In this document: one piece after another, positions 1-64,000 of the stretch
Position numbering within the stretch: the first letter of the stretch is position 1
Layout of the letters: every line of letters starts with the position of its first letter
Source: Phoronis australis
Taxonomy: Eukaryota; Animalia; Phoronida
Assembly (NCBI GenBank): GCA_002633005.1
Contig: NMRA01000057.1
Location: forward strand, 1,080,005-1,144,004
Direction: 5' to 3'
DNA length: 64,000 bases
The notes under the pieces: generated by a model
The model's database searches: none
Told to the model about the DNA's origin: nothing
What the model saw: the letters and a program-made list of their open reading frames with translations, nothing else
Made by a program: the position numbers and the translations under genes

Positions 1-72
1 TCCCGTCCACACTACAGCCTTACATTTGAACAACTTGCACTTTTAAGGGCAACTTTAACCTCACACACAGTA

Positions 73-106
73 GCACGCACGCACGCACACACACACACAC
101 ACACAC
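73..106. repeat. (GCAC)n/(CA)n microsatellite
   Basis: gcacgcacgcacgcacacacacacacacacacac read directly. Confidence 0.9.
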
Positions 107-800
107 ATCCGATTATTGGGGTAAGCTAGAAGTTGTTGCTCTGTGCATGACAATGAACACCTAATGCCAAAATGACCCACAAAAGAAAACCCCTCTATAT
201 GTAACAGCAACTGATAATTACTTCTGTCCTATCCCACTTTTGCGGCCACACAGCAATTAAAAGTGCCCCAAGCTACCCTAGAACAAGTTAGCAAACCTTG
301 ATAATGTGGAGTGAATTGTCAAAAGTAGTTTCAATAGCATCAAGACTCTGAGCCCTCAAACCTAAGTGGCAACTCGTTTCAGGAGTAACTTGTTCCAGGG
401 TAAGTTTGCCTGTGAAGGGCACCAGAGTAAACACCCTCTGACTAAGTAAAAAAGAGCAGAGGATGACAGTACAGCCAATCACGGCATTCCATTACCACAG
501 ACCACCAGTGATCCTTAAAAAAACACATCTGTCGACAAATTTCTGGTGTGATGGATCTCGAGATGTCAATGTTTAACTTCTTTGTGAATTTTCAAAACTT
601 CTGCATACACTTAGTTTAGCACCACTATTACATAGTGCAACCTCCACAGGGAGTGGTACCCATGTCAAGTCCATGGTATGACCTGAGGACCCACTGTTGT
701 GTGAAACAACAGGAAGTCATTGTCAAGGTCTTCCAGATATTATTGTAATGGGTACAAAACACACATGGCCCCAGTCAGCAAGGGCATTAATGGGATATAA

Positions 801-871
801 GGTGCCCCTATTTTGAGAACCCCTTTGATGTCCCTTATTCAGTGGAGAATGTTTCTCAACATAGGGGCACT
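801..871. mobile_element. Small hairpin MITE-like relic (same family as 19987-20089)
   Basis: GTGCCCCTATTTTGAGAA is inverted as TTCTCAACATAGGGGCAC. The internal TTATTCAGTGGAGA is the reverse complement (1 mismatch) of TCTCCATTGAATAA in the 20 kb copy. Confidence 0.45.
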
Positions 872-3800
872 ATAAATCAAACCATTGCCACTATGAAGCA
901 CCCAAACCAAATTTTGGACAAAAAGTGCTACTGACCTAGTTGTACGACATGGCAGAAAATCATGGTTAAAATTTTTGCAAAAATGTACGCCCCTTCGTTC
1001 CACCTAAATACATTCAGCCAGCCCCAGACTCACTAACTCGGGGCAAATGTTCACCTTATTCTACATCAAGGTTAAATGTCAAGTACCAATACAAACCTCA
1101 ATGTATCTATGAACTGTTGTATCATGACACTGCTGGAACAAGTTATCTCCAAGTAGCAGTGGTGTGAATGCTGTTTGAACTAATGAAACTTGACACATGA
1201 GTGACATTTGTACCTCCAGGTAACTGTAGGGTAACCACTGTCCAAGGGTAACTGCCGACAGATCTCAAAACAGTCAAAATGCTTATCTATTTTGAATAAC
1301 TTATCGGTTACGAAAAAAATTGCATTTTTTGTTCATTACAAATTGTGTCCTCAATTAGGTAATATTCTGTCATGAAAGGAAGATCTTACTTTTTGGGCAG
1401 CATGGGCAGTCTTCAGTTTACAAGTGGTTAACTTGAAATTAGTAGCATCAGTGCTTTAAAAAGATAACACACTGAGAAAACAGGGGCCTCTTGCCCGTAT
1501 CTGGCATGCATGCATGTACTGCGATCCCAATGGAGAGCCTGTTTCTGTGGTGAAGGCTCTCCTGAAAATCCAGGTACGGTATTCAAGTCCATCCTAGGTT
1601 GCTATGTTTCATATGTTTAGCCATCTGTCATAACTATCAAACTGTTACAAGTGTAATCTACACAATGACAGCTCAGTAAATCAGCAATAAATACCCAGTT
1701 ATGAAAGAGGATATTTATTGAGTTACAGTTCAATGCCCATGAACAGCCGTTAACAAGGAATAAAGCCCAAATTATGACACATTAGCAAATCAATTGGAAA
1801 AAAAAACATTATACAGGAAGGATTTACAGAAAATTGGGAAGTCAGGGAGCTCAGATGGAGAAATCCAACAGTTGGAACAAATTCTGTGGCTGTGGCAACA
1901 CTCTCCAAGATGCTCCACAAACACACGAGGTCACAATTAGCAGACATGATAGACCCAGTGCCTCTATCAACATTCCAATCGTGTCTGATGAACTCATTAG
2001 TTCTCCAGTCTAGCCACCATTTAATCAATGCCCTTTCAAAAAAGATCTATGTTTCAACCAACAGCCCAACTTTTAGGCCACAGCAGATGCTACACATGTG
2101 AGATGATGAACTGAGCAACTGTGGTGGTTTGTACTGACCTAACCAGTCCATAGCCAGGCTCATGAGGAAGTTGCATCAAACGCTCTGATTGGAACATTGA
2201 ACCAAAGTACAATGCAAAATGTGAAAAAATGAAAAGAATTGGAGATCCCTTTGTCGAAAAAAGGACATGAAAAATCCCGTAGAGCAGTTAGGCATGAGTG
2301 GAAAACTGACAAAGGCGATCACAGCATGGAGCAGCACCCATATCTGTGAATGCCACCCCCCAATTCTTTTTACCTTACCAACAACCTGCTGCATGAGTTC
2401 TTCTCACTTCAATAAGTGTAAGAGTGATCTATGAAGAGCTCAGACATGACCACAAGAGGGGGTGACTGTCAGGTCATATGACACAGTCAGAAAGCTTTCA
2501 GACAATGACTCAATCTGTCACAATCTGTCAGCTAACTGGTAAACAGTTGGCATTTTTCTGTTTTAATCTATATAGCAGATGTTAATCCACCAAGAAATGA
2601 GACGGTTCTAATCTTGAAACAAAATTGCAGTGGATCAATTAGAAACACGAAAACAGAAGGTCCAAACTGAACAACTAATATGTACCAACAGATTCATCAA
2701 TAAGAGTTGCACAGTCATTCAAGGACCTGAAGAGTAATTGAATGTCAAGGCAATTGGAAAAAATTAGGCCTAATCAATACAGATCAAGAAATTGAGATGT
2801 ATGGGACACTAATGTTATGCACTGCATAATAAGTAAGGTTTAAAACTCCAAGCAAATATATCCATGCAGCCAATGACTTCCAGCCAACAACAAAACAGTA
2901 TTTTACACTAATACTGGAGTGACAGACCGATAGATCATGTCAACATACAGCACTCAACTGTTATGTTCAAGAATTTAAAGAGGTTTTGCAGTCAGTGGCA
3001 TAACAATGGGTTTTAAGGTCCCTTATCAATCGGGACTAAAGGAGGCGTAAGTGAAGCAAGGGTCCTATCCCATAGGTTTGCCCACATTTACAAGTTATTG
3101 TGTGGCCTCTCTGTCACACTGATGTCCAAAACCCAATGCGACTTCCCTTAAATCAGACAACTGCCAACACAACTTTTGAGATCATGAACGGTAAAATACA
3201 ATGTTGTAAAAATTAAAATCAAATTTGAAGCCCTACTCGTCAATCCTCATGAGTAAAACAAATATTCCTAATGATTCTAGAACGAACATCAAAATCTCAG
3301 ACAAAAATCTTAACCTTACATTTTAAAGACACTTCAACTTTCAACGCTGCATTTCGTCCAGTTTAGCTATGAATGTTGCCTTCTTACTCAAGTCCTCTGG
3401 GGCTTAAACGATCTTGATTTGATGCCAAGTCATAGACAATGCGCACAGGTGCCATTTTCGAATTCGCAATCTAAGGGTTAAACTCTGAAGCACTTTCTTT
3501 AGTCGTTGAAAGTCTCAATGTTCTTGTTGGTAACGGAAATAGAATAGTACCACAGTAAGGAATATTACAAGACCAATTTTATGAGAGTAAAAGGTCTAAT
3601 TCAAGTTTTCCCGTTGAACAGGGCGAAATACAGGTTTAAACTACTTATTACAAAACTAAAAAAAAGAACTTGAATCCATACCGAAGTCTTCCAGAGAACA
3701 AACTTAAATTCCCCACTTCCTGTCTAAACAGTAAAAGTTCTTTAACTGCCTTCCTAAATGTGTTGTAAACACCAATTGTCTAGAGGGAATACCTAAAATA

Positions 3801-4978
3801 GCTTACAGCAAATCCATCAATGAATTCTTGGCACATGAAGTCATGGCTTAGGTAGAACTGGTGAGGCAAAGATTCCCCCACACAGACATCCAGACACATG
3901 TGGTTTGGCAGTTTAAACATGAGTAAGTTTTATGAATGAACTTGTAGACAGATGCTGAGCAACATTAAATATCAACATGGACAACAGATGTCATTTGAGT
4001 CAACCTAGACAGATATAGAGTAGAGTTCAGTGTTGAACTTGGGTGACTTGGTATTATCTGGAGTAATATATTCATTGTGTTTCTAGATATTATCTAGTAC
4101 CTGCTGTGTGCCTGAAAACTGCTGTAACAATTTTGCTGAAAGCTACAGTTACAGGAAAACTTAACTTATATGACCGCTCTTCCATAAGGTAGGATAATTT
4201 TTCAATTAAAGGCAAAAAACATTGTCACAGTGAAAAATTCTTCAATTTGAAACACAATACAAAAAATAGAAACACGACAATTTTAGCAATTATTATTGTC
4301 ACAAATTGTGAAGAATTTTTACTGTAATTATAGTAAATCTGTTCAGCGATTCTAGACCAGGTGAACAATGTTCCTTCATCTTCTACATTAATCTTTAAAA
4401 GACTACTTTACAAGAGTTGTGGTTGATATAAAAAGGGTTTAATCGAAAAAGGTACAAGGGCGTGACCCTCTGTCTTCCAACTGCCACATCTAGATTATCA
4501 CATTCATCCATAAACCAGGAGATAACCTACTCCCACACCTGAAATCCTAACAGATTACCTCAGTTTATTGACTGTGTACAAAGAGGGCAGCATATTTTTG
4601 GACAAAGTAAACAAAATTCATCCCATTCTTTTTAGTTATCAAAATACCTTTGGTGTCAGGTGGTCACAGACAGAATGTTATTCAAACAAATAAAAACATT
4701 TTACAACAGAATATCAATTTACCATATTAATAAACATGTCAATCAGTCATTCATGAAACATCAACTTCAACAAAGCCCTATACTTGTTTCACTAGAAGAC
4801 CTTGACCCACATGCCTGTATAGCAATGTTTCAAAGCAAGAGACAACAAACATGTATCAAACACTGGAATATGCAACTGAGTGCATTTGCTTTAAAAAATA
4901 CTGAACATCAACAGGGTCTAAATGTGTTCTTAACCCCCAACTGCTCACACAAGCACGCTCGGNGGGGGGGGAAGACCA

Positions 4979-5991
4979 CAGCTATTGTCATATGGACTCA
5001 AAGAAAGATCCCTACTCCAGACCGTGTGCATTCGGCTGGGGGATGGGGCAAGAGGCAGGCAACACGATTAATTAATGTTGCTACAGAAACACAAACAATG
5101 CACTGTTTTCGTCTTATCTTTGCTTAAATTAAAAACAGTGAGTCTTATTCCTGACGTTATCAGAATTTACCCTACAAACCTTCTCCACTGTCAGCTAGTT
5201 TTGTTCTACTTATGAGGGTATTATGCTTACCAAGTATATTAGTTTACAGGAAAGGCAAGTATACCCATAAATGGTAAAATGCAGATGAGTGACTCATCTT
5301 CTAATAGTGGGGATACATAACACCATACTTGTCTGAGTATTCTACCAAACCACAGCTGGGTTAATTTCAGGCATTTTTAATCTTTTTAAACAAGAGGCAA
5401 ACTCCCACAGGATTGGTTGACAACAACAGAATTCTATAGACATGACTGATTACTTGGCGGAATTCTTCGAATTCCGTCAAGTATGTTGCTCTGACAGCAA
5501 GTTTTTTTTTTTTACTNCAGCTATTGTCATATGGACTCAAAGAAAGATCCCTACTCCAGACCGTGTGCATTCGGCTGGGGGATGGGGCAAGAGGCAGGCA
5601 ACACGATTAATTAATTTTGCTACAGAAACACAAACAATGCACTGTTTTCGTCTTATCTTTGCTTAAATTAAAAACAGCGAGTCTTATTCCTGACGTTATC
5701 AGAATTTACCCTACAAACCTTCTCCGCTGTCAGCTAGTTTTGTTCTACTTATGAGGGTATTATGCTTACCAAGTATATTAGTTTACAGGAAAGGCAAGTA
5801 TACCCATAAATGGTAAAATGTAGATGAGTGACTCATCTTCTAATAGTGGGGATACATAACACCATACTTGTCTGAGTATTCTACCAAACCACAGCTGGGT
5901 TAATTTCAGGCATTTTTAATCTTTTTAAACAAGAGGCAAACACCCACAGCATTGGTTGACAATAACAGAATTCTGTAGACATGACTGATTA
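4979..5991 (+). repeat. Near-identical 474-bp duplication (4979-5452 and 5518-5991), probably two haplotypes assembled in tandem
   Basis: The copies differ by only a handful of substitutions. Each is preceded by a single N (4963, 5517). Confidence 0.85.
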
Positions 5992-8900
5992 TTAGATGGT
6001 TTTCAATGCTACTCCATAGGTTCGCCCCACAGAAACACAGAACACTTGATACTCAACAGCCACTGCATGAGGGTTTGAAATGAAGTGCACGAACCTGCTT
6101 TTCAGCTAAAACTATAATCTCACCTATTTACACCAAAGGTAATTGCCGAAATAACTTTTTATCACTATTAAAGGGTTCCAAACATTGATGTGAATGCCCA
6201 CGCTTTTTCAAAACTGTTTTTGCTTGATGGTAGCTGGGGCACAATAACTTCCAATATGGACAAGCATTTTTTATTTGGTGCTTCATGTGGGAAGAAAAAA
6301 CGAAAAAATAAAATTTCACTTGCTGACCACATTGTCTCCAAAATTGGTGACATTTTACGATACAGTAACCAACCAAGTTAAAATTTTCTATATCACGATG
6401 TCGCCATAAAACTGGTCTCCGCATGTTTCTTGCTCAGATGAGAATGCACTATTCCATGGGCCTATGCTAAAAAACTTCTTGCGTCCGGTACTAAAGAAAT
6501 TCCAGCAATAGATTCACAAGCCCGAAATTCTCTGAAATCTACAAGGACAACAAAATTCACAAACTTTAGACAACTGGTATGGTAGACAAAGGAATCTTTC
6601 ATTTTTCAAGAAAAGTGCTCATCAAATAAATGCTTTATAACTGTGATGATTGAGAAATAAATGAGAAATAAACAAGCATTCACAACAATGCTAGAAATAC
6701 TTGAAAAACAAAACAAAATCAATTTTAGCAATCAACTTTGTCCGAAATTGGTGAGATTTTCTTGGCACAAGGTAGAAACCGGTTTTGCAACAGAAAGAAC
6801 TTGTCCAAATCAAAAGTCAAGCGAGTCATATGTTAGGTGAGGTGGGATTATAACTCGGCTTTACCATCACTATCATCACCTCGCTGATTGTCATTAACAC
6901 ACTTTGTTATGATACTCTAGGGAAATATTATGAAGCCAGTGTTTTTGTTGTCCAAGAGAAAAACAAGCAACAACTTCATCGTCCTCATCTGCAAAAGCAA
7001 TACTTGTCCTCCGTCAAGTAAACACTTCCACTGAGAATGCTACTAAGTTCACACAAGAGGCGAAAACACTAGCAGTTTTTCCAGATTCAAAACCAAGCAT
7101 TTTAGTCAGACACGAAGCGGTCATTCTCACCAGCAGTTGATTGCTCGTTGTTTCACCAACCGAATCCTTTTTAAAGTGAAAATGGATGTCATAATATGCC
7201 CACTGTCTGCAATAAAAAGCTACCACAAAGTCCTCTTCACAAAACAGCCCGTTTTCACTGCTGGCAATGAAGCTAGGGGAAACATTAAAATTTTACCCAG
7301 ATTGTGTATGGGATATGGGGTTTTTTAACTTCACTCAAACATACTTGACAGCCAGACTCAATGACCACGAAATGGCGAATTAATGGGAAACAAAATCAAG
7401 GGTACCTTGCATTCTGTAAAACAAGAGCCCCACACGAAAAGCGAGATTGTGCAAAACCACATAAAATCCCAGGAGTATTTCTCGAGAAAGCTCATGATGA
7501 ATACTGGGAAATAAAACCAAGGGTATGTTCCTTAAAATTGGTATCCCAAGAGAAAAGCAGGGTAGTGCAAAATCACAAAAATCGCCGAGTATTTCTTGAG
7601 TAAGCTCGAAACCTTAGGCATAATGACCGCCAGTGAAATGGTAGGTAGGTGAGGCTGTAACAAAGACTACCAGAGGTAAGGTGCAAGTCAAAATTCTTTC
7701 ATTCCATAAGCGAAGATTTCTAGCTGATAAAGTGTTGTTTTTATAGAATGCAGCCCTGGTAAATACTCACTGCCTCACCTGCACAATAGAAACAGGTTCT
7801 AGACCAGTTTAATACCCTACAGTTAATCCTACTATAACATAACAAGATTAATCCCACCCTTCAATAGGATAATCTGTATACTCTGACACACCTACTTTAA
7901 TAAACTGCAACTACCCCTGCCTGCATCACAAACCACTCCAATCATTCCAGTAGATACCGGCCCTTCATTTAATGCTTCTAGCACCATATGCCTTTAACTA
8001 GACTGAGAAGACCAACGCAACAGTTGCCCAGTTATGTAGAGTTTCAATCAGTAGGAAAGCTTATGCTCCTGGACTTTAACTACTCTCAGAATACGAAAAG
8101 TTAAATCCAGTGTGACGAAAGTACGATAATCGCAAGATGTCAGACCACGGTATACAATCACGTGACAATCAACCATTCCATCCGGTGTTTGATCCAGCGA
8201 ACTAGTGTAAACTCCTATATCACCAGTGGAGAGAAGATAATGGGAAAGGCGATTGAAATTATGAGAGTTTTAATAGACTGGTATTTCCCTAATGGGAAAG
8301 TAGCTAGCACTGAAACTACCCTTATTTAAAGGAGTTTCGCTCAGTGTGAAAGCGTAAATCCCGGGCTTAAAACTGACATTGCAGCTCCTCTCAAAACAGG
8401 CAGATTAAAGTGCTGAGTTGCAAAACTACCCTGCAGTGAAAAAAGTTAAATCCACTCAAACAGTAGTAATCACCAACGGTTGATAGTGGTTGTTGCTACA
8501 AAGTTTCATTAGATCAAATTTTCTTTTATCGGAAACGAACAAAAGACAAGACTATACCCCATAGCACTGAAACGAAACATTTCATCAAGTGCTTTATTTT
8601 TGTTTTGAATGGTAAATTTCATATTTATTATCAGTTTTAAGCCATACCACAGACTTGTTCGAATGTGAAAATTAATGTGGGGGCAGACCCCAAGTAACAA
8701 CCTCTTATCCCATCACGATCATCACAAAGTTCCCAAGTGAGGCAGGGTCAACAGTTACCTCCTGAGAGGGCCAGTTGACCCTGCACACCTGAGTCGTCCA
8801 GCCCCAGGAACAAAATGATTGGATGAAAGCGACCATGCGGGAAAAATTCAACTGGAGTGACTCAATACCAGCGTGACAACATGCCCCTACTGTTGGTGGT

Positions 8901-10090
8901 ATTGTAAGTTGCACCTCTTCAACTGCCACTCTCACACAGGTGACAGGCTTATCACGTGGATACTGTTCTGAGGGTGGGGGAGTTGACCCTGGGTGAACAC
9001 ATTCCTTGTAGTGTTCCTTTCTGGCACTGTTACTTTAAAAACTACTGACAATTAAATGCCTGTGGTGCAGCATTAGACACCTGGGATTATAGGTAACCAA
9101 TTGATCTTGAGTCAGAACACCTGTTTAAAGTTGTATTAAAATGGAGAATAGTGTGTTTATACAGTTGTATACCATCACACTACTGACAGGAGAAATGCTA
9201 CGGTAACAATTGGTTCAGAGAACAGTATGTGTTAAGTCGTGAGCCATTTCACAGCTTGTGAATGTACCCTGACAGGAAGATGTCCACACCACATGCATTA
9301 AAATTTAATTGCGAGCAGTTTCAAAGTAACAGCACTACAAAAGAACACCAGAGAAGACTGTGCAATCGAAAAATACTCAACACAGTTTGATAACCATTCA
9401 AAACACTTTTCCATCATCGGATATGACAAAGCTGATTTATATTTAAAACAGCTGATCCACTCCAACCCTGTATCCTTTATCAGAAATACATTGCATGCTG
9501 TTTTGTTTCATGTCCCCTGGTTTGACAGAAAATGCTATAGATCCAGTTCATAAGTCACAAAGATGTCTTCCAGAAATCTTTCAGGAGACATTTGCAATGA
9601 TACTGCAGGTGTGGTCATGCAATTACAGTATCTATCAAGTGTGAAGTTGATGGTGTCATATCCTTTATAGAACAACCTTAAGAGATAAGAACAATAACTC
9701 TCAAAAACCTCCTCCAGGCCAATCACCACTTGACAGTAATGAAATTCTAAACCAATGGTCATCCTACAGTGGTCTGGCAAGCTAATTCAGTGCCTTGTTA
9801 CTTGGCGAAATAAATTTCGCCAAGTATATTGCTNTTAATTTCCCTTACTTCTCAGTCATGAGGGAAGACTACTCCCATGGGAATTCGGTTTCTGCCCAGC
9901 CGTGATGACTGGAGATTCCGAGTCATTAGGAGAATACCACCCAATTTAATTAGTCTTTTTACCATTTTAATTAGTCCATATCCACATCGCCTCTTATACG
10001 GTCAACCTCAACTTGCCGAAAGGTGTCGCGTTAACCTGTGAGGAAGGTGAGAAACGACGCAGAGACGTCACCGATTCATCTCCAGAGCGA

Positions 10091-10338
10091 ATGCCGCTAT
10101 ATTGCCGTGCATCATTCCCGCTTGTCCGAAGTATGAAGCTGCGAAGAAAGCGGGTATATCACTTTTTTGACTTCCCCGAGAGTCCGAAATTCTTAGGAAG
10201 TGGCTCGCGGTAGTGAACAATGAAAAGTACGCTGTTAATAGCAAGTATGCAGCCGTGAAACATCTCCGTGTCTGTGGCCGGCATTTCGTCGACAGTGATT
10301 TTTCTGACGAATTCCAGCTTATCAAAGAACTATCCATA
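10091..10338 (+). pseudogene. Degenerate THAP zinc-finger domain (transposase N-terminus)
   Basis: From 10108: CIIPACPKYEAAKKAGISLF*LPRESEILRKWLAVVNNEKYAVNSKYAAVKHLRVCGRHFVDSDF. This has the THAP C-x4-C...P...W...C-x2-HF signature, one in-frame stop, and a frameshift after the ATG at 10091. Confidence 0.85.
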
Positions 10339-10499
10339 CGTTCCGTTGCCTGAGCATGTTCACGGCACCTCTCTAGTATTTCTTGATCAGTGTATTCCAG
10401 TTCGAACTGATAGCCCTTGAAACCTAATGATCTGATCAGTAAAGTCTTCGACGGACGAGCTCTCGACTAAGTCCGGATTGGCGCCGGGCGAGTTGCCAT
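10339..10499 (-). pseudogene. N-terminal fragment resembling the Kolobok accessory (KolX / P2X7-C-terminus-like) protein
   Basis: ATG at 10499, then GFKGYQFELEYTDQEILER, which resembles the YQFEPEY motif of these proteins. It is convergent with the THAP fragment. Confidence 0.5.
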
Positions 10500-12404
10500 G
10501 TAGACGTTTGTTATTCTGCGTTCCCTTTCAAAATAAATTATTCTCACCCTAACCAATGCTTATATAAAGCAGAAACAAAAGTCTGTCTCATTAGATACAA
10601 TTTGTAATGCCTTTGGAGTATTCGTGAGTGCAAATGTTTTGAGAAGCCAGCAATGAATAAACCACCGTGTTACTGGCTTTAGACGCAACAAAGGTAACTG
10701 ACCGGGCACCGAGACCGCGTGAGTGCATGCTAATTCAGTGTTTGCTAACAGAAACCTGTTGTGAAACAATAACTTTATTTTATATGCTATGGTCACATGT
10801 TAGGGGAATCTTTATTTATATATACAAATACATTATTCAAATCATTGTTACTGACGGTTCTGTGAAGGGGAACCCGACTTCGCGGCCCCCGACAAGTAGA
10901 TTTTCAGTTTCGTGGCTAATTCCCCTAAATAATTATGTACACATTATTTTTTTGGCTCACTATTATAGTGTTTTCGTGACTGGGAGTTTAGTTTCCAACT
11001 TACGCTGGTATATGTTCCTGACATCCATTTCCGGCGGCCGCGACTTGCCTGATCGGGTTCCGAGCCACTGGCGAGGAGTAACGAGCGTTTTGTGTGTTTA
11101 GAACTGATAAAATCGCAAGTCTAAAAGTACAACACACAGCTATGTTCCCCATCTGTATTTCATGGAAAAATGATTCGAATTTATAACCAAACTTAATCCC
11201 TGTGATCGACCATGGTAAATTGGCCCGTTACAGGTGAACTCTGTAGACTACGGTACGTTCAAATACCTATAAATCCGTAACAACAAAAAAATAAAACAAA
11301 ACGTTTGTTCAAGAACTCTATGTATTTGTAAGGGGTTTACATCGAATTTTGATTATTTATTGGTGTTAAACGATGAATTCAAGCAATAAGTTGACAAGTA
11401 AGTGTGTTGTGAAAGGCTGAACAGACTGCGTTTGAACCGATTATGTCATTGGTTAATTTCAACACCTCCGTCTACCGTTAGGTGTCAGGTAAAACAACTG
11501 AATTTGTTGTTAGCGAGTGGAATTACTCGATCTATATTGATACAAAATAGGTTGTTTATTGGGTGACATTCTCCTTGGCATGGACTGTAGTAAAGACGCA
11601 TTATCAAATGTGTCGTGGGGTTGGGAAGCATCCAACTGTTGCACACAGGGTAGGTAGCGATATACTTAGTCACTTGCCCAGATGCCAATGTGAGTAAAAA
11701 TGGTTGGGAGAGTAGAAATTTCCTTTTCCGGTCGCCCAAGCGGCAAGCGAATTTTTAGAGTGCACTAAAAACTGTCGTTTGCAAGATTTATTTATTTTTT
11801 CTTTATTAATGTAATGATTATAATGAGGGTAGCCCCATCAGTTCACACTGCTTTCCATGGGGGTCCTCAAGATGAAAATTAATAAATTTTCTCTTCCCTG
11901 TGTTGTTTTATCATGAATTTAAGGTAACCGTTAATTTTGGCCAGCATCTCGATGCTCCAACAGTAAAAAACATCGACGCAGTGTGCTCCTAGTGAGTCAG
12001 TACATGTTAACCGTTTTGCGATATGTCTGGACAAAAGGTCAGAGCGAGAGGTCCCTGCACAAAGGAATTTATGGACTAGTCTGCAACAACGAAAATGGGG
12101 GAAGGCGGAAGACAGGTCCATGGGCTCACAGCGAGTGAAAAAAACATATTTCGTGGAACTGACACCTTATTGTACAGTGTAATTTTAGCGAAGATTATTT
12201 AATAAATAATAACATTGAAGACATATATAAATTATAATGATTGTTCTTGTTATCGTTACAAGCATTTAGTAAAATAAAAATTTTCTGGCTAACTCGCCGA
12301 GCTGGCCAGCAGAGTTTTGAAACCTGAGTATATCCCTGAGTAACCACAATGACTATAACTACAGATTTTGCAAAACCCACTGACATTGACAAGTTGAACT
12401 TTTT

Positions 12405-13137
12405 TGCAAATTATGCCGCACACTGGCTAAACCATCAAAGTCAATGATTATTGTTAGTACATTTAGAGCTGTCAATGTCTTTAATTTACAACTCAGAACA
12501 CATACTTCTGTACGAGATTTCTATCTGATACGCCTCTTTATTTGTCAACACACTCCATGAAACATATTGACAAAAGTTATCTGCCTGACCACATGCTACA
12601 AACGCCATTCTTTAAGTCAAATTGAAGGGTGTTGTAGTATGGACAAAAATATTGAACAGGACCAGGTATCAAATCATTTCAGTGTAAAAACGGTAATTTG
12701 CCAAATTAGGCAACTGAACGAAGGACTGCTTAAAAAAAGTTTGAATACAGGAGTAGTTGTTCGAGTTGAAACGAATTAAAGATATCGGGGGCCTTCTGAG
12801 GTGGCGTTATTCAAAAACCCCATAACCACCTCGACCATGATCCTTTAACCCACGACTTGCGGCAATAGAGGTATCTTTGCACTTTTTACACATTTCATAA
12901 CCCCTATGCACAAATGGTATTAATAGCAACAAGACTTTGATGGTTTAATCAGGGTGAGGCATAATTCGTCGAAAAGCTTCTGACGTATGACTGTAATTAC
13001 TTATTTTCAAGTTACAAACTGGTTACTAGTGTACGAAGGCTCTACGTAAGCACCGCCGCTACTTAACCAATACTTAACTTAGTTGATTTACTGACTACAC
13101 CACTACTGCTAAGTAGAGACGATGGTGGCACTTTCTG
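12405..13137. mobile_element. Degenerate foldback element, TAG-terminated family (see 29914-30486)
   Basis: AATTATGCCGCACACTGGCTAAACCATCAAAGTC is inverted as GACTTTGATGGTTTAATCAGGGTGAGGCATAATT. The right end matches the reverse complement of 24702-24734. The left boundary is uncertain. Confidence 0.6.
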
Positions 13138-13205
13138 ATTTTAAAATCCTGAAACATGAACACTGAATGTTCGGTACAACTATATATAAGAGTGATTTCT
13201 ATGAA

Positions 13206-13433
13206 TAGACAGTGACCAGTGTCCCACAGGCAAGGAGGATGGTAGAGCTCCTATAGGTGCTACACATGCCGGAAGCTTTTCAGTGAATTATACCTTGCAC
13301 TGACTAAAGAACGTTAACTCACCATTTTTAACATTGCACGCGCCAGGTGGTATGACGTCTTATCCCCTGGCGCGCGCAGTGTTAAAAATGGTGAGTTACT
13401 GATTTTGGGAACTGAATGAGGGACTGCTCGAAG
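13206..13433 (+). mobile_element. Left-arm fragment of the same foldback family, interrupted by a MITE
   Basis: Starts TAGACAGTGACCA as at 29914 and contains GGAAGCTTTTCAGTGAATTATACC and GGACTGCTCGAA. Confidence 0.6.
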
Positions 13434-13924
13434 CAGGCCTTTATCCAGGATTTTGAAAATAGGGTGTCCAAAATGGGGTTCCCAATATTCCAGGGCGTCC
13501 ATGATTCCGACGCGTAACCCCCCACCCCCAGCAATACCCCCAAACACACAGATTTTTTTACAAAAAATGTATAGATCAAGGTTTTTACATCTAAGTTTAT
13601 AAAACAACCTTCTATGGTGAGCATTTTTACAAATAAAAACTGTGTAGACCAAGACTTTTACAATGCTGTCAATCAAGTGTCAAAATAGCAACAATGCATA
13701 TACTTTGTATATACATTGTATATTTCTTCCTGCTTTGAAAAAGAGCCCCCACTGTGAGCCTTCAGAGGCTTCCTAGTATTCATTACAATGTGTGAGTCCA
13801 AACTTGAAAGGTTCCTATTGACAGTGGGCGGCCAAATGATACATTGGGCCTCCTTGCCAAGGCATCCAGATTAGTGCTAGGGCGTCCATTTGGACGCTCA
13901 GGACGGACGCTGCATAAAGGCCTG
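13434..13924. mobile_element. hAT-like non-autonomous DNA transposon (491 bp)
   Basis: TIR CAGGCCTTTATCCAG / CTGCATAAAGGCCTG (14 of 15 match). No clear TSD. Confidence 0.7.
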
Positions 13925-16900
13925 GACTGGAGTTGACCGTTTATACCGCACCACAGCGTAGATGCTGTGCACTACAAAGTTACCTGGTTCTGTTTCCATC
14001 CAGGACAGAAGCAACCCCCCAAAACACCAATGCCTGGACATTATATGGTAGTATGAAAGGGCCAACAGAAAGTTTCCTTTGATATCAAGAACACTGATCT
14101 ATCTCCCTCCCTTTGAGTGGAGCAGGGCAAATACCCAATTATCCATGACTTTAGGACAATAAAACACTAGGCCGAAATCAAATAAACTTCCTGGACAAAA
14201 ACTGGTCATATTTTCTATCTATTTGACTTCTGACATTGAATTTCCTGTGAAAAGTTAAGCAGGCATCAGCTTTTTAAAAAAGAATTTTACAATAAATATC
14301 AATATAATAAATGTTAATATAATACATATTAATATAATAAATATTATGCCAAAAAGGTTAACCGATGGATGTGGTAATTGCTTTATGACTTGTGACCTCT
14401 AACAAAGTATTGCCCAAAGGCTTCACCGTTATCTGATCTTGGAAATCACTTTAGTCTGGACTTGTAACAGTCATGGGTGAGAACTGGCCCCCATGTTGTT
14501 TCTCACTGGTGACAACAGGGGGAACATTTGTAATGGCTAAGACTAGTTTGTTCCTAAGAAGTGATTTCAGGTCTTGCAAACAAGCAATAACCAACTGTCA
14601 GGACGGTCTTTCCAAACCCAGGAATCGTATCTATTTTGACTAAAGGAGCAATTTATGCTATTTCATCACGACAAGTGGTGTAAATCAAAATTTTCTTTAC
14701 TGTGACGCAACACCCTTAGATGTTTTAACAAAAACCGGAACTGGTCACTGAAACAAACAGGTGGTTCAGCATATAGTTAAACTACGCAGTTGTGTGGCAA
14801 GGAATAAGCACAAACTCACTTTGATTGGAAGGCGTATTATGCACCCCTCCATCCCCTCAATCTCCCTTGGTTTAATCTTATCCATGAATCACCTTTCCAT
14901 TACAACACAGGATTCTCCATGGGAAAAATCCAAGCATGGTTAAAACTACAAATCCTGTTTTTGTCTCCTAATCTCTCTTCCTACTAATTCATAACTTAAC
15001 ACCTAGAGTAACATGACAATTAAACTTACTGAGCATGTCACAATCGTTCCTAAAGCAGAAGAATTCACAAGAAACATCATGCAGTACCAAGTATTTCAAC
15101 CATTTACCAAGTAATGCCCAGGCTTTTTCCATCAGGGCTGAAGATTTTGAAACATGGCTCATGGCTTATCAAATATGGCTCAGGGCATCTAAATATGATT
15201 CAGTATTACATGTACATGTATACCTACACACACATCCCATGGGGAACACTGTACCATTATGCCAAAAAGAACCTTAACCATCACCACAATTTAACATCAG
15301 GCAGCCACTTGCCAGTTGGACTCACCTGTCTACCATTGCAATCCACTGGAAATGACCAAGACCCCCTGTGGACAGACAAAAACACTACTACCCCTGAGTG
15401 ACTGCTGAAAGCAATACTGTCACAAATGTCTGTATAGGGCTTTGGGACCATGGCACCAAATGCAAGTGTAAACTATCCCCCAGGCTACTGTATGTGTTCA
15501 GCCTGTTATGTAACACTGTGTAGCAATGCCCTTTACATTAGACAACTGCCATTCACTGGTTCACAGTTCAACACCAGGAACAGCAAATGACCATCCCACT
15601 CCTCTAAAGCCTGAACCATATTCCATCAACCACTGGCTACTGGACATTCTCAACATACCTACTTGGCATTGTACAACCTTTCTCTGATCATGACTGGCAT
15701 TCTACCACCTCACTCTAACACTGCCCCTCACACCTATCAAGGAAGTGAGTTGTTCATTCAAGCTATAGGGTACTGGTACCATAGTACTGTAATTCCTTCA
15801 GGTGAAGTGTTCAGGAAAAGAGAAGGAAATTTCAAAGGGGCGGCATACAAGCCAACATAATAGGCTCGATAATGCTTCAGTCCCTGACAAACTTCAAGGC
15901 AAATGCAAGTCTTTGAAGATCAGTTAATTTATTTACTTGCTTAACCATCATGGTGAAGTTAACACACCGAATTGATACAAGATAAAACCAGGAGTGTTAT
16001 ACTGTATGCTTACCTGCAATGTTGGAAGACAGTGATTCTGTCATTGACAGTAACCAAGGCTGTTACAAGTAGGTATGTAAGTGTTAAAGTGCATGTCAAG
16101 ACTGCTCAGTGTTCTTAACTATAAATTACCATTCATCCTGATTAACACTGAGAATGCTCAGGGCACTTAAACTGAAAATTACAAAAATCAGGGAGTAGGC
16201 ATTCGCACTGCAACTAACAGGTTCAAGGAGCTGCATTTTACAGATACCTTATCGGCATTTTGACCAAACCAATTTTGTGAAAACTTATTTGCAAAGGATA
16301 TAATGGTATGTTTTCAAAATAAACACAATCAAAGCTGCATTTCACTGTTGATGACGCCTACCTATCAATGTTGATTACTTAACGGAAATACTAATGGGGT
16401 TAAAAAAGATTACAACACTCATATGATCTTGTGCTGCAACTCGAGTCTTTTCTCCAGTCGTTGACGGTTTCCTTGCTCTAGTTAAATATGGAATTTTCAA
16501 ACTAATTTTAGAGTTTAGGGTGGTGCATGAACCAAATGTCTTAAGCTGAACTTCATTTTTTATGAATTTCTCGGTATAGATGCAAAAAAATGTGCAGAAA
16601 TGTAATTTATGACCAGAAGTAGAGTTTAAGCGAACCAAAAAGTAATGCCACAAGGCCACTGTAATCGTCTGTAATAGATAGGCGGTGTGTTATCTCTCCT
16701 CGATATTTACCTACGCTGTTGTGTTTAGTTGTATTTGAATGTGTTACAGCTTTGGCCATTTTTTACCATTTATCAGTAAAACATTAGAGCTAAAAACATG
16801 AATGTCGATTCCAAAGGCATCCAACAGACGGATGGGTAGGGTAGGGTATTAGCAGTTGAAAACCCATAAGATACCAACATTCCAAGTACTGTATGTTTGA

Positions 16901-17061
16901 CCTTTGAACTCTGGGAGAGTTGACTTCTAAAGGGGTGAGCCATACAGAAGTTAGGGTTGGTTTATTGACTGTTGTCAACTTGATTTTTAATTTCACGCTT
17001 GTTTTATTTCACGTCATAGTTGACTACACTAGAAAACAGGACGCGAAATTAAATATATTAA

Positions 17062-17434
17062 AGGGGAAGGCAACCTTTTTTCTTGTCATTTTTAGCAAAA
17101 ATAAGGTTCACTGGTTATCCCAGATATATTTTTCACTTAATTGCAGCTTTTCGCAACTTATTAATTAATTGACCAACTCGTAAACAAAAGCAAACAACAA
17201 CCTAACTTATAACAACCAAAGTAGAGCACGGACTGACTGGCAGCTCTCACTGTAGTCAGTCCATACGAAAAGAAATTGGCGCAAAATTCTTGCCTCCCAA
17301 AACGTCACTTCAGGAGTAGAGGACGAGTAATTGTTTAAATTACAAAAAGCTGTAATTAACTGAAAAATATGTCTGGGATAATCAACGAACCTAAATTTTT
17401 GCTAAAACTGACATGAAAGAAGGTTTCCTTTGCC
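17062..17434. mobile_element. Kolobok-like MITE with long imperfect TIRs
   Basis: TTAA on both sides (17058-17061, 17435-17438), AGG start, and about 110-bp imperfect inverted arms (e.g. TTATCCCAGATATATTTTTCA / TGAAAAATATGTCTGGGATAA). Confidence 0.75.
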
Positions 17435-19986
17435 TTAAAGTGAGCCTCACTTTCAGTTTCATGGTGTCACTGTCAAGGACTGAGTATATTTTGTTTCGAT
17501 ACAACAGAAATTCTCCACTTATATCACACAAAAAATAACTGCAAAAATGATCATTTTTTAACAGTTGTTCAATTCCTGCAAATGATGGTAACTTAGTAAA
17601 TTGAGTTTCCTCTTTTGTTCCTCAAGAGGTTCTCAGCCTACTGGAGCCCCACCTAGTGGTTCTAAACAAACCATGTTTCTTCTTGTTTCACAGGTTATTT
17701 CCCCATCAGCAACTGTGACAGCCAACTGTCAACAACCAATTCTTAAAACCTAGTGATAATCGTCTGGCAGTTTATGGTTACATAGGACCTCACAAAATAT
17801 ACAAATTAGGCTAATTTCAGAACATCATTCATATCTCAGAAGTGGCTGATCGGATTCATCACATGCCATATTTTTCATGTACTATTCTCCAAAACAACGA
17901 CAGGATTTTTTGAAATGATCCAGTTTTGTAGGAACAGCTATCAAAAAGGACTTTTGTGACTTCCGTGCAAAAATTTAAAGATACATATAGCGAAGACGAA
18001 ATGACAGTGGATATCGTTGTTTTGCTTTCAATATCTTCGTTTTTGCATAATTTTACTAACATGCCATCATCACGGTCACACTGCATGGCCCACTAAGTTT
18101 GAGACAGATTGTTAAATGTAAAAACCAAATTCTCCAGGCTTTTTTCTTTCAGAAAATGCATGCTTTTACTGAGATCAAGCCTTTGTGAAGATTGGCTACA
18201 TACAAGGCTTATTGATCACCATCTAAAGTTGAGACAAGACTGTTATGAAGATTCAGGGGTGTCAGCAATTTATAGGACAAAGAATGGGCAACAATTATTT
18301 CAACTTTAAGTAATATAGAGACTCCAGACACATGCATTCGTGAAGTACACCAACCTTTATACAAGTTTCAACACCAACTTCACACTATTCATACCCTGGT
18401 TACACATGAATGGCACTGCTTAATTAGTTCCACATGACCGCCTATTTTACAATATTTCACCCCATCTGTTGAAAATACAACATGATCAATCCCTCTCTAT
18501 GTAGTACTTTAAGAACGAGAAGAATCCAGTGTTTTACCTTCGCAGCGTACCACAAAAGGGACAAAAGCACGGCCTCAAAATTACAATTGCCAGAAGTAAA
18601 CCTCCAGACAAACCAACGGCTGCTAAGACACTAAAATTCCATACTTCAAAAAATTTACCCTGAAAAACTCTGGTGCAACTCTGATAAGGGTACAACCTCC
18701 TATCCAAGTTAGTCAGGAAAGTTCTGGTTACTATCAACAGGAAATGGAAAGAACCTTAATAAAACTGTTTATGCAGACTATAATCACATTGTTGAAAAAC
18801 ACAGAACGATTAATCATGGCATACTTCAATGAGCAGCCAATCAGCAATGTGTGATATGTGATGTCTGACATATATACAGATGGCTGTGTCATGAAAACCA
18901 ATTTCAGACCAATCGACTGGAGTGACAAAATTGAAGAAAACAGGTAGATCAACATTATTCTCTCAAAATGAAAACAAACTCTGATCCACAGTCAATTGCT
19001 CAACAACATGACCTTGAACTTATATCATCAAGTATAAAAATCTACATAACAGACAGCACTAATGCTAGGCATTTAAAAAGGCATATTCTAAAAATGTATT
19101 ACAAAGACTAGTTATCTAACTAACACAGGTTCCTTCTGCGTTTACAAGAGGCACATTTGACATGGAGCAGCCAACATGGAACAGCTGAGAGGCGCAAGTA
19201 TGTGACGTGTAAACATGACCGACACGGGGCACGTTGACACGGCGGCGGCCATGTTTGACACCGGTATGAGAGGTAGAGCAAGTTGCACTCAATCAGTTGC
19301 TTCAGTTCCAACGGTATATGCCTAAACATTAACTTAGGCATGACAGAAGAGATCATATTTTATTGCTCTTCAATAGTATACATATGGGTGACCACATTGT
19401 TTAGGACGTTCGCCAAGGTTAATCAGAACATTCCCAGACAGTCTTCGGAAAATAGATGTCTGTGCTGATACAGATTCAGATAATGTTATGGACATTCAAC
19501 TTAAGTGCAGCAACTTGTGAAAGGGACTAATAAACACAGCCAAAGCTACATAACGATTTGTGGCAATTGTGGGCAGTTGTGATATCACTTCTTGTATTAA
19601 TCTTCAGATGAAATAAAGAGTTTGAAAAAATGGTACGTTTACACATCTTATGTCCACTTTTTCACTTCATACTTCCTGCTCAGCATTTTGCCTAACCAGT
19701 CCATTTGCTCAACAGGAAGCTCTAGTGTGTAGCCATACTGAACTGCTTAACTGAGATACCAGCATGCCACTGGGAAACCTTATACCCTGCTATAGTTTGA
19801 CCAGATGGTATACACAGACAAGAGATAAGGGATTCACATCATTCTAATTGAAGTCTGGCATCTGGCTAAAAATTTATGAGCAGGAATCCTGACAAAGGAA
19901 ATTCAATGACTTTCTGTTTGGATGTTAGGTGACCTTTATTTTAGTATTTTGCATCACTACCTAAAGGAAATGCCGGTGTTCTGTGT

Positions 19987-20089
19987 AAGTCATTTGCAGG
20001 GGACCCCACATTTTGAGAACCAGTTTTCTCCATTGAATAACGTGTATCAAACTGGTTCTTAAAATCCAGGGACCTCTGTAAGTGACTTA
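19987..20089. mobile_element. Small hairpin MITE-like element
   Basis: About 40-bp imperfect inverted arms: TAAGTCATTTGCAGGGGACCCC...GAGAACCAGTTT / AAACTGGTTCTT...GGGACCTCTGTAAGTGACTTA. Confidence 0.6.
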
Positions 20090-23000
20090 ATTCTTGTGTT
20101 GATAATACGTTCTCCACAACCTGTTTTGACTGTCCTAGTCACAAGTTTGAATTGCATCTGGACACATTTGCCTTGATTCGAGTTTGGAAAACTATACAAC
20201 GACTTTTACTTTTGGAAGATTTTTTTCTTAACCAAATTTAGATATTATAGACTTTTGCCATCAGTATAATTGCATATTTCCCAGGCTTAAATGAACAAGC
20301 TCCCCATAGAAAAGGCACTGACTTTCAATCATGTTCATGAATTTCTTAATTCCCCTAGAGTTTGAATTTTCTGAGGTGGAGAAGTCACTGGGTATTGTGA
20401 TGGTATCAATTGGCAGTATCATATCAGCATTGGTATCAGCACTTGTGTAATTAGTTTCAGTATCAGTATCAGTCTGGGTATCTGAGTATATCGAGTATCA
20501 TTTTCTTACAAATTATAAAATCATCATCCAACCTGTACATTCAGTCAGACATAAATGTAGGGGAATATTCCAGGAAGAAATGACTGACTGACCTTGGAGA
20601 AACCCTATTTTCACAGCTTGTATTGGCATCTCACAATTCAATGGATCAGCGCTATTTAGGACAAAGTTCTGTGACCACAACTACAGTAAGAATATAAATG
20701 TCTAACCAACACTGTAGGATTCCAATCAGACAAGATGTTCAACATTCCTGACAGTTGACTGCTGACAGATACCTACCCCTACTCCTGGTATATCCAGTTA
20801 ATTGTCTGCAATAACATTCAATTGGTATGCATTCCTTGCACACCATCAGACCATGGTCTCCACTAATGACAGAAGACAGCAGTGACAGTTTCTTTATACA
20901 ACTCCAGCCTAGACAACTTATCAATGGAATGCAAAAATGACAGAAACACAATTTTCCAAGAAACAGATTTTACCCCACAGAAATGAGCAGCAGTTTACTG
21001 GACACTGTCTGAATGTTCCAATTAGAACAGAGGTCTACCATTCTTTCAGGACCACAAAACTGCACAATGCAAGAGAGGATTTGGAGCAGTCTAAACTTGG
21101 GATGATCCCCCACCTTATGGTGGACATGCCAGGACTCTAACACAAGGCATGAGACAGTCATGTGGTCATTATCAAAGCCAGGTCTCCAGTAAATCTGACT
21201 GGTGATCCCCACCTTAGGATGTGCCATGTAGTCTTAACAAGTAGTAAAACCAATTTCATAACTTGATATGCATTTCTGTAAAACAAATATAATTTCATGG
21301 AATCTATCACAGGAAACCAGACAATGGTTGGTTTTGAGCTGATTTCACTATCATTGTGTAAACACTAGGTAAATGTCAATAATTTATGAAATAGAAACAA
21401 TGGCCAGGTCCCTGTGATAAAATACCAAGTTAGTTTGAACCTCCACACCAAACAATGACAGGCCAAACAAACTTGTGTCCCATGCACTCTAAACCCAAAG
21501 CAATAACTGTGACATTGTAGCAATCATTGAAACTTAAAATCCTTCAGCAATTCACATGTGTGAATTCAATACCCAAAAATACCGATAAGATACAACAATT
21601 CTCCACTTATTTAGCAGACTCACCTCATTTCGAACACTCAAAATTATTTCTAAAGAAAGTATTATTATATATTTTGTCTCTTACTTGTTTTGCAGGAGGC
21701 TTTGTACTTTGTTGGTGGGAATTTCTTGCTTCACCTAATTCGCACACAGTCAGTTTTGTACATAAGACAACACTCACTCAAAATCCAGACATTAATTCCG
21801 GTAATAAACACCTCTTTAACTGCATTAATAAAATTTGAACATTGTATATTCACCAATCACCAGTTTCACCACTTAATTCATCCATTTGACAATGGGATTT
21901 ATCCTGCTGTAGTAAATACCAGGTGACCTGGAAGAGCCATGTGTCATCTAATATGTCCAAAAGAGAGTTTCATCAATGAAGAAGCAAAGAATTCCTTCTT
22001 ATATTGGGCCAGGATAAAGTAATTAAGTTTCTGTTTATTGCATCATATTGGCAACCCCTGGCAGCATTTCATTAAATTCGCACATGGGCAATGCTAACTC
22101 AGTTATCTCCCATACCCATAAACTATGAAGTCTATATATTCAGTTAATTTGACACACCTCGACTATCAGGAATTTTGTGCAAAGTGAGTGGAGAATTACC
22201 ATATCTCGTTTTTCTTACAAATACATTTTCATAGTAAACCATACCACATTAGGGGTGTTCATTATACAATACGACTTTCTACAGTACATAACAACTAAAA
22301 CGAAAAAGAACTCCCACCTCTACAGAAACTAATTTAAGAATTCTTGACAAAAAAACTACGAATGTCATTTTCCATCAAAAATTATGTTTGCGAGACCTAT
22401 AAGGTCTTGCACACAGACACTTTAGCCATTATCCAGAGATTCCAACTGTCAACTGTATAGTAGTGACCAAGGATCTGTAGTCACATACTGACTCAGGATG
22501 AAAACAGACTGAGAGCGATCCTTCAGTCCCTGGCTCGGGATATCTCTGCTGAGGACAGTGAGGTATACGGAACAGACTGTACGCTTTCAAAACCAACCTG
22601 TCTGGGTGCATGTACAGACAGCGACTGCACACGCACCTTGCAGTCGGGAGGTAGCAATTAGTACGAAAAATGTCCTTTTGTCTATCCCATCCTGAGGTCC
22701 CTTTTAATGCATTTTTTGTTTTTCTATATATAATTCAACTGACCGTAGTTAAACAATGACCATGGGTCTATCTAGCACAAAAGATTTCCAAGCTTCGCAT
22801 TTATCTTCTAGTACAGTTTTCTTATCATTACACACCCAATTCATTACAGTCAAGACGAGGCTGTCTCTTCCGTTCATGCAAATCTCAGGACGCGACTCAC
22901 ATTTCTATTGAAGAATGGACAGCGACTGCAACTTCACATTGCCAAATTCATCCGTGACAAGGCAAGTGGGAAAATAGAACGGTCACCAGATATTCAATAG

Positions 23001-24701
23001 ATAACTTGTTCTCCAACTTTTAGTCACGTTACAACCCACAAAATGCAACAGACAATTTTTGGAAAAACGTTCTATTCTGGACTTCTGACTCTTTCAAAGA
23101 TATTTTCTAATTTAACAGCCTATGAATGCCAAAGGGACCCTTGAACACCGATTTAAATCCAGTCATAACTTCAGATAAGACGAAAACATGCACTTCACAT
23201 CCAATAAACCCCTAGACCTGTCTGTCTGCTCTCTTAAAATGCTTCCAGTGGATCCCAGTACCTTAATCTGAAACAAAAATGAACTTACCTTCAAGAAATT
23301 ACAGCTAAATTACAGGCCAAACCATATACACAAGCACCGCAGTCACCACCTGAAAATCGAAATTAAAACAGCCTTCAGAGTTAACAGCTGACAGCTCAGT
23401 CAAGACTCAAAAGTCAGCATTCAGCAGTTCAATTATAAAATGACTCATAACAAGAGATAGCACATGACCCCATTTACAGGGGTCACAGTACCAGCAGGTT
23501 GTAGCTAGCGACACCTGGTGTTGTTGGGTAATAACAAGTGGTCCTTGCTGCAGGAGGGTGACATATGTACATGTAGGACACTAGAAAGATATCCGAATTT
23601 GGCTAACTTCAGAAGATCATATAACCGAAGTAGATGATCAGATTCAAACGAACTTTTGGATGATATGCTTTATACACTGTTTTCAAAACAGAGTTAAGGA
23701 TGTTTTATAAATCCTTAATCCTTAATTAAAATTTTCAGATTGATCCACTTTTGCACGAGGGGCAATAAGAACATGACTTACCTATGATATTTATAAAAAA
23801 TTAATAAGCCCAACATAAAACAACAACAAAAATAGCATCTTTGACAATTCATCTTGAACATTTGTAACAAAAACAATATTTGGCCGTGTTACAGACACAG
23901 TAGCTTTGCCATAACTAATTGTTTTTTGCTAGATTATATAGCTTGAGTGTGTTATTAGAATGTGCATGAGACAAAAGAACAATTTCATGTAATGAACATG
24001 GGTATTTAACTATTTTACCAGTCAAATAAGGCATTAGGAACAGCTGAATGTGACCAATCGTTACTCAAAGGTAGGCGAGAAGGGTGCATTTTCAGCAACA
24101 ATTCAAATGACATTCACAAAGAAACAAGCACTTATAAGGAAGTGTCGGCTGGATAATTTGGGGGCAGGCGGAAAGTCGAGCATGGGTGTTTAAAAGCGTA
24201 AATTTGGAAATCTCAGGGGTGGGTGGTCAGTGAAGCATTGGTATTGACCAGGACGAGTACAATAAATAGTTTCCGTGCAATGAAACTCACTTCAAAAGCA
24301 ATTTATTCCATAACTTTTGAGTTACAGACCAAATGAGGCAATACAACATTCCCTCCTGCCACACGGTAGAGATTCATGGCTGCCTAGCATCAAACCAGTC
24401 AAAATGGCCAACAGAGCTCTCAGAGCAGGATGAAGTAAGATGTTTCAATAAAGAATTACCGCGAATGATCACCCATATTAACCTGTGCAGCATGAAAGAT
24501 TCCTTTCTTCCACACTGGTATATCCCAGGCTCACAACAAGAATGGCCATTGTTCTGGGAATTCATTTCACATCACAAGACTCGTGTTTACTTTGACCAGC
24601 ATTTGTTAGAAGAACTGATGAGAGTTCTGAAACAAAGGGCTGACACTTCTGGTTTAAGTACTGTGAGTGCATGACATGTACATGTAAGTCTGGGTTAGAC
24701 G

Positions 24702-25010
24702 TAGATAGTGCCACCATCTCTACTTAGCAGTAGCCGTGATACTCCTTCCTTTAGGGCCTTCATACGCGGGAAGCTTTTAGAGGAATTATGCCTCACACTG
24801 ATTAAACCTCCTAAGTCAAGCTGTTTTAAGTACCGGCTTTTGCGCATGCAGGGGCAACTTAGGCGATGTCATATCCCCTGGCATGTGCCGTGTAAAAATG
24901 GGCAGTTGCCGATTTGGGCGCAACTGAATGAAAGACTGCTCGAACAAAAGTTTGATTACAGGAATATTTGCTCGAGTTGGAAGAAATAAAAGACATTGAC
25001 GGCCTTCTAA
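24702..25010 (+). mobile_element. Partial copy of the TAG-terminated foldback family
   Basis: Shares GAATTATGCCTCACACTGATTAAA and GACTGCTCGAACAAAAGTTTGAT...CGAGTTGGAAG with 29914-30486. Confidence 0.7.
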
Positions 25011-26649
25011 TGTGAGACCAAGGTAACAGACTGTTTAGGTTTGCCAATATTTGATCATAAATTAATTACCATTCGTGTTTACGAATGACAACGCGTCGTC
25101 CGTCTCCAGCTGCAAATTCAATTAACCTCCGACAGACGACACGACATCACATGCACTGAGCGGAGCTATCAGCCACAAGAATGGTGAAGCGACACTCAAC
25201 TTAGTGAACTTTTGGAGAACGTGCGGAAGCAGGCAGACCGCCATGGTGCCTTAAGAGCCCAGTCTACTGGACACAACTTTTTGAAAAAAGGAACACTTTT
25301 TGTCATCAAGTGTGCCCAAAGGGCACAGGTTCAAACCTGGTCACGAATGTTCCTGCTTTCTGGTTATATTCCTATCCTCCATGAAGCATGTCACGATACG
25401 AAAATAACTTCAAATGGCAAAGAACTCCAACCCAAGTTTTTTGCGTCACCATAAAGTTGGCACGCGACTTGCAAAAAGTACCATGGGAAGATATCCAATG
25501 AAATTTGTAAAATTTGTGTTCCTTAGAGTTTTGCTCATCAACAGGCGTAATTTTCAGTTTGCGTAACTTCCTCAAAAATGGCACCCGGTGACTGGGAAAC
25601 TCGAGTGAACCACGGCAGATTTTTATGGATATGTTCATATTATGTTTCAGACTAAATTGTCTCCATAGTCATGATTATGAGTTAATTACACATCAGTGTG
25701 TATATATGCATGTTTCGTTCGATGTTATTTTGTGATAAATAACTTTTTTATAGGGAAAATACTATCGCCTGCCTGCATGCGTATGCCCAAGGCGTACAAG
25801 ACGATGCCTTTTGCCTTAGATTTTGCATACACCCTGCCCTGTAGTAAGCTCATGACGATGTGGAGCAGAGCCACTCGGGTGGTGTGAAATTTCGAGGTCT
25901 ATCCCCTACAGTATCTGACTGTAAAAAGACTTAGGCCTAACTTCTACTTTTAAGCAGGTCACCTCCAGAATCTCACCGACTTCAGAGTTGTCAGCCTTGA
26001 CATTCACTGAAAATAACTAGTTCTCTACTGGCAAATCGAAACAGCTACAGCTAATTTTTACCTCCCGTTTTCATCGTCTTACCTGTTCAAATTGCAATTG
26101 CAAAATTTAAGAACAACAACACAGACAAAAAGTAAACATGCGTACAGCAATAATAGCACGCCTCTTTCTGGTGATGGCCGTCAAGATTTGGCCTTCCGGA
26201 TATGCCCTCTTTTGTCAATATATGGAAGTATGCTGGAGGTTATCGGCAAACATCAAAAGCTCGGTGTTGTTCTCAGTGATATTTGATTAATCGATAACTA
26301 CTTACAGTATTCGAAAAAACAAAAAAATGAGTTTAATTATGATCTGTACTGACTCTTGTTTATGAAGTGTCCAGCAGCGCATATATAGCGACCTCTTTCA
26401 TCAATACCTGATAGAGAAATCAGCGTACCGGGTACGTTGCCGGCCGGGCTATCCCGGCATTGCGGCCAAAATGACATGTACATATTGCTCGGAAGCATTG
26501 TCGAAGAAAAGTTCTTCGGTCGCTTGCAGTTTTATACGCTGCCATTTCAAGAAAGATCCGTCGCCACTAGTTGTCTAACAATGCCTTTTTAGCATCTGGT
26601 TTGGAAAGGAGTTCTAGTTCACTCAAGTGGGGACCAGTGTGTTGATATA

Positions 26650-26770
26650 CCGAGGTATTTATAAACAATATTTTTATGCCTTGCATGCCAAATGCAACTT
26701 CACAATGATGCAGATGACAATACAATTTTATATGTCGACCATAGTCAGGAAATGTTAAGAGAGCTAATGA
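26650..26770 (+). mobile_element. CR1/L2-type reverse transcriptase fragment
   Basis: VFINNIF, a frameshift, then LHNDADDNTILY. This is a decayed FINDIF...YADDNTI RT motif. Confidence 0.6.
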
Positions 26771-27389
26771 TCTTTGTGAAGCTGGCAATTTTAGTTACAG
26801 TGGCTGTGTGTGCCTTTTCTGCGGCGCGACGTCGAACACTGCAAAACTCGAGCGCCTCCTGTACAGGGCACTCATTTTCGTAGCATATACTATTGTAAGC
26901 CAGCACTGCGTGTATTATAAAGACTAGTTGCCAACCGACTAGAGCGACGTCTTTCATGAAAATGAGGTTTGTAGGACTGGAGTGCGAGCTACACTGAACT
27001 CCTTGCTAGAGAGCAGATCTCCCTACCCTTGAACTGTCTAGAAAGCGCGCGATCTTTCTAGAGGTGTACAAATCGTATCATCACTTGGCACCTGTGGGAT
27101 CTCTTTGAGGAAAAAGTGTCTCATTATAATCTTAGCAATAAATCTGTGCTACGTGTGAAACAATGTAGAAAAGCCTGTGCGCCAAGGTTTAAACTCTTTG
27201 TCGGTGTACGGCGCTACTAAACTCTGGAACTCTCTTCCCAATGAGTCCAAGTTCATGGATTATAAACTTTTTAAGACTTTTATTAAATCTTGGACAGAAC
27301 CACCGTGCAGGTGCGGTGCATGCAGATTTTAAATCCGGTGTGCATGTTTGCGTGTGTGTATGCCATACTTTCATGATATCTCATCTACA

Positions 27390-27523
27390 TGTGTTTGGTT
27401 TTTCATTATTTTATTATTTATTCGTTTTATGTTATTATCTACAGTCGGTGATATTAGCCGTTGGCTAGTGTTTGTCTGTTTTGTCAAACTGACTATAAAT
27501 AAAGAGATTGATTGATTGATTGA
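27390..27523 (+). mobile_element. Probable LINE 3' tail
   Basis: T-rich tract followed by AATAAA and (GATT)4. Confidence 0.4.
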
Positions 27524-29466
27524 GATTCGTTACTTTGTGATGATGTCACGATTCCATTTGTGAATTTTGCATGTGACTCCTAGTGGTGTCGCTAGAGCCC
27601 TTAAGCAGTAACTTTCCATAAATATGTTGATAAACGCCAAAGCAGTCCAATATGTTTGGATACTGAACGATTCAGTTTCGTAATTAACAAAGTTCGTGTT
27701 TCATGGTCACCAATCTGAAATTCAAATTTGGTATTAAGGACAAACACTCTGCTTTTCCAATAGAGTTGAATTTCACACGGAATGAGGTCAATAATTATAG
27801 AGCTTAAGCTACATAATTTGTGGCACATAAAAGTATTTTTAAAGTATTTCTTGAAACATCAGGCTGCGTTGGATTTGTCATTGATAGTGGCTCAAACTGA
27901 TGTAAGGCATTACGGATAATTCAGGGGGTTTTATAGACTTCGCCGTTTTCGTCACAAAGAGCAGTGATCGTCGCATTTGTCAAGCGCCCAACCTTCAATG
28001 GCATTATTTTTCAGCATTTTTACCGCAATTTCACAGGCAGCTTCTATTGTTTGAGCCGTATCTATTGGCCATGGCCGAGTCTTTCGTTTCAAATCGCTCT
28101 CTCTCTTTTCCTACCTCCTCCGTTGCAGATAGGCGACTTCAACTGAGAAATACTTTATAATCAAAGAAATTAAACTTTTTCAACTGGGCTACTGTACTTA
28201 TTAATCAAAATCTTTAGGCTCTACGTAACGTCTCGCTCTCATCTTGAGGAATGATTGAATGATTGGAATGGCGGGCCAAATGGAACGTCTCGCTGTATTC
28301 TCGCGAAATACGGTCTGTAGTAGGGGTCCGGGCAATAGACAGTGCATTCAAAACTCCTAAGAAGGGAGCGGGGCAGTCCCGAGAGCTTAAGGATTTTAGT
28401 TAGTAAGTACCATAGTCAAGCTGGTCAGTTTTAATTTCTTTGATAATGAACTTTCATGGATGGATAAAGATTTGCGTACAGTTCACGAGAATTACTTTCT
28501 TTGTTTGTCAGTGCGCTATTAATTCCGTGGGTGATTGAACTCGGTGAGTCAGGTCGGAGTGATTTTTTTAGGCGGATTACGTATCATAATCATAGAAAAG
28601 TAAGATAACCACACTTTTCAAATTTTGCTACCATGAATATCCATGGTTACGTCGAACGACGGGACTTTAATAATTGAAAGAATGTACATGAAAATGGAAA
28701 AGAACGTCTATGAGTGCCATCGCCTTCTGAAATGGACCCTTATGTTTAATTTCGAAAATGGGAACGAGCGAAAATCTTCAGGTCTTCGTACGTCAAGGGT
28801 CTCAGTATTAACTGATAATACTTTCAGAAAACGGAAAAGGGCGATTCGTTTATCCCACATCCGAGAGGGGTCCCTGGAGAAAGGGAATGTTGCACCAGCG
28901 TCTAAAAGTTTCTTTCCTGAATTTAAAAGTATGTATTAATATACATATTAAACTTTCTTGGCTGGTACTTGTAAGATGATAAAGAACTCGTGTCAGGACC
29001 ATACATACTGCCAGGCATAATGCTTTCTAGCGCTTTCTGGGCTCAACTCTAGTATGCATTGTACATTGAGTTTTTTAAGTAATAAGCAATATAAAAAATA
29101 CTACAGCCGAATTTCAACTCAAAGACTGGAGGCCCGGCCACCGATCAAAAATGCTCTGCCTGGCACTCTAAGAGTAAATTCGGCACGGGTTCACGGTTGA
29201 TGAATGTTTTCTATCCTTATTCTACTCTATACCACGTGTTCCATTGGTTCCTTCTCTCAATGTTTCCCCAATCTGGCAGGTAACTTTCCCTTAACATGTC
29301 TGTCATCGCCCAGCTTTCGACCCATACGCCTGCAAATTTTGGCGGCACGAGCACTCCGACACCCCGTGGTTCCTTGTTACCTAGGTACCGTGCTGATTGA
29401 GTGGGCATGCACTGATAACTGTTTCAAATACATCATGTATTTCGATTTGCCTAAAAAAACAGTTTC

Positions 29467-29627
29467 CAGGGGTGGATCCTGGATTTGTGTTAGGGGGGAC
29501 CAGGGCAGAGTATTAGCGGGATTTTGCCCTTCAGATATTCTTACCCCCAAACTGCCAAATGGAATCTGGGAGAATTTTAGGGGGGGGGGGGCATAGCCCC
29601 GTTAGCCCCCTTCTAAATCCGACACTG
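29467..29627 (+). mobile_element. MITE with 5-bp TSD (hAT5-like)
   Basis: CAGGGGTGGATCCTGG...CTAAATCCGACACTG, flanked by GTTTC on both sides. Homologous to 31834-31999 and 42885-43034. Confidence 0.85.
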
Positions 29628-29913
29628 GTTTCTTTCACGGATTCCACGCTTGAATTTATACGTTACGCACCAACACACTTCACTCTAAGCTGAGTCCGCG
29701 TACAAGTAAAAAATTATCGCATTCCACATAGCTTCAGTTGTCAACTCGCCTTGCACCAGTAATTTTTTGGCATTAGAATGTCGTTCGGATGCCCTTGACT
29801 ACTTCTCATGTACGATAATACTCCAAGCGTGGTGGTCCTACATGTACATGTATAACTAAATGATGAATATAAGTGCACAATACTGCGCCAAGATTTAAAA
29901 GCACTCGTTGTAA

Positions 29914-30486
29914 TAGACAGTGACCAACCGTACCGTCCCTAGCTGGCAGTAGACACGGAAGCTTTTCGCGAATTATGCCTCACACTGATTAAAACATCAA
30001 ATTAAAGTCACGTTGTTATACTGAGGACCTCTTGCGCACAGAGGGACACTCAAATTAGGAGGCCGTTGATGTCTTTAATTCCTTCCAACTCGAACAAATA
30101 CTCTCGTTATTAAACTTTTTCTTTGAGCTCTCCTTCGTTTTCAGTGAGGTAACTTGCCATGTTTACACTGCGCGCCCTCCTATTTTTACCGCGCCCGCCA
30201 GGAGCATGCGCACTGTTAAAAATCATAGCAACCGATCGCTGGATCTGAACAGGACTGCTCAAAGAAAAAGTTTGATAACGGGAGTATTTGTTCGAGTTGG
30301 AAGGAATTAAAGACACCGAAGGCTTCCTAAAGTATCCTTCTCGCAAAAAACTTATAACAACGTGACTTAGACGTTTTAATCAGTGTGAGGCATAATTCGC
30401 CGAGAAACTTTCGGCGTATGAAGCTCGCATGATAGGAGCTTTAGTCGCCGTCTCTACAACCAGCTAGAGACGATGCTCACCGTCTA
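29914..30486. mobile_element. 573-bp foldback DNA transposon with TAG termini (Academ-like)
   Basis: Ends are TAGACAGTGACCA / TGCTCACCGTCTA. Arms are inverted over about 200 bp, e.g. 30061-30128 vs 30257-30323. No clean TSD. Confidence 0.8.
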
Positions 30487-31514
30487 AATTCAGAATGGCA
30501 CGCTGTAGGCTAAGGACGTACGTTGCTTTCACACACAAATTTGTGTGTGTGTGTGTGGGACATCATTGCGCATGCATTAGCTTGCACGGTCGTCATTGCG
30601 GCAGTGGTGCGGGAATGAGCCGGGAACGTATTGTGATTGTTTTAGTTGATGCCTTAATCACAGAGCACGAACCTGTGAAATGCTGGCCGGAAGTATTCCT
30701 CAAATCCCAACCGTTCCAGAATGCAGAAGGTTGACCAAGACCCTACTTGTACCACTGACGTCACAGGGATGCTGGCGCCCCTATTGTGTAGGTCAGGAAA
30801 ATTCACGAGCCGAGTTCATGAACATTGGCCTGCCACTTACTATTAACAAGGAATGTAGTTCGCAAACTCCTTGCTATTAATGGATGTCAATTAAGCAGCA
30901 TCAGACGATCGAGTCGCAGATATTTGTAACAAATAATGCTTTTTATCCCACACGCGTTGAATCAGTAAAGGGAAATACGGCCATGTATATGTTTTCCGCA
31001 TTCACCTCCCGCACTACTTCAACGGCGAAAGTTTAAAAGGTAGGTCAATGTCTATATAGGTGGTTCGATCATCAAACTTTCGGAAAATAGTTTAAAGTAA
31101 TGCAATTGCAAAATTGTGAGTAACACTTAGCATGCAATCAGGTCTCAGTCGTAACATCCAGAACAGGGACTGTTAATTACCGGGTGTATGACAGTTGTGT
31201 CACAGTTTTCAATTGCTAATAATAGGTCGTCTGCAACTCAGGCGCGGATTTCTCGGTAACTGCAACGTGAAATATTGTTGTTACTTAACTATTTTCGGGA
31301 AATGTTACCAGTTACCGTTGCTTTCATCTTTGTTATCTCTTTTCAAGTAGAAATCGTTACATTTAAAACTGTTTCTTTACTAGAGTAAACTTGCAACCTA
31401 ACGCGCAAGTACAAAGATATAGGATGCGAACCAACGCGTGAATGGTCTGAGTGAAGTATTTGAAAAAATTGCCATAAAAATGAAGGAAACTTAGGAATTT
31501 GATGCGTATGGGAT

Positions 31515-31652
31515 AAACGTACCGAGAGTGGCGTAGATGAAGTAATATCCCACTCGACATTATTCCGCGTATCTAGACCGAAGGTCGAGGTGGAGGCCGT
31601 GGATTAATGTCTCGTGGGATATTACTTCATCTACGCCACTCTCGGTATGTTT
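31515..31652. repeat. Near-perfect hairpin with about 55-bp arms
   Basis: TACCGAGAGTGGCGTAGATGAAGTAATATCCCAC is perfectly inverted as GTGGGATATTACTTCATCTACGCCACTCTCGGTA. Confidence 0.9.
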
Positions 31653-31833
31653 TGTGTATATGTTGCGCCCTTCATCAATCCTGAAAAGTTCAGAATTAAG
31701 AACATATTTGTGATATGTTACTTATAGTGAATTCTGAGGTTGTAAGAATAATTTTGCTCAGTTTCTTAATTCTTGCGTCCGCATGTTGTTGGGGTAGGTT
31801 ACGAGTATGCAGCAGTTGTGTTTACGTTTCATC

Positions 31834-31999
31834 CAGGGGTGGATCTAGGATTTTGAGTTGGGAGAGCAGAGCACGAGCCGAGTATTAGCCAGAATTTTGC
31901 CCGTCAGACACTCGCACCCCCGAACTAGTGCCAAATGTAATCTAAGAGAATTCTAGGAGGGGGCATGGCCCCCTTGGCCCCCCTCTAAATCCGCCACAG
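31834..31999 (+). mobile_element. MITE with 5-bp TSD (hAT5-like)
   Basis: CAGGGGTGGATCTAGG...CTAAATCCGCCACAG, flanked by TCATC on both sides. Confidence 0.85.
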
Positions 32000-33619
32000 T
32001 CATCTTCCCGTTTGATTTACGACAGTCAAGGCGTCCGCCTTCTGTGAGTGTGCCTGAACATTCGGTTATTTCAACTTTTGCATTTTCTGTTTAAGTTTGA
32101 AAGTTAATCATAAATTAGCGTACGCCGACTGGAGCGTTTTTGGTTAACGAAATCGACTAACATACATGTATTTGCCAAAGATACGCCTACATATTCATAA
32201 ATTGTTCCACTGAACTCAGATAGACTGTCTGAGCATTGAAGAACAGCATATAGTCTGTGGCCTGGCACAGATGGTGTCATCACCCTGGGTCGAGTTACCA
32301 GTTGTGTAAACATACTGGGCACTATTGTCCTAATCGGATCTACTCTTGTGAAGTGAGGTCAGTCAGAGCCTGATTGCAATTATGACTAACTGCTAATATC
32401 CATTTCAATACATAATATCAATATCAGTCGGAACATAATTTCACAGAATGTTTCTAATGAATTACGAAACCACAGATGTACTCGGGCATATTTTTCTAAA
32501 CCCACAGCACTTTTTAGCACGCCATTCTTGCCTGATTTTCTTAGTAGACGAAAATATTTTGATTAATCGGTGCGAAAAAGTTTGTTTAGCACTTGATGTA
32601 GTAAATAGTGTTCTGCGATTCACTGGCATAGACAGAACTATTCACAAAAGTCGGTCGAAAACTCTGTAGTTTCATGGGGCCCCGGGCTTTAGCCAAATCT
32701 TCACAACACCTAACTAGTGTCTGATAATCATTAATATGAGAATTACAATTATCTACATATTATGTATCATTCTTCCGGACATTATGTTTCTATAAAAAAC
32801 AATCACTTAACGTTCTACATTACAAATCTGCTCTGCCAGGCTCCGTTGCAAGGCTTCCCACTTCCTGGTTCATGAACTCGGTTGGTGAAATTATCATGCT
32901 GTGACGTCAGCGGTACAAAAGGGTCTCGGTCACCATTCTGCAATCGGGATGCCCAGACGGTAGTTTTCCCCCAAGCGGAATGTCGTGTTAATCAATTAAT
33001 GAGAAGTTAGATTCATCCACTGGCACTTGCTAGTAGCACTGGAAAAGTGTTAATTTAAATCCACCTGGTTTTGATTGTTCGGAACTCTGTGCTCTGTCTT
33101 CGAGGGCAATGTTCTATCAAAAAGTCTGCTGTCTAACCTTTACGTGTAGTGATGTGTTGCGGACGTCTTCATCCGACAGAGAAGTCTTGTGATGAGAGGA
33201 CAAAAAACGCCACCATTCCGAAATGGTCGTCCATCCCATATCCAAATCATGCAGACATCAGTATGCTTATAAGCAAAGATTTTATAGTTACCTATGTAGT
33301 ATCTTTGTTATCGGTATGCTTTTCCCATATATATTCGTTAACACTAAGCTTCAAGCAAAGCCACAGATAACATAAAACAGCTGGTGAATAGTCCAACTCA
33401 AAAGTATTTTTGGCTGGAAGCAGGTGCGTAGACAACACGCGGGATTTCACGAATTACATAGTTTTGGTCCCATTAGTTTTCCATAAGATTAGATTGAATT
33501 GCTATCTTCATTGACACCCCCTCCCCCCCCCCTCCAGGCTAATTAATCTGCTAGGGCAATTCTGTCAAGGCGCGTTAATCATAAATAGCACTTGAAAATA
33601 CATTCAGTTCTGGTATTCA

Positions 33620-34680
33620 TCAAAACACAGTTTCTGGCGTCTGGTGTGGACTTACTGACTTTTTTCTCAACTCGTATTTTTTCTTCTTCGCAGCTTTTGA
33701 GTCAGGCCCATGTCTGCTTCCATGGCGACTCGCGAACATTTGCAACATAACCATGCTCACTAAAACAAACAACGCAAAAGCCAAGCTGAAGTACATAACA
33801 TAGTACGGACTTTTCTGAAACAAGTGACCGATCAGCCAGTCGAATCCAAATTTAAAAAGGACAGGGAATATCCCAATCCACGCAGAGAAGGATGCGGTAA
33901 TGGTGATGTAACGATTTGCCCAGGACAGACCTGAAGGCCAGTTAGGACCAGTAGTAAAACCGTAGACGCAAGCAAAGATCCAAAGATGGATCTGTGTGGG
34001 TAGCGCAAAGCTCAGGCAAGCGGTTGAGGCCACCACGAGCGTTAAACTGATAAACACTAGAATTTGAATTGGCACGCACAATGAGATGACCCCAACTAAA
34101 AGGCGACCAAGTGTGTAGAAGAGATTAAACAATGAATCCAAAAGCGCAGCATCTTGCTTGGAAAATTTCAACTCGCTTTCAATGGCGAAAGAGAAAAGAA
34201 AGTATCGCACCGGGCCCTCATTTCCGTTTAGACCAACGTAATAAGACGTCATGCCAACTAGCATTATGACACCGAACGGTATGTCACCATCAGCCCAATT
34301 TCCTGGAGAAAAGAAAGACATGCAGTTCTTCTGATTGGATATTAAGCTGTCGGTGCGTTCACTTGCGAGAGCGATTGTTTTTGGTGGACCAACTAGCTGT
34401 AAAACAACAAAAGTCAAAGCACAAAAACTCCCGTATCCTCCTAATATGGCGTATGGTATTTCTATCTGTGATTCGAACTCATTTTCGCTTTGTAACAGAT
34501 GAGTATAAGCTGTAGCATTTCCAGTGCCATTCGCAACAACGCCATCTGTTGCATCTGGGGACAGAAACGATCTCGCTACGAGAGGACAAATGAATGCTCC
34601 GATTCCAAAGCCAACATGCATAAAATGCATCGGTCCACTTGCGTGAGCTCCCCACAAATTTGCTATCATGTAATTACCAA
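33620..34680 (-). CDS. MFS transporter (MFSD4 / sodium-dependent glucose transporter-like), last exon
   Basis: Long open multi-TM frame with LWGAHASGPMHFMHVGFGIGAFICPLVARSFL and LGRLL motifs. Polypyrimidine + AG acceptor at 34681-34682. Phase joins the previous exon (A|TT = Ile). Confidence 0.9.
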
Positions 34681-34958
34681 CTGAAAGAAAAAATGGAGAA
34701 AAGTGACACCTTAGTTCACGTGCACAATTTCTAGCAACGAGCGCATTAAACTGAGACATTGTCATACATGTAGGGGTGTATAACAGCCATAAATGTCCAC
34801 AGGCACTGGTACCGCTTTAGTGCACATGTTGCGGAGTCAACATGAACATGCAATAAACAGTAGATCATTATTATACAATCTTCATACACGTGGATCATTG
34901 TTATACACTATCCATACATAAAACATTCGTTGATAGACTGACGTATGCACGTACTTAC

Positions 34959-35092
34959 TTGCGTTTTGAAGAGCAAATCCACAGAAAAAGAAAACGTTGG
35001 TTATCCCGTATTCAAAGAGAGATCGAGTCCACGGAAACAAGACACACGTGCCGGAAGTTAGCAGAAGAGATGCACTCATCACGATATCTTGC
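34959..35092 (-). CDS. MFS transporter internal exon
   Basis: Encodes QDIVMSASLLLTSGTCVLFPWTRSLFEYGITNVFFFCGFALQNA. AG acceptor, GTAAGT donor, and phases consistent on both sides. Confidence 0.85.
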
Positions 35093-36239
35093 CTTGAAAT
35101 AAATATACATGAATTTACCAGATCAAGAAATTACAAGCTGTAAATGCTCATTGCGGAACGTAGTCGTAAAGATTTGAGCATCTTTCAACTGTGCAAAATC
35201 GTTTACAGTTATTGGACACTGTTGGAACGGTGCCTTACAACTGTCACACAACAAGCATTCTAGATGTAGCTTAAGTTGAGTCCTAGAGCCTAGCATAGAC
35301 GCAATATCGTCCTACTAAACTATACGTTGGATGCACAACAGACGTCGTTTTAATAGGCTTATCGTGCTACTCGCGTACGGTTGCGCGATTCCAGGGTTGT
35401 TCTGCTAAATCTTTTTTTTTTCTCGCAACTCGTTATATATTTTGTACATGTATTTGAAGTTCCCCAGAATATAGATAAGGTATTGGACTAGACACTTGAA
35501 ATATTGTAAAAATGGCTATTTCTTTAATAAGGTTTGAGACAACCTTAAGGGCAATAGGCGTGCGATATGTTTCCCATTGTTGCTAACATATTTTTGACCA
35601 CATCATATGCCCTGTTGACTTCCTAAGGCGGTTGTGCGAGAATTTAGCCGTTCATAGGCCATTCATTTGATAAGTTCGCGGACAAGTTGATAATTTTTGT
35701 CTATGATTTAAGTCTAATATGACATACTTCTCAAAAAAACTTCATAAATGGACGGCCGCATGAATGCCGGGCGAACATTGAATTAACTACGTAAGGTTTT
35801 ATAGACTATTATGGGTCTATTACAAACCTTGCATGTACACCGTACATACATTGTATGATGACTCAACCGTATAACTGAGTACGCATCAAGTTGTCCTTGG
35901 TGGACTTATATGCCGTTCGTAAGAAGGACTTTCCAACGGATATTAGGGTGGCGTTTGTGTGAAAAGCAATCGTGAGGTGACCGTTTTGACTCCTTCCAGT
36001 GGTGTTAACACACGGCCGTGTTCTGTAAGCTGGGCACTCGCAAGAAAAGCTAGTGTGATTATTACTTCTTGCACGACGATATCTCACGAAGTCTTGCACG
36101 ACCTTGCGTATTAGCACTTATTGCGTCTACGCATTGCAGTCCGACACTTCTTATCGTTCAGGGACCGCGATATCTAATATTTGTACCGGAAATCAACCTG
36201 GAAATCATTAACATTTTCTATTCTACTTTCGTGCGAACA

Positions 36240-36480
36240 CAACAATTAACAATGTCCGCTCAAGTACATTACAGTTTATGCTGTTGAGGTTCTAGTCCAA
36301 GTTCGCGCTTGATGACCCTTAGCTTCGAATGATAAATGCGAATAAAAACTCGAAATTTCGAGTTCAGACTCGAACTTCCAGCATCAATGCTGAGGTCATC
36401 AAGTGCAAGCTAAGACTAGACACCCATCCACATTAACCATAATGTACTCGAGCACAGCATAACAGACATGTAATTTGTAA
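36240..36480. repeat. Imperfect foldback (MITE relic) in MFS intron
   Basis: CTAGTCCAAGTTCGCGCTTGATGACC vs GGTCATCAAGTGCAAGCTAAGACTAG, with outer arms CTCAAGTACATTA / TAATGTACTCGAG. Confidence 0.65.
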
Positions 36481-36533
36481 ATGATCCAATAAAACTATTA
36501 GTACAATTTTCATAAAGCACAAAGATCGCCTAC

Positions 36534-36688
36534 CATTTAGAAAATTTGTCGCAAATCATTGCAACTGCAAACCCCACTATGGAAATCAGAGGTCCGAACG
36601 ATCCCGCCTGAGTTATCGTCTCGTAGTTAGCCCCTATTCTAGGAAGCATATCTGGTATCGTTACGGATATAATCGTCGCAGCCAATCC
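36534..36688 (-). CDS. MFS transporter internal exon (5'-most exon recovered)
   Basis: Encodes GLAATIISVTIPDMLPRIGANYETITQAGSFGPLISIVGFAVAMICDKFSK. TTTCCAG acceptor, GT donor, and TG|G = Trp across the junction. The start exon was not identified. Confidence 0.85.
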
Positions 36689-37029
36689 CTGGAAATGTGT
36701 AACAGTGTTACAATTAAAGACAGGCGCTGTCTGCTACTAGAAAGCAAGGTTTTGATCTCACGAGTAATTTCTTATTATTTCTATGATTTGGCTGGATATG
36801 ACTAATGAATATGAATCAGTTCCACAGTCGATGTCCACGAAAGTAATCTCTGCTTAAAATTTCTCTGGTAAATCCAGGATCGTGGTAGAGTCCGCTTACA
36901 ATGGTTCCGAATGAAAACCACCGTCGACGATTTCACAACTACAGAGTGACAGAAGCTCAAGAAATAAATTCTTGCAGAATGTACTATCTCGATCACCCTG
37001 TTCATAACTCACTGAAACACATATTATGC

Positions 37030-38400
37030 AGATCGAGGGCGTAGTGCAGGGATCCAATGGAGACAGTAGGCAGTCATGTTTGGGGCCTTGACATTAAGTC
37101 ATGGCAGAGCTGACACGCTGCATTTTGACAATTAATTTTAGGGGGATTAGCTAAGTGGACGATGGAGTTCAAGCCTAGAGAAGTCAAGAGGTTTTGTAAT
37201 TCAGAAACGAGTCCTTTAAGAAACTGAGGAAACCATTTGAACCTTTGGGGAGAAAAAGTTCCGTTCATCCTTATGAAATGCTTGGGAAAGGCCTACGATG
37301 GAACCTTGAAGAACGACAGCGATGTTAGAATTATGCTGGTGTTACCAGCATGGTCTTTTGCCAAGATTACAGAGTCCATTTTTGATGTGCAAGGTTTAGT
37401 ACTCAGCGGCTGCGGCAATGGAGAGAACATTGAGCAAATTTTGACAGAAAAGTACAGCCGTTCTCGCAAGTTTCAGTATTTTGGGGCTGTACAATAACTT
37501 ATTATAAGTTGTTATACAAATTATACCAACTTTATCAACTCAAGAAGAATACACGGTGACCATTGTTCAAGTGGTGGTGACTCTGTGTGACACTGGCAGG
37601 GCAAGGCACACTTAGGTTGTAGAGATGAAATGCTGCCGAAGGCAGGGGTTGGAGGTACTCTTAGAACAACTGAGCCAAGAATGTGACATTCAAGAAAGAG
37701 GGAAGAGCTCGCATAATACAGGATATGAGGACTTTTGGAGAAGACCGCAGGTATGCGGAGGCAATCCGTATGGAGTAACACAGCTGCTGGACAAATTGGC
37801 CACATACGTTACAACCAGGAAGTTAGAATTGGTTGATGTCATGAGATTGAAAGCGACGCGGATGAGTTTTTTGTAGCGATTGTATGAAAACACCAACGCA
37901 GAATCTGATGGCCTGCGGTATACGTTCCCAGGTGCTGCAAGTTGTGGCAATGAACCTGTGCCCGGTTGCATGAAACAGTCCCAAATAGAAACTCAACTAA
38001 TTTCCCCAAATCTACTGCGTTTGTTGGGGCTTATTATTCTCAGATTCGTCGAGTCACGGTGGTTATTAAATCAAAGATATCACGGGAGACGATAACGGAA
38101 GAAGGGCACCAACGCAAAAAAACTGAAGTATGGTAACCTCAGAGAATAAGGTGTCAAAAGGTTGAATGCGTATGGTCTTCCTAATTGGGGTCGCCTGCAG
38201 AAAGTTTCCTGCATGGTCATTGGTTCAAATGGTACAGAAATTGGGGTTTATCGCGGCTGCGAAATAAATCTTGGCTAAGGCAGCTGACGAACCAGAGAAG
38301 GGTTCCAGGTGGGTGTGGTTGAGAAAATAGCAGCAGCAACAGCAGCAGAACCCGGCGCTAGGCAAAGACTGGTCAGATCTCTATCGGCACGCGCGTTAGA
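37030..38400 (+). mobile_element. Highly degenerate RLE-type non-LTR retrotransposon (HERO-like)
   Basis: Ordered decayed motifs GVVQG, WTMEFKPR/KSRGFVIQK, GEKVPFI..KCLGKAYDGTLK, GLLPRL, RQG(L)G, RMSFL, CASCG and AAE, with many stops and frameshifts. Boundaries approximate. Confidence 0.65.
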
Positions 38401-41400
38401 AGTAGTCCTGCTGGGAAGGATCGAAAACTCCTGAGGACGATAACAGCCAGCTTCTCGATAGCTGTAGGAGCGCATCAAGACATGGAGGTAAATTGGTAAA
38501 GTAAAGGGCCAAGACTTCAGCAAATGCCTGGCAGACACTGAGTGAGAATTGGCTCATTTGTAATGAAATCACGAAAATACAACGCATTTCATTGTTTTAT
38601 ACCTTTGGTCAAAGCTAGTAACTTCGAGAAGTCTGCAGCATCCAAGACTACTTACAAAATGTATTTCTACCGCAAAAACGATACTGTCCCTCTCACGGTG
38701 CGCCTTCTTGTTGGCAAAGTATGAACTATAGCTAAGTAAAGGTGACAACAGACCACTGAAGAGGGAGCTGTCGCTGGCTGGCTTGACCTTTTCGGTTAGA
38801 GAGTTGTGACACGTCTTCAGTCGAATGTGGGATACGGTTTTCCAGTAAAATGTAAAAATAAACCACAGAACGTACATCTGCAACCCCACCCAAGAGCTGG
38901 CGAGAAAAATGTATTTTCCGCAATTCCCTAGTCTCGAACACAGGCTCTTTCAGCAGGTACCTCACTAGAAAGGTAAATCTCGCGAGATTCCGCGACATAC
39001 TGCCATGTATTCTCAAACGAGATCACCTGGTGTTGGCTAGATTTATCAGCAAGACTCCGCCCGCACACTACCCTGATGTAGAGGCCATTTGGTCAGATTA
39101 TCTGCCATACTAATGCGCCATCTGGTGTGCCTATTCAAATATTCTCAATCCAGAGTACATGTATGTTGGTGATCATTGCACAATTTAAATTTAGGGATAA
39201 CTTTTGTGAGGGGCGAAACAGATGCACAGCAATCAAAATTGAGATTGTGATGAGCAGTACTGTGATGATCACAACCCGTGTTTATCACATGGATTATGCG
39301 GCACATTTTACAGTAGTAAAAGTTGTAAAACAGGTTTTTTATGTCCAGATTTAAATACACCAGGCTTCCCGATCATTGTCGAATCAATTAAAAACCCGAT
39401 GCCACAGATATACAATAGACGCAAATCCCAATACAGTCTTGGGTTCTAGACTAGCAATTCTCAAACTGCATTAACTGTTAAAAAGGTTGCTTGTTTGCAG
39501 AGTCAGCTTATCATAAACCTCTATTCTAGAATCAACGTTTGGAGACCCATGAAGATGTCAATGAATGTTTACCATATTGATCCATACATTGACAAGAGCG
39601 GCGGTTTTGCAAACGAGCAGACATTTCGATCCAAGGCCAACCGACGGGTCAAGTAATGGAAATCTTTTTGACGTATTCACTTGGCCATCTGTTGTATCTT
39701 CCTTCTATTGGAAAAAATAGATGTTATCAACAGTTGTGGCAAATTCAAACATGAAACCATAAACATTGTAAAAAATGGCGTTATGTGTTTGTATTTAAAG
39801 ACAGCGAGTTTTCAGAAACCACGGGTCCCAAACATGGCTGTGATATTTACATGGACGTCAAGGAAAATATTAAACTGATTTTTATACAAAAATTGGTCTT
39901 ACGCTCCTATTTCACAAATACTGAAAAATTTTAGCCGAGTAATTATTAGTGCACCACACTCTAGAAAAGAATATTGGAATTACGTCACTGGCTCACAATA
40001 ATTAATGTTTACATTCTTGGAGACTGCTCATTCACTCAAGAGAACTTTTTCGGAAATAGTTGTGATGGAGCGTAAGACCACTTTTAAGACTTAAGTTAAA
40101 CCTTAAGTCGTAACCGGTCCCTGAATCTTCCTATAAGTACAGACTATGTGAACTTAGACTGAAAGGATGCACAAAATATACAAGTGACACTAGGCACGAA
40201 CCGAGCTGAAAGAATGCAATGGACTTCGCCGCACTGATACATTCCAGTTGCTTGTAGGTTTAGGTAGAGAGCACTGGTTCGCCGGTATGATTCGAGCGGA
40301 CAATTTTGGCTTATGATTCATTCAAGGAACGTGGTTGAATGATTTGGTACCCTTGATATAGTAAGCGAAGCGAACCGAGACATATGTATTCGTCAACTTG
40401 ACAACCAATTAGATTTGCAGCCAAGAAGCAAATAATTATGTGGACATTAATTACGAAGTCGAGCACATTTCTGTCTGGGATCTCCCCACCCCACCTCACA
40501 CACCCAAATAAGTCAGTTATCGGTTATCAGCCACGTACTACGACGTTTGACATTCAGTGATTTCTGACCTAGCCAATAACTGAATGAATGTTAATAGAAA
40601 TGTTTAATTGTGTGTTATTATGGCGGCTACATGTACAAACTGCGTTCTGAGGACAAAACCAACTTTTGATTTGGAACTCTTTTATCGCTGTAGAATTGGT
40701 CTCAACATGTTTCTTATTTAGACAAAGAGTGATGTTTAGTTTCCATTCTTTCACACCAAGCTCGGTGAATAAGAGACAGCTTGACGACCTTGGACTAATA
40801 CGGTTTCCCAGAAATCTGTTGGCCAGGAACGATTTGGTAAGTCAGTATGGTTTTTGAGATGGAATGTATGTTCGTAGCCGTTCTATTCTTGATCACTTAT
40901 TTTGCCAGTAGGAATAAAGATTTCGCTAACCTGGGTCCAGGGTCTGTTCATATTAAATGACTCGAAATTCGATTCGAAGCCGGAATAAACATTCGCATAG
41001 CACGCTAACAGAACACAGATGTAAAATTGTACTCGAATAGTGCTGAGTATTATACATGTACGACTCGAGCTCGAATTTGGAGATTAAACCCTGACCCTTG
41101 GGAATATGTTACAGGATGCTCACCTTTTCAGTTTTTCCCGAGATGCCATGCTCATGTGTATCCGTCATAATGAATGGGGTAAACCATACAGCTACTCTTT
41201 GATTTTAGGATACAATACTCACGTAATACTTCGGTGGGTATAAAGAGGTTGCAAACTAAACTTATCTGGTGTTGAACGTTGAACCGATAACCTTGCTTTG
41301 CATATCAGAAAAGAGACGTGCAAATAAATTCTGGATTTATTGGTTTAACAATTCCAACATTGACTTGATGGCCAGTCGTTCCACTGAATTCTTAGTCTCT

Positions 41401-41875
41401 GTAAAACAAAATACAATGCCATCGAAGATTTCGTATGGTCCTAATCTCGTTCTGAAACTTAAACCTAAAAGAAATTAAGGAACCCCAGGACGTTTGTTTT
41501 TGTCCAGCTGAACATTTATCTTGTCTAACACTCCCAAGGTCTTGTTAAAATTAGAAAAATTTTACCGGAGAGCTTTCAACTGAGATAACCCCAATATCTG
41601 TCCCAACGTACGTGATTGTTGTTTCTCAAAAGGAATCCGGTGACGAATTGGTATAAAAACGTTTATGTTAGATCTGTTTGAAACGTGCGTTACATCTTTC
41701 TTATTAAGTACACTTTAGAATAAAAAATAATGACATCTTGTTCAAATGGTTCAATTAAAATTGAAAAATGAAAAAATCCTCAATGTTGCCCTGTATTCAT
41801 TGTTCAATGTAAATTGAATCTAGGAATCATGGAACATCCATCCGCCAACATTCCATTTCACGGGAGTAGACTGAG

Positions 41876-42034
41876 CAGGGCTCGACGCTATTAAAATCGC
41901 CAGGTCGCATTTTGCGACCTAGCCAAAATTCCAGGTCGCATTTTGCGACATGATACGAGCTGACAAAAATCTCAGCTCGCATTTGCAAATTTCAGGTCGC
42001 AAATGCAACCTGCAGCTTATTATGTCGAGCCCTG
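41876..42034. mobile_element. MITE with 5-bp TSD (hAT5-like, second family)
   Basis: Perfect 11-bp TIR CAGGGCTCGAC, TSD CTGAG on both sides, and internal repeats CAGGTCGCATTTTGCGAC. Confidence 0.9.
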
Positions 42035-42884
42035 CTGAGGCGTATTTGTCGGGCAGGAGCAGCACTGACAGCTCGAGTCACCAGATATGGGCAAAAGTTA
42101 TGAATAGTTTTGACAAACAATTACGAAAAAAGTTTGGGTAGCGCAGCATCCAATGACAAAACACGGGCAAGCAGTCGTAGAAATCGCATCGACAGCGAAA
42201 TATATAAAAGAGAGGTCAAAGTCATGACGAGAACTTATGTCAACGTTTGAAACTGGGAAATAAAAAAGTTTCACTAATGCCCAAAGACAAAGCATATTGC
42301 AGGGTACAACAGCCTCAATACATGTGGTCCAAACGTTTTAAGATTTTGACTGAGGCTGGTTTAAAATCCACGCAAACCAAAATCGCAAGGAGGAAAGTTT
42401 GGCAAAGTTTAAGACCTGCATTTGGCAAAAATACATACATGTAGAAATGATACCGGATAACAACTTGAATGAAATAACTTTTTCGCTATCACTGGAATGC
42501 AGAATACACAAGCTCGCGTTGAAGGGTGCCACATCCCATCCCACCCCACCAGCGGGATACCTCGATAGTTATGGATTGTAGTTGTTTATACGTCAACTGA
42601 TAAAATCTGGTGTAATCGAATTAAATACCCTTATCCATCAAACCCGTACCACGACTACTGCTCTCAGTTCAGCCTTAGGCGATTATTGTCATGTCATGCG
42701 CCGCACGGGGATGGTAGCGAATTAGATGTGATTTAAGTGGGCACCACTCTGTAATGGCAATGAAATCGAATAAATCTGAAGTTTAGTCAACACGCCATGG
42801 ATCTTATTTGTAATGCTCCCTATGGCTTACTCAAGTTCAGTCAATAGGTCACCCGGTCTACAATGCTGACTCAGTGTTTGTTTG

Positions 42885-43034
42885 CAGTGGCGGATTTAGA
42901 GGGTGGCCAAAGCCCCCCCAAAATTCTCCCAGATTCCATTGGGCAGTTCGGAGGTGCGAATGTCTGACGGGCAAAATCCTGGCTATGAATATGCTGCCCT
43001 GCCCCCCCAACTCAAAATCCTGGATCCGCCCGTG
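42885..43034 (-). mobile_element. MITE with 5-bp TSD (hAT5-like), inverted copy
   Basis: CAGTGGCGGATTTAG...CTGGATCCGCCCGTG, flanked by GTTTG on both sides. Reverse complement of the 29.5 and 31.9 kb copies. Confidence 0.85.
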
Positions 43035-43266
43035 GTTTGTGTAATATAGCTTAGTCAAATCAATGAGAAATCGAATGGCAAGTGACTCCTTTACATAAAC
43101 ATTTTTCTTCGACAAAGCGATTTCACTGTGCATATCCAGCGTTGAATTATTGTGCACCCGGCGAGTCCAGAGTTACCAAATTGCGCCATAAGCGCACAGG
43201 GTAACTTCCTAGGTCACCGTAAGAGGACACTATGTGACGGGCATTCATTGCGTTGCGTGGTCGACT

Positions 43267-43310
43267 TCACACCAGCCTACTAAAAGCAGTTACTCACAAT
43301 AGGATATATA
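43267..43310 (+). promoter_or_regulatory. Pol III type-3 promoter of U6 (PSE-like element + TATA)
   Basis: TATATA at 43305-43310 (-29 to -24 from G43334). TCACACCAGCCTACTAAAAGCAG at about -67 to -45 resembles a PSE. Confidence 0.65.
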
Positions 43311-43333
43311 CGAAGGTCAGATAATAAATGTTT

Positions 43334-43350
43334 GTACAGCTACGTGCTGT

Positions 43351-43390
<40 letters not shown>

Positions 43391-43442
43391 GGCCCCTGGC
43401 GCAAGGATGACACGCAAATTCGTGAAGCGTTCCAAATTTTTT
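43334..43442 (+). ncRNA. RNU6: U6 spliceosomal snRNA gene
   Basis: ACATATACTAAAATTGGAACGATACAGAGAAGATTAGCATGGCCCCT(G)GCGCAAGGATGACACGCAAATTCGTGAAGCGTTCC, with ACAGAGA box, AGC triad, 5' hairpin GTACAGC/GCTGTAC and a T6 terminator. Confidence 0.97.
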
Positions 43443-44361
43443 ACTGTTATTGCCATGATGTTATTAGTTTTCTGTTAATCCTACATTTTCAATGAGTTTG
43501 TGAGACTGTTACCAAGTTTGCATTCATTTTTGACAACACGCAGTCAATAGTGTAGCATTGGCAAAATTCATAGTGTAGAGGAAGAATCGTCGCGTGGCAG
43601 AATATTTCATATTTTTTTCTTTTACTTTCTGCCTTTAACGTTAGGAGAATTGCCACGACTTCTGTTTTGATATGCCGAGGAATAAAGTTACTCCAAACGA
43701 ATACTAAGACAAACATTCTTATCTGTATTTACTGACCTCGTGTAATACAGTGGTTTCGAATACTCTCGTCAATTGGTATAGGTTTTAGAGGACTTTTTCA
43801 AAAAATGATGTTTAAAGAGTATCATTCAGCAAATCTTCCACACTATTTTTCCCGTCTCGCAGACACATTTCTGGGCTCGCGCACAGAGCAACCCTGCCCC
43901 GGCACATACTCCCTGCTAGTTGACAAGAGCTATTTCCGAGATACGCTCGCGCGATATTCTCTTCTCTCGGGCGACTTTACATATTAAGGTTATTTCAAAC
44001 CTTATTTAGTGGCCTCTATTCTAACTCGTATATCAAAAAAACTAAGCTTTGTCAACTAGTAAAAGTACATATTTTCTGAAAGGGCAAAGACCAGGAAATA
44101 TAAATATACTTTTTGTACTTATTGGTCATTATTATTTTTACATGTAGATATAAAATTTCTAAGCACAAATCATCCCTCAAAAGTTTTATTTCCTCCAATA
44201 TTTAATTGTTCGTTTTAACCATAATTATTTAACGACTGCTATGAAGGTATCAGATATCATATACTTGCGATTTTGATTACAGTAGGCCATAGGCACATCT
44301 GTCCACCGTATTCGAAGCTGTGCCAATATAAAAAGTAAGCAAACCATTTCAGTAAAAGGAG
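43406..44361 (+). repeat. U6 3' half plus downstream flank, duplicated at 57883-58693
   Basis: Collinear high similarity. The second copy lacks approximately 43988-44145. Confidence 0.92.
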
Positions 44362-45354
44362 CGGGGGGTTTGGTCGCAGTGGACTGGCTAAAAAAAAGGT
44401 TGGCTAAATTCACGCTCATTTCGGCACACGCACATGGGTACTTTTCCCGATTACTTGCCTGTGAAACAGTTTCTAAATTACAGTTTGTAGCGCATTGATC
44501 ACCACTTTTCAGAATAACCTAAGGTGTTTAGTTGAGGGGCAAAGCACTCAGTAAAAAGATCCATTTAAACAATAAAAAAGGTCCTTGCTGAACTTAAGTT
44601 ATGTTATTACATGCCTAATATACACCTCATTTCTTAACAGAAAAACATATATGAAAAAAGTCTTTATGAATCTGCACTAGACAATGTTTTACACCAGTCG
44701 ATATATTCTAAACTATTAATGAAAGTTTTGAATAACTATTCATTGCAAGTGTTTGTGAACAGGTACCACCGTACTGTCAGCGAAAAAACCTTGAGTACCG
44801 TCAGCTCAACATGCTACGAAGTCAGTGCAGTCACCAAGTCCGCGCAAAAAACAACACGCTACGCAACTTAATTGCAGTGTCAATTCCACGGTCCCTTGAA
44901 TAAGACATTGTTTTTCTTTAGAATAACATGGCAAAAACAGATGTTTCCTTCTTTCAGAAACTACTTTTGTTCATGACAGCTCAGAATATGTCGCGGCAAT
45001 TTTCAATTTTGACACACGCATGATCGTTGTAGTTATCAATCCTGCCGACTGCAGGTGTTGCAGTTTTATAATGGCGGTCACTCGAGATCGGCTGCCGCAA
45101 ATGAACACCTCATAAAAACGGTGAATGCGTGAATAAAAAGAGCCTAATCGGTACAAGTAATACATTTTTGGAGGATTCAGAAAATATTAATATCAAGAAT
45201 GTACGTTAATGGAGTCAGATTGTAAACAATAAACCGGATCAGAGTATTTAGGCAAAAACTGTTGTTCTCTTTTTTCCATTTTCCTTGGACCCACGCCGGT
45301 GTCGTGTCCAATAATGCATCTTTTCCAATGATGAATACAGAGGTGGTTTGCGTG

Positions 45355-45500
45355 GTCTGCGCATGCGCCAGTTTTTCGGCTTCCGGTTTTTGCTCAATAG
45401 TGCATCCAAGCATAGATTATAGACAACAGATTCGCAACTCCGGCATATTCTTACGAGCTGAGTTGACCTCTAATGACCTATCTGCTGCAGTTTCCGGTCA
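45355..45500. promoter_or_regulatory. Housekeeping-type Pol II promoter candidate
   Basis: NRF1-like TGCGCATGCGC (45358-45368), ETS-like CTTCCGGT and TTTCCGGT, and a GTGAGT donor downstream near 45628. Confidence 0.4.
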
Positions 45501-45809
45501 GTTTTAATTTGACGAGAAATACCTGCATCTACTTTACTGTCCAAAACAGCGAAAAAAACATTAATTTATATTATTTTCGGTATTGAAACGCTTTTAAAAG
45601 TCTTTCAATAGTAGAAGTGTTGGTATTGTGAGTACTTTTGGCAATGCTACTGGTAATTAATTTCAAAATTCAAACTTCGGTTCCGACCCTTTATGTCGTC
45701 TGCTTGCCCAATAGCAGCATAGTTATCGGACAGTTTTTGATTTACGGTTCACATAGGCCGCCTACTGAGAAAACTACGAAAGCGTGTTGATAAATCAACA
45801 TTCTCAAGT

Positions 45810-45898
45810 GAGCAGTTCTTCTGGGAAGTGTTGAGTGGCCCTTAAAAGGGCCGTTGGTTGTAGGTATAGCGTGAAATGGTTCTTAAAAGAACCGTTGA
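45810..45898 (-). promoter_or_regulatory. Two tandem histone-mRNA-type 3' stem-loops plus HDE-like element
   Basis: Minus strand reads CAAC-GGTTCTTTTAAGAACC (45878-45893) and CCAAC-GGCCCTTTTAAGGGCC-ACTCA (45837-45852), followed about 14 nt later by CAGAAGAACTG. Confidence 0.85.
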
Positions 45899-45924
45899 AT
45901 AATTCAACATAAATCACACAGTAT

Positions 45925-46730
45925 NNNNNNNNNNNNNNNNNNNNNNNNNNNNNNNNNNNNNNNNNNNNNNNNNNNNNNNNNNNNNNNNNNNNNNNNNNNN
46001 NNNNNNNNNNNNNNNNNNNNNNNNNNNNNNNNNNNNNNNNNNNNNNNNNNNNNNNNNNNNNNNNNNNNNNNNNNNNNNNNNNNNNNNNNNNNNNNNNNNN
46101 NNNNNNNNNNNNNNNNNNNNNNNNNNNNNNNNNNNNNNNNNNNNNNNNNNNNNNNNNNNNNNNNNNNNNNNNNNNNNNNNNNNNNNNNNNNNNNNNNNNN
46201 NNNNNNNNNNNNNNNNNNNNNNNNNNNNNNNNNNNNNNNNNNNNNNNNNNNNNNNNNNNNNNNNNNNNNNNNNNNNNNNNNNNNNNNNNNNNNNNNNNNN
46301 NNNNNNNNNNNNNNNNNNNNNNNNNNNNNNNNNNNNNNNNNNNNNNNNNNNNNNNNNNNNNNNNNNNNNNNNNNNNNNNNNNNNNNNNNNNNNNNNNNNN
46401 NNNNNNNNNNNNNNNNNNNNNNNNNNNNNNNNNNNNNNNNNNNNNNNNNNNNNNNNNNNNNNNNNNNNNNNNNNNNNNNNNNNNNNNNNNNNNNNNNNNN
46501 NNNNNNNNNNNNNNNNNNNNNNNNNNNNNNNNNNNNNNNNNNNNNNNNNNNNNNNNNNNNNNNNNNNNNNNNNNNNNNNNNNNNNNNNNNNNNNNNNNNN
46601 NNNNNNNNNNNNNNNNNNNNNNNNNNNNNNNNNNNNNNNNNNNNNNNNNNNNNNNNNNNNNNNNNNNNNNNNNNNNNNNNNNNNNNNNNNNNNNNNNNNN
46701 NNNNNNNNNNNNNNNNNNNNNNNNNNNNNN
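45925..46730. other. Assembly gap (Ns)
   Basis: Run of N. Confidence 1.
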
Positions 46731-46908
46731 AATGGAATTCCTCATCATGACGGCGCAAGCGGAATTCTCTGTCGGCGTAGCTGTAATGATGAGTTTTGAT
46801 GATTCGTTTGTCGTGACTGGTCTATACCACTCATGGTGGAGTAACTAGGGTTCAGTGTAGTGCTCTGTATGTAGACAGAGGTCATGAGCCTTGCTGATTC
46901 TTTTTCAG

Positions 46909-49283
46909 TCAGCTGTAAGCAGTCAGGCATCTGAAAAGGTAGAAAATTGTGCCGGGGCGGTGGAGCAAAGCACTGATGAGTGGTGAGATATTTCAAACTA
47001 AGAGCAGACGTTAGAATTTACGAGTGTTAGATTGTTTGCATTCTGAGCTGTGGTATCAAGCATTTTTGCATTTTGTATGGCTTTGTCTTTGTTTGCTTTC
47101 TCTGTGAGCTTGGGCTCAGCATTTGAGTATGGTAAAAACCATTGTCTGATGTCAGCTCAACATTTGAGTGTGGTGAAATCATGTGCTACTATTGTTTTAG
47201 CTCTAGTCAAAACACGGAGTCCTGTTTACCGTCTGGTTGTGCTAAAAAGAGGAAGTTAAAGGAAGATGACATTTTGGGTGACAAGTCGACGAAAGCTCCG
47301 CGCAAATCAGAGCAGACAGGGAGCAGTGTTCAGGTTTGCAATTTTTTCTGTTAGCATTGACGTGTATCATTTATAAGTCGAGAAAAAGTTGCATTGGGGA
47401 AAACTGAAATTGGATGCTGAGCAACACAAGAACAGAGTTTTTAAATTAAAGTACTACATGGACTGTTTCATAATAAAGAAGCCTTTTATATGCGTTTATC
47501 TTGTGTGATAACTCGACATGTCTGTTGAGGTTAATGGCTGCATCAGCTATTATGAAAGTGTTCTGATGTTCTTAATGTTGTTACAAGTCCATATTCTGTC
47601 AAAAGAACGTACTTTTAATTTGGACCACTTGCCACTTCTTGGTAGAATTTTGTTGTCTTTTTTCAGCCAAGTGTTTTGAGATTAAGAAGTCTTCGAAAGG
47701 CAAAACCTGACCTGGAGGATGGCGAGATACTTATTAACAAAAAGTACGTAGAATATGTAAACTGAGACTAATTAGTTCCACGATTCAATGTTCTGATAGA
47801 TTTCCATTTGCAGAAGATGATTAGAACTTGATGTGTGCTTTAAAGGCACATTATCGAAAAGAAACGTGGTTCTCTGATATCAGCTTCAGTGTGGAATCAA
47901 ATGTGGAGCCCTCACAGTTGCGATCTAACGTTCTGTTGGCAGAGCTAAGTCCTGCCAGATAACTGGCCGAGTACTTTAAGCGTATGTAACTAGTAAAGTT
48001 ACCGACATTCATTTCAGAAAATGTCTGGCTAGAATTGATGACTTGTAATGGAATCGCAAAAATTCAACGGATTTAATCTATCCCCTCCAACAGTAATCTC
48101 AAAAATCCTTTTTTGGCTATAAAACAATATTTTCCCTTTAAAATGTAATGGCATATGTTAATTATTCATCTTGATTGAAATTTTAATACTTAATTACTTA
48201 TGTCTTTTTCAGGCGTCGCAAGTGCTGTGTGAGTATAAATTTGAGGCTTAAGACTGATAGAGTATTATATTATTATACGTCAATTTCACCAATTCATTTA
48301 ACGTACGGGTCGTACGTGCATTCAGTTTGTGTTCGGTCATCTTTCACTTCTTTTGCACAAAAACAGTTCTCAAAATTGGCGGTTTGTTTTCCCGATAACG
48401 ATTTTTCAAAGACTGATCACATTCCTACAAACAATGGGAAATTTACCAAATGTTGTTTTATAACATCTGCTAAAATTAGACTTAAACTAAATCATTATTT
48501 TGTATAAGAAAATAAATATCTCTTATTCGCCTTATTGTGGTCTAAATAGATGAGGGCTGTTCCAGCAAAATCGTGTGGGAGGGGGGGAAGGCAACTGAAA
48601 TAAAAATTTATGGGTGGTTGCGTTTGATTTAAATTCAAAATGGCTGGTGGTCGTACTTCAAAAAAATAAAAATTTACAGGTCGTTGTTTCATTGGGCCAT
48701 AAATGTTTGATGGTGGGTAATTTTAGTAAATTTTATAAACAATCTGCACAGAATCAAAAACTGAAACAGAAATGGAACTTGCAAAAAGCTCCGACTTTTT
48801 CACTCCCTCCGATCTCCTCATCCGCATGCCCATAACTCCATTTAACCACAGGTGCTCGAATTTCTCGATGGCTAATAACTGTATATAAGAAACGTATGTT
48901 TCTTAGTAATGAATGACGTTAGTGGTGACGGAGGAACACATAAACTCAAGCACCTGTGCAGTCAACCACAAGAACAAAAAAAAATTACGGGTGGTTGCAT
49001 TTCAAACTTATAAAAAATTACGGGTGGTAGGCTGAAGAAATAAAAGAAAAATATGGGTGGTGGGTGCGAAAAAAAGGTGCCTTCCCCCCCCTCCCATACA
49101 GATTTTACTGGAACAGCCCTTATCTAAAAATTATAGTTCAGCTTCAGTTTAAACAATTTCTGTACATAAGTAAAAAATAACGGCATTTGTCTTATATGTT
49201 AATGAATTAATATATTTACACATTGATTAATACTGTTTTGTTGTCTTTCCTTGCAGTCCTGGCATCACAGAAAGATAAGCTGA
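46909..49283 (+). CDS. Candidate small spliced gene, unknown basic nuclear-type protein (exons 46909-46982, 47201-47333, 47667-47743, 48213-48228, 49257-49283; 5' part missing)
   Basis: Five exons with polypyrimidine/AG acceptors and four GT donors, phases matching, give an open frame SAVSSQASEKVENCAGAVEQSTDEC-SSQNTESCLPSGCAKKRKLKEDDILGDKSTKAPRKSEQTGSSVQ-PSVLRLRSLRKAKPDLEDGEILINKK-RRKCC-SWHHRKIS*. Confidence 0.5.
48554..49119. mobile_element. PIF/Harbinger-like MITE
   Basis: TIR GGGCTGTTCCAGCAAAATC / GATTTTACTGGAACAGCCC (1 mismatch), flanked by TGA and TTA. Internal repeats AAATTACGGGTGGT. Confidence 0.8.
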
Positions 49284-49336
49284 GTTGCAGACTTTGTGAG
49301 CGACAACAAGAACAATGTGCATTGTCAGTCATGTCA

Positions 49337-50211
49337 GGCCTGAGTTATGCTAGTATTTTGGCTCTCGTAGTCGGCCAAGTTTAAAGACAATTGTTTTTAG
49401 TCTTCTAGGCTTTCATTAGACACTATAAATATGTTGTGTGCCAAATTTCATAGTTGTGCTCTTGATATTGTAGATTTTGGAAGCGATTTTGATTTGAGAA
49501 TGCCTTATGGGCGAGAACTTCATATTTGGCCTGAGTCATGCTAGCTTTTTGGCTCTCTTAGTCAGCCAAGTTTAAAGACAATTGTTGTTGTCTGGTAGAT
49601 TTTCATTAGACACTATAAATATGTTGTGTGCCAAATTTCATGATTGTCCTCTTGATATTGTGGATTTTGGAAGCGATTTTGCTTTGACTTTGCATAAAAA
49701 TGAGCAAGAATTTCATGTGTAGCCTGAGTTACACTAGCTTTTTGGCTCTCATACTCAGCCAATTTGAAAGACAATTGTTTTTGTCTTCTAGATTTTCATT
49801 AGACACTATAAATATGTTGTGTGCCAAATTTCATGATTGTGCTCGTGATATTGTAGATTTTGGAAACGATTTTGATTTGACTTTGCATAAGAATGAGCTA
49901 AGAATTTCATGTGTGGCCTGAGTTATGCTAGCGTTTTGGCTCTCATAGTCAGCCAAGTTTAAAGACAATTGTTGTTGTCTTCTAGATTTTCATTAGACAC
50001 TATAAATATGTTGTGTGCCAAATTTCGTAGTTGTGCTCTTGATTTTGTAGATTTCGGAAGCGATTTTGCTTTGACTTTGCATAAGAATGAGCAAGAATTT
50101 CATGTTTGGCCTGAGTTATGCTAGCTTTTTGGCTCTCATAGTCAGCCAAGTTTAAAGACAATTGTTGTCTTCTAAATTTTCATTAGACACTATAAATATG
50201 TTGTGTAGCAA
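49337..50211 (+). repeat. Tandem repeat, unit about 193 bp, about 4.5 copies
   Basis: GGCCTGAGTTATGCTAG-like unit starts at 49337, 49528, 49721, 49915 and 50108. Confidence 0.95.
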
Positions 50212-53200
50212 ACTCGGCTTCAACACTCCTATTTTGAAAACTCTGTTATTCCACCAGTACATGACAGTTTTCTGAATCACTTCATAGAGCTGCAATAGTG
50301 TTATCTCTACGATTCGATCATTTCGAGTAACCGGGCCTCGAATTCTGAGATAGGAGTCCAGGGACTGTCGCCATCTGGATGCCACAGACTTGCACCACGG
50401 AAAAGCACATTCATCTTTTCAAACAATGTCTCAAGAAGCGCTCTGGTATCAACCTGTGTTGCTGATTACATTCTGTCTCCAACCTTACGACACCTTGCAT
50501 CACAGTCTGTAGCCAGCAGGATGCGAAACTGTGGACTGCTTCAGGGTTACTGATAATTTTTGCCAGGAAGCAATAATGGGATTGCTGGATATTGCCTCAT
50601 TGACGGCATACCAGCCCTTAACCTTTTACAAGCTCAACAACAATTCTCTGAATTTCATTCCAACTAAACCCGGAATTCCACACGGATCAACTATATTCTG
50701 AAGAGATAATGCACACGCACCACTGGAGCAGGAAACACAAGGCCTGTAGTAGGCGATTGACTTAGGTGTCCTGGTGCAAGGAGTGGCTGTCTGCTGGCTC
50801 ACAGAGGGCGGCGACACCGGTATTGTTGACGGCAGCCCAAAGTCATGAACCACAGGAGCAGGAAAAACAAGCCCTGGCTTGGGCAGCAGCTTCTTTGCAG
50901 GTGGCGTTGAAAACTTGGCAGCAATTTCAGGTTTTGGTGGCAAATCCTGTTCCAATACACGCTTTTCTAAAGCCTTTTGTCTGTTATTCCACCAGTATAT
51001 TACCGTTTTTTGGTTCACCTCGTACAGTTGAATGTTTGTTTCATCCATAATTCTGTCATGTCGTGTGACGAAACCACAGATCCTGTGGTAGCAGTCCAAC
51101 ATCTGCCTCCATCTGAATGTCCCAGGTGTACCTGATGGAAAGAAACGTTCCAGCCATTCGAACAATGCCTCAACAAGAGGGCTGGCATCCAAGTGTGTTG
51201 TTGGACCACCACAGGAACCAATAGTGGCTTTTCTCAAGCTCACCACACCTGACGCCACCGTCTGGCTTCGTTTGGAGGCAAAGCGTCCTGTGTGCTTCTG
51301 GTTTTGCCTGAACCGACGAGGGTACATAACTCTTGACTCCTTCACGGACATGGGCAATTTCTGCCAGGCAGCAATGATGCGGGTGGCCATTGCTTCAGTG
51401 ATGGCTTGACAGTTTCTAGCTTTAAAAATCTCATCCGCAAGACCCTGAATTTCGGCCCAACCCATGATTCCACGTGGACCGACGGCCTTCTGAAAGAATA
51501 TTAGCGCACAGTTGAGACACTAGTTTAGTGCAAAACATGACAGTCAATACAAAACGGTAAAGATTATTACTTACATCTGCAATGACTGTGTCTGTGAAGA
51601 TAGTGGTATCTGTATCCTGTTCAATAAACCCCTCGTCTTCCTCACCCTCCACCTCCACCTGGTCAAGGTTGTCAGGCACCTAAATCCATGGAAAAACGTA
51701 AATACATAATTCTGTCCAAGTATTTGATAATGACGTAGTTTTTATACTAAATTTTCATTTATTTTGAGCTATATTACCTCTGGGTCAATGGTGGGCTGGA
51801 GCCAAACCTTTCCAGTCTGTGAGTTCAGGTACTCTATACCCAGCAGCTCTCCTGTGTATTGGGCAGGTTCCTGGCGTCCTGTGTGGCTTGTCCTGTACAA
51901 CACTTTGTGTAGCCTGTCAACTTCATGACAAAGGGCATTGTCAAAGGTCCTCATATGACCTTTTTCCACAGAAGCTGCCTCAGCCCTGAGGTCGTTCCAT
52001 CGACCGATACCCTCCAGCAGATATGCCTGGAAATTGGCGTCACTGGCTTTGGTACCTGTAATACAGTCACAAAGTATTTTCACATAATAGTAAGCACAAA
52101 ACTAGGATAGGGTAGCTACCGATATCTCCCTAGTGTGTCAATATTTACAGCAATGATATTTCACCAAAGGTATTCTGAGTTTACACAGTATTTATCACAA
52201 TGGTCTTCTCAAACCTGACTTACCAGGCACAAACCTGTTGATATGCAGGTGAAAACTCTCTAAGGAGGTTGAACCTCTAGCACACCTGTAAACAACCAGC
52301 TCTACACCTCCTATCGTCTTGGTGCCGATCTGTGTGTATAATTGCACTCTCTCTGGGTCTTGGATGCAGGGCAGATGGTGTTGCTGCTCTTTCAAGATTA
52401 CTTGTGTCAGCTCCTTGTCCACAAGGACCACACCCATGGTGTCACGTCCTCTGTCTCCACTGAATGTTTCCAGCAGCTCAGTGATGAGTTCCATGGTAGC
52501 CTCCACACCACGAGTCCTTCGCTGGCAATGAAGTTGCAGCTCCATTTTTGTGATACTTCGAGCCACTAAGGAGTCATTGACCTCCCAAATGCCTTCAGCG
52601 GTCAACTTGGCCGATTTTGCCTGTCGCAACCTCTCCAAGTCTTCAGGATCCCACTCATAGATGGCAGCAGAGACATAAACGTGGGGTAAAGGGAGTGAGT
52701 CTCGGAGCACACAGACCCGGACAGTCTCCTAATGCAGTGCCTTTTGTCAAGCCGCCAATCACCAAACAATTCATTTATACGCTGCGAGCAGCAATCCCGA
52801 TCCACGTATAAAACACTAGAGGCCGTCACATTCGCATCACTATATCGCTTCATGAGACTATCGACCATGTCGCGCGGACCTTCTCCTTCGGACTCCGTTA
52901 CCACAGAAACGAGTACTTGTCCAAACTCGTTTCCAACATTGGTTACCCACATGGCAGTGTCAGCAGCCCGGCCAGCAAGTTTCTTGGTCAACTGAAATAA
53001 ACGAGCCATTTTGGTACCTAACACAATACAAAAGCAAACCTTACTTAACACAACCTACAACCTTACACTACAATTCTTATTTTCTTTTTCTTTTTATTGA
53101 TGATAAGCAATGTAACACCTTCAAAGATTTGCCCATAGTTGTTCATAATCTTCAACAGCGCGGGGGAATCACAAACAGTAATGCCTCAAGCAATGGAAGT

Positions 53201-56200
53201 GATACCTTTTTCGTTGAATCCATTTTGAGCACCGACCCAAAAGTGGATGTTATCTTGGCCTTGACCTGGTCCAGTGACTGTACAACATCGAGGAGGTAGA
53301 GTTGCAGGAACCATGGGTACAGTGGTACTTTCACCATCTCTGGTAGGTTAGGCGGAGTTGGCAGTATAATCATGCCCCTGTTAGCCTGACGCTTGTAAGG
53401 TTCCACTGCCTGAAGGAACAACAGCATCCTCTCAAGGTGGCACTCACTGTGTTGTTCCAGAATTTTGTTGTGGAGCTGGGATGAGGAGTTCCTCTCTCTC
53501 ATTAGTTTCACCACCTTCAGGGCACATGACAACCTAGAATGTAATTCAAAATGAAACCAACATTTTTACTTGAGGGCTATTGAGCCAACTGAATGGCGAT
53601 TTATACACCATATTCAATAACACCTAAGTTTATAAGAAATCAAGTGCTTTGTCAACTAGGAATTTTGACATGGAGTCCGACTACCAGCAGCAGGCCTTAC
53701 TTGTAGGTTAACAGAGCTGGGAAGAGATGTCTGAAGCCAAGGCTCAATTGTTAGTATGTGTGTCGACCAAGCCGGGAACTTCTTGCGGCACCGCTTGCAT
53801 TCTAGGTACTCAGTGCCGATCAGATACCATTCACTGACATCCAGCACTCGTCTGAGTGTTCGGTACATGCCAGCTTGAGTGAGGTGAAGCTGTATAAGAT
53901 ATGGAAGTATACAACAGTGAAGAAATGAATTGGAAGATATGCAGTCAGACGCTATCATGCTAAGCTATCACTTTAAAAAATACCGTCTGCTAAAGTAGTT
54001 TACTACAGCACTTGCCAATGGAGACGAAATGTAAACGAAGCAATTCAAGACTATGGAGCAATGTTGACTGGGCCCATAAGTCTATCAATGTGCTGTGTCC
54101 TGGTAAGACTTCAACTCCACATCTTTATATTGGGATGTGAATGTGACGCAACCAGACCACACTGCTTCCACAATCCCTCTCAATACTTACATCTTCCTTG
54201 TTTTGCTTCTGTCGCGACCTGCACTCTTCATCGCAAAGAAACTTTAATCCCATGGAGCGCTGCAGAGTCCACAGAAAGAGCTTTCGCATGAGAAAGCTTT
54301 CTGCACTTTTGGGAGACTGTGAAGGTTGGGTTCAGGTGGGTGGTACCACATTCTGAGATCCTGTCTGTTCTCTGACTTCTCAGTGCGAGAACTAACTGTG
54401 TACAGCTCCTTACATAACCATTTCTGCTCCGGAAGTGTGAGAACCTCCTGCCAGGTTTTTGGAAGAGCATTCTGTAAAAGTGACAACACGAACATCAAAA
54501 ACTTTCAACTTCAAATTTGTCTCAAGTGAAGAGCTACAGCTGGCATGATTTCGACGAAGCTTAACAGAAAACACATCATCAATAAAAAAACAAAAACTTA
54601 CACTACTAGCATAAAATATATCTATAATAGAAATGCATTATGAATACAAAGAAGCAATGTTGTTTGTCACAATTACATCCGAGTGACTGCAACTCCTGTT
54701 GTTGAGACATTACCTCATCAATGGTGACTTGTGTTGGTGGCAGAGTAAATACTTGAGGCACGTCCACATTTGGAACTGAGGGTGGTAGACTAGGTATTCG
54801 GAACAAAGGGTCAACCAGCGGTGTATCCACTAGGACCTGGTACGGGTGTTTCTGCAAAAGGGGTACAAATGCGGTTGAGGAATACCATATGACATCTGTA
54901 TTGTGAACAGTTGTAAAATATTTTGTTGATTATTAAATAACAAGCATTTAATTAAGCTGGGTTTAAGAAACTGCTTTCAGTCTCAACGAGCACACGTAAA
55001 TGAGCAGTGCACCGGAGAGGAAAACAAGTGAACTCTTATGGAGATTAATTGGTTAATGTCAATAGTACAAAATTGTTCATACTCAAATAGGTATCAATGT
55101 ATCATACAAGGAAGGTCTTTGCTTTTATATTCATGATTGTTCTACTAGCAGAACGTTACAAATTAATCTCACGTTAGCTCTCGACTCACCACACAACAAG
55201 AGAAGTGAATACCAGAGGCTACACACTAACATAGTGTGAACCAAACTGAAAAATAATGGGCTGTAAATATGAACATTATGGTACTAGTAATTAGTTTATG
55301 GTTGCTAATCAAAACTGAAATCCACATTCCCCGTGCATCATGCTTAAAACACGAGACAAAAGTAATCAGGCAAAATATCGGCTAAATTTGTGAACACCAA
55401 AAATTATTATAGCAATTGATTTCTGGCTTAGCCATTTTTACTAACCCTCCAGTTGTCATGACCTGTGAATTCGTGTCACTTTGTTTAACTATTTTAGGCA
55501 TGTATTGTTAGACAAAGATTAACCAAGACATCAAACAAAATACCATTATTTGAAATCAGTTAGTAAGACACATAACCATGCAGTAAGAGGGTATGGACAC
55601 AATACACTGGCTGTACTTAATAAATAACTTGAGCTCATCATTTAAATCACTTGGTGACAACAGTAGCAAAATTCAATATCGCGCTTTGAGTAAGGCCATT
55701 GGAATTAGTATTTAGAAGTACCACCACTGTATAGTGTCCACACTGAGGACATGACATCTTCAGCAAGCAAATCTCATATACCTTTGGGAATCTGCTGCTC
55801 TATTAGCTGGGCAGCCTTGACCAAACAGACATCGTCAAGGTCCTCATCTATCTGTGGTTGGCTACTCGCTTCAGATGCCCTGGTTTTCTCCACCCTTTCT
55901 CTCTCATCTTTTAGATAGCGGTACCGGTTCGCTTGTGTCACCAATGGGAACATGTTGCAGTATCTGCAACAAAGCATTAATTGGTATCTTCTTCAAATGC
56001 TAGAACAATGTGTACATGAAGTAACAGCAATTCTTAAGTTGATCAGAAATAGTAAACATGAACTCAAATCCTATATTGTGTACATTGTATGTACCAAAAT
56101 TATAATAATTAACAAAAGTTCACCTGAGCAGGGCTTCCTTGTTATCAAACTGTGGATCTGGGCACCGTGGGATTTTCCCCTGGGACTTAGAGAGCTGGTG

Positions 56201-56760
56201 AGATGCCATCACCATTGTCGTCTACCCCATGTCGTTTTTCAGTAGCCACATGAAAGTTTTCCCCCTGTACATGCCGAACTGGAGTTCACTCATTGACAGA
56301 ACTGATTCTGCATCAGAAGTGTCTCCCCCGCAGTCTCTGACTCTCTTCTTTGCATCTTCTTCCACCTAGATTGAGCGGAATGGGGATACACATATGAGGC
56401 AACTGGAAATTATATATACCGTACATATACATATACGTATATATATATATATTGACAAACTCAGGTCCTCACAACCGATGTCATCAAGAACACAAATAAT
56501 ATCAGTAATGTTGTGTGTGGCCAGTGGATTTAAGTTACTCAGAAAGTTATAGTGAGATTGATGCCAATAAAGAATCATTACCCTTAGTATAAATTTTAAC
56601 CAGATATTAATATGCGTTTATTAAATTACCCACCTGTTCTTTCATAAGTTGCTGACCAAAGGCTTTGTTCAGTTTTTGCTTTTTGATGTTGGCAGCAACA
56701 AGCTTGGACCTGTCTGTCCTGACAAGCCGCAACTGTCTTTGAACAACACAAAATTGGGCT
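50212..56760 (-). pseudogene. Dada-type DDE transposase pseudogene, multi-exon (56634-~56760, 56124-56365, 55782-55963, 54191-54471, 53701-53889, 53206-53533, 52224-52991, 51778-52055, 51575-51679, ~50760-51489, 50212-50697)
   Basis: Motifs LQFGMYRGKTFMWLLKND, WYHPPEP, EYLECKRC, VLKMDSTKK (D), LYVDRDCC (D), RLDKRH (DxxH), RCARGSTSLESFHLH (E) and NFQAYLLEGIGRWN. Canonical splice sites with mostly matching phases. In-frame stop and frameshifts present. Confidence 0.85.
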
Positions 56761-56975
56761 TTCGTGCCAGCATTTTCTATAAGAACAATGAACTCCAGCT
56801 TCGGTCAATTATTCTTGAGTGCTTACATGTGCCCGTGCCAAGGGCATGAGGTTTGCCGAGTAGAAAAGGCCTTTAGTAATTTGTTTCCCGGCCAAAGAGT
56901 CACATGGTCATGCTTTGGCGATGGCTTTGTAATCACGAACGTTTAGCCCCTAAACCTTTTGATTGCACTCCAACA

Positions 56976-57235
56976 GCCGATTTCATAAAGGTGGTTTAAA
57001 GTTAAACCAGGTTTAAACTGGACTTAGACCAGGTTTAATGATAATCTGCATTTCATAAAGGTGGTTTAACTTTTAGACCAGTGGTCTTGTAAAACCTGGT
57101 TTAACTCCAGTTTAGACCTGGTCTAAGTCAGTTTTCATTTCACCAACGAGGTCTATATTCTTTAGACCTGTATTAAGATCTTAAACCATGTTTAACTTTA
57201 GACTTGGTCAGACCCAGGTTTAACTGTTGAATATG
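56976..57235 (+). mobile_element. Harbinger-like terminal relic with palindromic subrepeats
   Basis: GCCGATTTCATAAAGGTGGTTTAA, with ATTTCATAAAGGTGGTTTAA repeated, and many AAACCAGGTTTAA-type units. Confidence 0.45.
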
Positions 57236-57357
57236 TCAGACTTTCATGGTATAGGTACAACTGAACGATGTCGCGGTGTGCAATTACGACGCAGTTTTAG
57301 AGCGAAAATGGACTATTTTCATTATTTAGGTTTACTACGACACCAGATCAAACGTAA

Positions 57358-57514
57358 CAGGGGCGGATCCAGGATTTTTTAAAGGGGAGGGGACGGTCAA
57401 GGACTTTTTGAAAGGGGGACCAAGTCAACAATTTGAAAATTATAGATTTCATATCATTAAAATCAAGGAAAAAAGGGGGATCCGGACCCCTTGACCCCCC
57501 TGGATCCGCCTATG
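57358..57514. mobile_element. MITE with 5-bp TSD (hAT5-like)
   Basis: CAGGGGCGGATCCAGG / CCTGGATCCGCCTATG, flanked by CGTAA and CGTAG. Confidence 0.8.
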
Positions 57515-57690
57515 CGTAGACCAGTACGTGCTGGAGTGTGTCCTGCGGATTCCTCAGAATACGACTGGTCGAGCAGGGCGTCATCGTCGCAAGCCCTACG
57601 GATTTGACTTAAGACAGCATACTCTGATTCTTCTGACTGAGTTCCACCTACACTGTTCTCCGATTCAATGTTGCCGGGAAGTGGTCTNGT

Positions 57691-57859
57691 GACGGTTCCA
57701 AGATGGTTCTAAATTGGCTCGAAAATGTGTGATTGGCTGCTGACGGTTCCAAGATGGTTCTAAATTGGCTCGAAAATGTGTGATTGGCTGCTGACGGTTC
57801 CAAGATGGTTCTAAATTGGCTCGAAAATGTGTGATTGGCTGCTGATGGTTCTAAGATGG
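57691..57859 (+). repeat. 51-bp tandem repeat, 3 identical copies plus a partial copy
   Basis: Unit GACGGTTCCAAGATGGTTCTAAATTGGCTCGAAAATGTGTGATTGGCTGCT at 57691, 57742, 57793 and 57844 (partial). True copy number is uncertain because of the N at 57688. Confidence 0.95.
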
Positions 57860-57882
57860 CTTTAATTTCTATTAGGCACGCA

Positions 57883-57918
57883 GATGACACGCAAATTCGT
57901 GAAGCGTTCCAAATTTTT
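57883..57918 (+). pseudogene. RNU6: 3' half of a disrupted U6 snRNA gene
   Basis: GATGACACGCAAATTCGTGAAGCGTTCCAAATTTTT is identical to 43406-43441 and is followed by the same genomic flank. The 5' half is absent. Confidence 0.93.
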
Positions 57919-59326
57919 AACCGTTATTGCCATGATGTTATTAGTTTTCTGTTACTTCTACATTTTCAATAAGTTTGTGGGACTGTTACCAAGTTTGCAT
58001 TCATTTTTGACAACACGCATTTAATAGTGTAGCATTGGCCAAATTAATGGATTAGAGGAACAATCGTCGCGTGGCAAAATATTTCATCATTTTTTCTTTT
58101 ACTTCCGACCTTTGACGTTAGGAGAATTGCCGCGACTTCTGTTTTGATATGGCGAGGAATAAAGTTGCTACAAACGAATATACTATGACAAATATTGTTA
58201 TCTGTATTTACTGATCACGTGTAAATACACGTGTTTCGAATACTCTCGTCTTTTGGTATAGGTTTTAGAGGACTTTTTTAAAAAAATGATGTTTAAAGAC
58301 TAAGTATCATTCAGAAAATCTCCCAGACTATTGTTCGCGTCTCGCAGACACATTTCAAGGCTCGCACACAGACCGACCCTGCTCCGGCACATACTCCCTG
58401 CTAGTTAGTAAGAGCTATTTCCGAGATACGCTGGCGCGGTATTCTCTTCTCTCAGGCGACTTTACATGTTAACTAGATATAAAATTTCTGAGCACAAATC
58501 ACCTCTCAAAAGTTTTATTTCCTCCAATATTTGATTATTCGTTTTAACCATAATTATTTAACGACTCAGTGCTTCGAAGCCATCAAATATCATATGTTTG
58601 CAATGTTGATTACAGTAGGCCATAGTCACATGCGTCGACCGTATTCGAAGCTGCGCCTATATAAAAAGTAAGCGAACTATTTCAGTAAAAGGACACTTGG
58701 AATTGATTCTTTGCCGGGACATAGGCGCACTGAAATCCTATTTTGAATACTGACACACGGCCTTTTTGCTCTTGAAATAAACTACATAATCTTGCCAATG
58801 AATAAACATACTTAAATATACACAGTCGGCTTTTTGCAAAGTACAATGTGAGACTTAATTCTAACTCATAAGGTTTTTTAGTTGAATAATTTGGCATTTT
58901 CATTGGTTTATCTGGAAAGTGGACTGCATGGATTATGTCAATGATTCCCACTTTAAAATAAAATATCCCGAGAATCTCTGTATGTAATGCACCCTCTTTA
59001 GGTTTGGTCACACTGTGCTAGTTTTGTTCTTCCTAGTACACTAATACGACTAGAACCAATTTTGAAACAGTTATGAAATGGACTGTTAGCTGTCATTGTC
59101 ACTAGTTTAACAAAACTTCCCAAGTAATTCGTTGCCTAGCAGAACGTCTCATCCCAATAACTCAGGAAATGTGCTGTCAAAGTCCTCTTGTCCAGGACAA
59201 TCAGTGCGCCTAACCCAGGCAAGGCTTGCGTCAGTATAAATGGCATTCATCCACCATCACCTATAAAGGAAACTTACGCGCACTGTGTGTGTGTGAAAAA
59301 CAAATGAGTAGAGATAAATGTATCTT

Positions 59327-59800
59327 TGTGAAAAATTATTAAATTTGAGAAAGGCACATGGACCAGAATACACGCGTATACATGTACAGTACATACTCTT
59401 ATTGCTTTTATACTTATGCCGTGATCCCCTGAACTCGAGTAGTGCGTAAGTAGGCCTATCCATAAATTTTCCATTACTTTGTAATCAACAGTGTATTGTG
59501 AGGAAACCCAACTGTCATTTGATTTCACTAAATTCAAATAGTTTATTGAAAAATAAAACTTTAAAAGAGGACAATTCCAAGCCCTGTTTTTGTGAAAAAA
59601 GTATTAAATCTGAAAAAGGCACATGGACCAGAATACACGCGTATACATGCTCTTATACGTATGTCGTGATCCCCTGAACTCGAGTACTGCGTAAGTATCC
59701 ATATTTTTTCCAATACTTGGTAACCAACAGTGTATTGAGAGAGAAACCCAACTTTCATTTGATTTCACTAAATTCAAATAATTAATTGAAAAATGAAACC
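59327..59800 (+). repeat. Two-copy tandem duplication, period about 264 bp
   Basis: AAAGGCACATGGACCAGAATACACGCGTATACATG and GTGATCCCCTGAACTCGAGTA each occur twice. Confidence 0.9.
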
Positions 59801-59948
59801 TCAACAAGAAAATAGTCCAGCAGCTTGATGGACAAGTATTGGTCTGCTGGTGAGTAAAGAAATATGCCCACGAGACACGAAAAGAGGTCTGAGAGGAAGG
59901 AACATGCATCAGACATGCAGACAGAAGAATATCCTAGGAAAGAGAAAA

Positions 59949-61675
59949 AACAAGAGCAACGCGGAGCGTTGAAATGCGCCCACGAATGCATCACAAATGG
60001 TGTGCTTTTGGGGTTATTTATTTGTATCATAAAAAGGCCACTAGATGGCGCAAAAACGTACAAGCCATCAGAAACGGAAACATGCCATATTTCATAAAAA
60101 TTGTCAAAGAACTTTAGAGAAACAAAGGAAAACAGAACAAAATGAAACTGCCTCTTGTAGGCACAGCGTCCGTTCCATCTGCCTGAAAGTCGTCGTCTAT
60201 TGTTATCTTCATATAAATTCACTTACTAAATTTAATAAAGATCCTGCAGTGGGTTTTGGAGATACTATTATGGGCGCAAAACAAAACAAAACTACCTCTA
60301 GGAGGCGCCACAGTAGTCAGTCGCCATCAGCAAACGTCTTCTTCACACTGAAAACATATATGCCAATTTTCAAAACCATACCTAGAATTATTTGGTTGAT
60401 CGAGGGGTGGACGCCAAAAACAAGATTTGAAAACAGCAAAAAATGGCCACCACATGGCGCAAAATACCTCGATTCACTCAAACACAGGATGATAGCGTCA
60501 TCTCACCAATAGATGCCTATATTCAAAATTTTATGAAAATCTGTTGAGGACCTTTGAAGATACAGACTGGTAAACGTAAAAAACTAAAATTGCCACTAGG
60601 GGGCACACCACTAGTCAGATCCGTCCGAAAGTCGTGTCATCCATTGTCAACATGATATACATACACTTGCTAAATTAAGTAAAGATCCTGCAAACGGTTT
60701 AATAGATACAGCCATGAGCGCAAAAAAAACTGCCACTAGGAGGCGCCAAAGTAGTCGAACTCGTCGGAAAATAGAAAAATCGTCGTCAGCCGTCCACTTC
60801 ATAGCAAAATCATACATGCAAATTTTCACAATTATCCTGAAAGCGGTTTGGTTGATAGACGGGTGGACGCCAAAAAATAGACTCGAAAAAGTTAAAATGG
60901 CCCCTAGGTGGCGCAAACTAGGTCGAATCCATCTGAAAACGGAGAAATAGCGTCGTCTCATTAACAGATGCCTCTATGTCATATTCTGTGAAATTACGTT
61001 GAGGACCTTTGAACATACAGAGGTAAACGTAAAAAACTAAAATTGTCACTAGGTGGCACACCAGTAGTCAGATCCGTCTGAAAGTCGTCGTCCTCCCTTG
61101 TTAACATCATATAAATACACTTACTAAATCCTGCGAACGGTTTAGGGGATACAGCCATAGGCGCAAAAAAACAATACTGCCACTAGGGGGCGCCACAGTA
61201 GTCTAAGTCGTCCGAAAATAATCGTCAGCCGTCCACTTCATAGTAACAGCATACATGCCAATTTTCACAATCATCATTTGAGCGGTTTGGTTGATAGAGG
61301 GGTGTGGACGCAAAAAAACAGACTCGAAACTAGGTGGCGCAAACTACGTCAAATCCATCCGAAAATGGAGGAACAGCCTCATCTCACTAATAGGCGCCTA
61401 TATACCAAATTTTAGGATAATCCGTTCAGTACTTTTGAAGATACAGAGGTAAACGTAAAAAAACTAAAATTGAGGGGACACAGGTAGTCGGATCCGTCCG
61501 AAAGTTCGAGCATGCCGTCCCATCCACGGAAGGAACACATGTGCAAAGTTTCATGAACATACATGTACGTCAAGGCGTTTTGGAGATAGAGCAGCGGACA
61601 CCGGGCGTCGGACGGACGGACGGACGGAGATGACGGCATAATGCTTCCACATATAAATATGTGGGCTCATAAAAA
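59949..61675 (-). mobile_element. HINE/DINE-1-like (Helentron-associated) non-autonomous element with internal tandem repeats of about 430-455 bp
   Basis: Subterminal IR ATGCGCCCAC (59974) / GTGGGCTCAT (61661), terminal hairpins CAACGC-GGA-GCGTTG and CCACATAT-AA-ATATGTGG, a (GGAC)n microsatellite, A-tract ends, and about 3.3 internal repeat units. Confidence 0.75.
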
Positions 61676-62339
61676 TGTGCTGGTCAAGCCCCGAACACAC
61701 AAGGCAGTGTAGTCTAGGTGCCTTGCCACACTAACACTTATAATGTTATTGATACCTGGCCCGAGTCATTACACATAGTTACCATAGCAGATAACCAAGA
61801 ACCGGGGCTTGGAATTACCAATGACAAAAAGAGGAAAGTGTGATGTATCGTTCCACAAATAAATAGGTTTGTACAATAGAAATACTTTTGGGTTGTAAAA
61901 TTTAAGTGAAGTAAAAATTTTTTGCACGAATAAAGTCAAAATAACGGTACAAAAAGAGACGAAGGAACAGGAAACTGGAAACATATTGATAAGAATTAAT
62001 AAAAACCAAAAAGAGGAAATCCTTTTAAAAAGGACAATTCCAAGCCCTGAGAACAGATACAAACAGAAATAGCGACACTTAGCATGAAAAACTTACACTG
62101 AACATCAGATAATGGCCATACGAGAAGGAAGGTGACAATCACACCCACCGGGATACTCACTTTGCCTAGAGCAAAACCAACAAGGAATCACTTGTTCATT
62201 CCTTCTAACTAATTTCAGGACATTAATAACATTTACCACTGCGAAAGTCTATTATTCTACAAAAGACACAGAAGAGTTCCTTAATAACACAATAACGCAA
62301 TCTAACACCGCATACCACAGATTACTTTTTCGGCTTCAG

Positions 62340-64000
62340 CGGAGAAATCTTTTTTCTCTCCAGCAGCCACTCAGCTGGCTTTTTACCTCCAACAAAAGGT
62401 GTCCAACCCATTCACTCACGAATGACGGCTATGGCCAAACTCTTTCGTCCTCAGCTGGTGGCAGTTATTGTACGAGTTCTGATGTTTGTATTTTGTCAGG
62501 ATGATCGCGTGACTTTCTTTCTCTCATTTTTGCCTGTAATTGGTACCAGACTTTGGTATTCTGGTGCAAGCAGATAATTGTTTTGAGATCTGCTGGCTAA
62601 GTGAAAGTGGTAGCTACAGTGCCGTTGCTGGTACCTAAGTCATGCACCAGAGTAACAGGATACACAAGGCCTGGCTTTGGTAGTAGCTGCTTGGGACCCG
62701 GTGTTGATGACTTGGCTGTCATATGACGCTTTGGAAGCAAACTCTGCTCCAACACTCGAATTTTGAAAACTCTGTTATTCCACCAGAACATGACAGTTTT
62801 CCGATTCACTTTATAGAGCTGCAGATTTGCTATCTCTACGATTCGGTCATTTCGAGTAACCAGGCCTCAAATTCTGAGATAGGAGTCCAGAGACTGTCGC
62901 CATCTACATGTAGATGCCACAGACTTGCACCACGGGAAAGCACATTCATCTTTTCAAACAATGCCTCAAGAAGCGCTCTGGTATCAACCTGTGTTGCCGG
63001 ATCACCACAAGAACTGTTCTTTCCCTAAGCTTATAACACCTTGCATCACAGTCTGTAGTCAGAAACACGTGAAAGTGTGGACTGCTTCAGGGTTACTGAT
63101 AATTTTTGCCAGGAAACAATAATGGGATTGCTGGACATTGCCTCATTGACGGCATACTAGCCCTTAACCTTTACAAGCTCACCAAAAATTCTCTGAATTT
63201 CATTCCAACCTAGAATTCCACAAGGATCAACTATTTTCTGAAGGAATAATGCACACGCACCACTGGAGCAAGAACACAGGGCCTGTAGTAGGCGATTGAC
63301 TTACATGTAAGTGTCCTGGTGCAGAGAGTCGCTGTCTGCTGGCTCAAAGAGGGAGGGGACACCACAGTTGTTGATGGTAGCCCAAAGTCATGCACTGCAA
63401 GAACAGGAAAAACAAGACCTGGAAGCAGCTTCTTTGGGGCTGGTATTGACAAGTTGGCAGACATTTCAGAATTTGGTGGCAAACCCTGCTCCAGCAATCA
63501 CTTCTCCAAACCCTCCGCCAGTATATGACGTTTTTTGATTGATCCCATACAGCTGCATGTTGGTCAGGTCCATGATCTTTCCTGTTGTGTGACAAGACCT
63601 CGAATCCTGTGTTATCACTCCAGCATTTGTCTCCATCTGGATGCTCCGGTATACTAGATAGGAAGGCACGTTCCAACCTTTCGAACAATAATGCTTCAAT
63701 AAGAGGGTTGGCATCCACGTGCGTTGCTGGTGCAATACAAGACCTAATTGTAGCTTTCCTCTAGCTCACCATACGTTCTGTCGCTATCTGGCTTCGTTAG
63801 GATGCAAAGCGTTCTCTGTGGCTCTGGCTCAAAAGTCTTCTAAAAAAATAATGCACTGTTGAGACACTGCAGTTTCATGGAAAACACGTAGGTCAATAGA
63901 ACACATTCAAGACTATTATTTATATCTGCTTAGACTGTACCTGTGAAGATCTGTTCAATAAACCCCTTGCCTTTCCTGGCTATCCATTTCAACCTGGTCA
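62340..64000 (-). pseudogene. Second, more decayed Dada-type transposase copy (3' part; continues beyond window)
   Basis: 62750-63830 is collinear with about 50221-51300, and 63950-64000 with the 51575-51679 exon. It additionally retains the C-terminal motif CHQLRTKEFGHSR...FC...EWLLE at about 62350-62490. Confidence 0.85.

What the first reader, a model, noticed from the sequence alone, without database searches (positions are those of the whole stretch)
43334..64000. U6 snRNA gene cluster parasitised by Dada-type, U6-targeting DNA transposons
Seen: an intact U6 (43334-43442), and a second U6 locus with the same ~0.8-0.9 kb downstream flank but only the U6 3' half, starting just after a decayed GCGCAA loop (GGCACGCA|GATGAC, 57875-57883). 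To its left is an intron-rich DDE transposase gene, and a second copy lies about 4.4 kb to the right in the same orientation. Known: Dada transposons insert site-specifically into multicopy small RNA genes, and the U6 families do so at GCGCAA. Inference: this is a probably unannotated Dada-U6 family that has hit a tandem U6 array repeatedly, a natural sequence-specific DNA integration system with target and empty site side by side.
Basis: partly seen in the sequence, partly recalled or inferred. Interest (0 to 1): 0.82.

Follow-up and report, generated by a model that had tools for sequence, protein, structure and literature searches.

The report
Decayed Dada transposon beside split U6
Two broken copies of a known kind of jumping gene (Dada) lie near one whole and one half U6 small-RNA gene, and the first copy likely inserted long ago into U6 at the spot these elements usually use; it is a decayed new member of a described group, not a new system.

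Summary
The pieces are real; the reading is overstated. The window holds one full U6 gene (with one extra G exactly at the Dada target), one U6 3' half sharing a ~90% identical flank, and two minus-strand Dada transposase copies. The protein keeps D-D-E, DxxH and the CCCC finger and falls among Kojima's Dada-U6 and Dada-tA families, on its own invertebrate branch; the tree cannot choose between them. A past U6 insertion is likely (0.7): the U6 half starts at the Dada site, orientation matches, and a CCAAT-box tandem like Dada 5' ends abuts it. But no clean TSD, no correctly spaced subterminal repeat and no U6 5' half exist, and the link crosses a high-copy repeat ending at the scaffold N, which no listed contig bridges. 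Copy 1 is single-copy in DNA runs and frameshifted. The two copies share one internal duplication, so block duplication, not repeated targeting, likely made the pair. No U6 array is shown. Dada-U6 was described in 2013; this scan already reported intact examples on other DNA (e1-7597145, e1-7881135). New member of a known kind, low interest.

The parts
43266..43311 (+). Promoter-like elements of the full U6 gene: PSE-like box (43266-43286) and TATA-like box (43303-43311)
   Evidence: Read by eye from the sequence; the PSE label is recalled, not tested
43334..43441 (+). Full-length U6 snRNA gene, own 7-bp 5' stem, with one extra G at 43398/43399 directly before GCGCAA (43399-43404)
   Evidence: Rfam 104.7 bits, insertion visible in the alignment; 5' stem folds 7 of 7 pairs
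43442..44360 (+). Downstream flank of U6, shared with the second locus
   Evidence: 89-95% per 100-column block; 148-nt deletion in the second locus
49329..50206 (.). 193-bp tandem repeat (4.6 copies) at which copy 1 is cut off; C-terminal zinc finger, 3' UTR and 3' terminus are absent
   Evidence: TRF; alignment with copy 2 stops at 50196
50196..50760 (-). Degenerate second copy of the last exon (internal duplication), shared with copy 2 at 86-94%
   Evidence: 66-73% to the upstream exon; same breakpoint in both copies
50760..56773 (-). Dada transposase gene, copy 1: putative ATG at 56773 after an acceptor; at least nine coding pieces; CCCC finger (C-x3-C near 54230, C-x2-C near 53790), D1 in LKMDSTKK, D2 in YVDRD, DxxH = DKRH, E in SLESFH. 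Stop at 56224-56222; frameshifts near 54320, 53751 and 52670
   Evidence: DUF6729 in 3 of 14 ORF pieces, 2 above the cut-off; tblastn; translations
56974..57687 (.). Nest of high-copy interspersed repeats between the gene and the scaffold N; likely a heterozygous insertion at 56973/56974
   Evidence: Depth 10^3-10^5 against 8 (X1) and about 45-56 (X3) over the gene; loose ends before 56974 and behind 57687; one X1 contig leaves the window at 56973, one X3 contig ends there
57688..57688 (.). Single-N scaffold join of unknown true size
   Evidence: no listed piece bridges it, most pieces not shown
57690..57859 (-). 51-bp tandem (3.3 copies, 98%) with two CCAAT boxes per unit; likely the 5' subterminal promoter region of copy 1
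   Evidence: TRF; 11-mer CAGCCAATCAC three times here, and 7 of its 8 occurrences in the fish Dada dataset lie near record 5' starts
57860..57882 (.). Non-canonical element/U6 junction: no intact 6-bp TSD; nearest AAGAT (57853-57857) is 25 nt from the U6 half, 20 expected
57883..57918 (+). U6 3' half (U6 positions 73-108), beginning one base past the base that follows GCGCAA
   Evidence: 36 of 36 identical to the full gene; Rfam 23.9 bits, below the gathering score
57919..58693 (+). Downstream flank of the second U6 locus
62335..64000 (-). Dada transposase copy 2, 3' part only: last exon, its duplicate and a remnant of the C-terminal CCHC finger (62392-62470); many stops and frameshifts; runs off the window

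Best explanation
This is a broken Dada DNA transposon that likely inserted long ago into a U6 snRNA gene at the usual Dada site, in the opposite orientation, and whose surroundings were likely duplicated and rearranged afterwards. Shown: Dada-type transposase with its catalytic motifs, opposite orientation to U6, a U6 half that starts at the Dada site about 1.1 kb (as assembled) from the start codon. From the two Kojima papers: Dada-U6 transposases insert at GCGCAA, duplicate it, lack terminal inverted repeats and are thought to read the target sequence directly. Inferred: the 51-bp CCAAT tandem is the element's 5' end and promoter; the 3' end, with the U6 5' half and promoter, was deleted where the 193-bp tandem now stands; the junction was imprecise or eroded; copy 2 comes from duplication and recombination of a block that already carried the rearranged element, not from a second targeted jump. 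The element is predicted to be dead.
For: Motifs and D1-D2 spacing of 68, as in Dada-U6_DR. Relatives P0013 and P0021 match Dada-U6-2_GMo and Dada-tA1/2_AcLa in Kojima's Dataset S1 (read by eye); the window protein sits in a 25-row set (95*) that holds both. The U6 copy is cut within two bases of the end of the published TSD and the gene points the published way. The gene's 5' half is single-copy in the DNA runs, so its nearness to a U6 half is unlikely to be an accident of abundance. CCAAT tandems mark the 5' ends of fish Dada records. No tRNA, U1 or 5S piece, the other Dada targets, is in the window or region scanned. Published Dada-U6 copies include imprecise junctions and non-U6 flanks at one end. 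The copies share one internal duplication breakpoint, and its downstream part is as diverged (about 90%) as the U6 flanks.
Against: No intact TSD; exact TCTTCTCTG/CAGAGAAGA absent at any candidate end; AAGAT 5 nt off and also readable as a YY1-like promoter site (label recalled). The U6 half is unmutated while the junction needs several indels, which sits poorly with slow erosion. No U6 5' half and no 3' terminal motif found. Linkage crosses a high-copy repeat and an N; an X1 contig continues about 587 (or 680) letters from 56973 with sequence unlike the window, and I could not see what it holds. The 11-mer was found in tA, tL, tR and U1 records, in no U6 record; four other motifs from the unit had no hit; CCAAT boxes are common in promoters. 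Grouping with Dada-tA is not rejected (p-AU 0.463), core identity is slightly higher to tA (52-55%) than to U6 (49-52%), and C-terminal best fish hits are tA. Upstream parts of the two copies are only 76-83% alike, so a single clean duplication does not explain them.
Confidence: 0.7

Rival explanations
1. One reading: a Dada-U6 family struck several units of a tandem U6 array independently, and copy 2 has its own U6 3' half beyond 64000.
For: Two copies in the same orientation, each to the right of a U6 flank; upstream coding parts only 76-83% alike; Dada-U6 families are reported inside U6 arrays.
Against: No U6 5' half or promoter left of either copy; spacers 44361-50200 and 58694-62730 share nothing; shared internal duplication breakpoint; single-copy depth at 85% likeness over the gene's 5' half.
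Confidence: 0.12
3. Copy 1 belongs to a branch that cuts U6 a few bases away from the canonical site or carries a different end, so the junction is its normal form rather than decay.
For: Own long branch; U6 half unmutated while the junction departs by 5 nt; Dada-tA and Dada-tY are reported to replace target letters on insertion.
Against: One junction only; small junction deletions occur in known copies.
Confidence: 0.05

Closest known systems
Dada-U6 families (Dada-U6_DR, _DPu, _CT, _CGi, U6-2_GMo, U6A_CCa; Kojima & Jurka 2013 PMC3706591; Kojima 2022 PMC8869645)
   Same: DDE + DxxH + CCCC finger, D1-D2 spacing 68, introns, no terminal inverted repeats seen, opposite orientation to U6, U6 broken at the GCGCAA loop; 49-52% identity to the fish U6 clade over the core
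   Different: Outside the fish U6 clade on its own branch; different intron pattern (by eye: no intron at YTG|E or in the last exon, an extra one inside DUF6729); no TSD or correctly spaced subterminal repeat; pseudogenised; 3' end lost
Dada-tA (Dada-tA1/tA2_AcLa = P0021)
   Same: 52-55% identity over the core; same acceptor-then-start context; CCAAT tandem at the 5' end; proposed in the 2022 paper to derive from Dada-U6
   Different: Targets tRNA-Ala; no tRNA gene or fragment was found in the window
Unannotated DUF6729 proteins of Apostichopus japonicus (P0005 XP_071827724.1, P0265 PIK51977.1) and unnamed ENA proteins P0011, P0004, P0029
   Same: Same branch (98-99*), 52-58% identity; best C-terminal hit (45%)
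   Different: Their target sites could not be looked up here
ISCth4 (IS256/Mutator-type) and Hermes (hAT) transposases
   Same: Best structural matches of the predicted fold of relative P0011 (E 3.3e-5 and 4.9e-3), as the 2013 paper's DxxH grouping predicts
   Different: About 10% identity, low TM-scores (0.20 by query); these use terminal inverted repeats and are not RNA-gene specific (own knowledge)

Membership tests
Dada superfamily | Dada-type DDE transposase with DxxH after the second D | tested here: met
   MDSTKK, YVDRD, DKRH, SLESFH; spacing 68 and 179 (68 and 176 in Dada-U6_DR); 493 relatives at E<=0.001 of 1680 candidates, two matched to named Dada records
Dada superfamily | N-terminal CCCC zinc finger | tested here: met
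   LCDEECR and ECKRC inside the DUF6729 pieces
Dada superfamily | C-terminal CCHC zinc finger | tested here: inconclusive
   Lost from copy 1; remnant in copy 2 with one cysteine missing and a stop
Dada superfamily | Intron-containing gene, no terminal inverted repeats | tested here: met
   GT-AG edges read at coding pieces; no inverted pair at the candidate ends among 22 pairs of 30 nt or more; the 3' terminus is missing, so the second half of this test is weak
Dada superfamily | 6-7 bp target site duplication | tested here: inconclusive
   Left end absent; right junction carries no intact GCGCAA
Dada-U6 | Lies between U6 1-70 and U6 65-end | tested here: inconclusive
   3' half present from U6 position 73 (numbering of this gene, which has one extra base); 5' half absent from the window; link crosses an unbridged N
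Dada-U6 | Transposase opposite to U6 (same orientation in Capitella) | tested here: met
   U6 on +, gene on -, gene 5' end towards the U6 3' half
Dada-U6 | [quoted passage not shown] | tested here: not met
   Exact motif only in U6 itself and at 9349-9357; AAGAT 25 nt instead of 20 from the half. Several published 5' ends also lack it
Dada-U6 | Transposase groups with Dada-U6 lineage | tested here: inconclusive
   Inside a 95* set with U6 and tA clades; p-AU 0.569 with U6, 0.463 with tA; invertebrate Dada-U6 references could not be labelled
Dada-U6 | Several near-identical copies, all at U6 | tested here: not met
   Single-copy depth over 55000-56973 at 85% likeness in two runs of one sample; copy 2 is 80% alike; no genome held
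Dada-tA | Inserted in tRNA-Ala | tested here: not met
   No tRNA in the window, no tRNA fragment at E<=5 in 43000-64000
Active Dada element | Unbroken reading frame and expression | tested here: not met
   One stop and at least three frameshifts in copy 1; mean RNA depth at most 1.5 and no splice joint listed over 55000-56939 in two runs read to 18-19% (5' exons only)

The most novel reading that the evidence does not exclude
The window records the full life cycle of an undescribed invertebrate Dada branch that sits at the U6/tRNA-Ala split: an insertion with its own shifted junction in one U6 gene and, 14.5 kb away, an excision footprint (the lone extra G at the target) in the neighbouring U6 gene. 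Neither of the two Dada papers reports an excision footprint in the parts I read, so this would be a first trace of how Dada leaves its target and of a U6 made immune to re-insertion.
Probability: 0.1. Interest if true: 0.5.

Novelty: new member of a known kind. Interest (0 to 1): 0.2.

Why it matters
Dada elements are among the few DNA transposons that insert at a fixed site in multicopy RNA genes, and their mechanism has not been worked out in the papers found, so intact families are of interest for targeted gene delivery. This copy is broken, single-copy and lacks clean ends, so it adds little beyond one more invertebrate branch near the U6/tA split. The extra G at the target of the neighbouring U6 would matter if reads show it is real and it proves to be an excision scar.

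Tried and rejected
No whole genome is held, so copies and U6 genes could not be counted and 64000+ could not be read. The read lay did not cover the U6 half, its flank, copy 2 or the full U6 gene, so the junction letters and the extra G are unchecked against reads. The look-up of sequencing runs listed no RNA holder (no evidence either way). Metagenome scan: 105 pattern matches, 1 confirmed locus (L001, 1.6 kb, no ends). PDB sequence search with the 50-row alignment: 0 hits at E<=1. Searches for a 3' terminus motif (AGG-N10-ATCTT and relaxed forms) found nothing right of 43000 on the + strand. Trying to label tree clade A with one peptide failed (hits were other families) and worked with a second. 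Clades D and E stayed unlabelled except by host species. The 2013 protein alignment (Dataset S1.fa) cannot be read here; it holds the invertebrate Dada-U6 proteins that would best place this element. Rfam miRNA-type hits at 56390-57130 are far below gathering scores and were rejected as repeat hairpins. ISL folding of the variant U6 was uninformative. Rejected: another transposase superfamily; a domesticated dDada-like gene (catalytic residues kept, frame broken). Literature: 'Dada'+'DNA transposon'+'echinoderm' 0 papers, 'DUF6729' 0, 'Dada-U6' 3, 'Dada'+'transposase'+'AlphaFold' 6 held, the 4 listed unrelated.
Full report
Observation. Rfam finds a full U6 at 43334-43441 (104.7 bits). Its alignment shows one inserted G just before GCGCAA, so the gene is full-length but not canonical. 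A self-comparison of the window finds one other U6 piece: positions 73-108, 36 of 36 identical, at 57883-57918, followed by a flank about 90% identical to that of the full gene up to 58693. No U6 5' half and no copy of the U6 upstream region occur elsewhere. The window has no tRNA gene. The 'cluster' is therefore one and a half genes 14.5 kb apart; no genome is held to count more.

The transposase. Three of 14 ORF pieces tested hit Pfam DUF6729, two above the cut-off. One core piece found 493 relatives among 1680 candidates; the 120 listed are 45-58% identical and come from fishes, molluscs, echinoderms, a shrimp and unnamed assemblies; a profile-free search of cluster representatives gave 839 at E<=0.001. 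Mapping these back gives an intron-rich gene on the minus strand from a likely ATG at 56773 to about 50760. It keeps D-D-E with a D1-D2 spacing of 68, DxxH (DKRH) and the CCCC finger, matching what Kojima and Jurka give for Dada-U6_DR (D567, D635, E811; PMC3706591, parts 1-3 of 4 of the text and Fig. S2 read). The model of the closest long relative, P0011 (pLDDT 79; not the window's own protein), matches ISCth4 and Hermes best, weakly, in line with that paper's grouping. Copy 1 has a stop at 56224-56222 and frameshifts near 54320, 53751 and 52670, and ends at a 193-bp tandem before the C-terminal finger. Copy 2 (62335-64000) shows only the 3' part, with many stops.

Which Dada. I labelled tree clades by reading Dataset S1 of Kojima 2022 (PMC8869645; parts 1-3 of 5 of the text; supplement parts 1, 18, 22, 41, 108 of 109 and six searches). 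P0021 is Dada-tA1/2_AcLa and P0013 is Dada-U6-2_GMo, both by eye. In a 100-row tree (99 of the 120 hits, those aligning over more than 300 residues) the window protein lies in a five-row branch (99*) with a sea cucumber protein and three unnamed ones. In a 48-row tree of chosen representatives plus divergent hits, this branch (98*) lies in a 25-row set (95*) with the U6 clade, the tA clade and an amphioxus protein. Neither branch+U6 (p-AU 0.569) nor branch+tA (0.463) is rejected. The N-terminal exon hits U6-clade proteins best, the last exon hits the sea cucumber protein and then tA proteins. These are quick trees and the window row is a long branch. The element is a Dada of the U6/tA neighbourhood; the protein alone does not name its target.

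The junction. Published Dada-U6 copies sit between U6 1-70 and 65-104, opposite to U6 except in Capitella, with a GCGCAA or GCGAAA duplication and a subterminal repeat. Orientation and break position fit here. The marks do not: there is no intact TSD, leftward U6 similarity is at chance level (134 of 500 random stretches score as well), the exact subterminal 9-mer is absent, and the nearest AAGAT is 5 nt too far. Published copies do include small junction deletions and non-U6 flanks at one end, and several 5' ends in the 2022 dataset lack the motif. Next to the half lies a 51-bp tandem with two CCAAT boxes per unit. Its 11-mer CAGCCAATCAC occurs 8 times in the 1.09-million-character supplement, 7 of them near the 5' start of tA, tL or tR records and one at the 3' end of a U1 record; four other motifs from the unit had no hit, and a sixth had 15 scattered hits, one near a 5' end. 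In the window it occurs 4 times, 3 in this tandem, against 0.06 expected. This makes the tandem a likely Dada 5' end, but CCAAT boxes are general promoter motifs.

Linkage. Contigs of two DNA runs of one sample, possibly the source of the assembly, and raw reads of two RNA runs were laid on 55000-57880. The gene is at flat single-copy depth up to 56973. From 56974 to 57687 depth rises hundreds- to thousands-fold, with loose ends on both sides: a nest of common repeats, whose other copies run on past 57687, so the N at 57688 hides at least the repeat's end. One X1 contig follows the window to 56973 and then continues about 587 (or 680, by the coordinate convention) letters unlike it; one X3 contig stops exactly there. 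That is what a heterozygous insertion would give, and it would put the start codon roughly 1 kb from the terminus, as in Dada-U6A_CCa, but a mis-join would look similar. No listed piece bridges the N; 4214 pieces were not shown and a filter leaves records out, so this is no disproof. RNA depth over the 5' exons was at most 1.5, with no splice joint listed.

History of the pair. Both copies carry the same degenerate duplicate of the last exon, joined at the same place (about 50710-50770 and 63260-63314). The duplicate is 86-94% alike between copies, like the U6 flanks; the exon upstream of it is 76-83% alike. A shared rearrangement points to common descent of the two loci by block duplication with later exchange, rather than two jumps of an active element; this is inference, and the uneven identity shows the history was not a single event. 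The spacers between flank and element share nothing.

Verdict. A real Dada remnant, likely a past U6 insertion (0.7), dead, low-copy, with an unresolved assembly join. The kind has been described since 2013 in four animal phyla, and this scan has intact examples on other DNA. No paper in the library pairs Dada with echinoderms or names DUF6729; Repbase was not available, so 'unannotated' is untested. The one oddity worth a check is the extra G at the target site of the neighbouring U6, which may be an excision scar, a variant or an assembly error.

Noticed in passing
window 43398-43399: One extra G in the full U6 gene exactly at the Dada-U6 insertion point, enlarging the ISL loop; excision scar, variant or assembly error.
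   Followed up: partly
window 56974-57687: High-copy repeat nest (palindromic MITE-like part 56974-57223, GC hairpin element about 57354-57514) that appears to be a heterozygous insertion at 56973/56974; abundant in RNA reads from other copies.
   Followed up: partly
window 33620-34816 (-): Uninterrupted 398-aa reading frame for a Major Facilitator Superfamily transporter (MFS_1, E 2.6e-8); the only long open frame left of U6.
   Followed up: partly
window 45811-45898 (-): Two histone 3' stem-loop-like hairpins (36.0 and 22.8 bits) just downstream of the 806-N gap; a histone gene might lie in the gap.
   Followed up: no
window 4963-5817: Single Ns at 4963 and 5517 flank a 300-nt stretch repeated at 99%, typical of an overlap left at a scaffold join; bears on how far single-N joins can be trusted.
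   Followed up: no
window 60030-61640: Array of about 440-nt units (each of about 140-nt sub-units, 70-87% alike) ending in GGAC repeats; likely another element inserted downstream of copy 2.
   Followed up: no
window 59325-59809 and 62022-62049: 260-nt tandem duplication (81%); a 28-nt piece of it recurs at 62022, suggesting that the 3' UTR of copy 2 may extend far to the left.
   Followed up: partly
window 48547-49126: 580-nt element with 41-52-nt inverted ends and internal short repeats, MITE-like, just left of the 193-bp tandem.
   Followed up: no
window 62905-62912 and 63300-63308: Two separate 6-nt insertions in copy 2 relative to copy 1, each creating the same ACATGT palindrome; may be footprints of another element.
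   Followed up: no
PMC8869645 Dataset S1: 5' ends of tA, tL, tR and several U6 records carry short tandem CCAAT arrays; not mentioned in the parts of the two papers that I read, and a possible marker for Dada 5' termini.
   Followed up: partly

Follow-up and report, generated by a model that had tools for sequence, protein, structure and literature searches.

A dispersed repeat of Phoronis australis carries two perfect histone-type stem-loops and a purine-rich box behind the stop codon of what is likely a non-histone gene. We propose, with a probability of roughly 0.55, that this is the gene of a DNA transposon with a borrowed histone mRNA end, whose message would be bound by SLBP, cut after the second loop in a U7-dependent manner, and tied to S phase and oocytes. 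The element likely borrows the histone 3′ pathway because the likely non-histone gene stops just before both hairpins; binding, cleavage, and timing are projected from that pathway as it is described in PMC7026596. The locus lies in a window of 64,000 nucleotides, by which we mean the whole stretch of DNA that was analyzed and to which all coordinates refer. Evidence on further copies comes from public sequencing runs aligned to the locus; X1 is a DNA run, X1 and X2 represent one sample, and X7 and X8 are RNA runs.

Tandem histone-type hairpins and the reading frame ahead of them

Both hairpins lie on the minus strand, where they had been described in the initial annotation as perfect, 41 nt apart, and preceded by CAAC, and our analysis agrees in each respect. 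The proximal stem-loop 1 occupies 45893-45878 (GGTTCT-TTTA-AGAACC) and the distal stem-loop 2, the predicted processing loop, 45852-45837 (GGCCCT-TTTA-AGGGCC), each with CAAC directly on its 5′ side and with 41 nt between their starts. Two base pairs distinguish the stems from each other, and as both sides are changed in each case, both stems are perfect. The spacer that separates them (45853-45877, minus strand) is 25 nt long and is about 16 nt longer in sister subfamilies. No other perfect GG..CC hairpin of the 6+4+6 type occurs in the 64 kb. A second-order Markov model predicts 0.0006 single loops per window and about 3e-10 same-strand pairs within 100 nt or less, which rules out a chance origin. 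Against the Rfam Histone3 family (RF00032), loop 2 scores 36.0 bits and passes the gathering threshold of 34, while loop 1 reaches 22.8 bits (E 0.0016) and stays under it because it has no downstream element of its own. In the predicted RNA fold of 45828-45910 (z -5.8) both loops form, together with an extra small hairpin, GTTGAA-TTA-TTCAAC (45894-45908, minus strand), that spans the stop codon, appears in both the minimum-energy and the centroid structure of RNAfold, and would take the CAAC 5′ flank of loop 1 into its stem. The 16-mer of loop 1 is that of a zebrafish h2a probe to which Slbp2 bound in EMSA, there with other flanks (PMC6239174), and the 16-mer of loop 2 is that of the human H2AFX loop (PMC2413145). 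A two-loop precedent in H2A.X was not found in the available portion of PMC7807067.

The initial annotation had also placed ACTCA and a purine-rich stretch behind the distal loop, and both are present on the minus strand, at 45836-45832 and, as CAGAAGAACTG, at 45823-45813. By analogy with the known histone tail, the mature 3′ end is predicted near 45832; histone mRNAs are described in PMC7026596 as having a 4-5 nt tail, with ACCCA ahead of the cleavage site. The purine run of the CAGAAGAACTG box begins 15 nt past the stem of loop 2, and in the mouse H2a substrate, according to the same source, the AAAGAG core begins at 17 after the stem. The box is thus sited at the expected, histone-like distance and is a candidate histone downstream element that may pair with U7. 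The arrangement resembles a metazoan replication-dependent histone mRNA 3′ end (RF00032; SLBP, U7 snRNP, CPSF73) in its 16-nt loop, its 5-nt A/C-rich tail, its purine-rich box about 15 nt downstream, and the stop codon shortly ahead. It differs in that the frame is non-histone, two tandem loops share one box, and the whole lies in a dispersed repeat.

Exact-pattern scans for the loops or for the repeat terminus described below gave no matches in viral contigs and none in bacterial and archaeal genomes. Ten metagenome loci with tandem look-alikes were rejected; all 10 are unrelated, have no CAAC-flanked loop behind a stop codon, and show no significant match to the window.

Ahead of loop 1 the window holds the visible 3′ end of a likely non-histone frame (45904-45924, minus strand), which reads I-L-C-D-L-C and then TGA. 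This stop codon (45906-45904) sits 10 nt before loop 1, and the loops follow in sense orientation. At 45925 the sequence enters an assembly gap of 806 N (45925-46730), within which the remainder of the frame and the element's far end are predicted to lie. Past 45924, the same 30 letters are shared by 12 X1 contigs (agreement 0.82), by 38 X8 RNA reads (agreement 0.81), and by one X5 contig that has 1 difference over 130 nt; the continuation thus agrees in three of the four runs, and the contig of the fourth, X6, ends short of 45924. On manual translation of the minus strand, the 30 nt prove open in one of three frames, which reads EDLQYLSEHG in phase with the ILCDLC-stop codons of the window, so that 16 codons are known in all. 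The three consensuses of the continuation differ by two third-position changes that are synonymous and by one further change that alters a residue. That the exact window locus continues in the same way is inferred from these near-identical copies. The frame ends in CxxC, so the protein may be a transposase or a helper with a zinc-binding domain. What stands directly upstream of the loops is therefore ILCDLC-stop after EDLQYLSEHG rather than a histone coding sequence, and we know of no core or linker histone with such a C-terminus. Among all 143 stop-to-stop frames of at least 75 aa outside the gap, there was no Pfam match to a histone, a reverse transcriptase (RT), or a GIY-YIG domain.

The gap itself is likely longer than its 806 N, because a unique X1 contig (3208 nt, depth 45) that matches 46731-47053 exactly reaches 2885 nt further toward the gap, and this extension has no listed match to the left flank.

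A dispersed repeat with a sharp terminus

The hairpins lie in a multi-copy sequence. In X1, unique sequence to the right of the gap is covered at a depth of 39-45, and summed depth rises to between 6,100 and 46,000 at the listed places of 45596-45876 (14,000-20,000 at those of 45596-45789; 6,103-46,000 at those of 45789-45876), a sum over contigs that is not equal to copy number. A single 139-nt contig covering 45474-45611 with 2 differences has a depth of 2565 in X1 and 445 in X2, which is 57 and 67 times the respective unique levels of 45 and 6.7. The repeat thus has at least about 55 near-identical copies and probably a few hundred. At several places nearly all copies are unlike the window, which means that the window copy has private changes.

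The repeat ends sharply at 45411, so that the shared sequence reaches 426 nt past loop 2. Before 45411 the flanks are unlike one another in 78 X1 contigs, 74 X2 contigs, and 217 X7 reads, with an agreement of 0.41, 0.42, and 0.55, respectively. Read alignments contain joints from 45437-45452 to 45575-45628, and in one X1 contig 45446 is fused to 45819; as these joints link both, the terminus and the loop region belong to one element. The terminus (45411-45452, plus strand) begins CATAG and is a candidate terminal inverted repeat of about 42 nt. These 42 nt are common to 66 X1 contigs that then switch to another common sequence, which may be the opposite inverted-repeat end or a sister family; within the window there is no second copy of the terminus. 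Between terminus and box lies the subterminal non-coding part of the repeat (45453-45812), covered by the X1 depth and the 139-nt contig given above, in which a variant poly(A) signal, ATTAAA, is found on the minus strand at 45508. The earlier proposal that the tandem loops mark the end of a mobile element has held up in so far as they lie at the end of a mobile-type repeat.

Many dispersed copies that share one sharp terminus and have unlike flanks are what a DNA transposon with terminal inverted repeats presents, and a cut-and-paste DNA transposon is the likely class to judge from the sequence. Within that class our best guess is a P-like element, an uncertain assignment to which we give about even odds if the element is a DNA transposon; further candidates that begin with CA include Academ and hAT. 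The CATAG at 45411 fits CANRG, the terminus of the P superfamily. The candidate inverted repeat of about 42 nt compares with 31 bp in the Drosophila melanogaster P element, and P-family target duplications measure 7-8 bp (both PMC3698922). The flank consensus ends in AC in all four runs, as does the Galileo/P target GTANTAC (PMC4168063); the 7 bases that flank the window copy itself have no terminal AC. The resemblance is known from one end only, with no transposase, THAP domain, or 7-8 bp duplication in view, and a CxxC C-terminus and histone loops are absent from P element descriptions in the available portions of these sources. We do not claim membership in the P superfamily.

Two other assignments of the terminus were rejected. 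Helitrons have a 3′ CTRR end with a hairpin ahead of it; here the minus-strand end is CTATG, and the fold of the terminal 110 nt (z -0.59) is no better than that of shuffled sequences. An LTR or LINE end is excluded by the absence of TG..CA and of a tail.

A second, more diverged repeat with an X1 depth of 500-7,000 adjoins the terminus at 44700-45410, and the element may have inserted into it. In a run from another organism, the repeat is met as a single contig (depth 2.3, 2 differences in 127 nt); this could reflect DNA carry-over, and we do not take it as a sign of conservation between species.

Proposed mechanism and competing explanations

On our reading, SLBP would recognize one loop or both in the mRNA of intact family members, the purine-rich box would base-pair with U7 snRNP, and CPSF73 would cut about 5 nt past loop 2. 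The product would be a non-polyadenylated message that ends with the stop codon, loop 1, loop 2, and ACUCA. Loop 1 would act as an extra SLBP site and set no cut of its own. Translation and stability of such a message would track SLBP, a protein abundant in S phase and in oocytes; it is then that cut-and-paste transposition adds copies and that these gains are inherited. In its fullest form, which we put forward tentatively and as somewhat less probable than not, the proposal describes a young P-like family of several hundred copies with a zinc-finger-tailed gene, with two SLBP sites in tandem and a U7 box that selection maintains, and with a non-polyadenylated mRNA that is timed to S phase, loaded into eggs, and missed by poly(A)-based surveys.

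According to PMC7026596 and PMC5054213, histone mRNAs are the sole mRNAs known to be processed via SLBP and U7. No report of a transposon that uses histone 3′ processing was found in the full-text literature outside subscription journals, Repbase entries, and preprint supplements, and the accessible parts of PMC13525598 and PMC1924863 do not mention one. If the proposal is true, a transposon client breaks the rule that SLBP and U7 serve histone messages alone, cut-and-paste elements would have a simple route to act at replication, where copies are gained, and in oocytes, where they are inherited, and poly(A) RNA-seq would underestimate such elements.

The explanation that competes best, though we consider it unlikely, is that the hairpins are passive cargo: the transposon would have captured a histone 3′ UTR behind its gene, and polyadenylation of the mRNA would take place at a more distal site such as the ATTAAA at 45508, a signal whose presence speaks for this alternative. 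So do the RNA reads. Both strands of the repeat are present in X7 and X8, of which 18-19% of each run was read and for which library selection is not on record. In X8 the sense-strand depth is flat, at 40-47, across 45791-45846, and within the portion read neither run has a pile of read ends at 45832, so the sequenced sense RNA is mostly uncut at this position. Such a pattern is expected if the libraries were selected for poly(A) or if the reads stem from copies within host transcripts; the proposed mechanism gains no support from these data.

Variation among the copies bears on the same question. Alignment over loop 2 and the box is retained even in diverged copies, which have 5-12 differences in 72-78 nt. 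The changes in spacer length fall between loops 1 and 2: loose ends at 45861/45862 in X1, X5, and X8 correspond, by hand comparison with the window, to a longer spacer. Several copies leave the window sequence 7-28 nt beyond the box (loose ends at 45785-45806). None of the six listed places that vary by at least 2% in X1 falls within the 32 loop positions out of 155, a distribution that is not significant (p about 0.25). Changes do occur: two X1 contigs have one in a stem that leaves a G-U pair, and four X8 reads have changes at 45846 and 45848; in a few reads the stem is broken. Loop conservation among the copies thus hints only weakly at selection, and since the family is young, intact loops prove little against passive cargo. 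What argues against it is that the loops stand in sense orientation 10 nt behind the stop codon, that two unlike stems are both perfect, and that diverged subfamilies retain loop 2 and the box while the spacer and the downstream DNA vary.

It is improbable, at about half the weight we give to passive cargo, that the frame belongs instead to a multi-copy non-histone host gene family with a histone 3′ end, whether it has multiplied by segmental duplication or as part of a repeat. The 16 known codons assign the frame to no protein family, which leaves room for a host gene, but one sharp end with dozens of unlike flanks indicates insertion and not segmental duplication.

Slightly less credible again is a reading for which the initial annotation gave an example, namely that the locus belongs to the 3′ portion of a retroelement, Penelope-like or other, whose frame is followed by a pseudo-LTR. 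Such elements share with ours a dispersed repeat, non-coding sequence, and a defined end downstream of the frame, and an RT and an endonuclease could sit in the gap. Penelope-like elements differ from what we see in the hammerhead, for which an Rfam scan of 44600-45924 at E up to 5 gave no match (although Rfam can overlook minimal hammerheads), in a direct-repeat partner, of which the window has none, and in the RT and GIY-YIG domains missing from the 143 frames outside the gap. The repeat end has no poly(A) or simple-repeat tail and reads CATAG, 426 nt past loop 2, which agrees better with the terminus of a cut-and-paste DNA transposon than with Penelope. Moreover, the last 421 nt would be missing from an RNA cut at loop 2 and could not be copied from it, and the terminal 42 nt are common to a second shared continuation, as inverted repeats would be. 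These observations do not support the Penelope-like example.

An ordinary or orphan histone gene hidden in the gap and ending just ahead of the loops, the other option raised initially, is very unlikely despite two loops of exact histone type and the habit of multi-copy histone genes to leave gaps, because ILCDLC-stop fits no known histone C-terminus, the continuation (including the X5 contig with its single difference) is a CxxC-stop frame, and the flanks are dispersed and not tandem.

Probable RNA editing and other features of the window

The RNA reads of X8 contain 26 places with A>G changes in 45792-45902. At the 21 of these that are listed, the changes fall almost all on first-mate-minus reads, and in X1 DNA, which stems from another individual, they are absent at 16 places and below 2% at 5. 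Clustering on one strand is likely the result of A-to-I (ADAR) hyper-editing of antisense repeat transcripts, and the one-strand pattern suggests that the X8 library is stranded.

In one X1 contig (depth 30), which joins 45851 to 45832, two hairpins of the loop 2 type lie about 56 nt from each other, and 36 other letters stand between them; the genome thus has another kind of tandem arrangement at a different place.

Further to the left of the element, the window contains a U6 snRNA gene (43334-43441, plus strand; Rfam 104.7 bits). A block that starts inside the 3′ part of this gene (43406-44360) is duplicated 14.5 kb away at 57883-58693 with 87-89% identity, and the duplication adjoins a 51-nt tandem repeat. 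At 50629-54504 (minus strand) lies a broken large gene with three DUF6729 matches, of which there is a partial second copy at about 62680-63830; it is adjoined by a 193-nt tandem array (49329-50206) and is likely another mobile element. A 398-aa open frame at 33623-34816 (minus strand) matches the Major Facilitator Superfamily. Finally, a motif with the core CCACTAGGGGGC, which resembles a CTCF site, recurs six or seven times at intervals in 60127-61508; in most of the other copies of the element, a similar core comes after the 42-nt terminus.
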